NCBI GenBank assembly: GCA_964388455.1 | Contig: CAYMAN010000005.1 | Location: 2,920-66,919 of the forward strand | DNA: 64,000 bases | Source: an uncultured Eubacteriales bacterium | GTDB lineage: Bacteria > Actinomycetota > Coriobacteriia > Anaerosomatales > JAAXUF01 | Direction: 5' to 3' | Part shown: piece after piece, positions 1-64,000 of the stretch | Layout: the number at the start of each line of letters is the position of its first letter | Position numbering within the stretch: position 1 is the stretch's first letter | Notes under the pieces: generated by a model | Database searches by the model: none | Told to the model about the DNA's origin: nothing | What the model saw: only the letters and a program-made list of their open reading frames with translations | Program-made: the position numbers and the translations under genes

Positions 1-1947
1 GCCGATGATCCAGTTCGTGACGGCACCGGTGATGTAGGAAGCGGAGTCCGTGTACGCCGTGAGGATGGTCGAGTTCGCCAGCCCGATGATGTTGGTGTCA
101 ACACCCGGGTTGCCGAGCTTGCCGACCACGACACCGAGCGCAGGAACATGCAGCTCAGCGAGACCCTCGCGGAGCAGTGCGACAGCGAGGTCCGCACCGA
201 CCATCTTGGGATCGAGGCCGTTGCCCGAAACGTGGACGTAGTCCGCGTAGTCGGCCAGGCCGAACGGGGTGAGATCCACGCTGGTGGCAAGCGCAACGTT
301 GTCCTTGAACAGGCCCATGATGAACATGCGAGCCATGGGACCGCCTTCGGCCGAGTTGCCGTTCCAGCGCGGAGCCTTGAGCCAGCTGTACTTCGAGGCA
401 TCGCCACGAAGCGGGATGGTGCGGTTGACCACGTGCGGGTCCGACACACCGTTGGCGGGGTACCCGGCTGCGACGGCAGCGGGTGACGTGGTGTCATACC
501 GCGCAAACGTGCAGTCCTCACGCAGGTTGGCGTACACATCAGCCGTGTTGATCGACTGAGCAGCGGCGGCGGGCGTCATGCCGGGCTTGTAGCCACGGGC
601 GAGAGCGAGCGAGCCGTCGGACTGCGGGAACGCGCCCCATGAGAGGAACTTCTTGATGCCGGCGCCGTAGCCGGAGCCGCCGTTGTTCACATTGTCGAAC
701 GGAGTGTAGAGCGCCCCGAGCGCAAGAACCAACGGTACGTACTCCTTGACGATGAACTCTCCGACCTCAGCGATCATGGCACGGAACTTCGTGCACTTGA
801 CCGTCAGGTTCTCGGTGTGGTCTGTGGTGACTCCACCGGCGACAAAGGTTGAGGTCATCGGCATACGACCTGCGAACAGCGCGCCTGCCTCGAACGTGAG
901 GCGACGGATGCGCAGTGCCTTGATGTACTGGTTGATGACAGCCGACCACAGGTCAGTCGAGAAGCCGTTGTCTTCGTCCTTCAGAGGAAGAACGCCGGTA
1001 CCGGCTCCACCATCAGTGCCGTGACCCGCCGAGAGCAGCAGCGGGTGATAGTAGCTGGTGTCGAAGTACGGAGTCCACGGCGCCATGTTGGGGCCCTGAA
1101 CGTAGCTCGGCGCAGCCAGGTGATAGAAGTGCGTGATGCTCGACATCAAGTACTCCGCAGCAAGCACAAGGTTGCGGATGTGCACCGCCTTGGCGGGCAC
1201 GCCCTTACCGTTGGCGCCGGGGGCACCGATCATCGGTGTCTGGAAGTTGTCGTTGTAGCCGTAGACCGACTCAACGGCGAACATGGCCGTGGTGCCGTGG
1301 GGTACGGGGCACACGCCACAGATGCGCTGAACGAACGTGATCGCATCGTTAGGGTTGCGGCCGAGCAGGAAGTTCTCGAAGCCACGCCACAGGTTTCCGT
1401 GAACGTCGGCTTCGGTCACGAGACCGTCGGCACCCGTCGTGAGCTTGACGCCGAGGTGCCCCTCGATGCGGGAGATCGGATCGACCTCCACCTCACCGGA
1501 GCTGAGAATTCCAGCCATCACGGAAATCGCGCGAGTGGCGCGGAATTCTGCGCCCAGCGACACATCCGTTGCATCGACGAAATCAGCAGCGAACGTGTAG
1601 GTACCTGCGGAAGCACCAGCGGCAAAAGTCACGCGAAGGTTTCCGGTGACATTCGCACCGCCGGCGATTGGGACGACGTCGTTCGGGGGCGGGTAGTTCG
1701 GATACGTGCCGAAGAGCGATGAACCCACGAGGGTAACCGGAAGCGCCTCCCAGACACCTGCATTGTTCACCGTGTCTTCAAATTCCATGCTCACAAGTCC
1801 GGCGGCGAGCCCGCTGCCGGCGATTGAGAACTGGAACTTGCCGAGAACGCTGGCTACGTCCGTGTTGGTGACAGTAACGCTCGTAACAAGCGGCGTACCT
1901 TTCACAAACGGCTTGTTAAAGCCATTGAGAACGTAAGTGAATCCCAT
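1..1947 (-). CDS. [NiFe]-hydrogenase large (catalytic) subunit; 3' end lies outside the window; carries a ~150-aa N-terminal extension
   Basis: Absent from the ORF track because it runs off the window. My translation starts at ATG 1947 (SD GAGGAGG upstream): MGFTYVLNGFNKPFVKG... The conserved DPISRIEGHLG sits at about aa 156, followed by the Ni-binding motif QRICGVCPVPHG. The gene lies directly downstream of the small-subunit gene. Confidence 0.85.
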   Translation of the reverse strand, partial: MGFTYVLNGFNKPFVKGTPLVTSVTVTNTDVASVLGKFQFSIAGSGLAAGLVSMEFEDTVNNAGVWEALPVTLVGSSLFGTYPNYPPPNDVVPIAGGANVTGNLRVTFAAGASAGTYTFAADFVDATDVSLGAEFRATRAISVMAGILSSGEVEVDPISRIEGHLGVKLTTGADGLVTEADVHGNLWRGFENFLLGRNPNDAITFVQRICGVCPVPHGTTAMFAVESVYGYNDNFQTPMIGAPGANGKGVPAKAVHIRNLVLAAEYLMSSITHFYHLAAPSYVQGPNMAPWTPYFDTSYYHPLLLSAGHGTDGGAGTGVLPLKDEDNGFSTDLWSAVINQYIKALRIRRLTFEAGALFAGRMPMTSTFVAGGVTTDHTENLTVKCTKFRAMIAEVGEFIVKEYVPLVLALGALYTPFDNVNNGGSGYGAGIKKFLSWGAFPQSDGSLALARGYKPGMTPAAAAQSINTADVYANLREDCTFARYDTTSPAAVAAGYPANGVSDPHVVNRTIPLRGDASKYSWLKAPRWNGNSAEGGPMARMFIMGLFKDNVALATSVDLTPFGLADYADYVHVSGNGLDPKMVGADLAVALLREGLAELHVPALGVVVGKLGNPGVDTNIIGLANSTILTAYTDSASYITGAVTNWIIG

Positions 1948-1967
1948 CTGCTATCCTCCTCTCTTTC

Positions 1968-3320
1968 TTATCGAACGATGAACGGCAGGAAGCTGTCAGG
2001 ATATCCGGCTTCCGTGCAGCCCATGCAGGGGGCTCCGCCGGCGACACAGTTGCCGCCCTTGGCGCCGTGCACGGTCTGAATGCCGTAGTCCCATGAAGCG
2101 TTGTTGGTCGGCTGCTGGCCGTTCCAGCCGTGAGCAGCACACAAGGTCATGGTCTGCATGCCCTTGCAGCCAAGAAGCTGCAGGCAACCCGGATCACCGG
2201 ACTTGGCGGCGAACTTGCCGTCGAGGAAGTCCTGGTAGCGGGTACAGAACGCCCCGTGCAGAGTCTGGCCGTAGACAGCCTTGAGACGACGCTGGCTGTC
2301 GACCGCAGCGCCGTTGATGCTGCCGTCACTCTTCAGAATACCCAGAGGGCCGTTGGCCGCAGTTGCTGCACCGGGACCATTGGTGAAGTCAACGAGCCAC
2401 GCGACGACCGTGAGGATGAACCACCACGGGTTGGTCGGGCAACCGGGAACCGCAACGACCTTGTTCTTGGCAAGTGAACCTCGGTGCTCGAGGAACTGGT
2501 ACGTCCCCATCGCTCCGGTCTGACCTTCGCCGAGAAGCGGAGACACGCAGGCGGGGTATCCGCCAAAGCATGCGCACTGGCCGATCGGGATGACCGCAGC
2601 GCACTCTGCCTGCGTCGCAAGCTCGAAGACGACGTCGTCGAACTCCAGTTCGTGTGGCGTCGGCTCGTTGGGGGTGCCATCGACACCGATCGAGCACCAC
2701 GGTGCGGCACCCGTTGCATCCCAGTATCCGCCCAGTTCCTTGGGCTGAATCGCACCCTCGACGATGAGCACAAACGGCGCACCGGGGGTGTCCATGCTGT
2801 CCTTGAGCCACTGGTAGGCCAAGTCCGAACCCATGCCCATGATCGTCTCATGGTACTGAAGGTCGATGAAGTCGATCAGAACGTCCGCGACATCGATGAT
2901 GTACGGATCGTCATCGTTTGCGACAGCGTTGAAGTCCGAACCCGTGACGCTGCCGGTCTTGCTGATGGTGCGGTGACCGTACGGATGAGTAGTATCGCCG
3001 TAGGGATCGGAGCCGAGCACGTGTGCTCCGCTGCCATCTCCTCCCACCGCAAGGTCAAGCGCCGCAACGGTCGTATAGCTAGCGCCCTCGATAGCTTTAC
3101 CGGTGGCGTTCTCAAACAGGCTGAGCAGAGATACCGAACAGCCGGTGCACTCAGCGCCATGCACCCAGACCACCTTCGGCTTCGTGGTCCAAGATGCACC
3201 CGCCCATGCGGAACCATGGGCAAACGCCTCGCCGACCTTTGCAAGGTCGAGCTGGCTCATGCCCATGGCTGCAGCCAAGGTTCCCAGCCGAGTAACAAAC
3301 TGACGTCTTGTTATCGCCAT
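1968..3320 (-). CDS. [NiFe]-hydrogenase small subunit, Tat-exported, no C-terminal membrane anchor
   Basis: Twin-arginine signal MAITRRQFVTRLGTLAAAMGMS; cluster motifs HGAECTGCSVS and CVAGGAPCMGCTEAGYPDSF. ATG 3320 (SD GAAGGAGG ~10 nt upstream) is preferred over the track start 3341. Confidence 0.9.
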   Translation of the reverse strand: MAITRRQFVTRLGTLAAAMGMSQLDLAKVGEAFAHGSAWAGASWTTKPKVVWVHGAECTGCSVSLLSLFENATGKAIEGASYTTVAALDLAVGGDGSGAHVLGSDPYGDTTHPYGHRTISKTGSVTGSDFNAVANDDDPYIIDVADVLIDFIDLQYHETIMGMGSDLAYQWLKDSMDTPGAPFVLIVEGAIQPKELGGYWDATGAAPWCSIGVDGTPNEPTPHELEFDDVVFELATQAECAAVIPIGQCACFGGYPACVSPLLGEGQTGAMGTYQFLEHRGSLAKNKVVAVPGCPTNPWWFILTVVAWLVDFTNGPGAATAANGPLGILKSDGSINGAAVDSQRRLKAVYGQTLHGAFCTRYQDFLDGKFAAKSGDPGCLQLLGCKGMQTMTLCAAHGWNGQQPTNNASWDYGIQTVHGAKGGNCVAGGAPCMGCTEAGYPDSFLPFIVR

Positions 3321-3381
3321 GCTTTCCCAAACCTCCTTCACGCACTCCTAGTGCTAGTAAGACTTGCCGAGAACGAGCACG

Positions 3382-3437
3382 AAAAAAGGCCCACCTCCTG
3401 TCGAACTGCTCCGTCTCTCGGAACACAGGTGGAGGGC
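3382..3437 (-). terminator. Intrinsic-terminator-like hairpin plus U6 inside the hydrogenase 5' leader (candidate attenuator)
   Basis: Minus-strand arms GCCCUCCACCUGU / ACAGGAGGUGGGC pair at 11 of 13 positions and are followed directly by UUUUUU. The element lies ~60 nt upstream of the small-subunit ATG. Confidence 0.55.
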
Positions 3438-3570
3438 GATATCGGGACGATGGCAGAAGCACCCTGTGTAGGTTGGTAGATTGCTTCCGACTGCGCCTTG
3501 GTCCGAGTACCGGCTCCGACCTGCAAGTACACAGCTGTATGCGACTAAGAATCGCTAAAACTGGCGCCCT

Positions 3571-3628
3571 TGTAACAGGTGTTACATTGGCTCATGCCTA
3601 TGCTACCTCTGCGCCGGCATGTGGTCAA
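3571..3628 (-). promoter_or_regulatory. Sigma70-like promoter plus palindromic operator of the hydrogenase operon
   Basis: -35 TTGACC (3623-3628), 17-nt spacer, -10 TAGCAT (3600-3605). The 16-bp dyad TGTAAC-N4-GTTACA lies at 3571-3586, 13 nt downstream of the -10. Confidence 0.6.
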
Positions 3629-3717
3629 CGAGAAATCCGCAATTCCTACACATTGCGGAGGCGACCTTCATGCCTCGGACAACTGTGTGGAATCCCTCGG
3701 AATTGGCCCGGAATAGG

Positions 3718-5220
3718 CTAGGACCTGGACCCAGAACCGTCCTTGGGCGCCCCGAACCGGTTGATGAACTCGAGGTGATCCACGGTCGGGACCTCGAGCA
3801 CCCGTCCGATACGGCGCAGTTCGCCACTCTCGGTGCAGAAGAGTCGCGCGCGTTGCGCGATCGACATCACGATCGCGTCCGACTCCGTGAGCTCATAGCG
3901 ATCCTTGAGCGCCTGAGAGTCCGACGGCGAATGCTCGACGGGATTCAGCAGCTCCTCCATGTTCGCGCGACCCTGAATCAGCCCGCGCAGCAGCTCGTAA
4001 TCCTCGAGCGTGACCTCCCAGCGCACTCGACGCTGAATCATGCGCTCAGCTTCCTCAGCGGCGATCATGGCGGTCACGAAGTCAGCGGTGGCGAAGAAGC
4101 GACGCTTGCGGAGGAGCAGGAGCAGCGGCAGAAGGAGGAGGGGCGTCAGGCAAAGAGTCCAGCCGGTGGCCGTGGTCGGAACAGGAATCGGGTTGGCAAC
4201 CGAGGGCCATCCCCATACCTGGATGCGTCCGTTGTTACTGTCGGTTATGAAGATCTTGCGCTTGGAGTCGATGGATACATCGTTGGGGTAGTTGAACTGG
4301 CCTTCCAAGACACCCTTTGCACCAAAGGTCAGGACCTTCTCGGAGGTCGAGGAGTCCCAGATGGTGGCGTCGTGGGCGAGTGTGTCAACGACTACCAGGC
4401 GTAGCGGCTCCTCAGGGTCAAGTTTGGGAAGGAAGGCCAACCCGCGCGGAAGACCCTGGGTAACCTGCATGCGCTTGAACTCGCCTCGGCGGCTAAAGAC
4501 CTGAATGCGACGATTGTTGGAGTCGGCGACCCATACCTCGTCGCCGCGGACCTTGACGGAGTTGGGGAACTGGAAGACGGACTCACCCTGGGTCGGATCA
4601 TTGATCATGCCAAACGTCCCGACGCTGCGGTTGAACGCTCCGTCGGGACGGAAGATCAGCAGGCGGTGCCCGTTGAGAATCTCAGTGACGTAGAGCGTCC
4701 CATCAGGTGCGAACGCCAGAGCGAGCGGTGCCCACTGAACACCCTTGGGAACCTTGATCGTGGGCAGCTGATCCTTGGGAAGCTTGGGATCGAAGACCCG
4801 AAGGAACTTCCCCTCAGAGCTGAAGATGGCGATGCTTCGCGTGCGGCGATCGCTCACCCACAGTTCACCGGTCTTGGGATGCTTTGCGACGTAGAGCGGC
4901 ACGACCAGCTTGCCCTTACCCCACGAGGCGATCTTGGTGCCGGTCTTGGTGAACACGTCGAGCACGCCGCGACGGGAATCCGTCACGTATACCCGATTCC
5001 CGCTCACGAGAACGCCCAACGGACGGACCAGTCTGTCCTGACCCTCGCCACTGAAGGAATACAGGTACTGCGGCATGGGAAGCAGATCCGCCTCGTTGAC
5101 CTGAATGTCGATACCCAACGACCTGGTCGAGCGATAGTTCACGAACGCAGCTGCGAGCAACGCAAGGAGTATGACGAGTACGACGATCGCGATGATTTGG
5201 CGCATCCGCTTACGGGACAT
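3718..5220 (-). CDS. Bitopic membrane protein: TM, NHL-repeat beta-propeller, TM, ~135-aa PIN-like C-terminal domain (paralog A)
   Basis: N-terminal TM IIAIVVLVILLALLAAAF. NHL-type blades include VYVTDSRRGVLDVF, LWVSDRRTRSIAIF, VWVADSNNRRIQVF and IFITDSNNGRIQVW. A second TM (TLCLTPLLLLPLLLLL) is followed by RKRR. SD AGGAGGAA precedes the start. Confidence 0.8.
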   Translation of the reverse strand: MSRKRMRQIIAIVVLVILLALLAAAFVNYRSTRSLGIDIQVNEADLLPMPQYLYSFSGEGQDRLVRPLGVLVSGNRVYVTDSRRGVLDVFTKTGTKIASWGKGKLVVPLYVAKHPKTGELWVSDRRTRSIAIFSSEGKFLRVFDPKLPKDQLPTIKVPKGVQWAPLALAFAPDGTLYVTEILNGHRLLIFRPDGAFNRSVGTFGMINDPTQGESVFQFPNSVKVRGDEVWVADSNNRRIQVFSRRGEFKRMQVTQGLPRGLAFLPKLDPEEPLRLVVVDTLAHDATIWDSSTSEKVLTFGAKGVLEGQFNYPNDVSIDSKRKIFITDSNNGRIQVWGWPSVANPIPVPTTATGWTLCLTPLLLLPLLLLLRKRRFFATADFVTAMIAAEEAERMIQRRVRWEVTLEDYELLRGLIQGRANMEELLNPVEHSPSDSQALKDRYELTESDAIVMSIAQRARLFCTESGELRRIGRVLEVPTVDHLEFINRFGAPKDGSGSRS

Positions 5221-5276
5221 GTACTGCGTTCCTCCTGGATCGTCACGGCGTACGCCGCAGTGGCCATTCGAGCGGT

Positions 5277-6317
5277 TTACTTGGCTCCGAGCTCAGCCAA
5301 CATGTTCTTCAGAGCGGTGTCGTCGGGCAGGGTAGCCAGCGCGGCCTTGACCACTTTCTGGGCACCGGCTGTGTCGCCGTCGGCCTTGAGCACTTCTGCG
5401 TGGAAGATGACGGCGTCTACGTTCTCGGGGTCCAGTGCCGTCGCCAACAGCGCTGCATCGATGGCGTCCTTGAGTTGACCCGCCTTCAGCCGGGCACGAC
5501 CGTCTTCAACCGCCTGCTTCGAGGTACCAAGCTTCTTCAGCGCATCGACGGGCTGGTCCTGCTCGGGTGCCAGGTCGGCAGCCTTGCGGAGATGAATAGC
5601 GGCGTTGATCTTGTCGCCTTGATCGAGCAGGATCATCCCGTAGAGGTAGTGCGCCTCAGGATAGTTGGGATCGAACGCGAGCGCGGCGTTGAGTTGCTTG
5701 ACCGCCGCCACGTCCTCCCCCATACCGCGCAGAGACTGCGCGAGGAGGTAGTAGGTGTCCGAGGCGTCCTTGCGGATTCGCAGCGCTCCCTTGAAGTAGC
5801 CCGCGGCATCCTCGTAGCGTCGCTGACTCAGCGCGATCTCGCCCAGATGGAAGAGAGCCTGCTCGCGGCGCTCGTTCATCGCCTCGAACTGAGTCGCCTG
5901 CGTAAGCTCGACGACTTTGGTGAAGTACTTCTCGGCGGGGCCGTACTCCTTGTTTTCCATTGCGATGATGCCCAGGTCGAGGTAGGCGCCCGTGTGGTTC
6001 TTGTCGAGCTTCACTGCGATCTGGAACTGCTCGGCTGCCGGCTTGAGCTGGCCGGCTGCGGCGAGTGCCTCCCCGAATCGGACGCGTGCGGCCGCACTAT
6101 TGGGGGACTTTCTGACCACCGCCTCGATATCCTTGATCGCGCGCTGCGCGGGAGTTGCGGTGAGCTCTGCCTGCCTCCCCTGCCACACGGAATAGCCGAG
6201 AAGGGCGCCGAGGCCTATGACCGCGGACACGAGAACGATGATGACGATGCGAAGGATGCCGTCGGCGCCTTCAGGCGAGCGCTTCAATCGGCGTGTTGCA
6301 GGCGCGTTCTCACTCAT
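5277..6317 (-). CDS. Membrane-anchored TPR-repeat protein (paralog A)
   Basis: Single N-terminal TM (ILRIVIIVLVSAVIGLGALLGY) followed by tandem TPR-like helix pairs, e.g. AVKLDKNHTGAYLDLG and ALAFDPNYPEAHYLYG. ATG 6317 (SD TAAGGA) is preferred over the track TTG 6323. Confidence 0.75.
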   Translation of the reverse strand: MSENAPATRRLKRSPEGADGILRIVIIVLVSAVIGLGALLGYSVWQGRQAELTATPAQRAIKDIEAVVRKSPNSAAARVRFGEALAAAGQLKPAAEQFQIAVKLDKNHTGAYLDLGIIAMENKEYGPAEKYFTKVVELTQATQFEAMNERREQALFHLGEIALSQRRYEDAAGYFKGALRIRKDASDTYYLLAQSLRGMGEDVAAVKQLNAALAFDPNYPEAHYLYGMILLDQGDKINAAIHLRKAADLAPEQDQPVDALKKLGTSKQAVEDGRARLKAGQLKDAIDAALLATALDPENVDAVIFHAEVLKADGDTAGAQKVVKAALATLPDDTALKNMLAELGAK

Positions 6318-6455
6318 GCACAAGTCCTTACCCGTGACGTCGTACGCGCTGGAGCCTGCCGGGGCTCACATGGGGCGCGAAGACTGCTGACTGACAATAC
6401 CTGCGGTGCCAAAGTGCCGTCAACACGACGACGCCTGGCGACACGCAGGACTCAC

Positions 6456-7301
6456 CTACGGAAGCTGCTTTGCGACGGCGATCAGGGCGTTCTTGAGACC
6501 CGCCTGCTTACCGGGATCGGCCGCCATCTCCACCTGGATAAGCACAGCACCTTGCGTGAATGCAAGAATCGCATACCGAGTGTTGTCGGTGCCAAAATAC
6601 GCAGAATGTCCATTGACTTTCACCGTGCTCGCACCCATGGAGTAGGGGCGCTTCGAGTACGCCTCGAGAGCGGCTGCGGCGTAGCCCTTGTCCCGGAACT
6701 GCTCAACGTCGATGACCAGAGCGCGCACCTTGGACCCTGATGCCGGGACGTACTGACGTGTGAGGTTAAAGGCGCCCGCCACTGGCTTGGCCGCCTTGAA
6801 CCCTGTCAAGGTTCCGGGAGCCCACTTCAGCAGCGTTTTGACCGGACCGGTAATCTCGTCGTCACCGGGCTTCGCGGTACCCGTGGTGGGATTGGAGCCA
6901 CCGGATCCGGGGTTCGCAGTGTCGGGTGTCGGCTTCTTGCCGGACTTGATGACGGCCAGCTGCTTTGCCGCCTGACGGAATGCAGGGTCGTCGGCGACGA
7001 TCTGGGCGAGCTTCAACTGCGCTGCGGCCATATCACCCTTGGTGATGTCGGCCTGTGCTGCCGCGTAGAGAGCGTCAAGCTTCTTATGCCGATCACAGGT
7101 GATAGTGACGGTCTCGGCCTTGCGCAGGGTAGCCTCCTCGGCGGGGACGCTCACCGTTTTGATGGTGTTTGAGACGACCTCACCGTAAGTGCAGAGGGTG
7201 CGTGTCCCGGACTGGACCTCAACCTTCTTCTGACAGCCCCCTGTCGCGACCAATGAAGCCGTCAGTGCCGCAAGCGCGAGTATGGATCCAAGACGTCTCA
7301 T
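6456..7301 (-). CDS. Lipoprotein of unknown function
   Basis: MRRLGSILALAALTASLVATGGC is a signal peptide with a lipobox. The ATG 7301 overlaps the upstream stop as ATGA. The track start at 7493 adds an Arg-rich extension that overlaps the upstream gene, so I rejected it. Confidence 0.7.
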   Translation of the reverse strand: MRRLGSILALAALTASLVATGGCQKKVEVQSGTRTLCTYGEVVSNTIKTVSVPAEEATLRKAETVTITCDRHKKLDALYAAAQADITKGDMAAAQLKLAQIVADDPAFRQAAKQLAVIKSGKKPTPDTANPGSGGSNPTTGTAKPGDDEITGPVKTLLKWAPGTLTGFKAAKPVAGAFNLTRQYVPASGSKVRALVIDVEQFRDKGYAAAALEAYSKRPYSMGASTVKVNGHSAYFGTDNTRYAILAFTQGAVLIQVEMAADPGKQAGLKNALIAVAKQLP

Positions 7302-8764
7302 ACGTTCTCCTTCGGTGGCGAAGCGACAGACGCACTGCCCGCGCTGAGACGGCGCACGAGTGTCACGATCAGCAACACGCATGCCCCTGCCGAAAGCGCG
7401 AGAGCGGTGTATCGGACGAGGTGAGGAGCGACTTCCAAGGACAAGCGAGCATATTCCGTGCCGTAGGCCTGCTGGATCTCCGCAGGAATCCATCTCGTCC
7501 AGGTATGAAGCGGAGTGGATACAACGAGGGGATAGGCGGCAGCAGCCAACAGCGCCGAAACGGCAGCGAAGAGCGCCTCACGGACCCCGACCATTCGCCG
7601 GGACTCGATGGCTGTTGCCAGTGCGAGGAGGGACACGCTCAGCAGGAGCCATCCGACTGCTGCCTCGGCTCCGCTGAACGTCCAGTTCGCCGCGAATGCG
7701 GCGCCCGCCTCAGTGGTACCTACGACCGATGCGTTGAACGCGGGCAGAAAGAGCGCGGCGGTCGAAACCGCTGTCGCAATGCCCGCAAGCGCGATCGCCG
7801 CAATCGATTCCGGGGCCCGAGGAGCGGCGGATAAGACTTCCGCAGCCTCGGTGCAATGCGCGGTGTGCAAGACCAGTAGGCCGAGGACCACCAGCACGGA
7901 TCCACCAGCGGCCCCGGTCCACACGATCGGCGCAGGACCGAAGGCGCCCGTGAGTCGCTCGACTACTGTCAGAGCGGTGAGCGCCATCGGTGTCACGACC
8001 ATCCACGCAGTGGCTCTGACGACACCCCGTGAGCCTGCGAACCCGGCGAGTCCGGTAGCCATCGTCGACAACGCCACACCCGCGAGCATCAGCTGCGGCC
8101 ATGTGCGGCTGTAAGCGGCCGCTGCGGGCATGGTGTCGGGCAATGCGACCACAACAGACAGAGTGGTAGCGGCAGCGACACCGATCCAGAGCGAGGAGCG
8201 AAGTCCCATCAGTCCTGCGCTTCGACGAGCACCGATCAGTCCTAGGGCGAACACCCCACCAGCGCCAAAAATGATCGCCTCCTGTAGGGGGAACTTCATG
8301 AACGGCGAGAATGAACTGGGTCGCTCCCAATTGCCGAGAAGCGCTGCGGTGCCGAGGATCGTCATCAGGACAGCGGCGGACTGGACGTACGTCGGCCGCT
8401 CACGGCGAAAGAACGACGCCGCGAGCGCGGAGGCGAGCAACGCACCCGCTGTGGTGAAGAACAGGGTCTCGGTTCCTGACGGCGCGTCAGTGGCCCGCTG
8501 TGACAGCACGATCAAGGGGGCCAGGTACCACGCGAGAACACCCGCCGCACCAGCAAGAACGGTCTCGCGACGCCCGGCCGCTTTCACGCGAGCCGGTACA
8601 GCGCTGCCCACGAAGCCCGAGATGAACGCGATGGCCACCACAAGCGATGCGGCCATGATGACCGAATCGGGAACCTCGCCGATCAGGAGCGTGGACACGA
8701 CGAACCACGCGGCCGAACCAGCAACGATCATGGCGACACAGAGCGACTGATTGGACAATCTCAC
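7298..8764 (-). CDS. Polytopic integral membrane protein (~14 hydrophobic helices), unknown function
   Basis: Hydrophobic Ala/Leu/Gly/Val-rich segments run throughout the protein. GTG start with SD GGAGGAG. I recognise no cofactor or transporter motif. Confidence 0.6.
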   Translation of the reverse strand: MRLSNQSLCVAMIVAGSAAWFVVSTLLIGEVPDSVIMAASLVVAIAFISGFVGSAVPARVKAAGRRETVLAGAAGVLAWYLAPLIVLSQRATDAPSGTETLFFTTAGALLASALAASFFRRERPTYVQSAAVLMTILGTAALLGNWERPSSFSPFMKFPLQEAIIFGAGGVFALGLIGARRSAGLMGLRSSLWIGVAAATTLSVVVALPDTMPAAAAYSRTWPQLMLAGVALSTMATGLAGFAGSRGVVRATAWMVVTPMALTALTVVERLTGAFGPAPIVWTGAAGGSVLVVLGLLVLHTAHCTEAAEVLSAAPRAPESIAAIALAGIATAVSTAALFLPAFNASVVGTTEAGAAFAANWTFSGAEAAVGWLLLSVSLLALATAIESRRMVGVREALFAAVSALLAAAAYPLVVSTPLHTWTRWIPAEIQQAYGTEYARLSLEVAPHLVRYTALALSAGACVLLIVTLVRRLSAGSASVASPPKENV

Positions 8765-8808
8765 AACGAAGCTCCTCCAGGAATGCTGTCGATCGTATCG
8801 TCCACAAA

Positions 8809-8840
8809 GGAAGGGCCGGGAAGCGTTCCCCGGCCCTTCC
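8809..8840 (-). terminator. Very stable GC-rich hairpin between the hexaheme cytochrome gene and the membrane-protein gene
   Basis: GGAAGGGCCGGG..CCCGGCCCUUCC forms a 12-bp perfect stem, extended by 2 bp after a one-nt bulge, with loop GCG. It is followed by UUUGUGG on the minus strand. Confidence 0.5.
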
Positions 8841-8875
8841 GACAGTACCAGACTCTTGATGCATTGAGTGCTGAA

Positions 8876-10114
8876 CTACTTGTTGTGGCAGTTCTCACAC
8901 ACGCCGCGGTTGTCCATACGGAGCAGTGCCGAAGGCGTGCTGGAAACGAACGGCGGCAGGCCCGAGCCAGATGTGTCGACTGAGAAGCCGGACATCTGCG
9001 CGACCGTGCCGTGTGCCCTGTGGCACGTGAGGCACTCGACCCAGTCGGTCGCTGTCGTCGAAGGGTTGCCCTTCTCGGAGAGATTGTTCGCGACCGGAAG
9101 TGCCAGACCAGCTACGTTCAGCGGCGTGGCGGTCGAGTTGTAAGAAGCGAGCTCCACGTTGATCGGGTGCTTGTGGCGCAGCGTCAGCGCGGCCCCATCG
9201 CCAGCGTTATACGTGCTGGCGAGCGACTGGTAGACGACACCCAGGCTGCTGGTGAACTGCTCCGTCGCGTCACCGACATACGTCGAGTGACAGCCGGCGC
9301 ACCAACCGCTCATGCCCTTGTCAGGGTTCTCGACGCCCGTGGCCATGTCATAGCCCTTGGCGTACATCGGAGTGGTGTAGTTAGGCTCGTACGCGGGGTA
9401 GCCGCCAGGATTGTGAAGACGGAAGCCCTTGTCGGGCCATCCGGTCTCTACCGACGAGACGAAGCCGTCTGGCGTCGGGTCGGCCGGGGCGGTAGCGGAT
9501 GTCACGTAGCCACCGACGTAGTTGCCGTTGACGAGCGACTTCAGGATGCGGTAGTTCGAGCTGCCGTGAGGATCATGGCAGGTGGCGCAGTCCATGGCGA
9601 TCTTGTTGGACTCGCCCGCAAGGTTGCTGGTCAGAGGGTTGCCGGTTTCGGTGTAGTTACCGGTCGCACCCGCAGTGCCCTTGCCGAAGTAGCCACCGCC
9701 GTAGGCACCCCACGCGGCACCGTTGGCGATATGCCACGACGTGGTGGCACTATCATCGAAGGACTCAAAGCCACCTGCGTTGAGTATGCCCATGTTGGTA
9801 CCGTAGTCGGTTCCGTAGTACAGACCATCGCTGACGTTGGTATCCGCGCTCTGTCCAGCTGAGTCGTGACACGCGTAGCAGAACTCCTGCATTGTCGTGG
9901 CCGACGAGACCAGCAAAGCACTGTGCTCAGTCGTTCCACTCGCGTCAGTCCACGTGAGCGAACTGACAGAAGTGTGTGCACGGTGACAACCAGCGCAAGC
10001 GTCGGTGTCGTTCACGTAGTTGCCATGGATCGCGAAGTTGGCGAACGCTGCCGAGGGAACGAGGATGGCTGCGAATGCGACGATCGCGAGCAGAATCGAG
10101 AATCTCTTCGTCAT
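8876..10114 (-). CDS. Secreted hexaheme c-type cytochrome
   Basis: Signal peptide MTKRFSILLAIVAFAAILVPSAAFA. Six CxxCH motifs: CAGCH, CYACH, CATCH, CAGCH, CLTCH, CENCH. SD GGGAGGTG. Confidence 0.85.
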   Translation of the reverse strand: MTKRFSILLAIVAFAAILVPSAAFANFAIHGNYVNDTDACAGCHRAHTSVSSLTWTDASGTTEHSALLVSSATTMQEFCYACHDSAGQSADTNVSDGLYYGTDYGTNMGILNAGGFESFDDSATTSWHIANGAAWGAYGGGYFGKGTAGATGNYTETGNPLTSNLAGESNKIAMDCATCHDPHGSSNYRILKSLVNGNYVGGYVTSATAPADPTPDGFVSSVETGWPDKGFRLHNPGGYPAYEPNYTTPMYAKGYDMATGVENPDKGMSGWCAGCHSTYVGDATEQFTSSLGVVYQSLASTYNAGDGAALTLRHKHPINVELASYNSTATPLNVAGLALPVANNLSEKGNPSTTATDWVECLTCHRAHGTVAQMSGFSVDTSGSGLPPFVSSTPSALLRMDNRGVCENCHNK

Positions 10115-10119
10115 ATCAG

Positions 10120-11010
10120 CTACACCTCCCCGCCGGTCACGGCGTCTGCTTCGTTCTTGGCTCTGCGTGAGGATATCGCCATCAGGCCACCGACTACAAG
10201 CGTCGGAAGCACGACGGCCTTTGCGAGCGAGCCAGTAAGCATGCCACTCACCATCGGAGCGACATGGTCCTCGATGAACGGATCCGCCTTGGGCGGAGCC
10301 AAGAGCGTCTTGCGACTCGCCCAGAACATCGAGTCACCACCGATGACGTTCACGGTGCCGTCGGCGAAGGTGTAGCCGTTGGCGGGATCCTGAACGTATG
10401 CGGCGATGTTGGCGCGAGTGTCCCACATCATGGCCTTCGCAGGACACGTTGAGACGCAGGCCGGCTCGTGAGCGCGACCGGGCGACGCAGCGATCTCGGC
10501 GGCGGTTGCACGGGTCTGCAGGGGCGGAAGGCCTGAGCCTGCCACATCCGCATCGGAACCGGCGCGACCGGCGCACAGGATGCACTTGTTCATCAGCGTG
10601 GACTCATTGCCGATGTAGGGCTTACCGATCTTGGGATAGCCGCCGCGCTGGCAGTTAACCTGGCACGGATACTGACCAAAACGGTCCTTGCACGCTGCCG
10701 GATCACAGAGGTTCGGATCCACGGCAACGGCGCCTGTACTGGGATTCCAGGTCAGGGCAGCCTTGCCGCTCGCGTCCTTGACGGGACACGCACGGGCGCA
10801 AGGAGCGTCGACGCAGTGCCAGCACGAGAACCGAATGAACGGGCCCATGTCGACACGCTTCTGGCTCTTGATCGTCACACGCTGATCATACGCAACGTTG
10901 TGAACGCCGATCGTCTCGGCGCGGATGTTCCACTCGCGCTTACAGGCAACGACACAGCCATTGCACCGCATGCACTTGTCCACATCTTGCAGAATTGCCA
11001 TCACAGTCAT
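10120..11010 (-). CDS. 4x[4Fe-4S] ferredoxin-type electron-transfer subunit (FdnH/DmsB-like) with C-terminal TM anchor
   Basis: Cys clusters CMRCNGCVVACK, CWHCVDAPCARACP, CILCAGR and CVSTCP. C-terminal helix VVLPTLVVGGLMAISS. SD GGGAGGTG. Confidence 0.85.
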   Translation of the reverse strand: MTVMAILQDVDKCMRCNGCVVACKREWNIRAETIGVHNVAYDQRVTIKSQKRVDMGPFIRFSCWHCVDAPCARACPVKDASGKAALTWNPSTGAVAVDPNLCDPAACKDRFGQYPCQVNCQRGGYPKIGKPYIGNESTLMNKCILCAGRAGSDADVAGSGLPPLQTRATAAEIAASPGRAHEPACVSTCPAKAMMWDTRANIAAYVQDPANGYTFADGTVNVIGGDSMFWASRKTLLAPPKADPFIEDHVAPMVSGMLTGSLAKAVVLPTLVVGGLMAISSRRAKNEADAVTGGEV

Positions 11011-11023
11011 CAGTCACACCTCC

Positions 11024-14000
11024 CTACATCTTCTTGATACGGCAGAGGCAGATCTTGTACTCAGGAATCAAAGTGTTTGCATCCCAGGCATCGATGGTGA
11101 GGTCGTTTGCACGCGAGCCGGTTGAGAGGCCCTTCTCACCCCAGTGCCATGGAATCGCGACTACACCGACGCCTACACGCTGGTTGGTGCTCTGTCCAAC
11201 GCCCACCTTGGCGCGCCAGCCCGCTCCGTAAGGAAGAAGCTTCTGGTCTGCAAGGCCCTCGGTGCGCTTCGTGATGATCTGGACCAAGTCACCATCCTGG
11301 ATGCCGTGGGCACGCGCATCGATGGAGTTGAGCTCGATCCACGGCTCGGGCTCGAGCTCATGGTTGTACGCGTTGTTTCGCGTGATCGGGCCACCCTGGA
11401 AATGCTCGACGCAACGAATCGTGGTGAGCATGAGCGGGTAGGTGTCCACGGTACCGATGGGCGACCGCGCGTCTGAAGTGGTGATCAGGTTCGCGGAGGT
11501 GCCGGTTGTGCCGTTCTTGCCCCACGTGAGCGCGAGCGTAGGCTCTGGGGTCTCGTACGGCTCGGTGTGGCCGGGGAAGCGGCCGGTGAGCACGTGCGGC
11601 GCGGTCGAGCCACCGATGCTGGGCAGATCCTTGAGGTTGTGGTGCTTGCGATAGTTGTTGTTCGCATAGTCCATGAGATCCGTGCTGAGCGTCGAGAAGA
11701 GTCTCGAGACGCGGTCCGGACCCTGGAACCCGTCCATCTGATCGCCAGGAACCTCAGCTGTGGCATCGACCGCTGCATTGTTGTTGTACAGAACGCGACG
11801 GTTGACCAGCCAAGAGTAGCCCCACTTGTGGAAGCCATAGGACTTGTAGGGATCTTCCTGTGAGCGACTCTTCGAGCGATTGGCAACTGTCCATGCAGTG
11901 TAGTCGGCACCGAGACGCGACTTGTTGAGAGTAGAGCTGTACGCCTCGTGGTAGATCCAGATCGTTCCGCCACCGGCGTTTGAGACGACGGTGCACATCT
12001 GGCGATACAACTTCTCCGCGACGTACTCGGCGCCCGTCATCGCGCCCGTCTTGATGCCACCCTCGTGGGTGAATCCGGACTCGGTCGCGTCCTTGAAATC
12101 ATCGACGGTAGCCGTTGCGTTCGGCGTCCAGCCGTACTGGCGACCGAACAGTGAGTCATACACCGATACGAAGGTGCCAGGTGTCGCACCGTCCGTGCTT
12201 GCTGCGAACGCTGCGCCCTTAGTCCATCCGAGACCGCCGGATGCCTTGGCCGTGGTCCACTTGTTCTCGATGTGCGAGAACACGCTCTTCTCGTCAAGCT
12301 TCTTGGCGAGACGAAGCAGCAGCTCGAGATCGGTCTTGCTGTTGCCGCTGGGGAGTTTGGCCTGATAGCGCCACTGCAGTACGCGACCGGAGTTGGTTGC
12401 GCTACCGGCCTGCTCGACGTGCGCGGCAGCCGGAATCAGGTACGTTACTGCACCATCCTTACGCGGAATAGCGGCCGTCTCAGTCTCGAAGACATCCTGT
12501 ACGACCAACAGATCGAGGTTCTTGAGGCCGTCGCGCACCACACCCTGGTTGGGCTCGGTCACGGCCGGGTTCTGGCCAAGAATGAACGCAGCCTTCGTGC
12601 CGCCTGCGACCATCTTGCGGAACATGGAGATGTGATCATCGCCGTTACCCTTTGGCCAGAGGTCGTACACAGCGTTGACCTTCGTGCGCCTGTCGGCGAT
12701 GGCTGCCGTGGCGGCGTCATCAACGTAGTCGTCGGCACCAGCGGCGTAGTTCGGAGCGAACCACCGCATGGTCATGTTGTAGAAGCCCTTGGACTGCAGG
12801 TTCAGGGGTCCCGTGCCTACCAAGCCCCATGTGCTACGAGTGAACGCGTCATCGTACGGGTTGGTGCCCATGTTCATGCGGTTGCCCCACAGGCCGTCCA
12901 TGTACTTACCGAACGCATTGACGTCATTCTTAGTCGAGTCCGAGTGACCAGCGCTCATCACCGTCGGGTTGCCCGAGTACGCAGGGATGTTGCCGAACAG
13001 CAGACCCATATCCGTGGAGCCCTGAACGTTGTGGATTCCACGAAGGGCGTTGATTCCGCCGCCCGCACGACCCGCGTTACCCAGAATGGTCTGGAGGTTG
13101 GCGAAGCCCTTGACGTTCTGCGAGCCACACGTGTGCTGGGTGATTCCCATTGCGTAGAGAATCGTGGTCGCACGATAGCCGGATGCGTAGGGCGTCTTGA
13201 CAAGACCCGTCAGCGGATCCGCGTCGCCTGCGCCGGTGTAGCTAGCCATGCGGCTGTGCTTGATCATTTCTTCGGCAACCGCAACAAGCTCGGCCGGGGT
13301 ACACCCGCAGATATCGGCAACAGTGGCCTCGTCATACGGTGCGACCTGGGCTTTGAGCTTCTGGAAAACACTGTCCGCATCGGTGATGTCGTTCGCGGCA
13401 ACAGGAAGCGCCGTGAACTGGAATGCAGCGTCCCACCAGCCCATACCGAAGTACAGGTTTGCCAGGCTATCTGAATACCAGAGTGCCCAGCTGGTACCGA
13501 CCTGGGCGACCACTGGACGCGCGGTGCCTGCGCTGGCGGTCACGCCCGGCAAACCCTTGATGTAACCGGTCAATCCGGCAGCCACAACAGGCCGCGTGAA
13601 GGTCAGGCCATCGGCGGAAGTTGCCGTGCTGATCTTCTGGATCTGATCCGTCAAGCTGTACCCAACGTACAGGAGCTGGTATGCAGCGCCGTTCTTGACA
13701 ACCATCGGGTGCATGACGCGATAGCTATCCCAGCCAGTCGCCGCAGGTGAAAGAGCCGGTACGGGACCGCCGACGACAGCCTCGAACGAGGCGTTGAAGG
13801 TGGTTGCGTCCCAGGTACCGGGCGCGTCCGTCGTGAAGCCCTGATACAGCTTGTACTCAGCGGCTGGATTCCCACGACCCTGGAAGTAGAGGCGATATGT
13901 CGCTCCATCCTTCAGGACCATAGGACGGTCGTACTTGTAGATGGTCATGCCCGCACTGTCGGTGACAGGTGTCGTCACCGGATCGAGGATGACGGCTTCG

Positions 14001-15526
14001 GCGCCCCATGTCAGGCCATCAGCAGAGCTGCGAATGGTGAGTTTACGATCCGCATCGTTGTTGACCATGTAGTACACGCCGGACTCAAGCCAGACGAACG
14101 GTGCATCGGCGCCGTCGGAGACGTTGGTATCGACACCCGTCGTCCACGTGTTGCCGTCCTTGGAGGTCGCGAACTGGATGTTCGTCTCCGCGCCTACAGC
14201 CGAGACGTACCACATCTTGTACTTCTTGGCGGCGTCAGTCTCCGCTGCGTCAAACACAACTGTCGGTGTGTTAGCGGCATATCCGGTTGCAGCAGCCTTG
14301 TTGTAGCGCTGATAGTCGCTGCCCACCGAGTTGATCTTCAGGCGTGCATCGGTGTACTTGGAGCGATCCGCGGCCGTAGCTACGCCGCCCCTAGCACCGT
14401 CGGGGATGAACGTCTGCGTCTGCTTCTGGTTAAGGAAGGCGTCGAAGTGAGTCTTGTACTTCTCCGTTGCAGCTGCGCCGTCCGCGATGTTGTTGATGAT
14501 GTAACGAATCAGGCCGTTCTGGAACGCGATGTCTGTTCCGGGACGGATACGCACATACATGTCCGCCTGCGTCGCGGTGCGCGTCTTGCGCGGATCGATG
14601 ACGATCATCTTCGCCGCGGGCTTTGCACTTATGTCGCCGTTAGGCAGAACCTGGTTGGCGGTCTTGGCGCGGTTGATGTGCGCCATGCACGCCGGATGGT
14701 TCTCTGCCGGATTAGCTCCCCACGCGATGACAAGCGTCGAGTTCGCGATATCTGTCCAGCTGTTGGTCATTGCTCCACGTGCGAATGCGGCGGCCAGACC
14801 GGCCACCGTTGACGAGTGTCATATTCGCGCCTGATGCTCGACGTTGCTGGTACCGAAGTTCGCGATGAGTTTGCGGTACAGATAGTTGCCTTCGCTGTTC
14901 ATGTGCGAACTACCGAAGAACGCAACGCCCTTACTGTTGTAGCCGTTCGCGGCCGACGGTGCTGAAACACCGGCGCCACCAACGTTGTCACGTGCGGCCT
15001 TGAGGCCGTCTGCGATCTCATCCATCGCCTGGTCTAGCGGCATCGCCGTCCACGCGGTGTTAACGCCTGATGCAGTTCCTGTGGACTTGTACGCGACGCC
15101 GTTAGGAGCAGCCGGGTCGGCAAGGAAGGCATTGCTGCCTGCAGGGTGGTTGAGACTGCCGCCGAGCTCAGGCGAGCCAGCTTCCCACGCACCGATACGA
15201 CGAGAGTTGTTCACGAGCTGAAGAGAGCCCGCACCCTTGGAGCACAGACCGCCGGTATTGAAGACGGACTCGAAATCGCCATAGATGTCGACGACCTTGC
15301 CAGATGATTTCTCAACGACTACTCGCTGCCCGCAACTAGCGGAACAGTAAGGACAGGTGGTTGTGGTGATCGTGTAGGCGGCCATTCCCTCGTACGCCGC
15401 TGCCTTTGCAGGGTCGTATGCGAAGTTGAGACCGCAACCAACCACCGCTGTTGCAGCAGCGGATGACTTCAGAAAGTCTCTACGTGAGAGTCCTGAGGCC
15501 CCCTGCCCGGTGTCTTTAGTTGCCAT
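11024..15526 (-). CDS. Tat-exported selenocysteine-containing molybdo/tungstopterin oxidoreductase, formate dehydrogenase (FdnG)-like, 1500 aa with internal beta-propeller-like insertion
   Basis: Track ORFs 14819..15526 and 11024..14806 are in the same frame and separated only by TGA 14819-14821. The joined reading is ...NVEHQARI-U-HSSTVAGLAAAFARGAMTNSW, which matches the FdnG/FdhF Sec context. Tat signal SRRDFLKSSAAATAVVG. N-terminal FeS motif CPYCSASCG...C. C-terminal pterin-binding region ...LTTIRCVEHFQGG... Confidence 0.85.
14789..14807 (-). promoter_or_regulatory. SECIS-like hairpin 11 nt 3' of the UGA codon
   Basis: GGUGGCC-GGUCU-GGCCGCC forms a 7-bp stem with one G-U pair. The GGUCU loop resembles the E. 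coli fdhF SECIS apical loop. Confidence 0.65.
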
Positions 15527-15654
15527 ACTGCGTTCCTCTCTGATTGGCAGAGATCAGAAAAATCTCCGTGCTCCTGTGCCCTGAATGAGCGCGCATCGAT
15601 GACGTGTTTTGCCCATCCTCCTCTCGCGTGCCATCGCTGCTTACCGGGGAGCGA

Positions 15655-15705
15655 AAATGAAAAACCGGGCGCGACACAGCACTGCGCTGTGAACACACTC
15701 CGGTT
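15655..15705 (-). terminator. Terminator-like structure with U-run in the FDH-operon leader
   Basis: Outer stem AACCGG/CCGGUU encloses the inner hairpin CACAGC-GCAGU-GCUGUG. It is followed by UUUUUCAUUUU. It lies between the riboswitch-like element and the start codon. Confidence 0.4.
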
Positions 15706-15792
15706 CTAGAACCCATATTGGACAGCCCTCTTCCCTTACCCGGGGAAACACGAGCATGGGCGAGCCGTGGTGACCGGGGCTCGCCGTACTCG

Positions 15793-15893
15793 CAGTCTCC
15801 TTTCCAAGTGGGGAGGCGCCACCGTTTCCAGTGACACCCCGGCCCGACAACCATGGCGCGGATGCGCTGTAGGTCCGAAGGGCTCGGAGACTG
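15793..15893 (-). ncRNA. Moco/Tuco-riboswitch-like element in the FDH-operon leader
   Basis: An 8-bp closing stem CAGUCUCC...GGAGACUG encloses CUCCGAGCC, an internal GGAAACGG loop, GCGCCUCCCC and UUGGAAAGG. These are the conserved blocks I recall from the Moco RNA motif. A paralogous element lies at 34340-34442. Confidence 0.6.
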
Positions 15894-15948
15894 TCTTATT
15901 CGGTTGAATCAAGCACGATCTACGCGTTCACGACCCTGTGAGGTCGAG

Positions 15949-16009
15949 TTTGTAACACGTGTTACAAAGACCGCACATGTATCGTAATCCTCGCTTGCAG
16001 ACCTGTCAA
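15949..16009 (-). promoter_or_regulatory. Sigma70-like promoter plus palindromic operator of the FDH-like operon
   Basis: -35 TTGACA (16004-16009), 17-nt spacer, -10 TACGAT (15981-15986). A perfect 20-bp palindrome TTTGTAACACGTGTTACAAA lies at 15949-15968. Confidence 0.65.
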
Positions 16010-16046
16010 CGCACACGCAATCTCCACAGTGTGCGGGTAGCAGCAC

Positions 16047-17543
16047 CTAGCGTTCATTCTGCCGATCGTTTGCGCCGAAATATCGTGCAATGAACTGCTC
16101 CGCATCAAATGTGCCAATCTCCGCTAAACGCGCAAGGCGCCGGAGATCCAAATCCTCGGTGCACAGACCCCGAGCACGATCAGCAAGTGCAAGGAGAATC
16201 GCCTCGCGCTCACCGATGTCGAGCTTCTCGCGCATCGCACGCACATCGGACTCCGAGTACTCCTCGGCCTGGATAAGCGTGCCAAGATCGACGTCGCCAA
16301 CGATGCGGCCCGCGTATAGCGCGTGGTCCATCTCAGGACAGAGCAGACGCAGCTTGCGCTTGGAGGCCACTTCGGCGATCACATCGCGCTGAATGAGCAC
16401 CTCGACGAACTCCGGTGAGACGACTAGGCGGACCTTTCTGAGCATCAACGGAATCAGGAGCAGAAGGAGCGGCAGGAGACACAGCGCCCAACCCCACGGC
16501 GTGCTGGGGGTGACAACTCTCGGGATGGGAGCAACCGGCCAGCCCCATACCTGGACCTGATCGTTCTCGCGGTCGGTGACGTAAATGCGGCCGTTCTTAT
16601 CGAGCGCCACATCTGCGGGATAGTTGAACTGACTGGGACCAAATCCCTTGGAACCGAACTGAACCAGCTGCTTGCCATCGAGATCGTAGATGTCCACGAC
16701 ATGTGCGAGAGCGTCGACCGCGAACAGATGCTTGGAATCCACAGCCAGACCGCGAGGAATACCCGATGAGTCGATGATGCGGATCAATTCGCCGGTTGGC
16801 TTGAACACCTGAATGCGACGGTTGTTGGAATCCGAGACGTAGACAGCGCCGTTCTTCGCCACAGCGATACCACTTGGAAAGAAGAACTCGCTCGGCGAAT
16901 CGATCACCGAGTTGGCCTGAACTGTCTTGCCGAACGTGACCGTTCGGCTGCCCTCGGTGGAGAAGAAGATGACTCTGTGTCGGTCCGTTGCGCCGACATC
17001 AGTGACTCTCGGCGCACCTGATGTGTCAAAGGAGATTGCCAGTGGAGCCCAACTGAACTTGGGTTCACCCTCCGGCGTGAACGTCCTCAGGTACTTACCC
17101 TCGAGGTCGTAGACGTAGATGGTCCTGAAGCGGCGCTCGGTTACCCACACCTCGGAGCCCTTGATGGCGACGTTCACTGGCGAGCGAAGTCGACCCTTGC
17201 CAGTGGTGCCGAACGAGAAGAGATACCTGCCGCGCGGAGCGAACACGCTCATCCGCCGATTGCCCGCGTCAACGACGTACACGCGGCCATCCGCGCCGAT
17301 ATCGACTCCGGCAGGGCGTCTGATCTGACCCTTGCCTTCGTCTCCGGTGATGGAGAACAGATACTGCGGCGCTGTCAACGCCGCTTGTGGCTCTCCCAAC
17401 TTCACAGACGGCAGGCTCTGGTTCCTCACAAAGTAGAACGTCGCATATGAAAGCAACGCGAGCAGCAAGAGGAGCAGAGCAAGCAGGATGACACGTTTGC
17501 GCTTCTGACGACGAGTTAGAGGCTGACGCGTGCTACTTGCCAT
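16047..17543 (-). CDS. Bitopic membrane protein: TM, NHL-repeat beta-propeller, TM, PIN-like C-terminal domain (paralog B)
   Basis: Same architecture as 3718..5220. Blades include VYVVDAGNRRMSVF, VWVTERRFRTIYVY, VYVSDSNNRRIQVF and IYVTDRENDQVQVW. TM2 is ALCLLPLLLLLIPLML, followed by RK. The start overlaps the upstream TPR gene by 11 nt. Confidence 0.8.
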   Translation of the reverse strand: MASSTRQPLTRRQKRKRVILLALLLLLLALLSYATFYFVRNQSLPSVKLGEPQAALTAPQYLFSITGDEGKGQIRRPAGVDIGADGRVYVVDAGNRRMSVFAPRGRYLFSFGTTGKGRLRSPVNVAIKGSEVWVTERRFRTIYVYDLEGKYLRTFTPEGEPKFSWAPLAISFDTSGAPRVTDVGATDRHRVIFFSTEGSRTVTFGKTVQANSVIDSPSEFFFPSGIAVAKNGAVYVSDSNNRRIQVFKPTGELIRIIDSSGIPRGLAVDSKHLFAVDALAHVVDIYDLDGKQLVQFGSKGFGPSQFNYPADVALDKNGRIYVTDRENDQVQVWGWPVAPIPRVVTPSTPWGWALCLLPLLLLLIPLMLRKVRLVVSPEFVEVLIQRDVIAEVASKRKLRLLCPEMDHALYAGRIVGDVDLGTLIQAEEYSESDVRAMREKLDIGEREAILLALADRARGLCTEDLDLRRLARLAEIGTFDAEQFIARYFGANDRQNER

Positions 17544-18537
17544 TGTTCACCTTTTCCAGACCGGCCTTCGCCGACGCATTGTTGGGTTCGATCACCAGGA
17601 CGCGCTGATACATCTCTGCGGCATGCTTCTTGGCACCCGTCTTGACCGCCAGGTCGCCGAGCAGGATGAGTGCCTCGACGTTCTGTGGTTCAAGAGCCAC
17701 CGCGATGCGTGCCTCGATCAGCGCGGCTTTGGGGTCCTTGGCTGCCTTGGTCTTGGCCGCGGCGAGGCGATCACTGAAGGGCCCGAGCTCATCCAGTGCA
17801 TCCTGCGGCAAGTCCACATTGGGGGCCGCGGCGATCGACGTGCGCAGGTGTTCTGCGGCCCCGGCCTTGTCGCCGTCCTTGAGGAGGAGGAGTGCGTAGT
17901 CGTAGTTCGCCTCGGGCATCTTGGGGTCGAACAGCAGCGTGTTCTCGAGCTCCTCGCGGTACTTTGAATCAGAACCCAGCTTGCTGTAGGTGAAAGCCAA
18001 TGCATAGTGCGTGTCCGAGGCGTCGCGTCGGAGAAGAATGGCCTTCTTGTAGTAGTTCGCGGCCTCCTCGTACTCCTTCTGCTCCATGAGCGCAGTGCCC
18101 AAGTAGAAGTACGCGATCTCGAGTTGCGCATCCGGACCGCTCTTGTGCTTGGGCTCGAGTATCGCGATCACTCGGCGGAAGTACGTCTCCCCCTCGGCGA
18201 ACTGCTTGCGCTGCAGGGCGAGAAAACCGATGCCTGAGATCGCAGGCGCGAAGTCCTTGCTGATCTTGAGTGCGGCCTCGTACTGCACCACCGCGTCCTT
18301 GTCCCGACCGGCGACCGCGAGAGCCTGCGCGAGCTGCATGCGTGCGTCGATGTCATTGGGGTTCTTGCGAACCCTGGCCTCGACAGCAGCGACCGCGCGC
18401 GCAGCGGGCGTTGAGTCAACGATCTGACGGCCCTGAGCCCAGACCGAATAGCCAAGATATGCGCCAAGAACAAGCACCACAACGGCTATGGCTGCTATGA
18501 CGGCGTCAAGCGGGCGGATGTTTCTGACAGTGGACAC
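17533..18537 (-). CDS. Membrane-anchored TPR-repeat protein (paralog B)
   Basis: N-terminal TM AVIAAIAVVVLVLGAYLGY followed by TPR-like repeats, e.g. ALKISKDFAPAISGIGFLAL and TLLFDPKMPEANYDYALLLL. GTG start with SD AAGGGAG. Confidence 0.75.
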   Translation of the reverse strand: MSTVRNIRPLDAVIAAIAVVVLVLGAYLGYSVWAQGRQIVDSTPAARAVAAVEARVRKNPNDIDARMQLAQALAVAGRDKDAVVQYEAALKISKDFAPAISGIGFLALQRKQFAEGETYFRRVIAILEPKHKSGPDAQLEIAYFYLGTALMEQKEYEEAANYYKKAILLRRDASDTHYALAFTYSKLGSDSKYREELENTLLFDPKMPEANYDYALLLLKDGDKAGAAEHLRTSIAAAPNVDLPQDALDELGPFSDRLAAAKTKAAKDPKAALIEARIAVALEPQNVEALILLGDLAVKTGAKKHAAEMYQRVLVIEPNNASAKAGLEKVNNGK

Positions 18538-18580
18538 GCGAGTCTCCCTTGTGGGTTGCAGCCCGTAAACAGTGAGCGTG

Positions 18581-20221
18581 CTAGATGTTCAGGTCGGTAT
18601 GGCAGCGCAAGCACAACGACGCTCCGGGATACGGAGCGATGATCTGATTCTGATAGTCGACCGCACCGTGGCAGCCATAGCACAAGCGAACGTCGTGCCC
18701 TGCGTTCGGCAGACTCCCGGCGGTCCCATCGTGCGCTGGCGACGACGCAGCGGTTGAGAACCCGATATGGCAGTCATCACAAGTGTACGGCTTCCCATCG
18801 TACGGTTTGCCACCTCGGGTCGTTCCGGTTTTGAAGTGCACGGCGTGCTCGGCGAAGCCCTTGTTCTTGATGGAAGTGGGCGGCTTCTTCGTCATCTCTT
18901 CATGGCACGGTACGCAGTTCTTCGAGATGAGCTCCGCCTTGGCGACCTTCTGGTGGTGGCAGTTCTGACACGTGGCCCGATTCGTGTGGCACACATTGCA
19001 GTCATCGGTCGTCACGCCGGGAGCCGGCCGGTGATTCTCGATCCAGCCGGTGGGGTGCGGCATGACGGTCTTGTGGCATCGCTGGCACGACTTCGCGTCA
19101 TGACACGAACCACACGCGCCCTTGCCGCCAAGGTACAGCGGTCCGTGCTTGGTCTTCCAGTCGGCCTTGAGATGGTCCTTCGGTACGACCGACTTGGCGG
19201 GCGCATTTGGCGATTCACTCTTGCCTGTGTGGCACTTCACACAGAAGGCGGACTTGTGACACATGGCGCAGTACGCAGGGTCAGCGTTGGCCGTCTTCTG
19301 GTGTTTGCCCCGCACAAACGACTTGGTGTGATTCTTGGGAACCAGGTCGAAGCTCTTGGGGTGGCACTTGAGACACGCGTCCCCGGCGACGAGCCCCTGT
19401 GTCGAATGCTCGAGCCCGTGGCACCGGTAGCAGGACAGCATCTCGGGCTTGGTCGCGCCATCTGCCGTGTGTCCGAACGTCGGGTGGCACACGCTGCATT
19501 TGTAGTTGCGCTCGACGTGCGCCGAGTGGGCGAAGATGAGCGGCCCGGGCATGAAAGCGTCAAGATTGGGATGGCAGTAAGAGCACTGCGACATCGTCGT
19601 CGAACCCGTCGGATAGATCTTGATCGATGGGTCTTTCGCCTTCTCGGTGATTATTGAAGCGTATGTGGGAGGCATGGGCGGGATATCGAGATTCTTGTCC
19701 TTGTGGCAGACGTCGCAGTCTTTGACGGACTCATGGCACATCATGCACTGGTTGACACCGGAATCGTTGGCGACGTCGGCGTGGGGCTTGTTGGGCCAGT
19801 CTTTGACGTGACTCTTGGGGCGCAGCGTCTTTGACTTCGTGTGGCACTTGTTGCACTCGGCGGTTGCGAGTTCGCCCTGAGGTCCATGCGAAACGCCGTG
19901 GCACGCGAAGCACACTTCCATCGGGACCGTCTCCGTGACGCCGTCCCGGTGGGGCATGCGGGCATGGCAACCGTCGCAAGCGACCATGAGATGGTTTCCG
20001 TGGCTGAAGATCAATCCCGGCTGGTTGACCGAGCCCAAGTCGAGGTGACACGGCACGCACTGTGAGCGGTCGACGGAAGCTGCGGTGTCGATGACCGGAT
20101 CGGGCGAACCTGGTGTCGCGGCCAATCCGAAACGCACAGAAGCAAGCAGGAAGGCGGCCACGAGAACAGTCGCGGCCACCCCCCAAACCCAGTTATGTCG
20201 ATTGTGTCGTGCGTCAATCAC
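18581..20221 (-). CDS. Membrane-anchored multiheme c-type cytochrome, 20 CxxCH motifs
   Basis: N-terminal TM VWGVAATVLVAAFLLASV. I count 20 CxxCH motifs, from CVPCH and CDGCH through CYGCH and CLRCH. GTG start with SD TAGGGAG. Confidence 0.85.
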   Translation of the reverse strand: MIDARHNRHNWVWGVAATVLVAAFLLASVRFGLAATPGSPDPVIDTAASVDRSQCVPCHLDLGSVNQPGLIFSHGNHLMVACDGCHARMPHRDGVTETVPMEVCFACHGVSHGPQGELATAECNKCHTKSKTLRPKSHVKDWPNKPHADVANDSGVNQCMMCHESVKDCDVCHKDKNLDIPPMPPTYASIITEKAKDPSIKIYPTGSTTMSQCSYCHPNLDAFMPGPLIFAHSAHVERNYKCSVCHPTFGHTADGATKPEMLSCYRCHGLEHSTQGLVAGDACLKCHPKSFDLVPKNHTKSFVRGKHQKTANADPAYCAMCHKSAFCVKCHTGKSESPNAPAKSVVPKDHLKADWKTKHGPLYLGGKGACGSCHDAKSCQRCHKTVMPHPTGWIENHRPAPGVTTDDCNVCHTNRATCQNCHHQKVAKAELISKNCVPCHEEMTKKPPTSIKNKGFAEHAVHFKTGTTRGGKPYDGKPYTCDDCHIGFSTAASSPAHDGTAGSLPNAGHDVRLCYGCHGAVDYQNQIIAPYPGASLCLRCHTDLNI

Positions 20222-20244
20222 GCGGGTATCAGACTCCCTAGCGA

Positions 20245-21585
20245 CTAGTCGCCGCCCAGCCCACGAATGCGGGCGATCAGTTGAAGCAGTGCGTTCTGTT
20301 CCTGGGCCTCGCCCTTACGATGGATCAGTTCGCCCGCGGCGGCACCGAACTCCTCGCTCGATCCCTTGTGGCAACCTTCCTGGCCGCACGTCGTGCCGAT
20401 GTTCTTGGTCGAGACGCTGGATGCGGCATTCGCACTAGGAAGAACCTCGTGCGCCTCATGGCACTGCCAACATGCGGGTGAATCTGCGGCGCCGTTCTTG
20501 TATGCACGCCCATGATAGTAGTCATTGTACGTCGCGTAATCGTCGCCGTGCTGCTTACAGCGGGCGCAGGTGCGATAAGCCGATCCATGCATACGCAGCT
20601 TGCCGGCCTCTGTCGCGGTACTGTAGATGAAGTGACCGCCGTGGCAGGATGCGCAGGTGGCCGACTCGTAGTCACCTTCGAGCAGCTTCTCGGAGTGAAC
20701 CGACTTGCCGTACTCGGCGACCGGGTCCTTGAGCTTCGGCTCCTCGAGATCCTGATGGCACGTGCCACACGCGATGCCGGCGTTGATGTTCCATAGCTTG
20801 GTCACACCTGGCTTGTCGTCGTAACGATAGTCCGGGTGACACTGCTGGCATGTGTTTTCGCGGTGCGCAGAGTCATCGACTCCGGCCACCTCGAACGATT
20901 TGGCTGCGCCGGCCGACTGCTTCAAGAGCGTCGAACTGCCGTGACACGACTGACAGCCGTTGTCACTGTCGAAGTCCCACCCGGTCGACGGGGTCCAGTC
21001 GATGTTCTCGCGGAGGTGACAGTCCACGCAGTCGGCAGCCTTATGACACATCATGCACTTGGTGTTGAGCGCATCGTTCGAAGGCTTGACGTGCGGTTTC
21101 TGTGCCCAATCCGCGGTGTGGAAGGCGGGGCGAAGACGCCACTTAGGCGTCACGTGACAGGCATCGCAATTGTCCTTGGCGATGATACCCATCGAGCCGT
21201 GGCGCAGTCCGTGGCAGTCGAAACAGCCCTTCATGGTCGGGCGCTCAGTGCCGGTCTTACGGTGAGGGAATCGCGGGTGACAACCGCTGCACTGCACGAT
21301 GATGTGGTTGCCGTGCGAGAACTTGATCGACGATGAGTAATTCTTGGAAAGTGCGATGTTGCCGTGACACAACGTGGTGCACGCTGCACCATCGACCTGC
21401 GAGCCAGCGAGCTGGTCGAAGAGCTGTGTGATAGAAGCGGAGCCCGTCGTGAGATCGATCTCGTCGACCGGCACGGCGTCCGCAGCGAAGACGAACGACG
21501 TTGATGCGATAACGGTACAGAACGCTGCCGTCGCGAGTGCGAAGGCGAGCAGCCTGCCGGGGCGTGCTCTGAACCTGAAGGTCAT
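20245..21585 (-). CDS. Secreted multiheme c-type cytochrome: 10 CxxCH plus CX3CH, CxxCK and CX4CH sites
   Basis: Signal peptide MTFRFRARPGRLLAFALATAAFCTVIASTSFVFA, from ATG 21585 with SD GGAGAAGGGG; the track start 21816 is rejected. Variant motifs are CTTLCH, CARCK and CGQEGCH. The N-terminal half is homologous to the 20-heme protein and the C-terminal part to the 7-heme protein. Confidence 0.8.
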   Translation of the reverse strand: MTFRFRARPGRLLAFALATAAFCTVIASTSFVFAADAVPVDEIDLTTGSASITQLFDQLAGSQVDGAACTTLCHGNIALSKNYSSSIKFSHGNHIIVQCSGCHPRFPHRKTGTERPTMKGCFDCHGLRHGSMGIIAKDNCDACHVTPKWRLRPAFHTADWAQKPHVKPSNDALNTKCMMCHKAADCVDCHLRENIDWTPSTGWDFDSDNGCQSCHGSSTLLKQSAGAAKSFEVAGVDDSAHRENTCQQCHPDYRYDDKPGVTKLWNINAGIACGTCHQDLEEPKLKDPVAEYGKSVHSEKLLEGDYESATCASCHGGHFIYSTATEAGKLRMHGSAYRTCARCKQHGDDYATYNDYYHGRAYKNGAADSPACWQCHEAHEVLPSANAASSVSTKNIGTTCGQEGCHKGSSEEFGAAAGELIHRKGEAQEQNALLQLIARIRGLGGD

Positions 21586-21644
21586 GCTGTCGTACCCCTT
21601 CTCCCCGTTGGGCCCTCTTGGGAGCGCCCAACGCACTGATGGTC

Positions 21645-22646
21645 CTATCCTGCGAACAGTGATCTGACTGAATCGATCATCGATCGAACCGCAGTCCGTA
21701 CCGTGCTCACAGCCGCGTACAGAGGGTTCTCGTCGTACACCTGCTGCGCGCTGTGCACGAGCACGCCGAAGTCGAGGAACGTATCGTCCATCTCGCCTGC
21801 GTGACAGGTGCCACACGTCTCAGGAAGGTTGTTGCGGTTGACCGCAGACTTGCGGTCGTCGGCAGCAAGCACTTGATGCGTCTCGTGACACTGCCAGCAG
21901 GCAGGAGCGTCTGATGCGCCCACCTGATAGGCGCGGCCATGGTAGTAGTCCATGTACTCGACCGTGTACTTCTCGTGGCACGACCCGCACATGGCGACCG
22001 CTGAGGCGCGAACGGCCTCGTTGCCCGCCGTGTCTTCTTTGCTGGGAATACCGTGTCCGCCGTGGCAGTCGCCACACAGAGGACGCGGCTTGCCCGGTGC
22101 CGAGGAATCGGCTGCGCCGACGGTGGACGAGCTGTCTCCGGGACGGCCTGCCGGCGAGTGCGCCCCACTGGTGTAGAGCGTGAACGCGTCTTTGTGGCAG
22201 TTCTTGCAGGACAGCTTGGCCACCTCGCGCCACTCTTCACCGTTCTTTACGATGGTGTCATGGGGCGTCTTGTACGCGAAGTCGACGTGGCAGCTGGTGC
22301 ACGGCACGTTCTTGTGCGCCGAGCCCTGAATTATCTCCGTGTCGACGTACAGGGAGATGATCTTGCCGGCCTGGATCCGCATGAGATTCTGGTCACCGTG
22401 GCACACGCCGCAACCCGACTTGCCGGCGGTCGGCAACGTCCAGTCGAGGTCGTACGTGGGTTTCAGCGGAGCCTTCTTGGTGACAGTCGCGGTCTTGGTC
22501 GCCGACTTAGACGAGGCAGTGACCGACGCGGGGACAGCTGGCATCGCCGTTGAAGTGGTGGCGGGGGCCGCCAAAGAGACCCCCGGAAGCCCAATGGCTA
22601 CCGCAAGCGCACCAGCAACAATGGTCGAGCGCAGAATCATCCGCAA
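21645..22646 (-). CDS. Secreted heptaheme c-type cytochrome
   Basis: Signal MRMILRSTIVAGALAVAIGLPGVSLA. Seven CxxCH motifs: CGVCH, CTSCH, CKNCH, CGDCH, CGSCH, CWQCH, CGTCH. The start is TTG 22646 or ATG 22640. Confidence 0.85.
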   Translation of the reverse strand: MRMILRSTIVAGALAVAIGLPGVSLAAPATTSTAMPAVPASVTASSKSATKTATVTKKAPLKPTYDLDWTLPTAGKSGCGVCHGDQNLMRIQAGKIISLYVDTEIIQGSAHKNVPCTSCHVDFAYKTPHDTIVKNGEEWREVAKLSCKNCHKDAFTLYTSGAHSPAGRPGDSSSTVGAADSSAPGKPRPLCGDCHGGHGIPSKEDTAGNEAVRASAVAMCGSCHEKYTVEYMDYYHGRAYQVGASDAPACWQCHETHQVLAADDRKSAVNRNNLPETCGTCHAGEMDDTFLDFGVLVHSAQQVYDENPLYAAVSTVRTAVRSMIDSVRSLFAG

Positions 22647-22658
22647 CTTCGTTGCTCC

Positions 22659-23522
22659 CTAGACCTGGTCTGCCACGGGTACCGCCGGAGCGTGCTCCAT
22701 ACCGGGAGCCTTGGCATCGTGCGCACGGTCATCGCCATGTGCGTCACCGTGATCGCCATGCTCGGCGTGGGGCCTGTCCAGAAAACCCAGACCGAAGAAG
22801 TCCAGGAACGCCGGGAGGTCCTCGGTGACTGAGAGGTACACGTGAATCGTGGTGAGAACAATGAACAGCCAGTTGATGAGGTAGTGGATGGTTCTGACCC
22901 ACCACACACCGCTGGCGCCGATGAGTCCGGCAACAAGCTGCTGGAGGCTGACATCGACGATCGGCAACATGAGTCGCCAGAGCATCAGGCCGGTGATGGC
23001 CTGTGCGATCAGCAGCGGCACGAACAGCGTGTACGTGCCCTTCTGCATGATGTTGTACTTGCCCAGGTGCGGCTTGGACGGCTTCACGAAGATGTAATAC
23101 AGAATGACCTTCGGGGCCGTGGTGAGGTCGCGCTTGCTGATGGCGAACTCGCGATAGTCACGACGGCGCGAGCCGAACGCGTACCACAGGCGCACGATCA
23201 GGTTGACGATCACGATGATCATCGCGATGTAGTGCACCCACTGCATGAACGCACGGCCACCGTTGAAGAACGGGAACCGAATGTACATGCCCGACACGCC
23301 CAGCGCGATCATGGCAGCGACGTGCTGGAAGTGCAGAAGCTTGGGAAGTGCAGGAATAGGTCCGCCTTCATGCGCAGGCCACTCCCAACCGACAAACCTT
23401 CGTTTAGCGCGACCAGTCAGGATGTTGCCGAGGAAGTGGCCTGAGAGCGCCACAACAATCACCACATAGAGCGTGGTGAACACGACATCGATCCAGACGT
23501 TAAGCTGCGTCAGTCCGATCAA
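22659..23522 (-). CDS. Integral-membrane b-type cytochrome (Ni/Fe-hydrogenase / FdnI-type cytochrome b family-like) with His/Asp-rich C-terminal tail
   Basis: Four to five TM helices carry conserved His residues (LLHFQHVAAMIAL, WVHYIAMIIV, VRTIHYLINWLFIVLTTIHVYL). Tail: RPHAEHGDHGDAHGDDRAHD. TTG start with SD GGGAGTAGGGGG. Confidence 0.65.
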   Translation of the reverse strand: MIGLTQLNVWIDVVFTTLYVVIVVALSGHFLGNILTGRAKRRFVGWEWPAHEGGPIPALPKLLHFQHVAAMIALGVSGMYIRFPFFNGGRAFMQWVHYIAMIIVIVNLIVRLWYAFGSRRRDYREFAISKRDLTTAPKVILYYIFVKPSKPHLGKYNIMQKGTYTLFVPLLIAQAITGLMLWRLMLPIVDVSLQQLVAGLIGASGVWWVRTIHYLINWLFIVLTTIHVYLSVTEDLPAFLDFFGLGFLDRPHAEHGDHGDAHGDDRAHDAKAPGMEHAPAVPVADQV

Positions 23523-23644
23523 CTGACACCCCCTACTCCCTTGTATCCGTCACCTGTCAGGTACGGCTGATGCGTAGTTAGGCACGTGCAGGCACGCAAA
23601 GTCCGCAGGCGATTACCGGCCACCGGCGGCGCAGCCCCTACGCT

Positions 23645-23693
23645 TGTAACAGCAGTTACACGCATACTAGGGTGCTGCACGACGGAGTGTCAA
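23645..23693 (-). promoter_or_regulatory. Sigma70-like promoter plus palindromic operator of the cytochrome operon
   Basis: -35 TTGACA (23688-23693), 18-nt spacer, -10 TAGTAT (23664-23669). The dyad TGTAAC-AGCA-GTTACA lies at 23645-23660, starting 3 nt after the -10. Confidence 0.6.
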
Positions 23694-23727
23694 CGAACAC
23701 GCCGAGCCGATACTTGTCGCGCATCGA

Positions 23728-23970
23728 TTACACGTCCTCGATTAGTCCGCGCGCGTTGATCAGGATACCCGCCGCATCGAGGTACGTGGCGGCCCGCTCT
23801 TCGTCGGCGAGTTCGAGACGCAGGGCGATGCCACACCTCGAACCGAGCGTCTTGGGTGCCGGCATCGGAACGACATCTATCCCGAGGTCACCGAGCAGCG
23901 CCTCGGCGTCGAGCGCCGCGTGCGTCGACTCGAAGCCGAATGCGGCGAACTCACGTGGGGCCCGGGTCAC
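23728..23970 (-). CDS. Small DUF3343-like putative S/Se carrier protein
   Basis: 80 aa, FGFESTHAALDAEALL...PMPAP...SRCGIALR. The GTG start overlaps the cysteine desulfurase stop as GTGA. I know this family from selenium/sulfur-mobilisation neighbourhoods; the call is by recall only. Confidence 0.5.
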   Translation of the reverse strand: MTRAPREFAAFGFESTHAALDAEALLGDLGIDVVPMPAPKTLGSRCGIALRLELADEERAATYLDAAGILINARGLIEDV

Positions 23971-25157
23971 GGCTGCTCACCCGCGAGCTCCGCGAGCGCG
24001 GACAGCGCGGCGTCCACGTCGCTGTCCGTGTTACCGAAGCCGATGCCGAACCGCAGCGCCCCAGTGTCGAGCGTGCCGAGCGTGCGGTGGGCCCACGGCG
24101 CACAATGAAGCCCGGCTCGGGCAGCGATTCCATAGCGGCGATCCAGGGCGAATGCGAGCCTGTCCGCATCGATGCGCTCATGTGTGACTGACAGCACCGG
24201 CACGCGAACCTCCGCCGGCTCAGGCCCGAGCACGCGGAACCCGCCGATGCCGAGAATCCCCTCATGGAGCCGGCGCGAGAGGCGACGCTCCTCGAGACGC
24301 TGTGCTGTGGCGTGAACGCTCAGGAAGCGTGCGGCGGCACCCAGCCCTGCGATGCCGGGAGTGTTGGGAGTCCCGGCCTCGTAGCGATCAGGTCGCGCGG
24401 CGGGCGCCCCCTCGTCCTCGCTCGAGCCGCCGCCGGTGCCGCCGAGCACCAGTGGATTGGGGTTCACATCCGGCGACAGATACAGGACGCCGACACCCTG
24501 CGGTCCGAGCAACCCTTTGTGGCCCGAGCAAGCCCAGGCATCCGCACCCAGGGTCGCGAGGTCAACGTCGATGTGTCCGCCCGCCTGCGCCCCGTCCACC
24601 AGCATCATAGCGCCGTGCGCGTGGGCGATATCCGCGAGATCCGCGACGGGCTGGATTGCGCCGGTCAGGTTGCTGGCGTGTTGACAGACAACAGCCGCAG
24701 TTCGAGCGGCGGCTACGGCGGTCTCGACCTCGTCGGGATCGACCGTGCCGGTCTCGTCGGCCTCTACGACCACGAGTTCGACGCCGAGCGCCGCCAGCGC
24801 GTAGAGCGGCCTGGCGACGGCGTTGTGCTCCATCGAGCATGCCACGACCCGGTCGCCCGGCTTGATCAGGCCACGGAGCACCATGTTCATCGCCTCGGTG
24901 CAGCCGGGCTGAAAGAGCAGATCACGCGCGTTGGGCGCGCCGAGAAGCGCTGCGATGTCACGACGGGACTCGTGGATGAGGCGCGTGGTCGCCATCGCGA
25001 GTCGGTACGCACCGCGTCCGGGATTGCCACCATAAAGCGTCAGCGCATCATGGACCGCCGACACGACCTCAGGCGGCTTGGGCCACGACGTCGCCCCGTG
25101 GTCCAGATAGATGGTCTCGGCGTTGACCGTCGTCTGGCTGTCGCGCGTGTCAGTCAC
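23967..25157 (-). CDS. Class V aminotransferase / cysteine (or selenocysteine) desulfurase family protein
   Basis: IYLDHGATSWPKP, PLP-lysine context ACSGHKGLLGPQG, and active-site Cys context AGLHCAPWAHRTLGT. Confidence 0.8.
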   Translation of the reverse strand: MTDTRDSQTTVNAETIYLDHGATSWPKPPEVVSAVHDALTLYGGNPGRGAYRLAMATTRLIHESRRDIAALLGAPNARDLLFQPGCTEAMNMVLRGLIKPGDRVVACSMEHNAVARPLYALAALGVELVVVEADETGTVDPDEVETAVAAARTAAVVCQHASNLTGAIQPVADLADIAHAHGAMMLVDGAQAGGHIDVDLATLGADAWACSGHKGLLGPQGVGVLYLSPDVNPNPLVLGGTGGGSSEDEGAPAARPDRYEAGTPNTPGIAGLGAAARFLSVHATAQRLEERRLSRRLHEGILGIGGFRVLGPEPAEVRVPVLSVTHERIDADRLAFALDRRYGIAARAGLHCAPWAHRTLGTLDTGALRFGIGFGNTDSDVDAALSALAELAGEQP

Positions 25158-25160
25158 GCG

Positions 25161-25646
25161 CTAGCCGTGCCCGCCGCCGCACACCATCTCGACCGCATGC
25201 TCGAGCTGGGGTGCGATGAAGCCGAATGACTCTCGGGCGGCCTTCTCGGAACCGGGAAGGTTGATGATGACGGTCTGGCCGCGCTGCGCGGCGGTCGCGC
25301 GCGAGAGCATGGCGCGCTTGGTGACTTTGAGTGACTCGGAGCGGAGGTACTCGGCGATGCCGGGGACGGGGCGCTCAGCGATGTCCATGGTGGCTTCGGG
25401 GGTTACGTCGCGCGGACCGAGGCCGGTGCCGCCGCACGAGAAGACGATATCGGCATCCTCGACGTCACACATCTCGGCGAGCGAGGCGGCGATACACTCA
25501 CGATCGTCGGGGCAGACGTGGTAGGCGACTACCAGCCAGCCGGCTGCCTCGGCGAGCTCGATGAGCGCGCGGCCGGCGGTGTCCTCGGCCTCACCTGCAG
25601 AACGGGTGTCGGAGCAGGTCAGGACGCCGATGCGGAGTTCTGCCAC
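25161..25646 (-). CDS. MogA/MoaB-family molybdopterin adenylyltransferase-like protein
   Basis: VAELRIGVLTCSDTRS...FSCGGTGLGPRDVTPEA...INLPGSEKAA. GTG 25646 with SD GGAAGGGGAG; the track start 25892 (Pro/Arg-rich) is rejected. Confidence 0.8.
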   Translation of the reverse strand: MAELRIGVLTCSDTRSAGEAEDTAGRALIELAEAAGWLVVAYHVCPDDRECIAASLAEMCDVEDADIVFSCGGTGLGPRDVTPEATMDIAERPVPGIAEYLRSESLKVTKRAMLSRATAAQRGQTVIINLPGSEKAARESFGFIAPQLEHAVEMVCGGGHG

Positions 25647-25650
25647 GGTG

Positions 25651-26256
25651 CTACTCCCCTTCCGGGCTTGTGGTGACGCGGTTGCAGTTCTTCTCCGAGC
25701 GGGCCTCGGCTTTGGCGGCCTCCTCGGCGGCCTCCTTGGCGCGCTCGGCTGCGAACTCGGCGATGGACTCGGGCGAGGTGCGATCGCAGGTGCCGTCGCC
25801 GATAGAGAGCGTGGTGATGGTGTCGCCGACCTCGACGTCGCCGGCCTGGCGGACCACGGCGAAGATGCCCTCGCGCGGCATGACACAGTCACCGGCCTGG
25901 TAGTAGATGGCGCACTTGGTGTGGCAGACCTTGCCGATCTGGCTGATCTCGAGAATCACCGAGTCACCGATCTGGATCTGGCTGCCCATGGGCAACGCGA
26001 GCAGGTCGATGCCGGTGGTGGTGATGTTCTCGGCGAAGTCCCCGGCGTCCACGTCGAGGCCCTTGGCCTGCATGGTGCCGATCGACTCTGCCGAGAGGAG
26101 CGAGACCTGGCGATGCCAGTCGCCCGCGTGCGCGTCGGTGTCGAATCCTCGGTCGAGGATGAGGGTGCCGCGGGTGCCGGGTGTCTTGCGCATGGTCTTC
26201 TTGGGGCTCAGGTTGACCGAGGTTACGGTGCCGGGGCCGGGCAGGGGTGCTGTCAT
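25651..26256 (-). CDS. MOSC-domain protein
   Basis: Beta-barrel MOSC-like core ...HRQVSLLSAESI...GDFAENITTTGIDL...GKVCHTKCAIY. ATG 26256 overlaps the moaC stop as TGATG. Confidence 0.65.
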   Translation of the reverse strand: MTAPLPGPGTVTSVNLSPKKTMRKTPGTRGTLILDRGFDTDAHAGDWHRQVSLLSAESIGTMQAKGLDVDAGDFAENITTTGIDLLALPMGSQIQIGDSVILEISQIGKVCHTKCAIYYQAGDCVMPREGIFAVVRQAGDVEVGDTITTLSIGDGTCDRTSPESIAEFAAERAKEAAEEAAKAEARSEKNCNRVTTSPEGE

Positions 26257-26876
26257 CAGGTGTTCTCCTCGCGGGTCCACAGGCCGGACTTGCCGCCTTC
26301 TTTGCGAAGCAGGCAGACGTCTGAGATGACCATGCCTCGGTCAACGGCCTTACACATATCGTACACGGTCAGCGCAGCGACGCTGGCTGCCGTGAGCGCT
26401 TCCATCTCGATGCCGGTCTTGCCGTCGACTTCGACGGTGGCCGTGATGCGGATTCCGGTGCGCGCGCTGAGTGCCGGGCCGTTCGACGGCGCGGGAACGG
26501 CGGAACGCTCCGGCACGAGCTCGACGGCAGCGTGGGTGATGTTGAGCGGGTGGCACATCGGGATGAGCTCGGCGGTGCGCTTGGCGGCCATGATGCCGGC
26601 GATGCGCGCCGTGGCGAGCACGTCGCCTTTGGGTGCCGAGCCGGTCACGATCATCTCGAGGGTGGCAGGTGCCATCGCGATGAAAGCGCCGGCGACGGCC
26701 ACGCGATGGGTGACGGGCTTGTCGGCGACGTCGACCATACGTGCGGCGCCCGTGGCGTCCAAGTGCGTGAGTGCGCCCGGCGCGACGTGGACGGCGGGGT
26801 GCTGCGGGGTGTCGGGCGCGGCGGTGGGGGTGTCGGGTGTGCCCGTGGGGGGCGTGTCGGGGGTCTCGGCGGGCAT
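26256..26876 (-). CDS. moaC: Cyclic pyranopterin monophosphate synthase MoaC with Pro/Thr-rich N-terminal repeat
   Basis: [16 protein letters not shown]...[29 protein letters not shown]...[23 protein letters not shown]. Confidence 0.9.
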
Positions 26877-26879
26877 GGG

Positions 26880-27913
26880 TCAGCCTCCGATCTGGGACAT
26901 GCGACGGTCGGTTCCGACGCGGTCCTGGTGGTTTTCGGGCTTGTCGTGCAGGCTCTGGCGGATGACGGCGCGGATGTCGTCGTCGGTGCCGGAGCGGAGT
27001 ACAGAGCGCACGTCGAGTTCTGCGTCCGAGAAGAGACACGGACGCAGGCGACCGTCGGCGGTGAGTCTCAGGCGGTTGCATTCACTGCAGAAGTGGTGCG
27101 ACAGCGGCGAGATGACGCCGATGGTCCCGGGCGCGCCGGAGAAGCGGTAGTACTTCGCGGGTCCCCAACCGCCCGGTGCCGAGTCGCGCTCGACGGCGAC
27201 GAGCTCGCCGAGACCGGCAGCGACACCCTCGGCTGAGATGCGGGCGATGACCTCGTCGGACGGCATGGTGTCGTCGCGCGTCCAGCCGTCGGTCTCTACG
27301 CCGCCGTCGGAGTGGCAACCCGCGCCCTCCTCGGCGATTCCGACGGGCATGTACTCGATGAAGCGTACGTGCAGCGGACGATCGAGCGTGAGCTTCGCGA
27401 AGCCGAGCAGGTCCTGCTGAAGCGAGCGGACCACGACGACGTTGAGCTTGATGGGCTTGAAGCCGACGTCGAAGGCCGCGTCGATGCCGGCGAGTGCGTC
27501 GGCGAGCTTGCCTCCGCGGGTGATGCGCTCGTAGACGTCGGGGTCAAGCGAGTCGAGGCTGATGTTGACGCGCTCGAGGCCGGCGTCGCGCAGATCGTGC
27601 GCGAACTTGGGCAGCAGCGTGGCGTTGGTAGTCAACGCGATGGACTCGAGGCCGGTGATGGCGCGGAGGCGACGCACGTGGTCGACGACACCGTGTCGGA
27701 CCAGCGGCTCGCCGCCGGTGAGGCGGATCTTGCCGATGCCTTCACCCACGGCGATTCCGGCGAAGCGTTCGATCTCCTCGAGGGAGAGCATCTCGTCATG
27801 CGGCTTGAAGGCTACGCCCTCGGCGGGCATGCAGTAGACGCATCGCAGGTTGCAGCGATCTGTCAAGGAGATGCGGAGGTAGTCTATGCGGCGACCGAAT
27901 GTGTCTGTGGCCA
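26880..27913 (-). CDS. moaA: GTP 3',8-cyclase MoaA (radical SAM)
   Basis: DTFGRRIDYLRISLTDRCNLRCVYCMP, and C-terminal CSECNRLRLTADGRLRPCL. GTG 27913 follows the mobB TAG directly, with SD GGAGGAG. Confidence 0.9.
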
Positions 27914-28519
27914 CTAGATCTCTCCTCCGTCCGGCGTGGTCCCCGAGGGCACCGTGCTCAGACAGTCCTCGTCGCCTTCGGCTCCTGCGGAACTGCGCGC
28001 GGTACCCCCGGGGACCACGCCTGCCAGGTAGCGGGTGCACACCATATCTGCCACTGCGATTGCATCCTCTAGACCGAACAGCGGGACGCCTTCAGGTGCT
28101 AGATCCGGGTTGTCGGTCACCAAGGCCACTAGCTCCTCCGGGGTGGAGATCAGGGACTCGCTTCTTGCTCGCCTCGATATCTCGATGCGTTGAGTGGCCT
28201 CGCGCTTGAAGCCCTCGGTGAGGAGGATATCGGCGCCAGAGTCAGTGGCGATCGTCGCCAGCTCTGGCAGCGTGTACTCGCGCTCTACTTTTGCGATGAG
28301 ACTGAACTTATCGGGGCTTGAGACCATTGTGGTGACGGCGCCGGCTCGGGCGTGGCGCCAGGAGTCCTTACCGGGGACGTCGATGTCGTAGTCGTGGACG
28401 TGGTGCTTCACGGTGGCTACGCGCACGCCTCGGCTCGAGAGCTCGCGGATGAGCTTCTCGAGGAAGGTGGTCTTGCCGGAGTCGCCCTTGCCGACGATGG
28501 AAACGATCGGAACCGTCAC
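27914..28519 (-). CDS. mobB: Molybdopterin-guanine dinucleotide biosynthesis adapter MobB
   Basis: P-loop IVSIVGKGDSGKTTFLEKLI...VATVKHHVHDYDIDVPGKDSWRH. The GTG start overlaps the upstream TAG as TAGTG. Confidence 0.85.
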   Translation of the reverse strand: MTVPIVSIVGKGDSGKTTFLEKLIRELSSRGVRVATVKHHVHDYDIDVPGKDSWRHARAGAVTTMVSSPDKFSLIAKVEREYTLPELATIATDSGADILLTEGFKREATQRIEISRRARSESLISTPEELVALVTDNPDLAPEGVPLFGLEDAIAVADMVCTRYLAGVVPGGTARSSAGAEGDEDCLSTVPSGTTPDGGEI

Positions 28520-28737
28520 TAGAAGCAGCCGAGATCGCAGTTGTGGACGCGCACTCCGGCCATATCCGCGGCGGTACCGGCGACCTTGTACGGGATGCCG
28601 GTGTCCTCGGCGAACTTGCGAAGCACAGGGCATGTGACCTTTTCGTCGACGGACTTGGCCTTGATGGCGTCCATCATTTCAGGTGTGACCTGCTCGACCC
28701 AGCGGGGATCGTGTGTCTTGGGACCCTTGTCGCTCAT
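28519..28737 (-). CDS. Small conserved-looking protein of unknown function, C-terminal HNCDLGCF
   Basis: 72 aa, translationally coupled on both sides (ATGA with moeA, TAGTG with mobB). Codon usage looks coding. I recognise no family. Confidence 0.5.
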   Translation of the reverse strand: MSDKGPKTHDPRWVEQVTPEMMDAIKAKSVDEKVTCPVLRKFAEDTGIPYKVAGTAADMAGVRVHNCDLGCF

Positions 28738-30044
28738 ACGGTGCCTTCTTCCATGTCGAGCCGGACGCAGTCGACCTGCGTGCCGGCGGGGAACACGCCT
28801 TCGTCCGCGGGGAGGACGACGAAGCAGTTGCCGCGGTGGGCGGCGGTGAGCAACGCCGAGGACTGGCTGTGCGGCAGCGACGCCAGGTAGCCGTCGCCGG
28901 ACGGATCACGCTCGATTCTGCCGCGCAGGTAGTAGCGACGGTCCTGCTTCTTCTTCACGTCATGCGCGAGTCGTGCCACCGTCACCGGCCGATCGATCGC
29001 CGAGAAGCCCATCATGCGACGGAGCGCCGGGCGCACGAAGATCTCGAAGCCGACGTAGGTGCTGGTGGGATTGCCCGGCAGGCCGAAGAACGGCACTCCC
29101 CGGATCGAGCCGAGCGTCTGCGGATTGCCGGGGCGCATCTTGACCTTGGCGAACGCGAGCTCGCCGAGTTCCTCGAGAATCGGCTTCACGAAGTCGAAGT
29201 CGCCCACTGACACGCCGCCGCTGGTCAGGATGAAGTCGCACTCCTCGGCGGCGAGATTGAAGGCGTCGCGCGTGGCATCGAGGTCGTCGAGGACGATCGG
29301 GTAGCGGACGGGAATCGCGCCGGCTGCAAGAACCTGAGCGGCGATCGAGTAGCTGTTGGAGTTGCGGATCTTGCCCGGACCCGGCTTCTCGGCGACCTCG
29401 ACGAGTTCGCTGCCGGTCGAGAGCACGGCGACGCGCGGGCGGCGGCGGACGCTGACGGTGGCGTGGCCGGTCGACGCGAGCAGGCCGATGCCCGCCGGGC
29501 CGAGCACGTCGCCGGCCTCGATGACGACGTCACCGGCGCACACCTCCTCGCCCTGCAGCCGGATGTGCTCGCCCAGGCGCGGCTCGAGCTCGAAAGCGAC
29601 CGTGGAGCCGAGACCACCATCGCCGGCGACCACGCGGGTGCGCTCGACCATCACGACGCTGTCGGCGCCTGAGGGTACGGCGGCACCAGTCATGATGCGG
29701 GCGGCCTCGCCGGGACCGACTTGGATGCCGGCGACGTCGTCGCCGGCGCCGATGTGTGCGATGACGAGCAGCTGGCCGGGGTTCTCGGCGGTAGCGCCTT
29801 CGAGGTCGGCGGCGCGAACGGCGAACCCGTCCATCGCCGAGTTATCGAACGGCGCAACGTCGATGTCGCTCACCGCGTCCTCGGCGAGAACGCGGCCGAG
29901 CGCGTCGAGCAGCGATACCTGCTCGGCGGGCATCGGCGCGATGCGGTCGAAGACGAGCTCGCGCGCCTCCTCGACGGTCATGACCGGAATCGACACGTCG
30001 GAATCCGCGATGGGCCTGGGTGCGGGAGTCGGGGTCGGGCTCAT
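28734..30044 (-). CDS. moeA: Molybdopterin molybdenum/tungsten transferase MoeA
   Basis: ...SDIDVAPFDNSAMDGFAVRA...ILTSGGVSVGDFDFV...FGLPGNPTS... The ATG follows the upstream TGA directly. Confidence 0.9.
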   Translation of the reverse strand: MSPTPTPAPRPIADSDVSIPVMTVEEARELVFDRIAPMPAEQVSLLDALGRVLAEDAVSDIDVAPFDNSAMDGFAVRAADLEGATAENPGQLLVIAHIGAGDDVAGIQVGPGEAARIMTGAAVPSGADSVVMVERTRVVAGDGGLGSTVAFELEPRLGEHIRLQGEEVCAGDVVIEAGDVLGPAGIGLLASTGHATVSVRRRPRVAVLSTGSELVEVAEKPGPGKIRNSNSYSIAAQVLAAGAIPVRYPIVLDDLDATRDAFNLAAEECDFILTSGGVSVGDFDFVKPILEELGELAFAKVKMRPGNPQTLGSIRGVPFFGLPGNPTSTYVGFEIFVRPALRRMMGFSAIDRPVTVARLAHDVKKKQDRRYYLRGRIERDPSGDGYLASLPHSQSSALLTAAHRGNCFVVLPADEGVFPAGTQVDCVRLDMEEGTV

Positions 30045-31481
30045 TCAGTCCTCCTCGGGAGGGGCGAGTACGCGCTGGGGGTGCGTGTAGACGGTGAGTT
30101 TGCCGCCGCGGGCGTAGCCGACAAGCGTGATGCCCAGCTCGGCACCGATCTCTGCCGCAAGGTCGGTGACCGCCGAGCGCGACGCGACGATGGGGACCGC
30201 GGCCTTGGCTGCCTTGACAGCCATCTCGTAGCTGATGCGGCCGGTGGAGATGAGCACGGTGTTGCGCGTGGAGACGCGGTCGAGCCAGGCCCGACCGAGC
30301 AGCTTGTCGAGCGCGTTATGGCGGCCGACGTCCTCGCGGACGAGCGCGAGTTCGCCGCCGAACGCCAGGCCGCACGCGTGCATGCCGCCGGTGTCGCGGT
30401 AGAGCGTGGCGGCGCGCGCCATATCGCCGACGTAGCGATAGAGCTCGTCGGCGGTGACGGTGAGGTCGCCGGTGACCGGCTCGAGACCGCGGGCGTGGCC
30501 GACGCTCGAGAACGTCACGCCCTTCCCGCAGCCGCTGGTCAGGTACCGCGTGCGGTGCACAAGGTCCTCGGGCACGACCTCGTCGCTGGTGACCCAGACG
30601 AAGCCGCGTTTGGCGTCGACGTCGACGGTGCGCAGCGCTTCGCGGTCCTCGAGCAGACCCTCCGAGACGAGGAAGCCTACGGCGAGCTCCTCGAGGTCGC
30701 TGGGCGTGGACTGCGTCGTGGCGACCTCGACGTCGTTGAGGTAGATGGTGACCGGACGCTCGCTGGGCATACCCCGCGAGCGACGCGTGGCGACTTCGAC
30801 GACCTCGATCTTGATGGGGCCGGCGTAGTGATCGCGCTTACTGCCCTGCTTGTCGGGCACCTCAGCGGTCTCGCGCGCCTCGGCGAGGTCGGCGGGGGTG
30901 TTCACGTTCACGAGCGAGCGCAGCTCGGGGTCGACGGCTCGCAGCGCCTCGAGCGGCAACTCGGCGACGCGCAGGGTCGAGATCATGGCGATGATGCGAC
31001 GACGACCGGTGGAGAGCGCAGCACGTGCGGCCGGGAGGCAGGCTTCGACGCGGTAGAGGGCGAGAAGCGGCTCCGGACCCTTCTCGCCGACCGGCAGGAC
31101 GACGTCCACGCCTTCTCGGACATCCCAGAGCGCGCGGATGACGTCGGGTTCGAGGTGCGGCATGTCGGCGGCCACGGCGAGAACCCACTCGTCTCCGGCG
31201 GCGGCCATGGCTGTGGCAAGGCCACCGAGCGGACCCTGGTACGCGACCTCGTCGGAGAGAATGCGGACGTCGGCGGGCAGCCCGGCTTCAGCGAGGGCTT
31301 CGGGACGGTTGGTGACGACGACCGTGTGATCGCAGACGCTTTGCACGACACCGACGACGCGCGACACCAACGGCTCGCCATCGACGGCGAGCAGCGTCTT
31401 GTCGACACCCATGCGCACCGACCGTCCACCGGCCAATACAGCCGCGGTGAGCGGCAGCGACGTGTGAACCCGCTGCGTCAT
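30045..31481 (-). CDS. Fusion protein: MobA (Moco guanylyltransferase) N-terminal domain plus FdhD (FDH sulfurtransferase/accessory) C-terminal domain
   Basis: The N-terminus LTAAVLAGGRSVRMGVDKTLL...GPLGG is MobA-like. The C-terminus ...GGMHACGLA...VGRHNALDKLLG...STGRISYEMAVKAAKAAVPIVASRSAVT is FdhD-like. Confidence 0.8.
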   Translation of the reverse strand: MTQRVHTSLPLTAAVLAGGRSVRMGVDKTLLAVDGEPLVSRVVGVVQSVCDHTVVVTNRPEALAEAGLPADVRILSDEVAYQGPLGGLATAMAAAGDEWVLAVAADMPHLEPDVIRALWDVREGVDVVLPVGEKGPEPLLALYRVEACLPAARAALSTGRRRIIAMISTLRVAELPLEALRAVDPELRSLVNVNTPADLAEARETAEVPDKQGSKRDHYAGPIKIEVVEVATRRSRGMPSERPVTIYLNDVEVATTQSTPSDLEELAVGFLVSEGLLEDREALRTVDVDAKRGFVWVTSDEVVPEDLVHRTRYLTSGCGKGVTFSSVGHARGLEPVTGDLTVTADELYRYVGDMARAATLYRDTGGMHACGLAFGGELALVREDVGRHNALDKLLGRAWLDRVSTRNTVLISTGRISYEMAVKAAKAAVPIVASRSAVTDLAAEIGAELGITLVGYARGGKLTVYTHPQRVLAPPEED

Positions 31482-31589
31482 CTTCCCTTACCCTTCACGG
31501 CCGTAAGCAGCCGATGCTTCGTGGCGAGGCGATGCCTCGATTGTCGCACACACGCGGAATCCGGAGTGCCGGCCCGGGTTCGCGCGTTC

Positions 31590-32708
31590 CTAGTCGGTGA
31601 TGGGTGCCCACCGTACCGCGGTGGCCTTGAAGAGCGCGAGTACCGGAGCTCCCGGCACCAGCCCGAGCTCGTCTGTAGCCGCACGGGACACACTTGCAGC
31701 AAGTCGCAAGCCGTCGGCATCGAGCACCACGTGGTTGCTCGCGCCACGGGGACTCACCGACTCGACTGACGCGCGAACACGGTTGCGCGCCGTCGTCGCC
31801 GGCAGCTCCGCCGTGATCTCGAACAGCATGACGTCCTCGGGGCGCACAGCCAGTCGCACGCGCGCGCCCACAGCCGCCGAGCCCGAAACGAACACCTCGA
31901 CGCCCTGCGCCGCACCCTGCACCGCGATGGTCACAAGCCCCTCGTCGGATGCTGTGACGATTCCGCGCGACGCCTCCTCCATGCCGAGGAACGCGGCGCT
32001 CCAGTCGTCTTCGGGGAGCCCCATCACCTCGTCGGCGGGTCCGCAGGCGACTATGCGGCCGGCGTTCATGATCGCGACCTGGTCGGCGATCACGAGCGCC
32101 TCGTCTTGATCGTGCGTAACGTAGACAACGGTCACGCCCGTCTCGCGCAGGATCGAAGCGAAGTCATGGGTGAGCTGACGCTTCAGCAGCGGGTCGAGGC
32201 TGGCCAGCGGTTCATCGAGCAGCAGCACCTGCGGCTCGACCACGAGCGCTCGGGCCAGCGACACGCGCTGCGCCTCTCCACCGGACAGCGCGAGCGCGCT
32301 GCGCTTCTCGTACCCGGCAAGGCCCACACGCTCGAGCGCGGCCGCAACCCGTGGCCCGCGCTCCGCCCGCGGTACGCCGCGCGCCGCGAGGCCGTACGCG
32401 ACGTTTCCTCCGACCGACCCCTTGAACAGGTACGGCCGCTGGAACACCGCCGCCATCGCAAGATGCCCCGCCCGATCGCCCATGGACACCGGAGCGCCGC
32501 CGAGAAGGATCGTCCCCGCATCAGGTTGCTCGAGAAGTCCGAGCACCGAGAGCAGCGTCGATTTTCCCGACCCACTGGGGCCGATGATCGCGAGCACACT
32601 GCCCGCTGCGACCTCCACCTCCGGGACGTCGAGCAGGAAGCCGCTCCTGGGGAACGTGCGTCGCACTCCGGTCGCTGAGATCGACAGCGGCGTCACTGAC
32701 GCATTCAT
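31590..32708 (-). CDS. tupC: Tungstate/molybdate ABC transporter ATPase with C-terminal TOBE domain
   Basis: Walker A GPSGSGKST, signature LSGGEAQRVSLARAL, Walker B LLLDEPLASLD, and a TOBE-like tail. Confidence 0.75.
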   Translation of the reverse strand: MNASVTPLSISATGVRRTFPRSGFLLDVPEVEVAAGSVLAIIGPSGSGKSTLLSVLGLLEQPDAGTILLGGAPVSMGDRAGHLAMAAVFQRPYLFKGSVGGNVAYGLAARGVPRAERGPRVAAALERVGLAGYEKRSALALSGGEAQRVSLARALVVEPQVLLLDEPLASLDPLLKRQLTHDFASILRETGVTVVYVTHDQDEALVIADQVAIMNAGRIVACGPADEVMGLPEDDWSAAFLGMEEASRGIVTASDEGLVTIAVQGAAQGVEVFVSGSAAVGARVRLAVRPEDVMLFEITAELPATTARNRVRASVESVSPRGASNHVVLDADGLRLAASVSRAATDELGLVPGAPVLALFKATAVRWAPITD

Positions 32709-33418
32709 CGGCTGTCACGCTCCCAGCGGTCGGCCGAAGTCTGGAGCCCTGTGAGAATCACGTTGACGAAGAGCACGATCGCCATGAGGATCGCCGCTAG
32801 GGCCAGGGCCTCACCGTAGCGGCCCATGCGCGTGAACTGCATGATGCCCGTCGTCATGACGCGCGTGTCGCCTTCGAGGTTGCCTCCCACCATCTGCACG
32901 GCACCGACCTCGGAGATGATTGCGCCGAACCCTCCGGCTACAGCAGCGATCAGGCCCATACGGGCTTCCGAGAGCGTGAGAATCGAGCGGCGCCATCGCC
33001 CCGCACCGAGCGAGCGCGCTTGGAGGATGAGCTCTCTGGGCACCGCGGCGACGGATGCGGCGGTGATCGCCATGACAATGGGAATCGCGATCACGACCTG
33101 CGCGATGACCATCGCCTGCTGCGAATACAGCAGCCCCAGATCGCCGAGCGGACCACGGCGCGAGAGCGTCATCGCGACGATCAGGCCGACGACGACCGGC
33201 GGCAGACCCATGCCGGCGTTGAAGATGACCAGCGCGGCACGCCTGCCGATGAAGCGCTTGGTGCCGACCAACAGGCCGACGGGTAGCCCGATGACAAGCG
33301 CGATCAACGTCGCGGTTCCCGACACGCGAACCGACGTGAACACGATCGTCCATACATCGACGGAGCCGGAGGAGAGCATCGCCCACCCCTCGCGCCACGC
33401 GTCCGTGAACAGCTGCAT
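32705..33418 (-). CDS. tupB: Tungstate/molybdate ABC transporter permease
   Basis: Six-TM permease with an EAA-like loop (ARSLGAGRWRRSILTLSEARMGL). Overlaps both neighbours. Confidence 0.75.
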   Translation of the reverse strand: MQLFTDAWREGWAMLSSGSVDVWTIVFTSVRVSGTATLIALVIGLPVGLLVGTKRFIGRRAALVIFNAGMGLPPVVVGLIVAMTLSRRGPLGDLGLLYSQQAMVIAQVVIAIPIVMAITAASVAAVPRELILQARSLGAGRWRRSILTLSEARMGLIAAVAGGFGAIISEVGAVQMVGGNLEGDTRVMTTGIMQFTRMGRYGEALALAAILMAIVLFVNVILTGLQTSADRWERDSR

Positions 33419-33442
33419 CAGGCTACCCGTCCCCGGTTGCTG

Positions 33443-34336
33443 CTACTCGGCGTTCGGGACGAACAGCTGCTGTCCGAACTCCGCCACGCCGTACTCGCCG
33501 ATGACCTTCTGGCCATCAGCCGACAGGATCCAGTCGTTGAACGCCTGTGCGCCGACCTGGTTCTTGGCATCGGTCACCACGATGACGCCGTACTGGTTGA
33601 GCAGTCCCTTGTCCTTCTCGTACAGCACGACCAGGTCGGGATTGGCCTTCTGCGACGACAGGTAGGTGGCACGGTCGACGAGCGTGTAGGCGGCCTTGTC
33701 GTTGGCGACCTTGAGCGTCTCGCCCATGCCCTGACCGGTGGAGAGGTACCACGCGTCCGCATCAGGCGTCGGCGTGGGTGTCACACCGGCGTTCGCCCAG
33801 AGCTTCAGTTCCTTCTTGTGGGTTCCGGAATCGTCGCCACGAGAAACGTATAGTCCCTTGCCGGACTTGCCGGACTTCTGGATTGCGAGCATCGCAGCGG
33901 TGGTATCAGCCGAACCCTTGATCGCAGCAGGATCGGACGCGGGACCCACCAGAACGAAATCGTTGTACATGACGCTCTTGCGCTCGACTCCGAAACCACC
34001 GGCCACGAACTTCTCTTCGTCCGCCTTGGCGTGCACGAGCAGCACGTCTGCGTCCTTGGTCTCGCCCAACTTGAGCGCTTCACCGGTACCGACGGCGATG
34101 ACCTTGACCTTGTACTCAGGATTGGCCTTCTCGAACGCAGGAATCAGCACGTCAAACAGTCCTGAATCCTGTGTCGAGGTTGTTGAGGCCAAGACGACAT
34201 CGCTTGTCGTCGGGGTCTCGGCGGCTATAGGCGCTTCGGCTTTCTGCCCGCAACCCACAAGCGCCAATACCAGTACGACGGCGAGCGAGATGCCCGCCAG
34301 GCGCCTCTTGCGAGGCGCGGCGTTCGGGTGGTGCAT
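33443..34336 (-). CDS. tupA: Tungstate-binding lipoprotein TupA
   Basis: Lipobox LALVGC. TupA-type motifs LASTTSTQDSGLFDVLIPAFEK, VGTGEALKLGETKDADVLLVHA and SRGDDSGTHKKE. Confidence 0.8.
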   Translation of the reverse strand: MHHPNAAPRKRRLAGISLAVVLVLALVGCGQKAEAPIAAETPTTSDVVLASTTSTQDSGLFDVLIPAFEKANPEYKVKVIAVGTGEALKLGETKDADVLLVHAKADEEKFVAGGFGVERKSVMYNDFVLVGPASDPAAIKGSADTTAAMLAIQKSGKSGKGLYVSRGDDSGTHKKELKLWANAGVTPTPTPDADAWYLSTGQGMGETLKVANDKAAYTLVDRATYLSSQKANPDLVVLYEKDKGLLNQYGVIVVTDAKNQVGAQAFNDWILSADGQKVIGEYGVAEFGQQLFVPNAE

Positions 34337-34339
34337 ATG

Positions 34340-34442
34340 AATCCCCTTTCCACCGGGAGGCAGGGCCGTTTCCGTGCCCTACCCTATCGGTCCGGCATCC
34401 TTGGCCCATCATGGGCGGTAGGCGTACCGGACTCGGAGACTT
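34340..34442 (-). ncRNA. Moco/Tuco-riboswitch-like element abutting the tupA start codon
   Basis: AAGUCUCCGAGUCCGG...CCUACC...GGUAGG...CACGGAAACGG...CUGCCUCCCGGUGGAAAGGGGAUUCAUAUG. The 3' block closely resembles the E. coli moaA leader as I recall it (GCCUCCC...UGGAAAGG...AUG). The SD lies inside the conserved GGAAAGG. Confidence 0.7.
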
Positions 34443-34484
34443 TGGCCGCGCGGGTGCGCGACGGATTCCAGCATAGCGCACGAC

Positions 34485-34518
34485 CGCGCCCGGCACAGCA
34501 TCAACTTTTCCGGGCGCG
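34485..34518 (-). terminator. 9-bp GC hairpin downstream of mop
   Basis: CGCGCCCGG-N16-CCGGGCGCG, 9 nt after the mop stop. No clear U-tract follows. Confidence 0.35.
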
Positions 34519-34526
34519 AGTAGTGA

Positions 34527-34733
34527 CTATTCCTTGCCGAGAAGTACGTGGTCGGCCTTGATGATCGCAACGACTTCGTCGCCGACCGCGATGCCCATCT
34601 CTTTGACTGCGTCGACCGTGATAACGGACGTGATCATCTGACCACCGACATCCATCTTTACGAGCGCCTCTACGGCGCCTTCGCGGACTTCGGTGACCGT
34701 TCCCTTCAGTTGGTTGCGCGCGCTGAGCTTCAT
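34527..34733 (-). CDS. mop: Mop/TOBE molybdate-tungstate binding protein (molbindin)
   Basis: 68 aa, MKLSARNQLKGTVTEV...GQMITSVITVDAVKEMGIAVGDEVVAIIKADHVLL. Confidence 0.85.
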   Translation of the reverse strand: MKLSARNQLKGTVTEVREGAVEALVKMDVGGQMITSVITVDAVKEMGIAVGDEVVAIIKADHVLLGKE

Positions 34734-34849
34734 GACAAACCACCTTCCGACGAGTTAGCGGATTCTGCGGGCGCGTCGCAAGGCGCGCCTCACACATGAT
34801 TCATGCCCGCAAGTCGCACTCGTGAACCCGGCGGCGCAACTCGTCGGCT

Positions 34850-35740
34850 CTACGCAAGCCGCTCGCGCAGAAACGCCGAGAACGCCTCGGCTGCGTGGGT
34901 CGGCGTGCCCTTGGGGAGCACGGCGAAGTAGGTACGAATCGCCGGCGGCGTCGCGAGGTCCACGCGCGCGACCGTCCCTAGCGCAAGCGCCTTACCAGCG
35001 ACGTGCGACGAGAGCATCGCGACGCCCAGACCACCCTCGATCGCCGAGACAATCGCCTCACCGGTGCCGAGCTCCACCGCGACACGGAGCTCAGCGGGAT
35101 CGAGTCCGTTCTCGGCCAGGAAGCTCTCGCTGATCTGACGCGTGCCGGAACCGGACTCTCTTGTGACCCAGTTCGCGTCGGCGAGATCGGCCAGCGGCGC
35201 GGCTTTGCGCGTGGCAAGCGGTGAGGACGGCGGGCAGATGACGACCAGTTCGTCGGTGCCGAGTGGAGTGAAGTTGACCTTCGCACCCTTGACGATCGCG
35301 CCGGTCACGCCGAAGTTCGCGCGACCGTTCTCGACGGCCTCGACGACTTCGGTCGTGTCGTGAACGGTGATCGTGACTCCGACCTGCGGGTTCTCGGCGA
35401 GGAAGGGGCCGAGGAGGCGGGGAATCACGTAGACGCCGGGGGTCGTGCTCGCGGCGATGACGAGGCGACCGGTCACGGCTCCGGACAGCGCGGCTATCCC
35501 CTCGCGGGCGCATTCGAGCTCGGCGAGCACCTTGCGCGCGTAAGGCAGCAGCACGCGACCGGCCTCGGTGAGGTCGATGCGGCGGTAGCGACGATCAAGA
35601 AGCGTCGCGCCGGCGTCGGCCTCGAGCGCCTGGACCTGCATGGTGACCGCCGGTTGCGAGATCCCCATCTGGCGTGCCGCCTCCGAGAAGGAGCCGGCGT
35701 CGACGACAGTCACAAACGTACGCAGCTGTGGGATGTTCAT
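34850..35740 (-). CDS. LysR-family transcriptional regulator
   Basis: N-terminal wHTH MNIPQLRTFVTVVDAGSFSEAARQMGISQPAVTMQVQALE, followed by a substrate-binding domain. Confidence 0.9.
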   Translation of the reverse strand: MNIPQLRTFVTVVDAGSFSEAARQMGISQPAVTMQVQALEADAGATLLDRRYRRIDLTEAGRVLLPYARKVLAELECAREGIAALSGAVTGRLVIAASTTPGVYVIPRLLGPFLAENPQVGVTITVHDTTEVVEAVENGRANFGVTGAIVKGAKVNFTPLGTDELVVICPPSSPLATRKAAPLADLADANWVTRESGSGTRQISESFLAENGLDPAELRVAVELGTGEAIVSAIEGGLGVAMLSSHVAGKALALGTVARVDLATPPAIRTYFAVLPKGTPTHAAEAFSAFLRERLA

Positions 35741-35877
35741 AAGGTTCCCGTCAAGCGTGGTTGGCTGTCACTCGAGTCTAGCGCATAAGCGTGCGTTATA
35801 GCTTCCGTTGGGTATACTCTGGGGGCTAGATGCGAACGATTCTCATGTAGTGCACCCGAAATCTTGGAAGGAGACCT

Positions 35878-36327
35878 GTGGCTCCACGTGTCCCGCAGTC
35901 TGCGGAGCCCGGTCGAGACGCGTCGCCGTACGGCGGCGGCCGCGTGACCCCCCAGCGCCGACTGGTTGCCGCGGTGGCCGGCGCATGGTCCGGCGCTTTC
36001 ACTGTGGACGAGCTCGCAGCCGCGGTACGGACCCGCGACCGTGCCGCGAGCGTCGCCACCGTGTATCGCAGCGTCGCCGCGCTGGCCGAGAACGGCTGGC
36101 TGGAGCGCGTCGGCGAGCGCGACGGTGCCGCGCTCTTCACGCGCTGTGCCGCCGGCGCCCACCATCACCATCACGTGGTGTGCGACGGCTGCGGCCGCGT
36201 CGAAGTCGCGGAGTGTCCCGTGAAGCCCGCGGTCTCGGCGAATGTAGCTGGCGGGTTCGTCATCACGCGCCACGAGGTCACGCTGTACGGCCTCTGCCCC
36301 GCGTGCGCCAACGGGACGGTGAGCTAG
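35878..36327 (+). CDS. Fur-family metalloregulator (possibly Ni-responsive)
   Basis: wHTH region ...ASVATVYRSVAALAENGWL. Metal sites HHHHHVVCDGCG and CPAC. GTG start with SD GGAAGGAG. Stop and start are contiguous with the downstream ECF transporter (TAGATG). Confidence 0.75.
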   Translation: MAPRVPQSAEPGRDASPYGGGRVTPQRRLVAAVAGAWSGAFTVDELAAAVRTRDRAASVATVYRSVAALAENGWLERVGERDGAALFTRCAAGAHHHHHVVCDGCGRVEVAECPVKPAVSANVAGGFVITRHEVTLYGLCPACANGTVS

Positions 36328-37128
36328 ATGTCGCACATCCACATCCCGGACGGCGTGCTGCCGCTGTGGCTCGTGGCGCTGGGTTGGCTCGTAACCACGG
36401 TGATCGTCGGCCTGGCCGTGCGTCACGGCTCGCGCGCAGACCTCGGGCGTCGCGTACCGCTGCTCGGCGCCATCGGCGCACTTATGCTGGTGGCGATGTC
36501 GAGCGAGCTCATCCCGATCGCCTATCACGTCAACCTCACGGTGGTCGCCGGCATCCTGCTGGGGCCCTCGCTGTCGGTCGTCGCTGCCGCGATCGTGGTG
36601 ACGCTGCTGGCGTTACTCGGCCATGGCGGGGTCACGGTGATCGGCCTCAACGTGATGGTCATCGCCGCCGAGATGGTCGTGGGATGCCTGCTCTTTCGTG
36701 GCCTGCTGCGTCTTATGGGTCGCCCGCGCGCGTCGTGGGCCGCCGGTGTGGCGACCGTCGTCACACTTGCGCTGACCTCCACGATGCTGGTCGGGATAGT
36801 GTGGCTCGGGGGTGCGGGGGCGGCGACACGCGAGAGCGGCGCGCTCGACCCGTCGACGCTGCGGTTCGAGAGCCCTCTCGCGGGCGGCATCTTCACCAAC
36901 GCCATCGTCGCGCCCGAGACCGAACCAGAGGTCCCGGATGCGCCTCTCTCGGTCGCCCGGTTCGCGCTGATGGTTTACGCGCTGGGGTCCATCGGTTGGG
37001 TGCTGGAGGCAATGATCACCGGCGCGATCGTGGGTTACACCGCCAAGATCCGGCCGTCGCTGGTGTTCGAAGGCGCGACGCGCACCGCAGCCTCTCCCCC
37101 ACCGGGCGATGAGGGGCTGAGCGCCTGA
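36328..37128 (+). CDS. ECF transporter substrate-capture subunit, CbiM/NikM family (Ni or Co)
   Basis: The N-terminus MSHIHIPDGVLP resembles the CbiM/NikM MHIPDG metal-binding N-terminus. Multi-TM protein. Confidence 0.75.
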   Translation: MSHIHIPDGVLPLWLVALGWLVTTVIVGLAVRHGSRADLGRRVPLLGAIGALMLVAMSSELIPIAYHVNLTVVAGILLGPSLSVVAAAIVVTLLALLGHGGVTVIGLNVMVIAAEMVVGCLLFRGLLRLMGRPRASWAAGVATVVTLALTSTMLVGIVWLGGAGAATRESGALDPSTLRFESPLAGGIFTNAIVAPETEPEVPDAPLSVARFALMVYALGSIGWVLEAMITGAIVGYTAKIRPSLVFEGATRTAASPPPGDEGLSA

Positions 37129-37949
37129 TGCGGATCGCAGACGTCGATACGATAGCGGTGCTGGGCGACTCGTCGCTGCACCGCATCGGGGCGCCCACCA
37201 AGCTCGTCGCGTTCGCGTTGGTGCTCTCGGCGGTACTGGTAACCACCAACGTGCTTCTCATCCTGGCGCTCGCACTCGCTCTGATCGCGGTGGTGGTGGG
37301 GCAGCGACTGCCGGCGCGCACGCTGCTGGGCTTCGCGGCGTATCCGGCGCTGTTCGCGGCGCTGTTCGCTTTGGCGACGACCGCGGGGATGCTCGGCGTG
37401 GCGCTGGTGGTTGGTAAGGCGCTGTGCGCGGCGCTCGCTGCGGTGCTGCTGACATTCACGACGCCATACCCCTACATCTTCGCCCCTATTCAGCGTGGGC
37501 TGCCAGCGCTTCTCGGCGATGCGGCGCTGATGACGTATCGCTCACTGTTCCTGCTGCTGGACCGCATGGACAAGACGCTGACTTCGGTGCGGCTGCGAGC
37601 TGGTCGACCGCGGTCGTTCGCCGCGGGAGCGCGGATGGTGACGACTGCGCTGGGCGGTACGCTCTTCTACTCGATCGACCTGTCGCAGCGCACCTATGAC
37701 GTGATGCGACTCCGAGGCTACGAAGGCCGCCTCGCAGTCGCCCCCCAGCCGAGGGGTCCGCTGGTGACGCGCGTGGCGACCGTGGCAATCGCTGCGGGGC
37801 TGCTCGGCGTGTCGGTGCTGTGGCGTGTGGAGTGGGCGCGACTTAACCCGATATCGTGGCTGCCTCCGCTGCTCGCGGCGCTGGTTCTGCTCGGCGCTGT
37901 TGCTGCCCGCGTGACCCGAACCATCCGTAGCCGGAAGGAACGCTCATGA
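37128..37949 (+). CDS. ECF transporter T component (CbiQ/NikQ-like)
   Basis: Hydrophobic protein between the M and O components, with overlapping start and stop. Contains the MRLRGY region typical of the Ala-Arg-Gly-type coupling helices. Confidence 0.7.
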   Translation: MRIADVDTIAVLGDSSLHRIGAPTKLVAFALVLSAVLVTTNVLLILALALALIAVVVGQRLPARTLLGFAAYPALFAALFALATTAGMLGVALVVGKALCAALAAVLLTFTTPYPYIFAPIQRGLPALLGDAALMTYRSLFLLLDRMDKTLTSVRLRAGRPRSFAAGARMVTTALGGTLFYSIDLSQRTYDVMRLRGYEGRLAVAPQPRGPLVTRVATVAIAAGLLGVSVLWRVEWARLNPISWLPPLLAALVLLGAVAARVTRTIRSRKERS

Positions 37950-38842
37950 GCACCACCTGCGATCCCGTGCACACGCATCTCGCGTCTGAGCCGTGCCCCG
38001 ATGACGTCGTGCGCGTCAGCTGCGTGCGCCACGCCTACGAGGACGGCACGCGCGTCGATCTGTGCGGCATGGACTTTGTGGCGCACCGCGGTGCGCGGGT
38101 GGCATTGCTGGGACCCAACGGCTCGGGCAAGACCACCCTGCTCTACCACATCCTCGGCCTGCTCAAGGCGCAGGAGGGCCACGTCAGCGTCTTCGGCCTC
38201 GACCCGGCGACACAGTGGCGCGAGATCCGGGCACGTGTGGGAGTGGTGCTCCAGAACGTCGACGAGCAGATCATCATGCCGACCGTCGCCGACGACGTCG
38301 CGTTCTCGCCGCGCCAGTACGGCCTGCCCGAGGACGAGGTAACCCGCCAAGTGGACCGCGCGCTTGACCTGCTCGGCATCGCCGAACTCGCCGGTCGCGT
38401 GCCGCACCACCTGTCGGGAGGGCAGAAGCGCAAGGTCGCGCTGGCGGGGGCGCTGGTGATGGAGCCGGAACTGCTGGTGCTCGATGAGCCGTTCGAGGGG
38501 CTCGACCCTGCAGCGCGCGGGGCGCTGGTGGAGCTCATCGGCCGGTTGGCGCGTGAGCAGCAGGTGACTGTGGTGATGACGACGCACGACATCGACTCGG
38601 TGTCGGAGCTCGCGGACTTCGCCTACGTGCTGGCCCCGGGCGGCGAGATCGTGCTGCGAGGGACGCCGGCCGAGGTGTTCGCGAACGTGGACGCCATCGC
38701 TGCGAGCAACATCAGGCCGCCGCTGTTGGCGGAGCTGTTCGCGGCGCTGGCCGCCGAGTCGGGCGATGCGCCGGCGCCGGAACTCGATGTCGCGGCTGCA
38801 ACTTCCGCGTTGCTACGCTGGCGGGACGAGACGAGCCGTTAG
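37946..38842 (+). CDS. ECF transporter ATPase (CbiO/NikO-like)
   Basis: Walker A GPNGSGKTT, signature LSGGQKRKVALAGAL, Walker B LVLDEPFEGLD. Confidence 0.85.
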   Translation: MSTTCDPVHTHLASEPCPDDVVRVSCVRHAYEDGTRVDLCGMDFVAHRGARVALLGPNGSGKTTLLYHILGLLKAQEGHVSVFGLDPATQWREIRARVGVVLQNVDEQIIMPTVADDVAFSPRQYGLPEDEVTRQVDRALDLLGIAELAGRVPHHLSGGQKRKVALAGALVMEPELLVLDEPFEGLDPAARGALVELIGRLAREQQVTVVMTTHDIDSVSELADFAYVLAPGGEIVLRGTPAEVFANVDAIAASNIRPPLLAELFAALAAESGDAPAPELDVAAATSALLRWRDETSR

Positions 38843-40056
38843 CCCTGCTCCTCGACGCCCTTCATCTTCACGAGCTCGGCGAAGCTGGCGCCCCACGCCT
38901 GAGCCTCCTCGATGTCCTCGGCAGTGGGTTTGTACTTGCAGGTGAAGTCGGGCTGGGGCATCTCGAAGCCGATCTCTTCGAGCCGCGCCGTCATCTGCTT
39001 GGTGGCGCCGCTCGACCAGCCGTAGCTGCCAAAGGCTCCCGCGAGCTTGTTCTTGGGCTTGAGGCCGGCGATGTACTGCAGGTACGCCGCAGTGCGGTAC
39101 AGCATCCCGTGGTGCAGCGTGGGGCTTCCCAGGAGCAGTGCGCGGCTGTCGAGCAGGTGGCGCGTGATCTCAGCCAGCGGCGTGACGGCGATGTCAAAGA
39201 GCTGGACCTCGACGCCGGCACGAGCGGCGCCGTCGGCGATCTCACGGGCCAGGATGTCGGTCGAGCCCCACATGGTCGAGTACGCGACGACGAGCTTGTC
39301 CTCGGTCTCGCCGGCGGTAAGGCGGTCGTACGCGTCGATGACGGTCGGGACCGAGTCATGACGCCAGATGACGCCGTGGCTCGGCGCGATGGTGGAGCAT
39401 GTCCAGCCGTTCTCGACGACCTTGGAGACGGCCTTGGAAACCTGCGACCCCAGCGGCATGAGGATGTTGGCGTAGTAAGCGGTCAGCTCTTCGACCGCGA
39501 ACGTCAGTCCGACCTCGTCGGCGAATCTGGCCGAGGACGCGAGGTGCTGGCCGAAGGCGTCGTTGGGCATGAGCGTGCACGACTCGGCACAGTACGTGAA
39601 CATCGAGTCGGGCCAGTGAACCATCGGCATCGGGAGAAACTGCAGCGTCTTGCCGCCCAGGTCGATGGTGTCATCCGCGCCGACCGGCGAGACCTGCGAC
39701 GCGATGTCGTCACCGTGGTAGCCGAGGATGCCTCGCACGCCGCCGGCGCTTGCGACGACCTTGGCCTGCGGAAGCGCCTCCATGACAGCGCGGAGCCCAC
39801 TGTTGTGGTCGGGCTCGACGTGGTTGACGACGATGTAGTCGATCTTCTCCAGCGCCACGACGTCCGCGCAACGTTCAAGCAGCTCGGGCACGAACGGCAA
39901 CTTCACCGTGTCGATCAGGGCGACGTGATCATCTCCCACGACGAGGTACGCGTTGTAGGTCGTGCCATGCGGCGTCTCGTAGCCGTGGAAGTCACGGAGG
40001 TTCCAGTCGATCACACCGACCCAGTGAATTCGGTCAGAAACAGGAACAGATTTCAT
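38839..40056 (-). CDS. Flavodiiron protein (FprA-type O2/NO reductase)
   Basis: Metallo-beta-lactamase-like diiron motif VNHVEPDHNSG, plus a C-terminal flavodoxin-like domain (VVAYSTMWGSTD...). Confidence 0.85.
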   Translation of the reverse strand: MKSVPVSDRIHWVGVIDWNLRDFHGYETPHGTTYNAYLVVGDDHVALIDTVKLPFVPELLERCADVVALEKIDYIVVNHVEPDHNSGLRAVMEALPQAKVVASAGGVRGILGYHGDDIASQVSPVGADDTIDLGGKTLQFLPMPMVHWPDSMFTYCAESCTLMPNDAFGQHLASSARFADEVGLTFAVEELTAYYANILMPLGSQVSKAVSKVVENGWTCSTIAPSHGVIWRHDSVPTVIDAYDRLTAGETEDKLVVAYSTMWGSTDILAREIADGAARAGVEVQLFDIAVTPLAEITRHLLDSRALLLGSPTLHHGMLYRTAAYLQYIAGLKPKNKLAGAFGSYGWSSGATKQMTARLEEIGFEMPQPDFTCKYKPTAEDIEEAQAWGASFAELVKMKGVEEQG

Positions 40057-40113
40057 CGCCAGAGGTCCTTCCCTCGGTCATTGCCCACCAGTGGTGTGTA
40101 CCCGAGACGAACG

Positions 40114-41121
40114 CTACGAGTTACGCTTGATGAAGAAGTCCGCCATCGAGCCGAGAAGATCGCGCGCCTTGGTTCTGGGCAGATCGCGTTCGAGCGCGTC
40201 TTTCGCCTGGAGCACCAGTGATTCAGCGTACTCGTTGGCGAAGTCGATGGAACCGGCCTCGCGCATGATCTCAACCGCCTCGTCGAGCACGGTCGAGTCG
40301 GTCTCATGTGCCGAGAGGATCTCGAGCAGACGGTCGCGATGGGCCGAATTGTGCAGCGCGTGCACCGCAACAAGCGTCCGCTTGCCCTCGGCAACGTCGC
40401 TTCGGAAGTCCTTCTTGGTCGCCTCACGTGTGCCGACGAGGTTGAGAACGTCGTCCTGGATCTGGAACGCCAGGCCGGTGCTCATGCCGAATCCGCGCAA
40501 TGCGGTGATCTGCGGCTCAGTGCCGCCGCCGATGATTGCGCCGACCGCAAGCGGCACGGCACCGGAGTAATACGCGGTCTTGTGGTTCGCCATCAGCAGA
40601 TAGTCGTCGACCGAGAGGTCGAAGCGGTTGTCGCGCGCCCATCCGATGTCGAGCGCCTGTCCCTCGATGGTGCGGGTGGTCATCTCGACGAGCTCATGGA
40701 GGACGCGCAGCTTGGTGGCGTCATCGAGACCGGGATCGTCGACGACGGTGCCGGTAACGAGCGACAGCGCGAGGTCGCCCGCGTTGACGGCCAGGCCTTC
40801 ACCCTCGCGAATGTGCAGGCAGGGTTCGCCTCGGCGGGTCTGGGAGGCGTCTTCGATGTCGTCGTGGATGAGTGCAGCGGTGTGGAAGTGCTCGATCGCC
40901 GCAGCCGCTGGCCACGAACGCTTGGGGTCGCCGCCGACGGCCTCGGTTGCGAGCAGACAGATGAGGGGGCGGTGACGCTTACCCGCGTTCTCGGAGAACT
41001 GCGCGAGCGGACCGTAGAGGTAGCGCTTCATGTCCGGGTGGGTTCCGTCGACAAAGAATCTGCCGAGGTAGTCATCGAACTTCTTGGAGTTGAGTTTGAG
41101 GTAGAGCTCGAAACCGATCAT
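40114..41121 (-). CDS. Polyprenyl diphosphate synthase
   Basis: First Asp-rich motif LIHDDIED and second Asp-rich motif FQIQDDVLN. Confidence 0.85.
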   Translation of the reverse strand: MIGFELYLKLNSKKFDDYLGRFFVDGTHPDMKRYLYGPLAQFSENAGKRHRPLICLLATEAVGGDPKRSWPAAAAIEHFHTAALIHDDIEDASQTRRGEPCLHIREGEGLAVNAGDLALSLVTGTVVDDPGLDDATKLRVLHELVEMTTRTIEGQALDIGWARDNRFDLSVDDYLLMANHKTAYYSGAVPLAVGAIIGGGTEPQITALRGFGMSTGLAFQIQDDVLNLVGTREATKKDFRSDVAEGKRTLVAVHALHNSAHRDRLLEILSAHETDSTVLDEAVEIMREAGSIDFANEYAESLVLQAKDALERDLPRTKARDLLGSMADFFIKRNS

Positions 41122-41238
41122 GACCCTCCCCGAAAGGACTGCGGGTGGCAGTCGTGCGAGTATCGTCGGGTGACGGCGCGAGTTGCGACGCCGACGCGTG
41201 CGGTTCGCGCGTAATCGTAGCAGACGAGATGTGTGCGA

Positions 41239-41586
41239 CTACGGCAGAAGCATCCAGCCCCACACAGAACCGCCGCCATAGATCACCAGGAAGGCGACGT
41301 GCTTGATGATGAGTGCGCGGCGCTTCTGTGCGAGTTCAGTGGGCGGAGTGGTCGCGCGCCAGTAGAAGAGTCGCAGGGCACCGGTAACGCTGACGACGAT
41401 CAACGCGCCGATGAGCAACCAGAACACCAGCACCATCGACTCACCGACTGCAGCGGAGGCCTCGGTGGGCATGCCGACAATCTCACTGTTGAGCACCCAG
41501 AGCACCATGAGGCATGCGGCCCAGGTACCCGTGGCCATGTCGTGGAAGAAGTTGTTGGTGATGCGAACGTAGGCGTTATCGAGCAT
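41239..41586 (-). CDS. Small membrane protein (3 TM), unknown function
   Basis: Three hydrophobic segments. Overlaps the fetB stop by 11 nt, so it is probably co-transcribed. Confidence 0.45.
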   Translation of the reverse strand: MLDNAYVRITNNFFHDMATGTWAACLMVLWVLNSEIVGMPTEASAAVGESMVLVFWLLIGALIVVSVTGALRLFYWRATTPPTELAQKRRALIIKHVAFLVIYGGGSVWGWMLLP

Positions 41587-42388
41587 CGTCGCGAAAGCCC
41601 TTCTCGAGGAAGACGCCGTCGGCGGTGAACCGTCGGCGATAGGTCAGTACCAGAGCAAGTACACTGCCCAATGCGGTTGCGGCGGCGACCATCAGCATGA
41701 CGACGATCTGGTAGCCGGTCGCCGTCACAGGATCGGCACCAGCGAGAATCTGGCCGGACATCATGCCGGGGATGAAGACGATGCCCGCTGCGGCCATCGA
41801 GTTGATGGTTGGGATGAGGCCGGCGCGCAGGGCATCTCGGATGGCAGGGTGAGCGGCCTCCCAAGGTGTGGCGCCAAGAGCTGTGAGCGCGAGGACCTCG
41901 CCTTCTCGGCGGTCGAGGTCGGCGAACATGCGCTCGAGCGCCAGCGCGATACCGTTCATGGAGTTGCCGATGACCATGCCGGCGAGCGGAATCACGTACT
42001 GCGGCAGGTACCACGGATCGACCTGGATGATGACGCCCGTGACCGAGAAGGTGACGAGAAACCCGGTGAGCGCCATCGAGACGAATGCGCTGCCGAAGAT
42101 GCCGGGTGGCGCGTCGGGACTGCGCTTGACCAGGATGCGGGCTGCGGCGAGCACCATGAGCAGCACCAGTCCCAGCACCAGCCACGCTGAGTCGATGCCG
42201 AACACCCAGCGCAGCACAAAGCCGAGCGCGAGCAGCTGCACGTAGGTGCGCACGGTCGCGACTGCGAGATCTTTGGTGATGCCGAGCGAGAGCCGAATCG
42301 AGAGCACGCCGACGAAGACGACGAACAGCGTCGCGAGCGCAAGCTGCCACGGACCGATGAGGATGACGCCACCGACGGTATCGGTCAC
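41576..42388 (-). CDS. fetB: FetB/YbbM (UPF0014) putative iron-export ABC permease
   Basis: Close to E. coli YbbM as I recall it: VIPLAGMVIGNSMN...LGATPWEA...IRDALRAGLIPTINSMAAAGIVFIPGMMSGQILAG. Confidence 0.8.
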   Translation of the reverse strand: MTDTVGGVILIGPWQLALATLFVVFVGVLSIRLSLGITKDLAVATVRTYVQLLALGFVLRWVFGIDSAWLVLGLVLLMVLAAARILVKRSPDAPPGIFGSAFVSMALTGFLVTFSVTGVIIQVDPWYLPQYVIPLAGMVIGNSMNGIALALERMFADLDRREGEVLALTALGATPWEAAHPAIRDALRAGLIPTINSMAAAGIVFIPGMMSGQILAGADPVTATGYQIVVMLMVAAATALGSVLALVLTYRRRFTADGVFLEKGFRDDAR

Positions 42389-43062
42389 AGCGACACCTCC
42401 GTCAGCGTCCCGGCTTCGAGACGATAACGCGCGGTGGTGAGGCCGTCGCTCCGGTGATGCCGAACTCGCACGACGGCTCCGCCGGCGTCCGCGAAGTCGC
42501 GGAACAGGACTCCGACCGCATCGGCGGACACATCGTCGAGGGCCGCATCCGGTTCATCGAGCAGTAGAACTCGTGGGCGGGTGAGCAGCACTCGCAGGAG
42601 GGCGACGCGGGCCCGCTGGCCAACGCTCAGTCGGGCGGCGTCGCGATCGAGTGCGACATCGTCGAGTCCAACGCTCTCGAGCGCGGTGATCAGGGCCGCA
42701 TCGGCGGGAGGTGTGTGGCCGTGACGGGCCTTCAGTGTCCAGGGGAGTCGCAGGTTCTCGCCCACGCTGCCCGAGAAGATCGCGGGCTTCTGTGGCAGTA
42801 GTGCGACAGCGGCACGCCACGCAGTCGGAGAGATGCTGGTCGCGGGGATGCCGTCGAGGGTGAGCGAGCCGGTCACCTCGGGGAGCAGGCGAGCCAGAGC
42901 GCGCAGGAGGGTGGTCTTGCCGGACCCCGACGGGCCGGTGACGTCAACGATGTCGCCGGGGGCGATGGCGAGCGAGACACCCTCGAGCCTGCACACGTCT
43001 CGGCCGTCGGCGCGCAGGAGCGCGACGAGGTCGGAGGCGACGAGCAGCGCGGGCTGGGACAT
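42385..43062 (-). CDS. fetA: FetA/YbbL ABC ATPase
   Basis: Walker A GPSGSGKTT, LSVGQRARVALLRVL, LLLDEPDAALD. ATG 43062 (SD GAGGGAG) is preferred over the track start 43104. Confidence 0.8.
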   Translation of the reverse strand: MSQPALLVASDLVALLRADGRDVCRLEGVSLAIAPGDIVDVTGPSGSGKTTLLRALARLLPEVTGSLTLDGIPATSISPTAWRAAVALLPQKPAIFSGSVGENLRLPWTLKARHGHTPPADAALITALESVGLDDVALDRDAARLSVGQRARVALLRVLLTRPRVLLLDEPDAALDDVSADAVGVLFRDFADAGGAVVRVRHHRSDGLTTARYRLEAGTLTEVSL

Positions 43063-43137
43063 ACGGACAGGACTCCCTCGGCGGATGTGGTCGGGCGAGT
43101 CCATGCTACCGCACGTGGCCGGGTCGGGGCCGATTCG

Positions 43138-46100
43138 CTAGGGGTTCAGCAGACTTCTGAAGCTCGTCTCCTGGGCGATCGGCACGACTGCGGTGCCACC
43201 GATGACCCAACCTTGGTCGATCTTAGCCTTGTGCGTGGTGATGAACGTCTTGGACGTGGACTGGATGCCGGCCGACGACTCGGTGAACAGCATGATGCCG
43301 CCCATGCGTCCGAGGAATGCGCCGCCGGTCAGCGCGTCGGGGAGCTTGGAGGCAAGCGCCGTGTCCGCGCGGCTCGTCCAGGTGCGGTCGACGGCGACGA
43401 ACTTGGCGATCTGCGTCGCCGCCGTGAAACGGTTCGAACTCGTGGTCATGCGCGTGGCGCCCGCCGCGGGTACCGACCCGATGTAGGTGGCCGAGGAGGC
43501 CGCATAGCGTGGCTTACCCTTGAGTGCTGCGGACTTGAGCACGTTGCCCACCGACGTTGGGACGCCGCCCTTCTTGACCGAGAGCATCGGCATCGTCTGT
43601 GCGTAGGCGACCGGGGAAGCTGCCAGCGCGTCGTAGAAGGCCGAAGGGTTGTCGCCTGCGATCAGGATGACACCGTTGACGGCGGCTGCTCCCTTGACGC
43701 TTACCATGCGGGTCGCCATGAGGGCAGAGGTCTCGTAGCGGTCACGACCGGCGAAGCGGTCCTTGACCTGACTCACGCCCGGGATCCGCTTGATGTCGTT
43801 CCAGCGCGCGTCAGGCACGACCGCCGTGCCACCGACGATGTGGATCCTCACACCGGGGTTCTTCTTGGCGATTTCGGTGATGGCGGTCTTGGTGGCGCCG
43901 GGGACCTTGCCGACCTGCACGGTGAGGACCGGCGCGTCGTAGACGCCTGCGAGTCCGGCAGCTGAGAGCGGGTCTGACTCTTTGCCCGGCTCACCGTTGG
44001 CGACGATGATGTGCTTCACGCCACTCCAGGCCAGCTTGCCCGTGGGATCCCAGCCCTTACGAGCGAGCGCTGCGGCGGTACCGTAGCGGTCGGAGCCGTA
44101 GGCCCTGGTCACGGGACGTACGGTGCGCGCGAAAGTGGCGCCTATGGTGTGGCTCGCGGTCACGTTGGAGAACGTCACGCTCGAACTCGCACCGATGGAG
44201 ATGCCGTCCTTGGTGACGTTCACGATGTGGTACCCGGCGGCAGGTGTGACCGTGAACGTTCGACTCGACCCGTGCGCGACCGTCTGGGGGCTTCCGGGAG
44301 AGATGGTGCCATTGGCGCCGGCAGTCGGCGTGATGGCGTAGGTGTTGATAGCGAAGGTGGCACCGATGGTGTGGTTGGCTGTCACGTCGGCGAAGGTCAC
44401 AGACTGGCTGGTGCCGATCGAGACCCCATCCTTGGTGACGCCGACGATGTGATAGCCGACATTCGGAGTCACTGTGAACGTCTTGTCGGTGCCGTAGCCG
44501 ACAGTCTGTACCCCGCTGGGCGATATCACACCGTTGGCGCCGGCAGTGGGGGTGATGGTGAACGTATCGATAGCGAAGGTGGCACCGATGGTGTGGTCAG
44601 CGTTCACATCGGCGAAGGTCACCGACTGACTGGTGCCGATCGAGACCCCATCCTTGGTGACGTCGACAATGTGATAGCCGACGTCCGGAGTCACGGTGAA
44701 CGTCTTGTCGTTGCCACCGGAGACAAGCTGTACGGTTCCCGGATTGATCGATCCGTGGGGACCGACCATCGGTGTGATGGCATGAGTGCCGACCGCGTTC
44801 TGGGCGAATGTGGCACTGAGTGTGTGACCCCCCGTGACGTTGTAGAAGGTAACGACCGAGACGGCGCCGACCGAGACACCATCTTTCAACACGTCGGCGA
44901 TGTGATAGCCAGGCGCAGCCGTCACCGTGAAGGTCTTATCGGATCCGTGAACCACCGTCTGCGCGCCGCTGGGCGAGATGGCACCGTTGGGGCCGGCAGA
45001 TGGGGTGATGGTGTAGGTGTTAATAGCAAACGTGGCAGCGAGTGTATGGTTTGCGGCCACATTGGTGAATGTCACCGACTCGCTAGCCCCTATCGAGACA
45101 CCGTCCTTCTTCACGTCGGCGATATGGTAGCCGGTGGCGGGGATGACGGTGAACGTCTTGTCGGCTCCGTTCTCTACCGTCTGAGCGGCACCGGGCGAGA
45201 TGGCACCGTTGGGGCCTGCAGACGGGGTGATGGTGTATGTCTTGACGACGAATGGTGAGCTGTTCGTGGACTGCCCCACTGCGTCTGTCGCACGGGCAGT
45301 GACGGTGTACGTGTGCGAACCGACCTCGGTCGGGTCCGGAGCCCACGCCCAGCCCCACGTGTCCCACCCATTGCTTGTCGTAGCCGCATTCCAGTACTGA
45401 GCGGTGACCCAGCCGACTCCAGCCCTCCAATACTTGCCGTCGTCACGCAGGATCGAGACGCCGACCGATGTCACGCCCGCACCTACATCCGAGGAGGTGC
45501 CGGCGACGATTCTAGTGGTGGCGGATGGCGAGTCGTACTCCACCGGTGTGGTCAACGTCACCTTGGGAGGCGTCGCCGTTGTCCAGGTCCACGTCGCGCC
45601 GCCGTCGTTGGTGCGGCCGATGGTCTCGTTGTCTCCCACGACGATCCACTTGGTGGCGGTGATCATGGATATCGAGCGAAGTCTCCCGGCAACCCCACCA
45701 TCCTTGAAGCTCCAAGACGCACCACCGTTCGTGCTTATCTGGAGCGAGCCGGTGCCTAGATTGGTGCGGCCAACGGCAACTATGAGCGAGGTTCCAAACG
45801 AATCGATCCCGTACAGGGTTTCAGGTCTGATCGCCGGAGTTGGAGCCTGCGCATATGTCGACCAGGCTGTCCCGTTGGTTGTCTGGAGCACTGTACGCCC
45901 CGCGCCACCCACAGCGAACGCGTGTGTTGGGTCAGTCACGACAATGTCATTGAATGCGCTGCTCAACGTGGCAGGTGCATTCTGAGAGCTCCACGATGCA
46001 CCGCCGTTTGAGGTTTTGTAGATCAGTACGCGCTTGAAAGCAGCGGTACTGTAGAGCGGACTGGTCCACTCGGATCCGATGGCCCAGCCGGTCAGTCCGT

Positions 46101-46680
46101 CGGGCGCGAAAGCGATTGCATCCATATGAGCCCATGTTGCAGGCCCCGGGGTGTAATCGCCTGATATCGGATCGGTGGTCCCAGGATAGATAGGCCCGCG
46201 GAATCGCTCGGTCCAGCCAGAGATGCCGTTCGCGCTGGTGTAGATGATGCCGACATCTCCGTCAGCGGTGCCTTGGCGCTTGCCCACCGCCACATACCCG
46301 GTCGAGCTCTTGACGACAGCTGAGAAGCTCGCGCCACCACCTACAACCGGTGCGTTTCGAGACCAGGTCGCCCCGGCATCGCCGGTCGACAGCACGAGGT
46401 CGTCGGTATCGCTCACGGCTCGAGCCGTCGAGGTCCCGTTCATGGCAAGCCCTATCGGCGAGCTCTGCCCGGTCAGGATCGCGTGCCACGTCGCACCACC
46501 GTCGTTGGTGGTCGACATGAAGCCGCTGCGTGGGTTGTTGCCATACCATCCGCCAAGATATCCGCGATTCGCGTCGGCGAAATCGACGGTTCCAAGATAA
46601 GAAGCCCCAAACGCCGGGACCGCCGAGAACACAAAGATGAAGGCCGCTACAGCCAGAAGGATTCTGCGAGTCGATCGCAT
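43138..46680 (-). CDS. Large secreted cell-wall-anchored protein: Asp-box/BNR (Ycf48/sortilin-like) beta-propeller, five ~75-aa Ig-like repeats, three CWB2-type cell-wall-binding repeats
   Basis: Signal RRILLAVAAFIFVFSAVPAFG. Asp-box-like motifs TNDGGATW, TGDAGATWS, SNGGASWS, TNGGASWS, TNDGGATWT. Repeats have the form TYTITPSAGPNGAISP...GYHIADV.KDGVS.G...VTF.NV...HT..ATFA. The C-terminus has RYGTAAALA/RYETSALMA/RFTAATQIA modules. ATG 46680 with SD AAAGGTGG. Confidence 0.75.
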   Translation of the reverse strand: MRSTRRILLAVAAFIFVFSAVPAFGASYLGTVDFADANRGYLGGWYGNNPRSGFMSTTNDGGATWHAILTGQSSPIGLAMNGTSTARAVSDTDDLVLSTGDAGATWSRNAPVVGGGASFSAVVKSSTGYVAVGKRQGTADGDVGIIYTSANGISGWTERFRGPIYPGTTDPISGDYTPGPATWAHMDAIAFAPDGLTGWAIGSEWTSPLYSTAAFKRVLIYKTSNGGASWSSQNAPATLSSAFNDIVVTDPTHAFAVGGAGRTVLQTTNGTAWSTYAQAPTPAIRPETLYGIDSFGTSLIVAVGRTNLGTGSLQISTNGGASWSFKDGGVAGRLRSISMITATKWIVVGDNETIGRTNDGGATWTWTTATPPKVTLTTPVEYDSPSATTRIVAGTSSDVGAGVTSVGVSILRDDGKYWRAGVGWVTAQYWNAATTSNGWDTWGWAWAPDPTEVGSHTYTVTARATDAVGQSTNSSPFVVKTYTITPSAGPNGAISPGAAQTVENGADKTFTVIPATGYHIADVKKDGVSIGASESVTFTNVAANHTLAATFAINTYTITPSAGPNGAISPSGAQTVVHGSDKTFTVTAAPGYHIADVLKDGVSVGAVSVVTFYNVTGGHTLSATFAQNAVGTHAITPMVGPHGSINPGTVQLVSGGNDKTFTVTPDVGYHIVDVTKDGVSIGTSQSVTFADVNADHTIGATFAIDTFTITPTAGANGVISPSGVQTVGYGTDKTFTVTPNVGYHIVGVTKDGVSIGTSQSVTFADVTANHTIGATFAINTYAITPTAGANGTISPGSPQTVAHGSSRTFTVTPAAGYHIVNVTKDGISIGASSSVTFSNVTASHTIGATFARTVRPVTRAYGSDRYGTAAALARKGWDPTGKLAWSGVKHIIVANGEPGKESDPLSAAGLAGVYDAPVLTVQVGKVPGATKTAITEIAKKNPGVRIHIVGGTAVVPDARWNDIKRIPGVSQVKDRFAGRDRYETSALMATRMVSVKGAAAVNGVILIAGDNPSAFYDALAASPVAYAQTMPMLSVKKGGVPTSVGNVLKSAALKGKPRYAASSATYIGSVPAAGATRMTTSSNRFTAATQIAKFVAVDRTWTSRADTALASKLPDALTGGAFLGRMGGIMLFTESSAGIQSTSKTFITTHKAKIDQGWVIGGTAVVPIAQETSFRSLLNP
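44122..45240 (-). repeat. Five tandem coding repeats (~222-231 bp each) within the surface protein
   Basis: Protein-level repeats of 74-77 aa. Repeats 3 and 4 share long identical stretches (KDGVSIGTSQSVTFADV). Confidence 0.8.
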
Positions 46681-46838
46681 GCACAACCACCTTTACCCGT
46701 GACGCTTCACGAAGACCTCACCGCGGCCGTTGTCCGGCGTCCGCGCTGGGATTCGATTCTATCACCGTTCAGGCGCGTGGCCTTCTCGGCGGGGATTGAC
46801 CTGCAACCTTCGTGCCGCGGTGACGTGGCGGCGATCGA

Positions 46839-47351
46839 CTAGGACCAGCGCTCCTGGTGCACGAAGTCGGGATTGTAGCGGGTCACGTCGGCGCCCGCGC
46901 CGTCGGGAACCCCGACCGCGACGAGGCACAGAACCCGCATATCGTCTGCGACTCCCAGGAGCTCGACCACGGCGGCCTCGCGCTCGGCCTCCGGGAATAC
47001 GCCGATCCAGCAGGTGCCCAGACCGCTGGCGTGTGCGCTGAGCAGTATGTTCTGTGTCGCCGCCGAGCAGTCCATGGTCCAGCGGTCGGGCGCCTTGGTC
47101 GACGTGGGATGGGCCAGAACCGCGATTGCCACTGACGCGCGGGCGACCGGTCCGGCGTACGGCGATATCTCCGAGAGCTTCGCGCGCATATCGGCGTCTC
47201 TGATCACGACGAACCGCCATGGCTGCTCGTTCATCGCCGAGGGTGCCGCCATTGCGGCGCGCAGCAAGCGATCCACCTGCGGCTGAGTAACCTCCGTGTC
47301 GGTGAATCGACGGACACTGCGGCGGGTGTGGATGGCGTTGAGAACGTCCAT
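46839..47351 (-). CDS. Nitroreductase-family flavoprotein
   Basis: MDVLNAIHTRRSVRRFT...LRAAMAAPSAMNEQPWRFVVI... Confidence 0.8.
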   Translation of the reverse strand: MDVLNAIHTRRSVRRFTDTEVTQPQVDRLLRAAMAAPSAMNEQPWRFVVIRDADMRAKLSEISPYAGPVARASVAIAVLAHPTSTKAPDRWTMDCSAATQNILLSAHASGLGTCWIGVFPEAEREAAVVELLGVADDMRVLCLVAVGVPDGAGADVTRYNPDFVHQERWS

Positions 47352-47364
47352 GTGGTGCCTCCGG

Positions 47365-48405
47365 TCAGATGGCGTCGGGCGCTGTTGCGCTAGCGGGTGC
47401 GGGTGCGGGTGCGGGTACCGCGTCTGGTGCGACCTCGGGCGCGATGGCCTCGCGCTCGCGAGCGGCGACGCGGCGGCCGTCTCGGCGAATCACGGGGCTG
47501 GTTCCAAAGAGGAGGTCATTCTCGAAGGACACTCGCTCTAGAATCGTGAGCTCGCGGGCGAGCTGATCGACGTTCATGCGGACCTCGGGCGAGTCGATCG
47601 TCAGGTCGTGCAGGTCGACCCCCTCGAGTTGACCCTTCTTCTTGGCGTGCACATACGTCTTGAACATCGCGCCGCGGATGCGCTGCTTGGTCGAGGGCTT
47701 TCGCAGCGCGTCGAGGATGCGGGCTCGCACTGCCTCGAGTTCCTCGGCGGGGGCGCGTTTGGGGAGCGCGGCCAAGGTGCGACCGATGTCGTCGGCAACG
47801 GGCCGGGCGGTCTCCTGGATGATGAACTTCACCACGTGCCAGGCGTCGAAGAGGTCGCGCGCCGAGGAGATCTCGCGGTTGCGCAGCCACAGCCACGCGT
47901 GCAGCCGGCGTCGTGCGTCCCACCACAGGAGCGAGTTCGCCAGCGCCTCATCGGAGATGAGGAACAGCCCGCTCGTCGCCAGCATCGCGCCGAAGACGCC
48001 GGCGCCCAGCTGCTCGGTACGACGCTTGCCGACGCGCGCCTTGGCCAATCCGCAGGTGGGTGACGCCTCTTTGGCGATGAACGCCACTACGCCCGCGCGC
48101 TCAATGGCGGCCATCGCATCGCGCGAACCGGCGACGACGCGCGCGGTGACGTCGTTGTTGCGGCGGTCTCGAACGGTGGCGGTACCGGCGAGCACCTCGG
48201 CGCCGGTGCCGGTCAGGTGGATCGGCGCGCGCGGAACGCCGAGTCCGGCCAGGCACTCGGGACACACAGGCGTGAACACGAAGTCCGCGCGCTCCCGGCC
48301 CATGGTCGCGAGAGCGTCGAACGCATGCCCGTTGTAACGAACCGGGCAGTTGAACGCGCATGCGCTGATGCCGATGGGTACCTTAGTGGTGATGACCGCA
48401 GCCAC
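47365..48405 (-). CDS. DUF523 plus DUF1722 fusion protein (YbgA-like)
   Basis: PIGISACAFNCPVRYNGH...SPTCG is DUF523-like. The C-terminal ...LLWWDARRRLHAWLWL... region is DUF1722-like. The start is uncertain: GTG 48405 is proposed and the track start 48648 adds an Arg-rich extension. The gene is divergent from the photolyase. Confidence 0.6.
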   Translation of the reverse strand: MAAVITTKVPIGISACAFNCPVRYNGHAFDALATMGRERADFVFTPVCPECLAGLGVPRAPIHLTGTGAEVLAGTATVRDRRNNDVTARVVAGSRDAMAAIERAGVVAFIAKEASPTCGLAKARVGKRRTEQLGAGVFGAMLATSGLFLISDEALANSLLWWDARRRLHAWLWLRNREISSARDLFDAWHVVKFIIQETARPVADDIGRTLAALPKRAPAEELEAVRARILDALRKPSTKQRIRGAMFKTYVHAKKKGQLEGVDLHDLTIDSPEVRMNVDQLARELTILERVSFENDLLFGTSPVIRRDGRRVAAREREAIAPEVAPDAVPAPAPAPASATAPDAI

Positions 48406-48500
48406 GATGCCGCCCTTCGCAGTTGATGGGTGTATCGCGGCATCGAACCTTACCGCGTACCCAGTATGTACCCGAGCCCGAGGCAGGAGCCGCCACGTCA

Positions 48501-49880
48501 ATGCCACGCACCGCGATCGCCTGGTTCCGGCGCGACCTGCGACTCGCCGATAACCCCGCGCTGACCTACGCCATCGAGCATGCGGACACGGTCGTACCGG
48601 TGCATGTCGCCGACGACCCCGCAGCACCGTTCGCTCCCGGCGCCGCATCGAGGGCGTGGCTGGAGGGCTCGCTAGCTGCCCTTGGCGAGTCGCTGATGGC
48701 GCGTGGCGCGGACCTCTCTCGCCTCGACGGTCCTGCGGTCAGCACGCTGCCGGAGTTCGCCGCGGCGTGCGGCGCGCAACTCGTGACCTGCACACGCGAC
48801 TGGTCCCCCGCCGCCGTGGCCGAGGAGGACGATGTCCGCAGTGCGCTCGCGTCAGCGGGAATCGAGCTGTTCGTGGCCGAGAGCCAACTCCTCGTGGAAC
48901 CAGACCGCGTGCGCACCGGAGGCGGAACGCCGTACTCGGTGTTCACGCCGTACTCGCATGCGTGGGCCGCTGCATGGCGCCCGAGCGAGCCTTTACCCGC
49001 GCCGGCGCGAGTCCCTGGTATGGCCCCCTCGAGCGCTGGAGTGCCGCACTCCTCGTGCGGCCTCGTGTTGGACGGCGCGTCCCCGACCCCAGGCGATCTC
49101 ACTGCGTGGTGGACACCGGGTGAGCTAGGCGCCCAGCAGCGACTCGCGGCGTTCTCGGCGGTGTGCGTGGGCGACTACGATCGTGATCGCGACCTGCCGG
49201 CCGTCTCCGGCACCAGCGAGCTCTCGGCGCACCTCGCGTTTGGCGAGCTGTCTCCTCGGCAGGTCGTGGCGGCGGTGCTCGCGAAATCCGAGGAGTCGGT
49301 GGCGTGGGCGTTCATTCGGCAGCTTGCGTGGCGGGAGTTCAGTTACCACGTTCTGCATGCGCATCCCAAGACCCAGAGCGAGCCGCTGAGGCCGCAGTAC
49401 GCCGCGTTCCCGTGGCGTGACGACGCACGCGGTACGGCCGCATGGCTCGACGGTCGCACTGGGTTTGCGCTGGTGGACGCGGGGATGCGCCAACTCGCCG
49501 CAACGGGCTGGATGCACAATCGCGTGCGCTTGGTCGTGGCGTCATTCCTGGTCAAGGACCTGCTGGTGCCGTGGCAGACCGGCGAAGCCGCGTTTCGCGA
49601 GCGGCTGGTCGACTACGACCCGGCGGCCAACGCGTTCAACTGGCAGTGGGTCGCCGGATCCGGAGCCGACGCGGCACCGTACTTCCGCGTCTTCAACCCG
49701 GCGACGCAGGCCAAGCGGTTCGATCCGCTCGGCGAGTATGTGCGTCGATGGGTGCCCGAGTACGGCACGCCGGAATACCCTGCGCCGATCGTCGACCACG
49801 CCGAAGCGCGGACCCGTGCACTCGCAGCGCTTGCCGCAATGAGCTCGGCCGCCGCAACGCAGCTCGGGGCCACTACTTAG
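48501..49880 (+). CDS. phr: Deoxyribodipyrimidine photolyase / cryptochrome family
   Basis: IAWFRRDLRLADNPAL...TSELSAHLAFGELSPRQV...GWMHNRVRLVVASFLVKDL...DADPAANAFNWQW-type motifs. ATG 48501 with SD AGGAG. Confidence 0.9.
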   Translation: MPRTAIAWFRRDLRLADNPALTYAIEHADTVVPVHVADDPAAPFAPGAASRAWLEGSLAALGESLMARGADLSRLDGPAVSTLPEFAAACGAQLVTCTRDWSPAAVAEEDDVRSALASAGIELFVAESQLLVEPDRVRTGGGTPYSVFTPYSHAWAAAWRPSEPLPAPARVPGMAPSSAGVPHSSCGLVLDGASPTPGDLTAWWTPGELGAQQRLAAFSAVCVGDYDRDRDLPAVSGTSELSAHLAFGELSPRQVVAAVLAKSEESVAWAFIRQLAWREFSYHVLHAHPKTQSEPLRPQYAAFPWRDDARGTAAWLDGRTGFALVDAGMRQLAATGWMHNRVRLVVASFLVKDLLVPWQTGEAAFRERLVDYDPAANAFNWQWVAGSGADAAPYFRVFNPATQAKRFDPLGEYVRRWVPEYGTPEYPAPIVDHAEARTRALAALAAMSSAAATQLGATT

Positions 49881-50349
49881 GAGTCACGACCACGCTGACT
49901 TGGGTCGTCGAAGTGTCCGTCGACCTGGTGAGGGTGAACAGCGCGTCGAACTGCTTCACGGTTGCTGCGAGAATCGCGACCTTCTCGGTGTCTGTGCTGG
50001 CATCGGTCGCCTCGGTGGTCCAGCCCGACTTCTCGAGCCCGACACCGAAGCCCTTCACGACCGCATCGAACTCGTCGTCTGTGGTGAAGGTGGCGTTCCA
50101 GCTGATGCCGGTAGGAGCGCGCGTGGTACTGGACGTTGTGACCGTGGAGCCCGGCCACAACGGAAGCGACTCGGGTCGACCCTCGACCAGCTGCTCGCCG
50201 GCCAATGTCGCCTCGACGCTCGCGACTTGCGGAGCCAGCGTGACGACCGCAGGCGCGGGCGTGAACTTCTCCTTGAGCGTCCCGCATCCTGACGCCGACA
50301 AGCCGACAGCCACCAGGACCGCCACATACACAAGTCTCAAACCGCGCAT
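49873..50349 (-). CDS. Small lipoprotein, unknown function
   Basis: MRGLRLVYVAVLVAVGLSASGC is a lipobox signal. ATG 50349 with SD AAGGGAG. The track start 50634 would run through selC and is rejected. Confidence 0.6.
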   Translation of the reverse strand: MRGLRLVYVAVLVAVGLSASGCGTLKEKFTPAPAVVTLAPQVASVEATLAGEQLVEGRPESLPLWPGSTVTTSSTTRAPTGISWNATFTTDDEFDAVVKGFGVGLEKSGWTTEATDASTDTEKVAILAATVKQFDALFTLTRSTDTSTTQVSVVVTPK

Positions 50350-50456
50350 CGAACTCCCTTTCGTCCCACTCCAGCCGAGAAGCCACCCGCATCGTGACGG
50401 CTCCGGTGACACAAGCGCCCCGCCGAGAACCCCGGCGGGACGCTGATTCCGCGCAA

Positions 50457-50553
50457 TGGCGGAAGCGTGTGCGAATCGAACACACCCGGGAGGCTCTTCA
50501 CCCCCCACACTGGTTTTGAAGACCAGGGGCCCCACCAGGAACCATCCGCCTCC
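50457..50553 (-). tRNA. selC: tRNA-Sec (anticodon UCA), 97 nt with encoded CCA
   Basis: Minus-strand sequence: GGAGGCGGAUGGUUCCUGGUGGGGCCCCUGGUCUUCAAAACCAGUGUGGGGGGUGAAGAGCCUCCCGGGUGUGUUCGAUUCGCACACGCUUCCGCCA. It has a 6-bp D-stem with a 4-nt loop, an anticodon loop CUUCAAA, a long variable arm (6-bp stem), a T-arm GUGUG-UUCGAUU-CGCAC, and a 7-8 bp acceptor. An upstream TTGACA-17-GACAAT promoter lies at 50563-50591 and a downstream hairpin at 50419-50439. Confidence 0.85.
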
Positions 50554-50711
50554 ATCTGGGGCATTGTCCCGACGCGGATAGGCCCTGTCAAACGCCGGCT
50601 GACTGATGTCGCCGTATGAGGATGTTCTCATCACGCTCTCATGCGCCCTTCACGACCGTTGTCGATTCTAGGTATAGGCACTTCTCCCGCACCCGGCAGA
50701 CAGGCGAGACG

Positions 50712-52205
50712 ATGGCGCAGGCAAAGGCGTGGATCGCGAGGAATCGGTTCTTCGCGATCTTGGGCGGCCTGGCACTGGCGATGGTCCTCGGCGCCGCGTT
50801 CGTCGGTGTGGCCGGCGCGACCAGCTCGCCTTCCTTCTGTCGCGCCGCGTGTCATGAGATGAGGCCGTACCACGACGCTTGGGCCACCGGCCCACACAAA
50901 GGCATCTCCTGTATCGAGTGTCACGTCGATCCCGGTGCCGTCGCTCAGCTCAAACACAAGGTGGTCGCCCTCGGCGAAGTCGCCACCCACTTTCGCGGCG
51001 ACACGTCGTTCCCACGCGAGGTGCAGGCCGAGGTTCCCAGTGAACGATGCGTCCGTTGCCACTCCAAGATCTCGATCGTCAGCACCGGGTTCGATCATGC
51101 CGTCCACGCCAGGCGCGGCCCCTGTACGCAGTGCCATGCGGATGCAGGCCACAAGGTCACCATCACCGCGCTGAAGGCTGCCGGCTACTACAGCGGGTTC
51201 ACAGGCACCGGCGCGTCAGCCGAGAGCACCACCGCGATCGTCGATCGTGGCCGGGCCGACCTTCCCGGCCACGTGAGCATCTCGTGCTCGCGCTGCCACG
51301 TGATGTCGGCAAACACGTGCTCGGGATGCCATAAACCCAAGCACCCCGCCCGCGGCGAATGCGGCACCTGTCACGCGACAGGCGCGGAGTTCATCTTCAC
51401 GCACCCCGTTGACCGACCCGACTGCAAGTCCTGCCACACTCCCAAGCCCACGCACACGAAGTCTTCTTCCCCGACGACCCGGTGCGTGACCTGTCACAAG
51501 CAGCCGGGCGTCAAGTGGTCGTTCACGCACCCTTCGAAGACCTCCGATTGTGAGTCGTGCCACGCCCGTCCCGCCAAGCACCGCGCCGGTACCTGCACTC
51601 AGTGTCACGCGGCCGGCGGCAGCTGGAAGTTCAAGCATCCCGCCGCAAAGTCAGACTGCCAGTCCTGCCACAACAGGCCGTCCGGCCACAGATCCGGCTC
51701 GTGCACGACGTGCCACTCCGTCGGCTCCTCTTGGGCATTCAGGCACCCGAGCAACGGTTCCTCCTGCGCGACATGTCACAACCGCCCGTCCGGTCACCGC
51801 TCAGGTTCGTGCACCTCGTGTCACTCGACCGGCTCTCGATGGAGCTTCAGGCACCCTGGCAACGGCGTATCGTGCTCGTCATGTCACAACCGTCCCTCTG
51901 GTCACAAGTCCGGATCGTGCAGCACGTGTCACTCCGTCGGCAAGCGCTGGACCTTCAGGCACGGATCATCGAGCAAGTGTTCCTCGTGCCACCGGGCACC
52001 GTCGAAGCACTACGGCACAAGCTGCTCACGCTGCCACTCGCCGAGCAGATCGTGGAAGAGCGCATCGTTCCGTCACCCAGGCATACCGGGCGGAGAGCAC
52101 CGCTACACCTCGTTCTCCTGTGTGAAGTGCCACCCCGGTGACGGTCGCGGCCCTGGTCACTACTGCAGCTGCCACGGCAACACGTCTGGTCCCGACGACG
52201 ATTAG
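50712..52205 (+). CDS. Membrane-anchored NapC/NirT/NrfH-like cytochrome fused to a long tandem di-heme repeat region (about 20 heme sites)
   Basis: TM FFAILGGLALAMVLGAAFVGVAG. NapC-like FCRAACHEM (one residue longer than the canonical FCxSCHEM), then CIECH, CVRCH and CTQCH, followed by 16 further CxxCH motifs. ATG 50712 is preferred over the track start 50616. Confidence 0.8.
   Translation: MAQAKAWIARNRFFAILGGLALAMVLGAAFVGVAGATSSPSFCRAACHEMRPYHDAWATGPHKGISCIECHVDPGAVAQLKHKVVALGEVATHFRGDTSFPREVQAEVPSERCVRCHSKISIVSTGFDHAVHARRGPCTQCHADAGHKVTITALKAAGYYSGFTGTGASAESTTAIVDRGRADLPGHVSISCSRCHVMSANTCSGCHKPKHPARGECGTCHATGAEFIFTHPVDRPDCKSCHTPKPTHTKSSSPTTRCVTCHKQPGVKWSFTHPSKTSDCESCHARPAKHRAGTCTQCHAAGGSWKFKHPAAKSDCQSCHNRPSGHRSGSCTTCHSVGSSWAFRHPSNGSSCATCHNRPSGHRSGSCTSCHSTGSRWSFRHPGNGVSCSSCHNRPSGHKSGSCSTCHSVGKRWTFRHGSSSKCSSCHRAPSKHYGTSCSRCHSPSRSWKSASFRHPGIPGGEHRYTSFSCVKCHPGDGRGPGHYCSCHGNTSGPDDD
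51516..52055 (+). repeat. Five tandem 108-bp (36-aa) coding repeats, each with two CxxCH
   Basis: Unit W.F.HP....C.SCH.RPS.H.SGSC..CHS.G.., repeated from aa 301 to ~480 in track numbering. More degenerate copies lie upstream. Confidence 0.8.
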
Positions 52206-52332
52206 CCACACGGAACATCGCCCGCCGCTGAGCGGACAAGCCCCGGCACCGGCCCCGACACCGCGGTGCACCCTCAGCCCCAGACGATGGTCCAGCACGA
52301 GAATAGGGCACAATGTAGGTGTGGACATTTGA

Positions 52333-52866
52333 TTGAGTGAAAGCGATACAGCAGTGAACAGAGTACTTCGCACAGCACTCGTATCCGCATCCGTTCTCCT
52401 GTCGGGAACGGTCGCTTTCGCCGTTGCGGCCGCCATCGCCCCTCCCGGTGTCGACGGCGTCGACGTGGTCGTCACCAATCGGCCGGTCCTGTCCTTAGCT
52501 GCAGCCGCGACGCCACGTCCCGCGACCACGACCTTTGCCACAGCCACGCCAGTGGACCGCTCTGAGAAGCGGGCGGGAACGACCATGACTGCCCCGCGGA
52601 GCAAGACCGTCGTCACCGGTGGCGATTCTGGGACTCGGCCCATCGGCGCTGTAGCTCCTACCGTAAAGCCCAGACCGCCGGTCAGCACGGTCGTCGAAAC
52701 CGAATCCGACCGCGAGGTCGTGACTCCGCCGGTTCGAGATGATGACCATGACGAACCGGACGACGACGATGATGATGAGCGCCCGAGCGACTCGTCCCCT
52801 TCAGTCGATACCGAGAACGAGGCGCGAGAGGACATCTCGCGCCCGTCCGGCACCAAGGGGGACTGA
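52333..52866 (+). CDS. Single-TM protein with Pro/Thr-rich and strongly acidic C-terminal regions, unknown function
   Basis: TM ALVSASVLLSGTVAFAVAAAIA; acidic tail DDDHDEPDDDDDDE. TTG start, so the exact start is uncertain. It lies immediately upstream of the response regulator. Confidence 0.4.
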   Translation: MSESDTAVNRVLRTALVSASVLLSGTVAFAVAAAIAPPGVDGVDVVVTNRPVLSLAAAATPRPATTTFATATPVDRSEKRAGTTMTAPRSKTVVTGGDSGTRPIGAVAPTVKPRPPVSTVVETESDREVVTPPVRDDDHDEPDDDDDDERPSDSSPSVDTENEAREDISRPSGTKGD

Positions 52867-52868
52867 CC

Positions 52869-53537
52869 GTGCGTATCCTGGTCGTCGAAGACGAGGACTC
52901 GATCGCCTCGTTCGTGGTGAAAGGTCTCTCGGCGGAGGGACACACGGTCGAGCGCGCCGACACGGCCGCAGAAGGTGCAGCGCTCGGGATGACCTACGAT
53001 TTCGACCTGGTGCTGCTCGACCTCATGCTTCCCGACGGCAGCGGCATGGACGTTCTCAGGCGCATCCGTACCGAGAAGCCCGAACTACCGATCATCGTCG
53101 TCAGCGCGCTGGGTGAGATCGACGATAAGGTCAACCTGCTCGATGCCGGCGCAGACGACTACCTCGTCAAGCCGTTCGCATTCGCCGAGCTGGCCGCACG
53201 CGTGCGAGCAGCCGGAAGACAGGGCGCGGCCTCATCGCACACCTTGTGCGTCGGAGATCTGATGCTGGACACGAGAACTCGGGTTGCCAAGCGCGGCGAC
53301 GACATCGCAGCAGACCTGCCCAGCAGGGAGTTCGCACTGCTCGAGTACCTCATGCGCCATGCCGGCCACATACTCACTCGCCAGCAGCTGCTCGACGCTG
53401 TGTGGGGGATCGGCTTCGATGCCGGCAGTAACGTCGTGGACGTCTACGTCAGCTACCTGCGGCGCAAGCTCGATCGCACGAGCGAGGCCTCGGTGATCGA
53501 GACCGTACGCGGCGCGGGATACCGTGTCCGAGCGTAA
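52869..53537 (+). CDS. OmpR-family response regulator
   Basis: Receiver domain MRILVVEDEDSIA...DLVLLDLMLPDGSG..., plus a winged-helix domain ...REFALLEYLMRHAGHILTRQQLLDAVWG...VRGAGYRV. Confidence 0.9.
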   Translation: MRILVVEDEDSIASFVVKGLSAEGHTVERADTAAEGAALGMTYDFDLVLLDLMLPDGSGMDVLRRIRTEKPELPIIVVSALGEIDDKVNLLDAGADDYLVKPFAFAELAARVRAAGRQGAASSHTLCVGDLMLDTRTRVAKRGDDIAADLPSREFALLEYLMRHAGHILTRQQLLDAVWGIGFDAGSNVVDVYVSYLRRKLDRTSEASVIETVRGAGYRVRA

Positions 53538-54936
53538 GCGGAAGTTCCTCTCGGCAAGCGGACGCGTCGTCGCTGCGATGACCACGCTCTTGGCTGTGGC
53601 CGTGATCGCGTTGTGTGTGCTCGCCTACTTCATCACCCTGCGAAATCTGTCCGCCGACGTCGACCGAGCGCTTGCACGCGAGGCGTCCGCGTACTCCGCC
53701 GCGGTGCGCAGCGCACCCGCAAGTGAGGCTCTGGTCACGGCCACACGCGAGTATCTGCAGGGTCGCGAGACGGCCACGTCCGGCTTCAGCCCGGTGCTGC
53801 TCCTATCGTTGGAGAGCGGACGCGTGATCTCCAACTCCACACTCAAACTCGAGGCTGCGGCGGGCAACCTCGCACTCGTCACCCCTGTCGCCTCGCCCGG
53901 GTACGTCACCGTCACGCTAGGCGACGCCGAGTACCGCACACTCTCCGTACCGGTACTGAGCAGCAGCGGGGTCCGGCTCGGCACGTTTCAGGTCGCACTT
54001 TCCGCCGAGACGCCGCGAACCGTCGCTGCCGGCGTTGCGGCGTCGCTTGGTGCGGCGGGCTTCGTCGTATTGCTGCTGGGGGCGCTCGTCTCGGTCTGGG
54101 CGGCTCGCGGCGCACTGGCACCGCTCACGCAGATGGCGAGCGACGCAACTGCGATCACGCTTGCCAAGCCCGGCAACGGTATCGCGTACAACGGACCCCG
54201 GGACGAGCTGGGCACGCTTGCCGAGGCGCTCAACGCCATGCTGGAGCGGCTCGAGCGCGCCTACGACGATCAGCGGCGTTTCGTTGCCGATGCCAGTCAT
54301 GAGCTGCGCACACCGGTCGCGATCGTACGCGGCAACATCGAACTGCTTCGCAGCGGTCACAGCACCGAGCGGGACGCAGAGGAATCACTCGCCATGATCG
54401 AGGCCGAAGCGATACGCATGAGCAAGCTGCTCGATGAGCTGCTCTCGCTCGCTCGTCTCGAAGGCGCTTCTCGACCGTTTCAGCCTCTCGAAGTGCGCAC
54501 GTTACTCGAAGAAGTCGCCGCACGAGCCCACACGCTCGGCAATCGCGACATCACGCTCGACGGGCCGTGCGGGCTGTGGATCGAAGGCGACCCCGACCTG
54601 CTCGATCAGGCGCTGGTGAACCTCATGCGCAACGCCATCGCGCACACTCGGGACGGCGGCTCGATCGTACTGGCTTGCCGGGCGGTGTCCTCGGCGATCC
54701 GCATCACCATCACAGACGATGGACCAGGTGTCCCCGAGGCCGATCTTGGCCGCATCTTTGATCGCTTCTACCGCGCGCCAGGTAAGCGTCCGGCGCGTGG
54801 CGGCGGAGCGGGGCTCGGACTGGCGATCTCCAAGCGTCTCATCGAGATCCACGGCGGCACGCTCCACGCCGAGAACGCGCAGCCCACCGGCGCACGCTTC
54901 ATCATCGAGCTTCCCGTGATCGACGAGCCGACGTAG
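53524..54936 (+). CDS. Sensor histidine kinase (two TM, HAMP, HisKA, HATPase_c)
   Basis: H-box FVADASHELRTP, N-box LMRNAIAHT, G-boxes DDGPGV and GGAGLGLAI. Confidence 0.9.
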   Translation: MSERKRKFLSASGRVVAAMTTLLAVAVIALCVLAYFITLRNLSADVDRALAREASAYSAAVRSAPASEALVTATREYLQGRETATSGFSPVLLLSLESGRVISNSTLKLEAAAGNLALVTPVASPGYVTVTLGDAEYRTLSVPVLSSSGVRLGTFQVALSAETPRTVAAGVAASLGAAGFVVLLLGALVSVWAARGALAPLTQMASDATAITLAKPGNGIAYNGPRDELGTLAEALNAMLERLERAYDDQRRFVADASHELRTPVAIVRGNIELLRSGHSTERDAEESLAMIEAEAIRMSKLLDELLSLARLEGASRPFQPLEVRTLLEEVAARAHTLGNRDITLDGPCGLWIEGDPDLLDQALVNLMRNAIAHTRDGGSIVLACRAVSSAIRITITDDGPGVPEADLGRIFDRFYRAPGKRPARGGGAGLGLAISKRLIEIHGGTLHAENAQPTGARFIIELPVIDEPT

Positions 54937-54949
54937 AGCGCATCGACCA

Positions 54950-56860
<1,911 letters not shown>

Positions 56861-56867
56861 CCTGGCG

Positions 56868-58268
56868 CTACGCTCCCAGAATCTCGCCGAGACGCGCGAC
56901 GACCGTGTCCGACTCGTCGGCACACAGCAGCGTGCGGGGGTCGATGAGGAGACGACCGTCCTTCACGCGCGCGATGATCGCCGGCTCCGCGCCGAGGCGC
57001 AGTCGCGACTCGAGATCTCCGACGCTCAGCGCGGCGGGTGCAACCGTCACGACGACGGTCGGGATCTCGGCCAGCGGCAGCGATCCGCCGCCGGCGCGCG
57101 CGATGTCGTCTACGCACTCGACCGTCGCCGCGCTTCCCACCGTCTCGCGAATGCGTGCGGCGAGCGCCTCGGCACGTACACGGACGTCGGCCTGAGGCTC
57201 GGTCAGCATTCGCAGCGTGGGGATGTCTTTGAGCGCGCGCTCCTCGTCGAGGTATGCACGCAACGTGGCCTCAAGCGCGGCGAGCGTCATCTTATCGAGC
57301 CGCACCGCACGCGCCATGGGGTGCTTCTTGAGCCTGGCGATGATCTCCCACCGGCCAACCAGGATGCCTGCCTGCGGTCCGCCCAGCAGCTTGTCGCCCG
57401 ACGCCGATACCAGGTCCGCCCCGGCCGCGATCGACGCGCCCACCGTAGGCTCATCGGGCAGGCCGTACTTCGCGAGGTCCACGAGCACACCCGAGCCCTG
57501 GTCCTCGAACACCGGCACACCCTGCGATGCGCCAAGCTTCACGAGGTCGGCAAGCGAGACCTCCTCGGTGAATCCGACCACGCGGTAGTTGCTCGAGTGA
57601 ACCTTGAGCAGCAGCCCCGTGTTCGCCGTCATCGCGCGTTCATAGTCCGAGAGGTGCGTCTTGTTGGTGGCGCCGATCTCGACCATCGTCGCGCCGGACT
57701 CGCGCATGATGTCCGGGATGCGGAAGCTCCCGCCGATCTCGACGAGCTGACCGCGCGACACGATCGCTTCCTTGCCGCGCGACAATGCCGCGATGCCGAG
57801 CATGACGGCTGCGGCGTTGTTGTTGACGGCCATCGCCGCCTCGGCGCCGGTGAGTCGACACAGCAGCGACTCCACATGCGCATGACGGCTGCCGCGCTCA
57901 CCGCTGTCGACGTCGTACTCCAGCGTCGAGTAGCTGGCGGCTACCTCCTGAACGGCGGCCGCGGCCTTCTCGGAGAGCACGCTGCGGCCGAGGTTGGTGT
58001 GCACGATGATGCCGGTGGCGTTGATGACCCGGCGCAGTGACGGCCGAGCAGCGAGTGCCGCGCGCGTCACGGCCTCGAGGGCGACGCTCGAAGCAGCGGG
58101 CTCGAACACCTCGCCGGCGAGCAGCCGTGCTCTGGCATCCTCGATCGCGCCGCGCACCGCGTCGAGAACGATCGCTCGTGGGTATACCGCCAGCGCGTCG
58201 GACAGCTCGGGCGTCGCAAGGACGTCGTCGGTCTTGGGAAGCGTTCGGAGTAGCGCATTAGTATCCAT
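56868..58268 (-). CDS. selA: L-seryl-tRNA(Sec) selenium transferase SelA
   Basis: LLRTLPKTDDVL N-terminus, INATGIIVHTNLGRS, and PLP-Lys context SGDKLLGGPQAG. The start is ATG 58268; ATG 58316 and the track start 58343 are alternatives. Confidence 0.85.
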   Translation of the reverse strand: MDTNALLRTLPKTDDVLATPELSDALAVYPRAIVLDAVRGAIEDARARLLAGEVFEPAASSVALEAVTRAALAARPSLRRVINATGIIVHTNLGRSVLSEKAAAAVQEVAASYSTLEYDVDSGERGSRHAHVESLLCRLTGAEAAMAVNNNAAAVMLGIAALSRGKEAIVSRGQLVEIGGSFRIPDIMRESGATMVEIGATNKTHLSDYERAMTANTGLLLKVHSSNYRVVGFTEEVSLADLVKLGASQGVPVFEDQGSGVLVDLAKYGLPDEPTVGASIAAGADLVSASGDKLLGGPQAGILVGRWEIIARLKKHPMARAVRLDKMTLAALEATLRAYLDEERALKDIPTLRMLTEPQADVRVRAEALAARIRETVGSAATVECVDDIARAGGGSLPLAEIPTVVVTVAPAALSVGDLESRLRLGAEPAIIARVKDGRLLIDPRTLLCADESDTVVARLGEILGA

Positions 58269-58342
58269 AGCTGGGATTCTACCCGACCCGTGCGCCGCGT
58301 GATGCAGCGACGGCATTTCCGTCGTGTATGACTCGTTAGCCA

Positions 58343-58678
58343 TCAGCCGACGGTCAGCACGTCATCTGCCATAAGCGCTGCCACTGCATCCGCCATGATT
58401 CCGACCTCACCGATCGCCAACCGATCCTTCAGGCCCAGGTAGTCGAGGCAGGTGCCGCACGCCTTGATCGGCACACCCTTCTCAGCGAGCAGTGTCAGAT
58501 CGTCGAGCGAGGTCGATCCTTCGCATGCGAGGAGCACGCCGGCGTTCATCAGCGTCACGGCGACCGGTGTCTCGGCGTTCCGTGCGAGCGTGTAGAGGAA
58601 GTTCCTCATGAGAACCGTACCAAGCTCATCGTCGCCATGCCCGATGCGATCGGAGGTGATGAAGACTCGTTTGGACAT
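58343..58678 (-). CDS. DsrE-like selenium-metabolism protein (C-terminal-half YedF-like)
   Basis: MSKRVFITSDRIGHGDDELGTVLMRNFLYTL...MNAGVLL...LAEKGVPIKACGTCLDYLGL. ATG 58678 with SD GAGGAG. It lies between selD and selA. Confidence 0.7.
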   Translation of the reverse strand: MSKRVFITSDRIGHGDDELGTVLMRNFLYTLARNAETPVAVTLMNAGVLLACEGSTSLDDLTLLAEKGVPIKACGTCLDYLGLKDRLAIGEVGIMADAVAALMADDVLTVG

Positions 58679-58811
58679 GAGCGCTCCTCTGCAGGATTCA
58701 GCGTCGCCGATAAGGGCGAACATATACGAGAGTTCCGTTGTGATTATAGCGCGCCGAGACCGCACATGCGCGACAGCCGCCTCGCAGGCGGCGACTCAGC
58801 CGGCTTGGGCG

Positions 58812-59852
58812 CTAGCGGACGACGATGCGCCCGGGAGTGTCAGCGATGCAGCGACCTATGCGCGCACCCAGCACTCCACGCGCGGCGAGTTCCGCCGCCA
58901 GGCGATCAGCGTCCTCAGTGGGTACCGCGATCATGAGGCCGCCGCTGGTCTGCGGGTCGCAGAGGATCCGCATCCACGTGCCCGGCTCGGACGCTCCTGC
59001 CCACAGCACGAACTCGTCGGCCCACGCGACCACGTCGGCTGTTCGCCCCGGAACGACTCCTTGCTCGGCGAAGTCAGCGACGCGGTCGAAGAGTGGCACG
59101 GCGGCAACGTTCAGCTCGGCGCCACATCCGCTCGCTTCGACCATCTCGTGTAGGTGACCGAGAAGCCCGAATCCGGTGACGTCTGTGCACGCGCTGACGC
59201 CGACCTCCACCATCGCCTCGCACGCGAGACGGTTCAGGGCCGCCATAGCCTCGATGCAGTCGCGCGCGGTCTCCTCGTTCTCCAGACCCTGCTTCAACGC
59301 GGTCCCGATGATGCCGGTTCCGATCGGCTTGGTAAGGAATATCTCGTCGCCCGCCCGCGCGCCGCGGTTGCGAACGACCCTGTCGGGATGAACGGTACCG
59401 AACACGGAAAGCCCGAACTTGGGCTCCTTATCGTCGATGGTATGACCGCCAACAGTGACCGCGCCGGCCTCGGTGACCTTTTCGGCGCCTCCGCGGACGA
59501 CTTCGCCCACGATGTCGGCGCCCATTGAGCACGGGAACGCGAGCAGGTTCATCGCCGTCAGCGGACGGCCGCCCATCGCATAGATGTCGGAGAGCGAGTT
59601 CGCCGCGGCTATCCGCCCGAAGTCGTACGGGTCATCCACGATGGGCGTGAAGAAGTCCACGGTCAGCAACGCCGCCATGTCATCTGACAGTCGATAGACC
59701 GCGGCGTCATCGCTCGTCTCGAAGCCGAGGATGAGCGCGTCGGACTGACCGGGAGCGATCTTGTCGAGCACTGCCTGGAGGTCCGCCGGACCCCACTTCG
59801 CCGCTCAACCAGCTTTGCTTGAGAGTTGCGTAAGTCGCACGCGCTCAGTCAT
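58812..59852 (-). CDS. selD: Selenide, water dikinase SelD, itself a selenoprotein (in-frame TGA at 59805-59807)
   Basis: The track ORF starts at 59771. Upstream in the same frame: ATG 59852 (SD GGGAGGTG), then MTERVRLTQLSSKAG-U-AAKWGPADLQAVLDKI..., which matches the SelD N-terminal LTQxSxxxG(C/U)xxK motif. A candidate hairpin lies at 59778-59794. Confidence 0.85.
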
Positions 59853-59924
59853 GTCCGATCACCTCCCGTTGAGAGCCAGAATTGGTTGCCGTTATCGCGC
59901 GACGTCGCACATCCGCGCAGACTA

Positions 59925-61295
59925 TCACGCAAGCGCGTACTGCCGAGCAGGCAGGTCGTCGTCGTCGGGGAACGGCTCGCTTGGCATCGCCATCAGGAAT
60001 CCCTGGCCGTACTTCACACCCAATGCCCGCAGCGCGTCCAGCTCTTCGACGGTCTCGATACCCTCGGCGATCAGCTTTGCCCCTACTCGCTCCGCCAGCG
60101 TCACCAGAGACTCGATCAGCGTCGCACGGATGTCATCGCTGTCGACGCCGCGAACCAGGGAGAGGTCGACCTTGAGCCACTCGGGGCGCACCTCTGAGAT
60201 GCACTGCAAAGAGCCGTAGCCGGCGCCCGCGTCATCGACCGCCACTGAGAAGCCCAGCGCACGCACGTACTCGAGCGTGGCGCGGAAGGAACAGAAATCG
60301 GTGATGGCAGCGCGCTCGGTGATCTCGAGCACCACACGGTTCGCAGGAAGCGAAGCCTCCTCAAGCAGCGAAGCGGTCACGATATCGCGTAGCTGTGGGT
60401 CTGCAATCGCCTCGGGCTCGATGTTGACGAAGAGCAGTCGCTCACCCTTCATGCCCGCCGCCGCCTGCAGCGCACGCTTGCGACAGATCCGCTCGAGACG
60501 CAAAACGAGATCGGAGTCGTAGGCTACCGCGAAGAGCTTGTCGGGCCGTTCGAACTCACTGCCTTCCGGACCGCGTGAAAGCGCCTCGTACCCGATGACC
60601 TCCATGGTCTCGAGCTGAAAGACCGGGTGCACCAGCGTGCGAACATCCTCACGCGTGATGATGTCGCGCAAACGCGCGATGCGCTCGGTGCCATCTTCAG
60701 CCTCGCGCGCGTAGGAGTCGGCCAACGCGCGTTCGAGGCCGTCGTATACGAGGCGCTCGACGCGCACCGACTCGTCCTGACAGACGGTCGCAGAACCGAC
60801 GTAGCAGCCGAACTTCTTGTACAGCGACGGCTCCATCCGCTCCTCGATCTTTGCGCGAAGCACCCCCTCGACGCGACGAGCGAGCTCGAGTCGAGAGTGT
60901 TGTTCGAGGCATGCCATCGTCCTGGGCGGTGAAAGAACGATCACAAAGGCGTTGCCGGATATCATAAGCTCGGCGATCACATCCGCGTCACGGAGTACCT
61001 CACCGGCGATCTCGTCGAGCACGACCGCGACCTCGCACATGACCCGGTCGAACGCCTTCCAACCAAAGATTTCTTCGATCCGCGAGTAGCGCGCAACGTT
61101 CACGCACAGCAGGGATACTTCGCCCCGCTCCTCGAGGAGCGCCGATATCCGAGGAAAGACAAGAGGAGTCGTCGGCAGACCGGTCACAGCGTCGAACAGC
61201 ATGCGCCGGACCTCGGGATTCACGTCGAGCGTCTTGTGCAGGTCGAGCCAGGACTCGAGTAGGAGCTTGGTGTTATCGAGCCGACCGTCCTCCAT
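59925..61295 (-). CDS. Degenerate GGDEF plus EAL domain protein (c-di-GMP phosphodiesterase-like)
   Basis: EAL motifs YEALSR, EITE, DDAGAGY, KVD, AEGIE and GQG. In the N-terminal GGDEF-like domain ISGNAF replaces GG(D/E)EF. Confidence 0.75.
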   Translation of the reverse strand: MEDGRLDNTKLLLESWLDLHKTLDVNPEVRRMLFDAVTGLPTTPLVFPRISALLEERGEVSLLCVNVARYSRIEEIFGWKAFDRVMCEVAVVLDEIAGEVLRDADVIAELMISGNAFVIVLSPPRTMACLEQHSRLELARRVEGVLRAKIEERMEPSLYKKFGCYVGSATVCQDESVRVERLVYDGLERALADSYAREAEDGTERIARLRDIITREDVRTLVHPVFQLETMEVIGYEALSRGPEGSEFERPDKLFAVAYDSDLVLRLERICRKRALQAAAGMKGERLLFVNIEPEAIADPQLRDIVTASLLEEASLPANRVVLEITERAAITDFCSFRATLEYVRALGFSVAVDDAGAGYGSLQCISEVRPEWLKVDLSLVRGVDSDDIRATLIESLVTLAERVGAKLIAEGIETVEELDALRALGVKYGQGFLMAMPSEPFPDDDDLPARQYALA

Positions 61296-61364
61296 GTAGC
61301 ACTCTCCCCATGTGGTCCGTCAATGCCGGCCCGTCGGCCGGAGCGTCACTAGTTTAGTATCGGC

Positions 61365-63407
61365 TTACGCGTACGCGAGCCTGAGCGCAACCGCGCCGTT
61401 CGCCTCGATCGGCACCCCGAACGCCGTCCCGCCCACGGCGACCGGTGCCCCGCCCCGAACGTCTGTCACCGATGAGACGCGTCTGTCGGTCGTCAGGTTC
61501 GCCGAGACCTTCTCGGGCGAGTGGTTCAGAAGCACCACGAGATCGTCGGCCTCGCCCTGCAGCAACGTGACCTCGACTTCCGGAACGTCGCACGCCACCG
61601 GCGCGCCACATCCGGCAGCTCGCGCCACGGCGCCATACACCTCGCGCAGCATCTTGCGAATGGGTGCTGGAGTCGCCCACGGATCACCCTGGGCGATCGA
61701 ACGCTCCACGGGCGCTGCGAGGTACACGGCTCGACCCTGACCGACCTGGTTGACGGTCAGCAGCGGACTGCCCTTCGCGTCGGTCGCGACGATGGTGGCG
61801 GTTCCGCCGGAGAGCAGCGCGTAGTTGGGGACGTCAAGGTTCACGTCGAACCCGTCGAGCGTGCCGAGGACGTCTTGCTGCGCCACACGACACGACAGCG
61901 TCGAGCGCGGACCCGCATCGCCCAGAAACTCGATGCCGAATATCTCGCGAATCGCCGGGTTCGCGTCGCCGCCCCCGTACGACAACAGCAGCGAGCCACC
62001 CGCCTGCACGAAACTGGCGAGCCGCTCCCAGGTCTTCTCGGCGAGTTCAAACGCGCTGGGAACGAGCAACACGGAGTACGCCGAGAAGTCGTCGGTCTCG
62101 AAGGCGACGGTCACCGGCAGATGGGCCTCTTTTGCGCCGATAAAGGACGCGAGGCACGAACGCGGGTCGAAGAGGCCCGCGAGATTCGGCAGAGGCAGGT
62201 ATCGCTCAGAGGGCATGATGACCGCGGTGCGCTCAGGCGTGGGCTCGAAGTGCCGCAGATCGATACGGGCCGCGGTCTTCACGAATGTGCGCATCTCGCC
62301 GAGAGCCGGCTTGGCCTTGCCGGCACCGTCGGTCACGCCGACGAGCGTCTCGAACGGATCGAGGAAATACGGCTCGCGCCGCTCGGTTTCCAGATCGCGG
62401 TACCGGCGAACGAGCGCGCCGGCCGCGCGGTTCACGAGTCCCGACCACAGCGCGAGTCGCAGCGCGGCAGCCTCCTCGCCGGGCGAGTTGTCGAGGCTGA
62501 GCACGCCGATCTCGTCGAGCAACACCGGCTTGCCTCGGCCGGCGGTGCGAAGAAGAAACGCGTCGAGGTACGTCGACGGACCGCTGGTGATGGGCCCCTC
62601 GGCGGCATACGCGCGGTAGGCGGCGGTGACGTGGCTGACCCCGAACTCGCAGGTGTCGACCGCCCCGCGCGCGTCGACTCCGGTCGCGCGGAAGAGCGCC
62701 TCCGGATCGATGCCCAGGGTGATCGGCCGCTCCTCGTCGAGTTCCCGGATCGCCTCGCGCAACTGGCGCGTCCACGCCTCGAGCGCCGAGGAGGTCTCGA
62801 AACCGCTGCAGAACGCCTCGTTGGCGAGCTGCCAGGCGAACACTCCCGCGTCAGAGCGGAAGCGCGCGACCAGTTTCTGGACCAGAGCGACTTCACGCTG
62901 CACGAGGTAGTTGTCGGTACGCGGATCGCGCTTCTTGCCCCACGGGACCTCGGTGAGCTCGGCGTGGCGATCGTCAGCGAAGAAACAGAGGATGACCTGC
63001 AGCTTGCGCTCCCGCGCAGCGGCGATCAGGTCCTCGAGTCTGTCGATGGCGCGCTCGTCGTACTGCCCTACCTGGGGCTCGAGCACCTTCCACGATACGA
63101 GCAACCTCACCAGCGCGAAGCGAGCCTCTCCGAGAGCGTCGAGATCCTCGGACTGGTCGCGCACGTACCAGTCGTTCCAGCTCTCCGTCTCGGTGTCGAG
63201 CGGGTAGATCGTGGCGCCCACCGGAAACAGCGGGTTGCGACGCGGTGGCTTGGGAGCCGGCGTCGCGGCAGACGCGGATTGCGAGGCCTTGGTCGACCCG
63301 GCCACTCCGGCCGGTGCCTCCTTGCGCGGTGCGGTCGCCGCTGCGGTGTTCTCGGCAGGTGCGATGCGCTGTCTGGGCTGGCGGGGTCCGCCTTTGCGTG
63401 TGGCCAC
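61365..63407 (-). CDS. Glycoside hydrolase-like protein (TIM-barrel GH5/GH42-like plus GH42-type trimerisation-like domain) with basic disordered N-terminus
   Basis: LVRLLVSWKVLEP..., a WQLANE (NE acid/base-like) motif, and a central ...YSVLLVPSAFELAEKTWERLASFVQAGGSLLLSYG region. GTG start. Confidence 0.5.
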   Translation of the reverse strand: MATRKGGPRQPRQRIAPAENTAAATAPRKEAPAGVAGSTKASQSASAATPAPKPPRRNPLFPVGATIYPLDTETESWNDWYVRDQSEDLDALGEARFALVRLLVSWKVLEPQVGQYDERAIDRLEDLIAAARERKLQVILCFFADDRHAELTEVPWGKKRDPRTDNYLVQREVALVQKLVARFRSDAGVFAWQLANEAFCSGFETSSALEAWTRQLREAIRELDEERPITLGIDPEALFRATGVDARGAVDTCEFGVSHVTAAYRAYAAEGPITSGPSTYLDAFLLRTAGRGKPVLLDEIGVLSLDNSPGEEAAALRLALWSGLVNRAAGALVRRYRDLETERREPYFLDPFETLVGVTDGAGKAKPALGEMRTFVKTAARIDLRHFEPTPERTAVIMPSERYLPLPNLAGLFDPRSCLASFIGAKEAHLPVTVAFETDDFSAYSVLLVPSAFELAEKTWERLASFVQAGGSLLLSYGGGDANPAIREIFGIEFLGDAGPRSTLSCRVAQQDVLGTLDGFDVNLDVPNYALLSGGTATIVATDAKGSPLLTVNQVGQGRAVYLAAPVERSIAQGDPWATPAPIRKMLREVYGAVARAAGCGAPVACDVPEVEVTLLQGEADDLVVLLNHSPEKVSANLTTDRRVSSVTDVRGGAPVAVGGTAFGVPIEANGAVALRLAYA

Positions 63408-63410
63408 CGG

Positions 63411-64000
63411 TTACGACCTTCCGCCGGCGTAGGTGTCGTAGAGCCGCCAGAAGAGTCCCTGGCGACGCGTGTCGTGGTAGGCGGCGCGGCGGACCTCCCA
63501 ATGTGCGCGGGAGTGCTCGCCCTCCGTCAGCAGTACGGCCGCGAGTCCGAAGCGGGCGCGAACGCACGCGGGATCGAGCTCAACCGCGCGCAGATACGAC
63601 GCCTTGGCCTGTCCATAACGCTGCAGCCCGAGAAGCGACTCCGCGAGAAGAACGTGCGGCATCGCGTCGTCAGGAACCGCCTTGGCGAGCGCACCGAAGA
63701 CGCGGGCGGCGTTGCGGTTGAGCCCCGGTCGCTTGGCGAATGACGCACCCAGAACGTAGACCGCGGTGGGTGTACGGGTCGAGACCGCCATGGCGCGTAG
63801 GGCAACGGCCATCGCCTCGTTGACCGCCTCCTGCTTGAGGTAGAGGTAGCCGGCGAGTGCAAGCGCCTCGGCGTCGTCGGGGTCCTCGTCGAGAATCAGT
63901 CTGATCAGATCGACCGCCGAGAAGAAATCCTCCTCGAAGGCCAGCTCGAGCGCCGCCTTGAGCCGCGCATCGCGATCCGGTGCGACATCGATGGGGTCCG
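63411..64000 (-). CDS. TPR-repeat protein, 5' end outside the window
   Basis: The frame stays open upstream of the track Met (63812) to the window edge (...LILDEDPDDAEALALAGYLYLKQEAVNEAMAV...). TPR-like helix pairs are present. Confidence 0.6.
   Translation of the reverse strand, partial: DPIDVAPDRDARLKAALELAFEEDFFSAVDLIRLILDEDPDDAEALALAGYLYLKQEAVNEAMAVALRAMAVSTRTPTAVYVLGASFAKRPGLNRNAARVFGALAKAVPDDAMPHVLLAESLLGLQRYGQAKASYLRAVELDPACVRARFGLAAVLLTEGEHSRAHWEVRRAAYHDTRRQGLFWRLYDTYAGGRS

Follow-up and report, generated by a model that had tools for sequence, protein, structure and literature searches.

Two adjacent minus-strand open reading frames, listed at 14819..15526 and 11024..14806 of the window (the whole stretch of DNA analysed here, 64,000 nucleotides), raise the question of whether they are separate genes or the two parts of a single selenoprotein gene containing an in-frame TGA, as an earlier note on this DNA had proposed. 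On the comparative sequence evidence assembled here, it is very probable that the pair constitutes one gene, fdhA, whose UGA at 14821-14819 would be decoded as Sec236, a metal ligand, by way of a hairpin and SelB, in an exported formate dehydrogenase or CO2 reductase. The gene and the parts of its product that bear on this reading are as follows.

11024..15526, minus strand: fdhA, with ATG at 15526 and a TAG stop at 11026-11024, encoding a 1500-aa Mo/W-bisPGD formate-dehydrogenase-like catalytic subunit with a predicted selenocysteine
15440..15490, minus strand: Tat export signal SRRDFLKSSAAATAVVG (Pfam PF10518, 23.7 bits against a cut-off of 22.7)
15206..15370, minus strand: N-terminal [4Fe-4S] domain, CPYCSASCG...C (Pfam PF04879, E 1.6e-9)
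14819..14821, minus strand: UGA codon, predicted selenocysteine U236 and predicted Mo/W ligand, falling on X (Sec192) of FdhA in 8cm4/9rk1
14816..14818, minus strand: His237, catalytic His after the selenocysteine, aligned to the His that follows Sec192 of D. vulgaris FdhA
13040..13042, minus strand: Arg829 in GGINALRGIHNVQGSTD, the conserved formate dehydrogenase active-site Arg, aligned to NALRGESNVQGSTD of D. vulgaris FdhA

Translation bears out that the frame stays open past the TGA: the two listed frames are one and the same frame, joined by TGA 14821-14819 into a product of 1500 aa with the stop codon at residue 236. The minus strand reads CAG GCG CGA ATA TGA CAC TCG TCA ACG GTG GCC GGT CTG GCC GCC GCA TTC GCA CGT GGA GCA ATG ACC AAC AGC TGG, giving QARI-*-HSSTVAGLAAAFARGAMTNSW around the stop, and I-U-HSSTVAGLAAAFAR is the tryptic peptide stretch that would cross U236. 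The N-terminal frame (15526-14819) holds the Tat signal and the Fe4S4 domain, and the frame from 14806 to 11024 holds the pterin-binding domains (Molybdopterin, PF00384, E 1e-36; Molydop_binding, PF01568, E 5e-15), in the Pfam domain order of formate dehydrogenases. Matches of the joined protein to formate dehydrogenase alpha subunits flank the UGA, with E values of 3e-94 for D. vulgaris FdhA and 3e-76 for E. coli FdnG; the phmmer match to FdhA in the PDB consists of five collinear blocks over residues 13-1499. U236 aligns to selenocysteine X192 of the solved D. vulgaris W/Sec FdhA within EHQARI-X-HS.TV..LA..F.RGAMTN, with EHQARI-U-HSSTV of the window lying on EHQARI-X-HSPTV, and the likeness to the selenocysteine context of FdnG and FdhF that the earlier note had recognized is thereby confirmed. 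R829, in its ALRG motif, occupies an invariant column in 31 homologues.

The best-scoring NCBIfam families for FdhA are the formate dehydrogenase families TIGR01553, NF041513, and TIGR01591, though all three remain below their equivalog cut-offs (432.6 vs 814.2, 386.7 vs 1400, and 325 vs 666, respectively), in part as a result of insertions that divide the match into five stretches, and the name formate dehydrogenase is therefore based on the active-site motifs and the best matches. These missed cut-offs, the large insertions, and the unusual hexahaem partner would also fit a selenocysteine-containing Mo/W enzyme with another physiological substrate, such as a further reductase of an extracellular electron-transfer cluster; alternative roles have been considered for CISM enzymes of the order by Khomyakova et al., who linked a molybdopterin oxidoreductase and multihaem cluster to Fe(III) reduction (PMC9686372). 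We consider another substrate unlikely, since the best PDB and NCBIfam matches are all formate dehydrogenases, with nitrate, thiosulfate, and DMSO reductases scoring far lower, since the Sec-His pair and the Arg of formate dehydrogenases are invariant in the clade, and since cultured Anaerosomatales grow on formate (PMC9686372). The favoured identity of the fdhA product is that of a Tat-exported catalytic subunit of a Mo/W-bis-pyranopterin formate dehydrogenase or CO2 reductase, which may oxidize formate or reduce CO2.

Conservation of the codon was followed through 70 sequences, with 69 homologous loci from Coriobacteriia MAGs of different species-level genomes. The codon is TGA in all 70, in frame every time and never TAA or TAG, and the U-H motif is present in 70/70. 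A metagenomic homologue (P0005) has a TGC codon for Cys in a single continuous 1303-aa ORF; the hairpin has degenerated there, with GGG CUU instead of GGU CUG.

Were the TGA a real stop, the locus would be a split gene or pseudogene, made up of an N-terminal FeS/Tat fragment and a C-terminal catalytic fragment starting from GTG 14806. Mechanical ORF calling does yield two ORFs, public gene calls for 118 of the best 120 database homologues are C-terminal fragments only, and TGA is the normal stop of 4 of 22 other window genes (selB, a yedF-like gene, an EAL gene, and a tupB-like gene). However, the 70 sequences contain no frame break at this position, the H-S-S-T between TGA and GTG would be lost along with its conserved catalytic His, the GTG lies inside the conserved hairpin with no dedicated ribosome-binding site, the Cys homologue forms one ORF, and neither fragment would hold the metal ligand. 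A search for truly split homologues found none among the 69 loci. We consider a split gene very improbable, and the claim of the earlier note that the two ORFs are one selenoprotein gene is upheld by the homology on both sides of the UGA and by the retention of TGA and frame in homologous loci. General reassignment of UGA was rejected because TGA is an ordinary stop for the 4 of 22 genes named above; a crude GC3 scan of the sequence for more in-frame TGA junctions returned adjacent-gene artefacts only and missed the true cases. The chance that the TGA arose from faulty sequencing or assembly of the window is negligible, as the same codon occurs in 69 independent assemblies and P0001, a protein fragment of 97% identity taken from a separate data set, likewise begins just past the UGA.

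For the single fdhA gene read through its UGA, the RNA signal would be provided by two nested elements.

14766..14824, minus strand: SECIS element including the UGA and the lower helix, within the limits of Rfam SECIS_3 (RF01989)
14789..14807, minus strand: apical SECIS hairpin, the presumed SelB-binding part, with a GGUGGCC/GGCCGCC stem and a GGUCU loop in the MFE fold

The 7-bp stem and GGUCU loop described earlier are present 11 nt after the UGA and are predicted by ViennaRNA, which folds 14807-14789 as a hairpin lengthened by C14-G34; the stem pairs nt +15..+21 with +27..+33, and the loop, +22..+26, corresponds to 14800-14796. The stability of the hairpin is modest for a GC-rich sequence (z = -1.67, with 15 of 200 shuffles folding as well), and its position and loop are far from chance: among the 1745 TGA triplets that the two strands of the window contain, two have a 7-bp stem at +15..+33, with the GGUCU loop in the fdhA case only, and the fdhA copy alone of the 131 GGTCT pentamers in the window caps a 7-bp stem. 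Scoring with the SECIS_3 model upheld the proposed SECIS in part, as the match extends over the full length of the model (positions 1-59 of 59, E 1.3e-12) but its 54.7 bits fall short of the gathering score of 63. When nine homologous loci were scanned with Rfam at gathering-score level, no SECIS family matched, so the SECIS elements of the clade are systematically sub-threshold for SECIS_3.

The minimal SECIS of E. coli fdhF spans nt 15-31, with its stem starting from nt 15 and with U17, G23, and U24 being essential (PMC8659212). These three nucleotides occupy identical positions in 70/70 sequences, in agreement with the loop likeness given in the earlier note, and the invariant set in all 70 comprises U17, G22, G23, U24, C25, and U26. 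The hairpin is predicted in every one of the 70 sequences, and its Gly codon is GGU in all of them, compared with a GGU share of 26.6% elsewhere in the same genes. Stem pair 18-30 is GC in 56 cases, CG in 4, and UA in 1 and is never unpaired, while in lower-helix pairs 7-45 and 9-43 both sides change in a compensatory manner. The covariation score (0.063 vs 0.023 for shuffled alignments, with 0/500 reaching 0.063) is suggestive rather than decisive, because it derives from a small number of related covarying sequences, in a region that is also under strong protein-coding constraint. When one fixed structure was imposed on all 69 sequences, helix 2 was only 74.5% paired because of a 1-nt register shift in 27 sequences, and the two classes were then treated apart; the register-shifted subclade keeps 6 pairs with a 6-nt loop and retains the 3' arm GGCCGC where the peptide changes from LAAAF to LGRTF. 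The window element shares with the E. coli fdhF SECIS and SECIS_3 the start 11 nt past the UGA (nt 15), U17, G23, U24, and the loop GGUC(U). It differs from them in its closing pair, which is C-G, or G22.U26, rather than A-U, and in a U17 that is able to pair with G31 rather than bulge. In addition, its lower helix is weak (weaker in the window, with C41, than in most homologues), its score is under the SECIS_3 gathering level, and a subclade uses the shifted register.

The window also encodes the machinery for recoding.

50461..50553, minus strand: selC, tRNA-Sec with anticodon UCA (Rfam RF01852, 72.8 bits against 47; ARAGORN tRNA-SeC)
54950..56923, minus strand: selB, Sec-specific elongation factor (TIGR00475, 367 bits against a cut-off of 242, full length)
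56868..58343, minus strand: selA, selenocysteine synthase (TIGR00474, 596 bits against a cut-off of 268)
58812..59852, minus strand: selD, selenophosphate synthetase (joined protein TIGR00476, 382 bits against a cut-off of 125)

The presence of all four genes, as the earlier note had it, is borne out by scores that every time exceed the curated cut-off, for selD once it is joined across a UGA. This second in-frame TGA, at 59807-59805 (KAG-U-AAK) and followed by a hairpin, was absent from the note. In the proposed mechanism, SelA and SelD would make Sec-tRNA(Sec) on the selC tRNA, to be loaded onto SelB; as in E. coli fdhF, the mRNA just 3' of the fdhA UGA would fold into a hairpin with its stem starting 11 nt on and with G23 and U24 exposed in its loop; and SelB would bind this hairpin and bring selenocysteine to the ribosome in competition with RF2. 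We infer that selenocysteine is inserted at residue 236 by this route.

The genetic setting of fdhA points to an enzyme with an uncommon redox partner.

15981..16009, minus strand: sigma-70-like promoter candidate upstream of the riboswitch, TTGACA-17-TACGAT, matching the consensus at 10/12 positions, a consensus match only
15781..15900, minus strand: Moco/Tuco riboswitch aptamer in the fdhA leader, without P3 (RF01055, 64.8 bits against a gathering score of 36)
10120..11010, minus strand: fdhB, 4Fe-4S electron-transfer subunit (Pfam Fer4_11, Fer4_9, Fer4_7)
8876..10114, minus strand: hexahaem c-type cytochrome with a signal/anchor peptide, third gene of the operon (six CXXCH motifs; Pfam Paired_CXXCH_1, MtrC/MtrF-like)

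The operon order, consisting of the P3-less Moco/Tuco riboswitch, fdhA(Sec), fdhB, and the hexahaem cytochrome c, is conserved: the riboswitch is at the same place in 9/9 homologous loci tested, fdhB follows directly after fdhA in the window and in homologous loci, and a six-haem ORF stands after fdhB in nearly all of them. FdhB has one C-terminal membrane helix (hydrophobic segment, residues 258-277). The window contains two copies of RF01055 (64.8 and 54.0 bits vs 36), and alignment shows P3 to be missing in both. The P3-less variant of the Moco/Tuco riboswitch was reportedly associated with tungsten-cofactor genes by Regulski et al. 2008. Tungsten use by FdhA is plausible because a tupA/tupB-like transporter sits behind the second P3-less riboswitch. 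The riboswitch would gate transcription of the operon, and the mature enzyme would consist of FdhA and FdhB facing the outside of a monoderm Coriobacteriia cell, where electrons would most likely be exchanged with the co-transcribed hexahaem cytochrome c and not with a cytochrome b.

The best structural relative is the W/Sec FdhAB of D. vulgaris Hildenborough (PDB 6sdr, 6sdv, 8cm4, and others; E about 1e-92 to 3e-94), with which the window enzyme has in common the Tat signal, the Fe4S4 domain, EHQARI-U-HS.TV...RGAMTN, the catalytic His and Arg, and a small FeS beta subunit. Unlike the D. vulgaris system, in which FdhA has about 1010 aa as against 1500 here, the window has a co-transcribed hexahaem cytochrome gene, and its host is a monoderm actinobacterium and thus has no periplasm. 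E. coli FDH-N (FdnGHI; PDB 1kqf) is similar in having selenocysteine in an alpha subunit exported by the Tat pathway (E 3e-76) and a membrane helix at the C terminus of its beta subunit. In FDH-N, menaquinone is reduced by the gamma subunit, a dihaem cytochrome b. The window operon, in contrast, has a hexahaem cytochrome c as its third gene, and the FDH-N equivalog cut-off is not reached. The operon of Coriobacteriaceae sp. EMTCatB1 (1c0408, 1c0407, and 1c0406; locus L061) is orthologous, with a TGA at the same codon, fdhB, and a six-haem cytochrome, although its FdhA has 1147 aa and is without the propeller insertion described below. This operon was highly transcribed on an electron-donating biocathode (Kobayashi et al. 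2021, PMC7943316), in a paper in which the word selenocysteine has 0 occurrences.

The roughly 490 residues by which FdhA exceeds the length of FdnG are mainly an inserted beta-propeller, a feature absent from the earlier note.

13412..14275, minus strand: inserted five-bladed beta-propeller, residues about 418-705 (alignment gap, AlphaFold2, and Foldseek)

Relative to D. vulgaris FdhA, the window protein has insertions at four places, of which the propeller, at roughly 290 aa, is the largest; it fills the gap in the FdhA alignment that extends from chain residue 290 to 370. Queried by itself against Pfam and PDB sequences, the insertion returned nothing, with no GH130 or GH43 at E <= 0.1, and structure prediction was therefore needed. 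The AlphaFold2 model is all-beta (pLDDT 77, pTM 0.82), and Foldseek against the PDB placed GH130 and GH43 enzymes at the top (E about 1e-9, TM about 0.6, probability 1.0). Sequence relatives of the insertion (P0122, P0123, and P0144) carry Pfam GH130 or GH43, a membership that is transitive only. The fold is thus like that of the five-bladed propeller enzymes of these families (PDB 9fj8, 4qqs, 7fip), but identity is only 11-17%. The propeller is common to the window and P0001-P0004, P0014, P0035, and P0080 and is missing from classical formate dehydrogenases and from most clade members. Across the eight insert-bearing formate dehydrogenases, D129 and D196 (numbered in the aligned segment) are the sole charged positions of the propeller that never vary; Glu, Arg, Lys, and His are nowhere invariant. 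Given the 11-17% identity, the lack of a Pfam match, and the lack of invariant Glu or basic residues, activity as a glycosidase or phosphorylase seems unlikely. Pfam scans of L045, L041, L060, L039, L067, P0010, and P0005 named none of the other insertions, and a precomputed PF27730 label on these was not reproduced by Pfam scan. A limited literature search for a beta-propeller insertion in a formate dehydrogenase found nothing relevant.

A tentative explanation, which we put forward as possible though rather doubtful, is that the exported Sec/W formate dehydrogenase of a small sublineage gained a non-catalytic GH130/GH43-like propeller. Such modules, including the differing unannotated insertions at two or three more hot spots in other clade members, may anchor the enzyme to the wall or S-layer, set its orientation there, or dock it to nearby NHL, TPR, or multihaem proteins, and the FdhAB-hexahaem unit could then be the surface formate/CO2 terminal of an extracellular electron-transfer chain. 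If true, this would be a new architecture for metal-dependent formate dehydrogenases. For a formate dehydrogenase, both the propeller insertion and the hexahaem partner are out of the ordinary, and they may interest engineers of CO2-reducing enzymes on electrodes.

The alpha subunit of formate dehydrogenase is the archetypal bacterial selenoprotein, and UGA recoding is textbook biology. The mechanism proposed here is accordingly a known one, and what is particular is its setting, a group of Coriobacteriia that has received little study and a form of the enzyme with unusual additions. There is practical value in recognizing it, as gene calls in this Coriobacteriia/Anaerosomatales-type clade nearly all end at the UGA (118 of the 120 best database matches) and two physiology papers on the clade treat formate dehydrogenase without naming selenocysteine. 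The clade also offers a clean natural data set for SECIS evolution: in its Sec/Cys pair the Cys member no longer has the hairpin, and elsewhere a shift of register preserves the RNA arm although the peptide alters. The formate dehydrogenase of the clade is probably an obligate selenoprotein and probably a tungstoenzyme, and requirements for both selenium and tungsten are therefore predicted for the cultivation of these organisms and for their formate and electrode-driven metabolism.

It is clear from the translation that the two ORFs listed mechanically as 14819..15526 and 11024..14806 share a common reading frame and, as the earlier note had proposed in joining them, form a single gene for the catalytic subunit, fdhA, in which 15526-11024 on the minus strand gives 1500 codons with a sole internal stop at codon 236. 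The peptide it had reported across this stop, NVEHQARI-stop-HSSTVAGLAAAFARGAMTNSW, was recovered identically, and the surrounding minus strand reads CAG GCG CGA ATA TGA CAC TCG TCA ACG GTG GCC GGT CTG, continuing as GCC GCC GCA TTC GCA CGT GGA GCA ATG ACC AAC AGC TGG. The genetic code in the window is standard, because TGA terminates 4 of the 22 confidently identified genes. The commonest stop codon among these genes is TAG (14, with 4 each for TGA and TAA), a predominance that is unusual given a genome of 64.5% G+C. Both the observation of the in-frame UGA and its interpretation as a selenocysteine codon are confirmed here, and we hold its recoding to be highly probable. The site comprises:

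14821-14819, minus strand: in-frame TGA of fdhA, read from the sequence
14807-14789, minus strand: stem GGUGGCC/GGCCGCC with loop GGUCU, beginning eleven nt past the UGA
14824-14766, minus strand: full-length match to Rfam SECIS_3 (RF01989), 54.7 bits, E 1.3e-12

Scanning a single genome for each GTDB species yielded 75 homologous loci, almost all from MAGs of Coriobacteriia, Anaerosomatales or 'Actinomycetota', and the majority of these loci align to query residues 1-1500, through the stop. With the window added to the 69 loci that contain the UGA region, 70 of 70 sequences have TGA at the aligned position, always in frame and inside the motif EHQAR[IL]-stop-HS, and TAA, TAG or a sense codon occupies this position in none of the 70; the joined reading thus survives the alternative, raised in the earlier note itself, of homologues that are genuinely split. 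C-terminal fragments starting immediately past the UGA make up 118 of the best 120 database protein matches, and the two full-length proteins, P0005 and P0006, both have Cys. Public gene calls systematically mis-call this clade's formate dehydrogenase (FDH) alpha subunit. In P0005, the DNA carries a true TGC within one 1303-codon ORF, and the element downstream no longer forms, with GGG CUU replacing GGU CUG and degenerate arms, so that the Sec FDHs and P0005 are a classical Sec/Cys pair in which the SECIS was lost in the Cys form.

The hairpin is predicted by ViennaRNA where the earlier note had placed it, with one extra C-G pair and the UGA inside a small lower stem, and fold stability of the region is unremarkable (z = -1.67, in sequence of 64.5% G+C). 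What stands out are the position and loop of the hairpin: with the two strands of the window taken together, a 7-bp stem at +15..+33 follows only 2 of 1745 TGA triplets, and the fdhA UGA is the only one of the two with a GGUCU loop. With nt 1 as the U of UGA, the element has the layout of the minimal SECIS of E. coli fdhF, an upper stem-loop at nt 15-31, 11 nt past the UGA, in which U17, G23 and U24 are essential (PMC8659212). The SECIS_3 match is full-length, and its 54.7 bits fall short of the 63 set as gathering score, chiefly through mismatches in the lower helix; likewise, none of nine homologous loci tested has a gathering-level SECIS match. All 70 sequences have U17 and G22-G23-U24-C25-U26, and the Gly codon of the loop is GGU in 70/70 versus a GGU share of 26.6% among Gly codons of the same genes, a constraint for which the protein cannot account. 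Stem pair 18-30 varies among G-C (56 distinct sequences), C-G (4) and U-A (1) and is never unpaired, pairs 7-45 and 9-43 of the lower helix show changes on both sides, and the whole-structure covariation score of 0.063 was reached by 0 of 500 shuffles (0.023 +/- 0.006). In a fixed register, twenty-seven sequences appeared unpaired, whereas all 70 form the hairpin on individual folding. The peptides encoded at nt +25..+39 fall into an LAAAF class (43 sequences) and an LGRTF/LGRAF class (27 sequences) that differ by a compensated 1-nt frame shift; in the latter, the 3' arm GGCCGC is kept, displaced one nt downstream, which leaves either a loop of 6 nt or a G22.U27 pair; each of the six core positions is paired in 26-27 of these 27 sequences. 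Since the arm is kept while the peptide changes, the RNA arm is better conserved than the peptide that it encodes, and at that peptide's cost.

The recoding machinery named in the earlier note, selA, selB, selC and selD, is present in the window:

50553-50461: tRNA-Sec (Rfam 72.8 bits; ARAGORN anticodon TCA)
58343-56868, minus strand: selA (TIGR00474, 596 bits versus 268)
56923-54950, minus strand: selB (TIGR00475, 367 versus 242)
59852-58812, minus strand: selD (joined protein 382 bits on TIGR00476, cut-off 125)
58343-58795, minus strand: YedF-like selenium-metabolism gene (TIGR03527, 118.6 bits, cut-off 110)

The YedF-like gene sits between selD and selA and matches only the C-terminal DsrE-like half of TIGR03527. 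The selD frame itself contains a TGA (59807-59805, minus strand) at the active-site Cys/Sec position, in RLTQLSSKAG-stop-AAKWG, with a hairpin 3' of it, and because of this codon mechanical ORF calling starts selD too late, at a GTG at 59771. This makes two selenoprotein genes in the window, fdhA and selD.

A Pfam search of the joined fdhA product, with the stop replaced by Cys, found a Tat signal and molybdopterin-oxidoreductase Fe4S4, Molybdopterin and Molydop_binding domains, arranged as they typically are in formate dehydrogenases of the periplasm. The best matches among all PDB chains are Desulfovibrio vulgaris W/Sec FdhA (E 3e-94 to 1e-92), followed by D. gigas FDH (6e-87) and E. coli FdnG (3e-76), and the protein aligns to these relatives in five collinear blocks over residues 13-1499. 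The stop pairs with the 'X' (selenocysteine 192) of D. vulgaris FdhA, EHQARI-X-HSPTVPALAESFGRGAMTNHW, in agreement with the FDH context claimed earlier; the His after Sec and the Arg of NALRG-x-x-NVQGSTD are both kept, and R829 does not vary among 31 aligned relatives. The top NCBIfam families are FDH-N alpha TIGR01553 (433 bits) and actinobacterial FDH NF041513 (387 bits), with curated equivalog cut-offs far above these scores (814 and 1400), partly because insertions split the match into five pieces. Judged from its sequence, FdhA is FDH-like by active site and best matches, yet no 'equivalog' under NCBI rules.

FdhA is ~490 residues longer than classical FdhA/FdnG, with insertions at four sites relative to D. 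vulgaris FdhA, and FDH lengths in its own clade range from ~1145 to 1600 aa, the conserved anchors being separated by segments that vary. The largest insertion is:

14275-13412, minus strand: ~290 aa, residues about 418-705 of FdhA

It is common only to the database homologues P0001-P0004, P0014, P0035 and P0080 and the locus L001, at identities down to 31%, and alone has no Pfam match and no PDB sequence match. AlphaFold2 predicts an all-beta domain (pLDDT 77, pTM 0.82) whose Foldseek neighbours are five-bladed GH130 and GH43 propellers (E about 1e-9, TM about 0.6, identity 11-17%); phmmer retrieved 1331 relatives from the protein library, and the nearest non-FDH relatives have Pfam GH130 or GH43 domains. 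On this modelling, the insertion is a five-bladed beta-propeller of the GH130/GH43 superfamily. Asp-box-like structural motifs are common to the eight insert-bearing FDHs, across which there is no invariant Glu or basic residue, and we therefore infer that the propeller may have a non-catalytic, binding or scaffolding role. Different, unannotated insertions occur at further hot spots in L045 (6637-10461; ~290 extra residues between NVQGSTD and WPKG), L039, L041, L044, L067, P0005, P0006 and P0080, with an Ala/Gly/Thr-rich segment of ~100 aa in P0005 and P0080.

A sigma-70-like promoter candidate lies upstream of fdhA, as does one of two riboswitches:

15900-15781, minus strand: Moco riboswitch aptamer upstream of fdhA, without the P3 hairpin, 64.8 bits
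34446-34328, minus strand: second Moco riboswitch, without P3, preceding tupA/tupB-like genes
33443-34378 and 32705-33442: tupA/tupB-like tungstate ABC transporter genes

Of the homologous loci tested, 9 of 9 carry a counterpart of the fdhA riboswitch at the corresponding place. Regulski et al. in 2008 reportedly found that P3-less variants accompany tungsten-cofactor genes, and the two P3-less aptamers together with the tupA/tupB-like genes suggest tungsten-cofactor sensing and a tungsten-dependent FDH. Given also that the closest solved relative is a tungstoenzyme, tungsten is the more likely metal of FdhA. Downstream follow fdhB, coding for a 4Fe-4S subunit that has a single hydrophobic helix at its C-terminus, and a hexahaem cytochrome c bearing a signal peptide; nearly all homologous loci show this succession of fdhA, fdhB and a six-haem ORF.

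The wider neighbourhood contains:

3718-6365 and 16047-20314, minus strand: two similar pairs of genes, each coding for a TPR protein and a membrane-anchored NHL-repeat propeller
7301-8875: 12-helix membrane protein, between the NHL/TPR pairs
1-3347, minus strand: hydrogenase, Tat-exported small subunit and large subunit, best NCBIfam matches of [NiFeSe] type
50616-52205, plus strand: 19-20-haem cytochrome with NrfH-like N-terminus, adjoining tRNA-Sec
43138-46692, minus strand: 1184-aa surface protein with BNR/sortilin-like propeller signals

Both NHL/TPR pairs flank the FDH operon, a 20-haem cytochrome lies upstream of one of them, and neither the 12-helix protein nor a lipoprotein-like ORF between the pairs has a Pfam match; in their arrangement, these genes resemble an island for extracellular electron transfer. 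Both hydrogenase subunits fall below the NCBIfam cut-offs, and the large subunit extends past the window start, placing its C-terminal Sec/Cys codon outside. The C-terminal half of the 19-20-haem cytochrome consists of near-identical repeats, F.HP...S.C.SCHNRPSGH.SGSC..CH. The 1184-aa protein also has three CWB2 cell-wall-binding domains and four Flg_new_2 repeats, and probably belongs to the S-layer, or is anchored to the wall, of a monoderm envelope.

The kind of system described here is fully known already, and the window adds one more member. Points of modest interest for this clade are the obligate TGA in all sampled species and the systematic truncation in public annotation, along with the shifted register of the SECIS, the propeller insertion of GH130/GH43-like type, the hexahaem partner and a selD that itself contains Sec. 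In culture, Anaerosomatales use Fe(III), sulfur or thiosulfate to oxidise formate or H2, and they have multihaem as well as molybdopterin-oxidoreductase clusters (PMC9686372), and the FDH genes of Coriobacteriaceae sp. EMTCatB1, with their adjoining multihaem cytochrome, were among the top-transcribed on a methane-producing biocathode (PMC7943316). Selenocysteine is mentioned in neither paper; the EMTCatB1 operon is our locus L061, with a TGA as in the window fdhA. FdhAB most likely faces outward and exchanges electrons with multihaem cytochromes, and may serve either formate oxidation during metal respiration or CO2 reduction with electrons supplied externally.

Follow-up and report, generated by a model that had tools for sequence, protein, structure and literature searches.

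How might the supply of a scarce metal cofactor be signaled to the operon of an enzyme that depends on it? The question is raised by the leader of a formate dehydrogenase (FDH) operon in the 64,000-nucleotide stretch of DNA analyzed here (the window). The operon encodes a molybdopterin-family alpha subunit with a Tat signal and an in-frame selenocysteine codon and, behind it, a 4Fe-4S subunit and a multihaem cytochrome c; the window also encodes a tRNA-Sec (Table 1). The insertion domain of the alpha subunit had no match in Pfam or PDB. A first-pass annotation had placed a Moco- or Tuco-riboswitch-like aptamer in this leader and proposed that cofactor availability gates synthesis of the apo-enzyme, on top of control by a palindromic operator. 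Gating of this kind is plausible and agrees with the folding analysis presented below.

Table 1. Features of the FDH leader and associated genes in the window
Feature	Position	Strand	Remarks
Promoter-like site (TTGACA, 17-nt spacer, TACGAT)	15981..16009	-	consensus match only
Perfect palindrome TTTGTAAC-ACGT-GTTACAAA	15950..15969	.	directly 3' of -10 box
Moco/Tuco-family aptamer, P1 to P1	15793..15893	-	RF01055 match, without stem P3
Hairpin H1	15750..15793	-	-25.8 kcal/mol, z -4.8; directly abuts P1
Switching segment C + D	15726..15749	-	C = GUUUCC, 15749-15744; D = GGGUAAGGGAAGAGGG, 15741-15726
Intrinsic terminator	15653..15705	-	43-nt hairpin 15705-15663 plus U-tract UUUCAUUUUC
Candidate upstream frame, 66 codons	15516..15716	-	ATG 15716-15714, TAA 15518-15516
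Tat-signal FDH alpha subunit, ~1500 aa	11024..15526	-	molybdopterin family; in-frame TGA (selenocysteine) 14819-14821
4Fe-4S subunit	10120-11010	-	next in FDH operon
Multihaem cytochrome c	8876-10114	-	after 4Fe-4S subunit
Second P3-less Moco/Tuco aptamer	34328..34446	-	RF01055, 54.0 bits; before tupA
tRNA-Sec	50461-50553	-	Rfam match, 72.8 bits

Identity of the aptamer and its second copy

The element in the FDH leader almost certainly belongs to the Moco RNA family of aptamers, as judged from its match to the family's covariance model. When the whole window was searched with Rfam 15, RF01055 matched 15781-15900 on the minus strand with 64.8 bits (E = 2.7e-13), clearly above the gathering threshold of 36 bits, and a local rescan of the leader gave E = 2.6e-15. 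Three matches in the window reached the gathering threshold (RF01055 twice and tRNA-Sec once), and a permissive local scan of 15450-16060 (E up to 1) found no Rfam family besides RF01055 in the leader. An 8-bp stem P1, formed by CAGUCUCC (15893-15886) and GGAGACUG (15800-15793), closes a 101-nt element, just as the first-pass annotation had described for an element of about 100 nt, and the blocks listed there as matching the Moco motif (CUCCGAGCC, GGAAACGG, GCGCCUCCCC and UUGGAAAGG) are all present within it. The range originally assigned to the aptamer, 15759-15893, does cover it but also takes in the inner part of the neighboring hairpin H1, and the aptamer proper is 15793-15893.

Folded in isolation, the element adopts the four-stem architecture of the family (P1, P2, P4 and P5) as its minimum free energy structure (-52 kcal/mol, z = -3.8). 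The junction nucleotides CUCCGAGCC, GCCUCCC and UGGAAAGGAG are invariant in 21 related leaders (see below) and agree with the RF01055 model alignment. P4 is capped by a GAAA tetraloop of the GNRA type (GGAAAC loop in the sequence) and P2 carries a CCUA/AUGG bulge at the receptor positions of the model, with a putative tertiary contact between bulge and loop. The model positions of stem P3 are deleted in both aptamers of the window and in all six orthologues, and P2 and P4 are joined by only 0 to 4 nt. Regulski et al. (2008; PMC2408646) separated members that have P3 from those that lack it, as two structural classes, and linked the P3-less class to tungsten metabolism, its assignment to a tungsten cofactor (Tuco) being a correlation. 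Because P3 is absent here, the element belongs with the P3-less subclass, which is thought to sense the tungsten cofactor; the metal of the FDH itself is not readable from sequence. As a sensor the aptamer is ordinary and can be annotated by standard tools, and it extends a known family by one gene association, that with a selenocysteine FDH of uncultured Actinomycetota-like anaerobes. The unusual part is the conserved leader of ~270 nt that lies behind it.

The expected recurrence of the element before tupA was borne out by the second RF01055 match. The operon directly behind that copy comprises tupA, tupB, tupC, a mobA/fdhD fusion, moeA, mobB, moaA, moaC and a moaB/mogA-like gene, so that a cofactor-using FDH lies behind one aptamer and a transport and synthesis operon behind the other. 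The tungstate-binding protein is of the TupA type (E = 3.2e-61, 207 bits, below the NCBIfam cut-off of 400 bits), its partners are TupB- and WtpC-like, and the presence of tupABC fits a tungsten-linked subclass. In this copy, the 3' core and P1 strand GGAAAGGGG (34351-34343) doubles as the tupA ribosome-binding site, 6 nt before the ATG at 34336-34334. Since the site is inside P1, closure of P1 would hide it, and we infer an OFF switch through which the cofactor shuts down tungstate uptake and cofactor synthesis.

Upstream of the FDH aptamer, the promoter-like site matches the consensus at 10 of 12 positions (one site found, against 0.1 expected in shuffled sequences), and transcription would start near 15974. 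The palindrome beside it is kept in five of seven orthologous leaders. Four sites of the form TTGTAAC-N4-GTTACAA are present in the window (0.30 expected), among them sites at two other promoters, before the NiFeSe hydrogenase and before a cytochrome b operon. It is probably the operator of a transcription factor, and as a DNA motif it is separate from the riboswitch.

Conservation of the leader

A protein-based scan, limited to one genome per species, retrieved six orthologous FDH loci (~50% identity) from metagenome-assembled genomes labelled Actinomycetota, Coriobacteriia or 'Eubacteriales'. All six leaders contain a P3-less RF01055 match (58.3-72.8 bits), and in each the match ends 250-269 nt before the FDH start, compared with 255 nt in the window. 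This constant spacing argues for a function in cis, and the aptamer is very probably a cis-regulator of the FDH operon. A DNA pattern derived from the leader recovered a further 26 metagenome stretches, of which 16 carried the aptamer signature; the ten without it were chance matches and were discarded. In 14 of the 16, an FDH N-terminus follows at the expected distance. Together with the seven leaders selected by protein, these gave a set of 23, of which 21 were aligned with MAFFT, an alignment that is not fitted to structure. From it, RNAalifold recovered P1, P2, P4, P5 and the terminator, with compensatory changes at 18 of 42 pairs, both in the aptamer (two in P1, four or more in P2 and four in P4) and in the terminator stem. 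The stems of the element are thus conserved through compensatory change in related genomes.

The order of elements is constant across the 23 leaders: the aptamer is followed by H1, a pyrimidine run (C), a purine-rich block (D), the partly conserved motif AUAUG(U/G)GUUCU, the terminator with its U-tract, ~130 nt of further conserved leader, and the FDH start. Both structures that the first-pass annotation had offered as possible expression platforms, an 8-bp hairpin and a U-tract terminator-like structure, belong to this conserved platform, where their predicted roles are more specific than was proposed.

An alternative fold between aptamer and terminator

The 8-bp hairpin at 15785-15759 is real and forms the inner stem of the longer hairpin H1. 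A hairpin occurs at the H1 position in all 21 leaders folded, with the shape kept although the sequences are unrelated. C and D, immediately downstream, are together complementary to the 3' third of the aptamer (UCCC..UUGG..GGAGAC), and the minimum free energy structure of 15722-15812 (-44.4 kcal/mol) is a single long anti-aptamer helix with H1 as its cap, of which the 8-bp hairpin is the apical part in this predicted fold. When the leaders were folded without constraint, the probability of P1 was close to zero in 22 of 23; in this state C pairs with GGAGAC or GGAAAG and D pairs with the CCUCCC of the aptamer. When P1 was enforced, D was weakly paired with C, paired with bases downstream (0.2-0.5 of D, compared with ~0 in the free state) or free. 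The C/D segment is thus predicted to pair either with the 3' third of the aptamer, leaving P1 open, or with itself, in a hairpin that in the window is no better than those of shuffled sequences (-5.8 kcal/mol, z = -0.4).

Block D, with the consensus GGGUA(A/G)GG(G)AGG, can also be read as an extended Shine-Dalgarno sequence, UAAGG(G)AGG, present exactly as UAAGGAGG in three leaders and as UAAGGGAGG in most. Since D was part of the bait pattern for the 16 metagenome leaders, its conservation is supported by the seven leaders picked by protein alone, all of which contain GGGUA(A/G)GG. Both D and CCUCCC are invariant, so their complementarity offers no covariation. Two further pairings were considered and rejected. 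The H1 loop CCGGCA could pair with the terminator or with GCCG of the aptamer through only 4-5 bp and inconsistently between leaders. A long-range pairing between the AUAUGUGUUCU block and the FDH ribosome-binding site can be drawn by eye, but such purine and pyrimidine runs fit many registers.

A distant terminator and no antiterminator

The U-tract structure noted at first pass is a real terminator, with a strong hairpin (-25.2 kcal/mol, z = -6.0) followed by UUUUUCAUUUUC, and a comparable hairpin with a U-rich tail is found in all 23 leaders. A simple consensus terminator scan found none here because the stem has internal mismatches. The terminator begins ~87 nt past P1 and has no sequence overlap with the aptamer. 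In RNAduplex searches of each terminator arm against everything upstream, no conserved antiterminator was found, the best partners lying at inconsistent positions between leaders. The pairings of the arms were the same whether or not P1 was enforced, in truncated and full-length folds alike, and with the whole leader folded the terminator formed both when P1 was enforced and when its 5' strand was blocked. Of the classical terminator/antiterminator arrangement, the leader has the terminator, but no antiterminator sharing sequence with both aptamer and terminator arm was found. A resemblance of the terminator arms to P4 holds in the clade of the window only and was dropped. Direct control of the FDH start likewise found no support, the accessibility of its ribosome-binding site being 0.44 in one state and 0.45 in the other.

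A candidate upstream reading frame across the terminator

A different connection between D and the terminator is suggested by a candidate reading frame. In the window, an ATG lies 11 nt 5' of the terminator, and its frame runs through the hairpin to a stop 8 nt downstream of the A in the FDH start codon. An ATG follows D by 7-13 nt in 21 of 23 leaders, a GGAGG-to-ATG spacing on the long side; L031 has TTG in its place and L019 has no start codon. In 21 of 23 leaders, 3-14 nt separate the upstream start from the first paired base of the terminator (exactly 11 nt in nine). The frame continues without a stop beyond the U-tract in 21 of 23 as well, with that of L024 ending within the terminator. 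Taken alone, a frame spanning the terminator is weak evidence, because 75% of all frames are open across it. The layout of a leader-ORF attenuator, in which a ribosome-binding site and start codon stand just before a terminator and the frame continues across it, is present in the sequence.

Ten leaders from four to five lineages (L013, L016, L031, L025, L001, L008, L002, L005, L034 and the window) carry a long version of 66-68 codons, and all ten long frames stop (UAA or UAG) at +8 of the FDH gene. The distance from ATG to ATG is 190, 193 or 196 nt in these leaders, such that indels are multiples of three. Over these ~190 nt the upstream frame contains no stops, compared with averages of 1.4-1.6 in the other two frames, of which only 2 of 18 are open. 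In L034, a contig 96% identical, a CG-to-TA change produces a TAG in another frame and encodes Leu in the upstream frame. No purifying selection on the peptide was detected: the differences favor no codon position, as for example in the comparison of the window with L016 (9/11/15; 18 nonsynonymous and 8 synonymous codons). A conserved peptide was accordingly ruled out, there being no excess of third-position or synonymous change. The exact peptide was absent from a collection of 15 billion proteins, and no gene was called at the frame in the L034 contig. If the frame matters, therefore, only the act of translation does.

Proposed polarity and read-out of the switch

To relate the two folds to this frame, we computed the cost of making the upstream ribosome-binding site single-stranded in a nascent transcript whose 3' end lies 15 nt beyond the upstream ATG. 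The cost averaged 12.8 kcal/mol without constraint and 9.6 kcal/mol with P1 enforced, in a thermodynamic model in which P1 is the only constraint and neither the kinetics of folding nor the aptamer's tertiary structure is considered. Opening was more costly with P1 open in 20 of 23 leaders, by a margin of over 1 kcal/mol, and no leader showed the reverse. The lower cost with P1 enforced suggests that ligand binding should expose the site. With the ATG 11 nt before the terminator, a ribosome at the exposed site would sit over the base of the terminator's 5' arm, from which we infer that cofactor turns the operon on.

We propose the following sequence of events. Without ligand, C would displace the 3' strand of P1, and the CCUCCC of the aptamer would hold the UAAGGGAGG-like block D. 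With ligand bound, P1 would be locked and D released to serve as the ribosome-binding site of the small upstream frame, whose ATG lies just before the terminator. A ribosome on this frame could then cover the 5' arm of the terminator, so that RNA polymerase reads through. In the clade of the window, this ribosome would meet its stop codon 8 nt into the FDH gene and could begin again at the FDH ATG. Overall, FDH apo-enzyme would be made when cofactor is present. As the best explanation overall, a P3-less aptamer acting as an ON switch through a relay in the leader has, in our judgment, an even chance of being right, and on the modeled folds the ON polarity of the FDH switch is itself finely balanced. 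The read-out by a ribosome on the upstream frame is put forward tentatively, as somewhat less than an even bet. Not all Gram-positive bacteria couple ribosome and polymerase closely. The full chain, a cofactor-activated member of the Moco/Tuco family in which Shine-Dalgarno release, blocking of termination by the ribosome and, in this clade, restart at FDH follow one another, is rather unlikely to hold in all three steps.

An alternative hypothesis is that the FDH copy is a conventional OFF switch like the copy before tupA. Bound cofactor would then favor the terminator or let the C:D hairpin mask the upstream ribosome-binding site, the free RNA would allow read-through, and FDH would be repressed when cofactor is plentiful. 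Precedent favors such wiring, since the experimentally supported Moco examples all repress (E. coli moaA; PMC2408646) and the terminator-type Tuco leaders of Eubacterium limosum (fetABC1 and focA) are upregulated under tungsten limitation (PMC11725836), and the C:D hairpin is predicted with P1 enforced in about half of the leaders. However, that hairpin is weak where it does form in the window and is missing in the L018, L023 and L024 clades, neither terminator arm has a conserved antiterminator partner, and the terminator is present in both modeled states. The opening costs point the opposite way, the ribosome-binding site being costlier to open with P1 open in 20 of 23 leaders and never the reverse, and there would be little physiological sense in shutting off a cofactor-dependent enzyme while its cofactor is available. 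We consider an OFF switch at this operon quite unlikely.

The ON polarity could also be achieved by RNA alone. Here, the released D would pair with a GUUCUUC-like pyrimidine run abutting the terminator, and the resulting hairpin, 0-2 nt upstream, would hinder folding of the terminator in the exit channel of the polymerase; the open frame would be incidental and no ribosome would be needed. Structures 0-4 nt upstream are indeed known to suppress termination, with natural examples among ZTP riboswitches (bioRxiv 10.64898/2026.06.17.733018), D pairs downstream only when P1 is enforced, and about half of the leaders are predicted to form a hairpin that ends 0-2 nt short of the terminator. The pyrimidine run is absent, however, from L003, L009, L018, L019, L023 and L024, and the predicted hairpins are weak compared with a terminator of about -25 kcal/mol, a strength at which small upstream hairpins have little effect (bioRxiv 10.64898/2026.06.17.733018). 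Such a mechanism would also leave unexplained the conserved ATG and the frame that stays open to +8 of FDH, and we regard it as improbable. A largely constitutive attenuator, in which promoter, aptamer and terminator mainly yield a short, stable cofactor-binding RNA and FDH is expressed through leak-through, a downstream promoter or a factor binding the palindrome, would fit a terminator that forms in both states and the ~130 nt of conserved leader beyond it, but is very improbable given the constant spacing of aptamer and FDH in all orthologues, the state dependence of the C/D segment and the lack of any promoter-like site between terminator and FDH start in a consensus promoter scan.

Comparison with known systems

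To our knowledge, neither ON polarity nor read-out through a leader frame has been described for the Moco/Tuco riboswitch family, and in the literature searched we found no description within the family of a platform like this one, with a distant terminator that does not overlap the aptamer and a ribosome-binding site and frame running across it. One genome here holds two copies of the same sensor with apparently opposite wiring, such that in the presence of cofactor uptake and synthesis would be switched off and the cofactor-dependent enzyme switched on. If true, such an arrangement would link supply and demand of a scarce metal cofactor in one compact circuit. Should the read-out through the leader frame be real, it would amount to a translational riboswitch driving an intrinsic terminator with which it shares no sequence, and it would provide a natural setting, beyond the model organisms, in which to study transcription-translation coupling. 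Ready-made mutational predictions can be taken from the 23 aligned leaders.

An analogy for the proposed read-out is found in the pyrBI and ampC leaders of E. coli, in which a ribosome on a short frame prevents folding of the terminator and the peptide sequence is unimportant. Like those leaders, the FDH leader has a short frame, here a candidate one, with its putative ribosome-binding site just before a terminator that the frame crosses. Attenuators of the pyrBI/ampC type sense polymerase pausing or ribosome abundance, whereas in the FDH leader access to the leader ribosome-binding site would depend on a metabolite-binding aptamer. With the 'tug-of-war' riboswitches (bioRxiv 10.64898/2026.06.17.733018), the leader has in common that aptamer and terminator share no sequence and that the polarity, here a proposed one, is ON. 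Those riboswitches, however, need a ligand-stabilized structure 0-4 nt before the terminator, whereas the aptamer here is ~87 nt away and only the small hairpin between D and the pyrimidine run, predicted in about half of the leaders, could fill that role.

Within the family, the aptamer does not differ from the P3-less Tuco subclass (PMC2408646), with which it shares P1, P2, P4 and P5, the junction bases, the GAAA loop of P4 and the CCUA/AUGG bulge of P2. Also in common are the location before cofactor genes and the two kinds of platform, one copy being followed by a terminator and the other carrying a ribosome-binding site within P1; terminator platforms and platforms with the Shine-Dalgarno in P1 are known to occur within one genome, and the motif has been found before cofactor-using enzymes as well (PMC2408646). 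What sets the FDH leader apart is that the terminator is ~87 nt beyond P1, with two elements in between and no overlap with the aptamer. The instability of Moco and Tuco rules out standard binding assays, and direct binding has not been demonstrated even for the founding member (PMC2408646).

In E. limosum, another anaerobe, P3-less Tuco riboswitches precede wor1, tupABC, iron transporters and focA (PMC11725836). The two systems share copies before tupABC and before the operon of a tungsten-type oxidoreductase, and translational as well as terminator-type platforms occur in both. There, however, no riboswitch precedes FDH, the proposed platforms are sequestor and antisequestor pairs at the ribosome-binding site or a terminator directly after the aptamer, and no upstream reading frame is described (PMC11725836). 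The moaA riboswitch of E. coli belongs to the same family, but its RNA has P3 and ignores the tungsten cofactor. While the FDH copy of the window has no start codon near P1, the tupA copy follows the same logic as moaA, with the ribosome-binding site in P1 and a ligand that would repress translation.

The start of the FDH gene and its approach

The first codons of the selenocysteine formate dehydrogenase (FDH) alpha gene are conserved at the nucleotide level in the related leaders, although the proteins are only about 50 to 65% identical. These codons, ACU together with AAA, AGA or AGG in a leader that is itself about 55% G+C, preserve a UAA or UAG in the +2 frame that forms the stop of the long upstream frame. 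Clades in which the upstream frame stops sooner retain these bases as well, and the conservation may therefore have another cause, such as an A/U-rich initiation region. Most leaders share the conserved blocks GCUCCC, G(A/G)AAGGAGG, and GGGAGC in the stretch that separates the terminator from the FDH start. The first of these is complementary to the D block (the Shine-Dalgarno-like segment between aptamer and terminator) as well as to GGGAGC, so this region, which matches no Rfam family, may contain an additional structured domain or second switch. An insertion in which W/Y-rich motifs recur (AKKYKMWY, VYYMVNND, YFGMGWWD) brings the catalytic subunit itself to ~1500 aa; the insertion is conserved in all six orthologues and has no significant match in Pfam and no sequence match in the PDB.

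Features in the window
Feature	Position	Strand	Remarks
Palindrome sites	3570-3587, 15950-15967, 23644-23661; weaker: 1872-1889
NiFeSe-hydrogenase small-subunit gene	1968-3341	-
Two similar gene pairs, NHL-repeat ScyF-like protein and TPR protein	3718-6323 and 16047-18537	-
FDH alpha insertion	about 13217-14341	-	Within gene; ~375 aa
FDH first codons, nucleotide-conserved	15526-15505	-	ATGGCAACTA[AG][AG]GACACCGGGCAG; same place in related leaders L001-L005
Terminator-to-FDH-start region	15527-15650	-
Cytochrome b/multihaem cytochrome operon	22659-23522	-
Gene run headed by tupA riboswitch	23967-34446	-	All on same strand
LysR regulator	34850-35740	-	Directly upstream of tupA riboswitch
tRNA-Sec gene	50461-50553	-	72.8 bits; 16 kb from tupA riboswitch/LysR locus

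A probable shared operator and a possible shared cofactor sensor

The palindrome TTGTAAC-N4-GTTACAA occurs four times in the 64-kb window against 0.30 occurrences expected, and the genes downstream of its sites are the NiFeSe-hydrogenase small subunit, the Sec-FDH operon, and the cytochrome b/multihaem cytochrome operon. It looks like the operator of a single regulator for hydrogen and formate respiration genes. It is kept in five of seven orthologous FDH leaders; in L003 and L004, unrelated small hairpins replace it. Both NHL-repeat/TPR gene pairs adjoin multihaem cytochrome genes, and one sits immediately upstream of the FDH promoter.

The run behind the tupA riboswitch comprises tupABC, a mobA/fdhD fusion, moeA, mobB, moaA, moaC, and a moaB/mogA-like gene, along with a cysteine desulfurase/selenocysteine-lyase-like gene. 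With this gene content, a single cofactor sensor may control the uptake of tungstate, the synthesis of pterin, the maturation of the cofactor, and an FDH sulfurtransferase. Genes for selenium, for tungsten, and for respiration form a cluster here, and the LysR regulator comes near the NCBIfam "selenium metabolism-associated" type (E = 1.2e-69), its 234.7 bits falling just under the family cut-off of 250 bits.

Follow-up and report, generated by a model that had tools for sequence, protein, structure and literature searches.

How electrons pass from the membrane through a thick wall to minerals or electrodes in bacteria with one membrane is poorly understood, and attention so far has been almost wholly on the cytochromes themselves. 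The window (the whole 64,000 nt stretch of DNA analysed here) raises the question of what non-heme partners of the cytochromes might do. It carries two copies of a gene pair, encoding a TPR protein and an NHL propeller protein, both lacking CXXCH by motif count, and each pair lies downstream of a set of cytochrome genes. The host is an anaerobic actinobacterium, probably one that respires iron or electrodes, and clusters with the pair belong to iron-reducing and cathode-associated Actinomycetota. The two pairs and their parts are as follows.

17533..18537, minus strand: TPR1, 334 aa, with one N-terminal membrane helix (residues ~10-30) and then a TPR solenoid predicted to face outward
16047..17543, minus strand: NHL1, 498 aa, in the order TM1, six-bladed NHL propeller, TM2, cytoplasmic PIN-like domain
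17424..17492, minus strand: NHL1 TM1 (residues ~18-40); the basic stretch RRQKRKR comes before it, in the cytoplasm
16536..17378, minus strand: six-bladed NHL beta-propeller of NHL1 (residues ~56-336), predicted to be extracytoplasmic and ending in a conserved QVQVWGWP motif
16440..16499, minus strand: NHL1 TM2 (residues ~349-368), with cytoplasmic LRKxR after it
16053..16433, minus strand: NHL1 C-terminal cytoplasmic PIN-like alpha/beta domain (residues ~371-497)
5277..6323, minus strand: TPR2, paralogue of TPR1, with one N-terminal membrane helix
3718..5220, minus strand: NHL2, paralogue of NHL1, built in the same order of TM, propeller, TM and PIN-like domain

All four open reading frames were recovered on the minus strand at the coordinates proposed by an earlier, sequence-only reading of the window, with the start codon of TPR2 being ambiguous (TTG at 6323 or ATG at 6317). 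That reading had proposed a duplicated pair, and this is borne out: NHL1 and NHL2 are 38% identical over 469 aa (E 1e-84), and TPR1 and TPR2 are 38% identical over 317 aa (E 2e-65). The stop codon of TPR1 overlaps the start of NHL1 by 11 nt (ATGGCAAGTAG).

The proposed six-bladed NHL propeller was recovered by Pfam, an AlphaFold2 model and Foldseek alike. NHL repeats (PF01436) scored 85.9 bits in NHL1 and 84.4 bits in NHL2 against a cut-off of 20. The model of NHL1 (pLDDT 91.5) consists of a helix at 11-41, a beta-propeller of ~24 strands at 60-334 and helices at 349-367. The solved NHL domains of Thin, TRIM71 and TRIM2 match it with Foldseek TM scores of 0.84-0.86, normalised to target length. 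Counts of K+R on the two sides of the membrane helices (5.8/2.0 around TM1, 0.7/3.9 around TM2, n = 66) strongly indicate, by positive-inside bias, a propeller outside the membrane and a PIN-like tail inside, in agreement with the outward-facing propeller predicted earlier. The earlier description of a TM/propeller/TM protein was correct for both helices and the propeller, but overlooked the cytoplasmic PIN-like domain. No family-level name was found for either protein in NCBIfam, where all matches fell below cut-off (ScyF, MamA, PrsT, PilW, YbgF), and no kinase domain was detected in Pfam or NCBIfam scans.

The TPR proteins matched the generic TPR_2 model over 3-4 separate stretches (73.1 bits for TPR1, 80.1 for TPR2, cut-off 27), and each contains a single hydrophobic segment (residues 10-28 in TPR1, 23-41 in TPR2). 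The charge bias at this helix agrees with the outward-facing TPR domain of the sequence-only reading, but it supports it only moderately (K+R 2.7 vs 1.7, n = 68).

A conserved cytoplasmic domain of ~125 residues follows the second membrane helix of each NHL protein. In NHL1 it was modelled with a pLDDT of 92.8 as a PIN-type alpha/beta/alpha fold, and the large majority of its best 40 Foldseek matches in the PDB were PIN domains, led by PAE0151, HARP RNase P, VapC21, VapC4, Nob1 and SMG6 (probability up to 1.00, TM up to 0.69, best E-value only 2.5e-3). A Pfam scan of 21 family members recovered PIN (PF01850) in just one (E 0.04), and a sequence-profile search of the PDB returned nothing significant for this domain, the best hit being a meaningless one to SidK (E 0.75). 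For the identity of this domain, fold comparison alone was informative and sequence searches were not. Conserved residues include D/E378, D406, S430-x-S-D433, R456 and T462-x-D464; among 211 members the acidic-site positions are kept to differing degrees (D/E378 95%, D/E406 75%, T/S462 92%, D/E464 88%, D480 68%), the PIN active-site positions having been assigned by pattern matching and not by structural superposition. Profile searches confined the PIN-like domain to this NHL protein family, whose named members are all Actinomycetota, and it is under strong purifying selection. A membrane-tethered propeller joined to a PIN-like domain is a previously unreported domain combination. A recognisable anti-phage defence system was considered and rejected, as PADLOC gave weak matches only: PDC-S70 against NHL1 residues 421-476 (E 6e-5, 21 bits), none to NHL2, and generic matches to the TPR proteins.

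Related loci from Coriobacteriia/Actinomycetota were then compared. In 71/75 of these the NHL gene is immediately preceded by the TPR gene, with a modal overlap of 11 nt, and the remaining four are explained by contig ends or by frameshifts in the assembly. Across genomes, both paralogue lineages persist at 40-88% identity. In a distant subfamily, only 30-45% identical and with different neighbouring genes, most contigs are too short for context; the 12 loci that could be assessed all have the TPR gene immediately upstream (12/12). Judged by gene order and sequence, the TPR-NHL pairing is real, ancient and strictly conserved. EMTCatB1-type genomes encode a third NHL protein in the same cluster, with neither a TPR partner nor a PIN-like domain, so the TPR, propeller and PIN-like parts are separable.

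The genes around the two pairs in the window are arranged as follows.

18581..20221, minus strand: 20-heme cytochrome, directly upstream of TPR1, with 20 hemes in 546 aa
20245..23522, minus strand: cytochrome b (22659-23522) and two more multiheme cytochromes, at the head of the transcription unit that ends with pair 1
6456..15526, minus strand: upstream module of pair 2, encoding a Tat-exported, Sec-containing formate-dehydrogenase-like enzyme, its FeS subunit and a secreted hexaheme cytochrome
3659-3636, then 3628-3600: terminator-like hairpin after NHL2, then a promoter-like site, before the hydrogenase small-subunit gene

Pair 1 is thus preceded by cytochrome b and three multiheme cytochromes; the module upstream of pair 2 also encodes a 12-TM and a 1-TM protein. 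Both the 20-heme and the hexaheme cytochrome begin with signal-peptide-like sequences. We counted 62 CXXCH and 3 CX3-4CH motifs in the window, close to the ~66 heme sites claimed previously. Compared with solved structures to look for OmcS-like filaments, the hexaheme cytochrome did not match OmcS, and its only hit was a weak one (9yuq_N, E 4e-4). The omcS-companion machinery of Geobacter includes the PPIase OscH and OscEFG; neither PPIase nor ABC-type genes turned up in the cluster studied here.

In 78 related loci the neighbours are cytochromes, formate dehydrogenase and hydrogenase. The pair was also sought without cytochromes; multiheme cytochromes, with 6-20 CXXCH motifs, were nearby in every locus with adequate flank, so the linkage that the sequence-only reading had drawn was not refuted. 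In most loci an 18-20-heme cytochrome is next upstream of the TPR gene with no detected gene between, and across lineages no upstream neighbour of the pair recurs more consistently than a ~20-heme cytochrome. It is likely that this 20-heme cytochrome is the client or partner of the pair. The idea that the pair closes a cytochrome operon describes the usual arrangement, but in some relatives pair 1 follows molybdenum-cofactor genes and not cytochromes. Pair 1 has no adjoining upstream cytochrome in loci L006, L009, L011, L012 and L017; where the cytochrome b/multiheme block is absent upstream of pair 1, it precedes pair 2 of that genome instead (L017 and L064 share one contig). Modules around the pair are shuffled between genomes, and the pair stays among cytochrome modules. 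Downstream, formate-dehydrogenase genes always come after pair 1, and hydrogenase genes after pair 2, in related loci. We considered whether each pair belongs to its downstream module, as the constancy of these neighbours would allow. Gaps of 190-520 nt and a promoter-like site after each pair, together with the hairpin after NHL2, point to separate transcription, and the tight coupling of the pairs to their upstream genes argues the other way.

Published transcript data from Coriobacteriaceae EMTCatB1 bear on the same link. Transcript levels of the orthologues of the pair are of the same order of magnitude as those of the gene for the 20-heme cytochrome, and in both cases they rise on a working cathode relative to open circuit (PMC7943316 supplement). 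The CC/OC TPM values are 57/24 for 1c0411 (TPR), 85/23 for 1c0410 and 142/11 for 1c0412 (PMC7943316 supplement), from two replicates per condition and with gene numbers identified by gene order and annotation.

We propose that the pair forms a platform, facing outward, on which the secreted multiheme cytochromes of a single-membrane cell are docked or assembled, a reading to which we give a probability of roughly 0.45. The TPR and NHL proteins would be a membrane-anchored, protein-binding accessory of extracellular-electron-transfer modules in anaerobic, single-membrane Actinomycetota. With both N-termini cytoplasmic, as charge bias and the structure model predict, the TPR solenoid and the propeller would lie on the outer face of the cytoplasmic membrane. 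Since the overlapping stop and start codons would couple translation, the two proteins may be made together and are probably complexed. The platform would bind Sec-exported multiheme cytochromes, above all the ~20-heme one encoded upstream, a step that we infer from synteny and from the general protein-binding role of TPR and NHL domains. It would then hold, orient or help to assemble these cytochromes beside a cytochrome b/quinol-oxidising entry point, giving a wire across the cell wall. Because both paralogues are retained, the second, diverged copy may serve a second module, of formate-dehydrogenase/hexaheme or hydrogenase/hexaheme type. The PIN-like domain might either oligomerise the platform or couple it to a cytoplasmic process. 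Taken together, paralogy, architecture, topology, strict TPR-NHL adjacency, cytochrome linkage, the EMTCatB1 transcripts and literature precedent suggest such a platform. Against it, a passive scaffold needs no strongly conserved PIN-like domain with kept acidic residues, pair 1 lacks an upstream cytochrome in some genomes, and the third NHL protein has no partner.

The sequence-only reading had raised a CcmI-like role for the TPR protein, which would make the pair a dedicated cytochrome c maturation chaperone: the TPR domain would bind heme-dense apocytochromes as CcmI/NrfG do, and the propeller would hold them for System II. TPR2 does score above the cut-off of the TPR_CcmH_CycH model (PF23914; 49.9 vs 42) and TPR1 nearly so (41.2), the EMTCatB1 orthologue is auto-annotated 'nrfG', the client carries 20 hemes in 546 aa, and the Tenderiales Uet cluster unites NHL genes, a TPR 'NrfG' gene and CcsA/CcsB. 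However, those scores lie far below the 73-80 bits of generic TPR_2, and the NCBIfam matches, all sub-cut-off and headed by MamA and PrsT, include no CcmI/NrfG model. CcmI has two N-terminal membrane helices and a cytoplasmic loop (the CcmI-1 module), against one helix here. CcmI/NrfG work with System I; in a single-membrane actinobacterium System II would be expected, and no TPR factor is known for it. No System I partners (CcmF/CcmH, NrfE/NrfF) or other Ccm/Ccs genes were found among the window ORFs scanned, which agrees with the earlier statement that maturation genes are absent. This absence had seemed to favour a maturation role; we reject it as evidence because relatives carry such genes elsewhere, EMTCatB1 having a cytochrome c biogenesis gene (1c0392) ~20 genes from the cluster (PMC7943316 supplement) and cultured Anaerosomatales having them within other cytochrome clusters (PMC9686372). 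Two diverged copies would also be unexpected for a general maturation factor. The CcmI-like role is thus not specifically supported, and we regard a maturation chaperone as unlikely.

The PIN-like tail invites another explanation, in which the propeller and a TPR co-receptor sense the conduit or an external acceptor and control a cytoplasmic PIN-type ribonuclease that tunes electron-transfer mRNA. The Foldseek ranking, the conservation of residues at the expected PIN acidic positions in 211 members and the family-specific domain under purifying selection are consistent with this, and PknD, with an NHL domain that matches structurally (rank 43), has a comparable sensor-TM-output layout. Yet the fold-match E-values are weak and Pfam found PIN in 1/21 at E 0.04; the fourth acidic position is D in only 68%, the acidic residues were mapped by pattern, an EMTCatB1-type propeller protein in the same cluster does without the domain, and it would be unusual for a cluster to have two sensors, both placed at the end of an operon. 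We consider a transmembrane sensor improbable. In one form of this reading, propeller and co-receptor would read how far the cytochrome wire is occupied, or its redox state, and would gate a PIN ribonuclease tethered to the membrane; the ribonuclease would tune the stability of the mRNAs of the electron-transfer operons at their site of translation on the membrane. Such a protein would be a new transmembrane signalling or quality-control device, and is quite unlikely. A surface adhesin or enzyme, with the propeller binding mineral, cell-wall polymer or electrode, or catalysing a lactonase- or lyase-type reaction, would make the link to cytochromes physiological only. It draws on weak matches to SGL/gluconolactonase and to PAL lyase, but the enzyme-family scores are marginal (SGL 27.2 bits, cut-off 26.3; Vgb_lyase 12.7 bits, cut-off 50) and the invariant propeller residues are essentially the structural NHL consensus. 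Moreover, because helices anchor both its ends, the propeller would sit at the plane of the membrane, beneath the wall, poorly placed for mineral contact; this reading is decidedly unlikely. Synteny may partly reflect vertical inheritance, since the Coriobacteriia-type loci are all related, and the pair could be an unrelated set of conserved membrane proteins travelling with the cluster by shared ancestry alone. That is very improbable: surrounding modules are shuffled while the pair stays among cytochrome modules, the linkage recurs in the subfamily that is 30-45% identical and has different neighbours, and the pair is co-regulated with cytochrome genes on the EMTCatB1 cathode.

Strictly conserved, duplicated, coupled and embedded in cytochrome clusters, the pair is for these reasons the most obvious candidate for a factor that positions or assembles the wire. 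If the PIN-like domain were catalytic, envelope electron transfer would be linked to RNA metabolism. The pair is compact and well defined: it comprises two genes, its topology is predicted, and its propeller is modelled with high confidence. The earlier statement that this pairing has no characterised function stands, though earlier work had already pointed out NHL and TPR genes within electron-transfer clusters.

Several known systems share single features with the pair. PknD of Mycobacterium tuberculosis (PDB 1rwl) is likewise actinobacterial and joins an extracytoplasmic six-bladed NHL propeller to a cytoplasmic domain; however, it carries a Ser/Thr kinase domain and only a single membrane helix, whereas NHL1 and NHL2 have two helices and a PIN-like domain. 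The PIN ribonucleases (VapC, HARP RNase P, Nob1) share the predicted alpha/beta/alpha fold and a signature of 'T-x-D' plus an N-terminal Asp, but the tail described here is fused to a membrane propeller protein, lies below sequence-profile detection and has no antitoxin partner. CcmI/CycH/NrfG resemble TPR1 and TPR2 in having a membrane-anchored TPR domain on the side of cytochrome c maturation, with weak profile similarity; they differ in having two helices against one, while here System I partners are missing nearby and the TPR signal is generic. NHL propellers are also conserved in multiheme cytochrome clusters of Tenderiales, where the Uet cluster encodes the NHL proteins UetH/UetI, a TPR 'NrfG' and CcsA/CcsB (bioRxiv 10.1101/2022.05.06.490989), and of Desulfovibrio ferrophilus (DFE_0451/DFE_0463, PMC9769857). 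Those hosts, however, are enclosed by two membranes and have porin-cytochrome conduits. Their genes do not lie side by side as a translationally coupled pair, and descriptions of them mention no PIN-like domain. In Geobacter, the propeller gene GSU2505 adjoins omcS and is implicated in OmcS assembly or morphology (PMC9070056), as is OscD of the omcS-companion cluster (Shen et al. 2025, Cell Chem Biol 32:239, cited through PMC13194489). The likeness lies in a propeller protein whose gene sits next to that of an extracellular multiheme cytochrome, and which is implicated in the assembly, expression or filament morphology of that cytochrome. OscD reportedly binds heme, whereas the pair here lacks CXXCH and is likened by fold only; the Geobacter proteins are periplasmic or outer-surface proteins of a two-membrane host, and no TPR partner or PIN-like domain is reported for them. 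Finally, electron-transfer clusters of Dethiobacter alkaliphilus contain NHL and TPR genes for which a role in assembly or orientation has been proposed (PMC10376724). They resemble the present pair in the Gram-positive host, in the position of NHL and TPR genes beside multiheme cytochrome genes and in the proposed role. Dethiobacter belongs to a different phylum, however, and the PIN-like tail is found only in proteins whose named members are Actinomycetota.

The first 24 kb of the window form a single long gene array on the minus strand, in which the two TPR and two NHL genes lie where the sequence-only reading had placed them. In array order, the genes are as follows.

22659-23522, minus strand: cytochrome b
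next, minus strand: three multiheme cytochromes with 7, 10 and 20 CXXCH motifs
17533-18537, minus strand: TPR1, TPR protein of pair 1
16047-17543, minus strand: NHL1, NHL protein of pair 1
11024-15526, minus strand: Tat-signal molybdopterin enzyme, broken by an in-frame TGA (14819-14821)
after the molybdopterin enzyme, minus strand: FeS subunit
8876-10114, minus strand: hexaheme cytochrome with a signal-peptide-like N-terminus
7298-8764 and 6456-7493, minus strand: 12-TM protein and 1-TM protein, no family match
5277-6323, minus strand: TPR2, TPR protein of pair 2
3718-5220, minus strand: NHL2, NHL protein of pair 2
1968-3341, minus strand: Tat-signal NiFe hydrogenase small subunit, after pair 2

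Both pairs had been proposed to close their operons. Gaps of 190-520 nt behind both and the following sites, each a consensus match only, fit the idea that each pair ends a transcription unit here.

16009-15981: promoter-like site (10-of-12), after NHL1
3659-3636: terminator-like hairpin with a T-rich tail, after NHL2
3628-3600: promoter-like site, after the NHL2 hairpin

The molybdopterin enzyme is one reading frame, and the context of its TGA (ARI-U-HSSTVAGL) is typical of selenocysteine sites in formate dehydrogenases; the window also holds the genes for SelB and SelA and a SelD-like one (54950-59771, minus strand). Its C-terminal part, of 1260 aa, is far longer than the FdnG counterpart. 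The hexaheme cytochrome (8876-10114, minus strand) weakly matches chain N of PDB 9yuq, a 'putative multiheme cytochrome c' (E 4e-4) with 16 identical chains that may form a filament; among solved structures, OmcS was not matched. Neither Pfam nor NCBIfam gave a match to the 12-TM or the 1-TM protein, even at E=1. Almost every related locus keeps their genes behind that of the hexaheme cytochrome, and the two proteins may make up a novel membrane subunit through which the formate-dehydrogenase/hexaheme module interacts with quinone. More genes come after the hydrogenase small subunit in relatives, the large subunit presumably among them, and a second hexaheme cytochrome is encoded ~3.5 kb downstream; in the window, the edge presumably truncates the large-subunit gene. 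Another cytochrome, with 19 hemes, is encoded within 50616-54936 (plus strand), just 5′ of genes for an OmpR-type response regulator and a histidine kinase with a HAMP domain, with one small ORF of unknown function in between; this regulator and kinase could control the electron-transfer genes. The G+C content is 0.59-0.63 in the cytochrome/formate dehydrogenase/hydrogenase array (1-24000) and 0.62-0.70, mostly at least 0.65, in 24000-64000, a contrast by which the array may be a horizontally acquired island.

The duplication of the gene pair is real, since NHL1 shares 38% identity with NHL2 across 469 residues (E 1e-84), TPR1 shares 38% with TPR2 across 317 (E 2e-65), and Pfam confirms the NHL and TPR repeats. 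The AlphaFold2 model of NHL1 (82 homologues in the alignment, mean pLDDT 91.5) contains a long N-terminal helix at residues 11-41, a beta-propeller at 60-334, another helical membrane segment at 349-367 and a compact alpha/beta domain at 371-497. The membrane segments and propeller had been anticipated from sequence; the C-terminal domain had been overlooked. Solved NHL domains of Thin, TRIM71, TRIM2 and Brat match the propeller with TM 0.84-0.86, normalised to target length (Foldseek); the matches include the sensor domain of mycobacterial PknD too.

Across 66 NHL orthologues, Lys+Arg averaged 5.8 in the 15 residues before TM1 versus 2.0 in the 15 after, and 0.7 versus 3.9 around TM2. This bias strongly predicts an inside N-terminus, an outside propeller and an inside C-terminal domain. 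The bias is weaker in 68 TPR orthologues (2.7 before the single helix versus 1.7 after; more before in 69%). Both domains had been proposed to face outward, which is well supported for the propeller and likely, if less secure, for the TPR domain. That the host is a single-membrane actinobacterium is indicated in three ways. Most labels on named homologues and related contigs read Coriobacteriia, Anaerosomatales, Aquicultorales or unclassified Actinomycetota MAG, several MAGs bearing other auto-assigned labels (e.g. 'uncultured Eubacteriales'). The closest locus (L001, 84-87% identity) is from a Coriobacteriia MAG. Third, a 1182-aa protein (43138-46686, minus strand) combines CWB2 cell-wall-binding repeats with InlB-like B-repeats, which suits a wall-anchored surface layer on a single-membrane cell.

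Taking one genome per species gave 78 loci, in which the window proteins were compared with all ORFs. A TPR homologue lies directly 5′ of the NHL gene on the same strand in 71/75 loci with a full NHL ORF, at a gap of -44 to +63 nt; the commonest arrangement, also that of the window, is an overlap of 11 nt (ATGGCAAGTAG). The other four are contig ends (L051, L076) and frameshifted assemblies in which TPR fragments are still present (L061, L073). The usual order is cytochrome b, three multiheme cytochromes, TPR1, NHL1, formate-dehydrogenase-like module, hexaheme cytochrome, 12-TM, 1-TM, TPR2, NHL2 and hydrogenase. Module order is reshuffled among genomes. Pair 1 occurs without the upstream cytochrome block in L006, L009, L011, L012 and L017, molybdenum-cofactor genes preceding it in L009, and at least one of these genomes has the cytochrome b/multiheme block 5′ of pair 2, both loci being on one contig (L064 with L017). 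The downstream neighbours are constant across related loci: formate-dehydrogenase genes after pair 1 and hydrogenase genes after pair 2. Genomes resembling that of Coriobacteriaceae sp. EMTCatB1 also encode, immediately behind the 1-TM gene, a TM-propeller-TM protein that lacks TPR partner and C-terminal domain alike (L025 19669-20898, 5 nt after the 1-TM gene; also L030, L032, L034, L035, L038, L047), which is a minimal form of the NHL component.

As an independent test, metagenome contigs were scanned for a subfamily only 30-45% identical to the window proteins, whose named members are Actinomycetota too. In all 12 loci where the NHL protein carries the C-terminal domain and sequence is available 5′ of its gene, a TPR gene shortly precedes it, usually adjacent. 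Every locus with enough flank has cytochromes with 6-20 CXXCH motifs, and in L084, L086 and L088 the first gene detected 5′ of the TPR gene encodes an 18-20-heme cytochrome. Neighbour surveys of the 78 loci and these contigs therefore revealed no widespread occurrence of the pair without cytochromes. In a distant lineage (L081 260-3744, minus strand; L091), a divergently transcribed TPR-NHL-NHL-TPR set, its NHL proteins of ~330 aa lacking the C-terminal domain, adjoins a canonical pair and two cytochromes with 11-12 hemes.

EMTCatB1 gene numbers were assigned to its locus (L025) by gene order and annotation. Mean TPM on the closed-circuit cathode, at open circuit and in BrES (two replicates per condition; PMC7943316 supplementary tables) was 142, 11 and 51 for the 20-heme cytochrome (1c0412), 57, 24 and 30 for 'nrfG, TPR repeat' (1c0411), 85, 23 and 33 for the next gene, the NHL protein (1c0410), and 2716, 900 and 437 for the hexaheme cytochrome (1c0406). 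Transcript levels of the pair are therefore within the order of magnitude of those of the cytochrome operon that it closes, and both increase on the working cathode. Elsewhere in this genome is the gene for a cytochrome c biogenesis permease (1c0392; PMC7943316).

The C-terminal domain of NHL1 gave no significant match in Pfam or PDB sequence searches. Modelled by itself (pLDDT 92.8), it has PIN domains as the large majority of its best structural matches (PAE0151, HARP RNase P, VapC21, VapC4, Nob1, SMG6; Foldseek), with probability up to 1.00 and TM up to 0.69, yet a best E-value of only 2.5e-3. Over 211 non-identical family members, with PIN positions assigned by pattern and secondary structure, the residues expected for the signature are well conserved: D/E378 (95%), D/E406 (75%), T/S462 (92%), D/E464 (88%) and D480 (68%). 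S430 (95%), D/E433 (97%) and R456 (93%), also highly conserved, lie outside the canonical signature. A profile of the domain had only 82 matches in 1.84 billion representative proteins, 81 of them the C-terminus of 440-630-residue proteins with the same architecture, or fragments; the exception, a 2076-residue repetitive protein, is marginal (E 3e-4). The domain thus appears confined to this NHL-protein family. One distant member (P0190, L084 8493-10382) extends ~130 residues beyond it, with two Cys-rich CX6C...CX2H motifs and a faint zf-TRM13_CCCH match, an extension that hints at nucleic-acid binding. Residues 421-476 of NHL1 (16047-16283) weakly match four PDC-S70 candidate defence-protein models in PADLOC (E 6e-5, 21 bits), and NHL2 has no such match; the matches probably reflect shared PIN-like features.

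TPR solenoids and NHL propellers are protein-binding modules. The pair is kept beside multiheme cytochromes through extensive gene shuffling and deep divergence. The most economical reading, to which we assign a probability of roughly 45%, is a docking or assembly platform. The TPR domain and propeller, produced together and tethered to the outer face of the membrane, would dock or assemble Sec-exported multiheme cytochromes, above all the 20-heme protein, and the diverged second copy would serve the second module. The CcmI-like function proposed from sequence draws on generic TPR similarity, and two defining features of CcmI/NrfG are lacking (two membrane helices; System I partners, of which the window ORFs scanned hold none); a cytochrome c maturation factor of this type is unlikely.

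A passive scaffold leaves the conserved PIN-like tail unaccounted for. The tail could be an oligomerisation module of the platform. It could instead be a real nuclease controlled by the outside domains, although a primarily regulatory device is unlikely, and it is somewhat more doubtful that the tail makes for a new kind of device signalling from membrane to RNA. A role as adhesin or enzyme is less likely again, and pure hitch-hiking with the cluster seems very improbable.

OscD was reportedly described as propeller-like by Shen et al. in 2025. This omcS-companion protein is said to affect nanowire morphology (PMC13194489). NHL-repeat genes have been remarked on in other electron-transfer clusters: UetH/UetI with a TPR 'NrfG' in Tenderiales (bioRxiv 10.1101/2022.05.06.490989), DFE_0451 and DFE_0463 in Desulfovibrio ferrophilus (PMC9769857), Gmet_0556, and GSU2505 adjoining omcS (PMC9070056). 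In cultured Anaerosomatales, a cytochrome/molybdopterin cluster was considered the likely Fe(III)-reduction determinant, the TPR and NHL genes being unmentioned (PMC9686372). No mechanism is given in any of these reports, that on OscD included. The pair is an accessory of a loosely known, uncharacterised kind, and a well-defined, good experimental target more than a surprise in itself; the observation made from sequence is confirmed and its interpretation borne out in part. Taken together, what is new is the strict TPR-to-NHL pairing with translational coupling, the duplication of the pair, the predicted double membrane anchor of the NHL protein, a modelled PIN-like cytoplasmic domain that appears confined to this family, and the restriction of the TPR/NHL-PIN architecture to anaerobic Actinomycetota.
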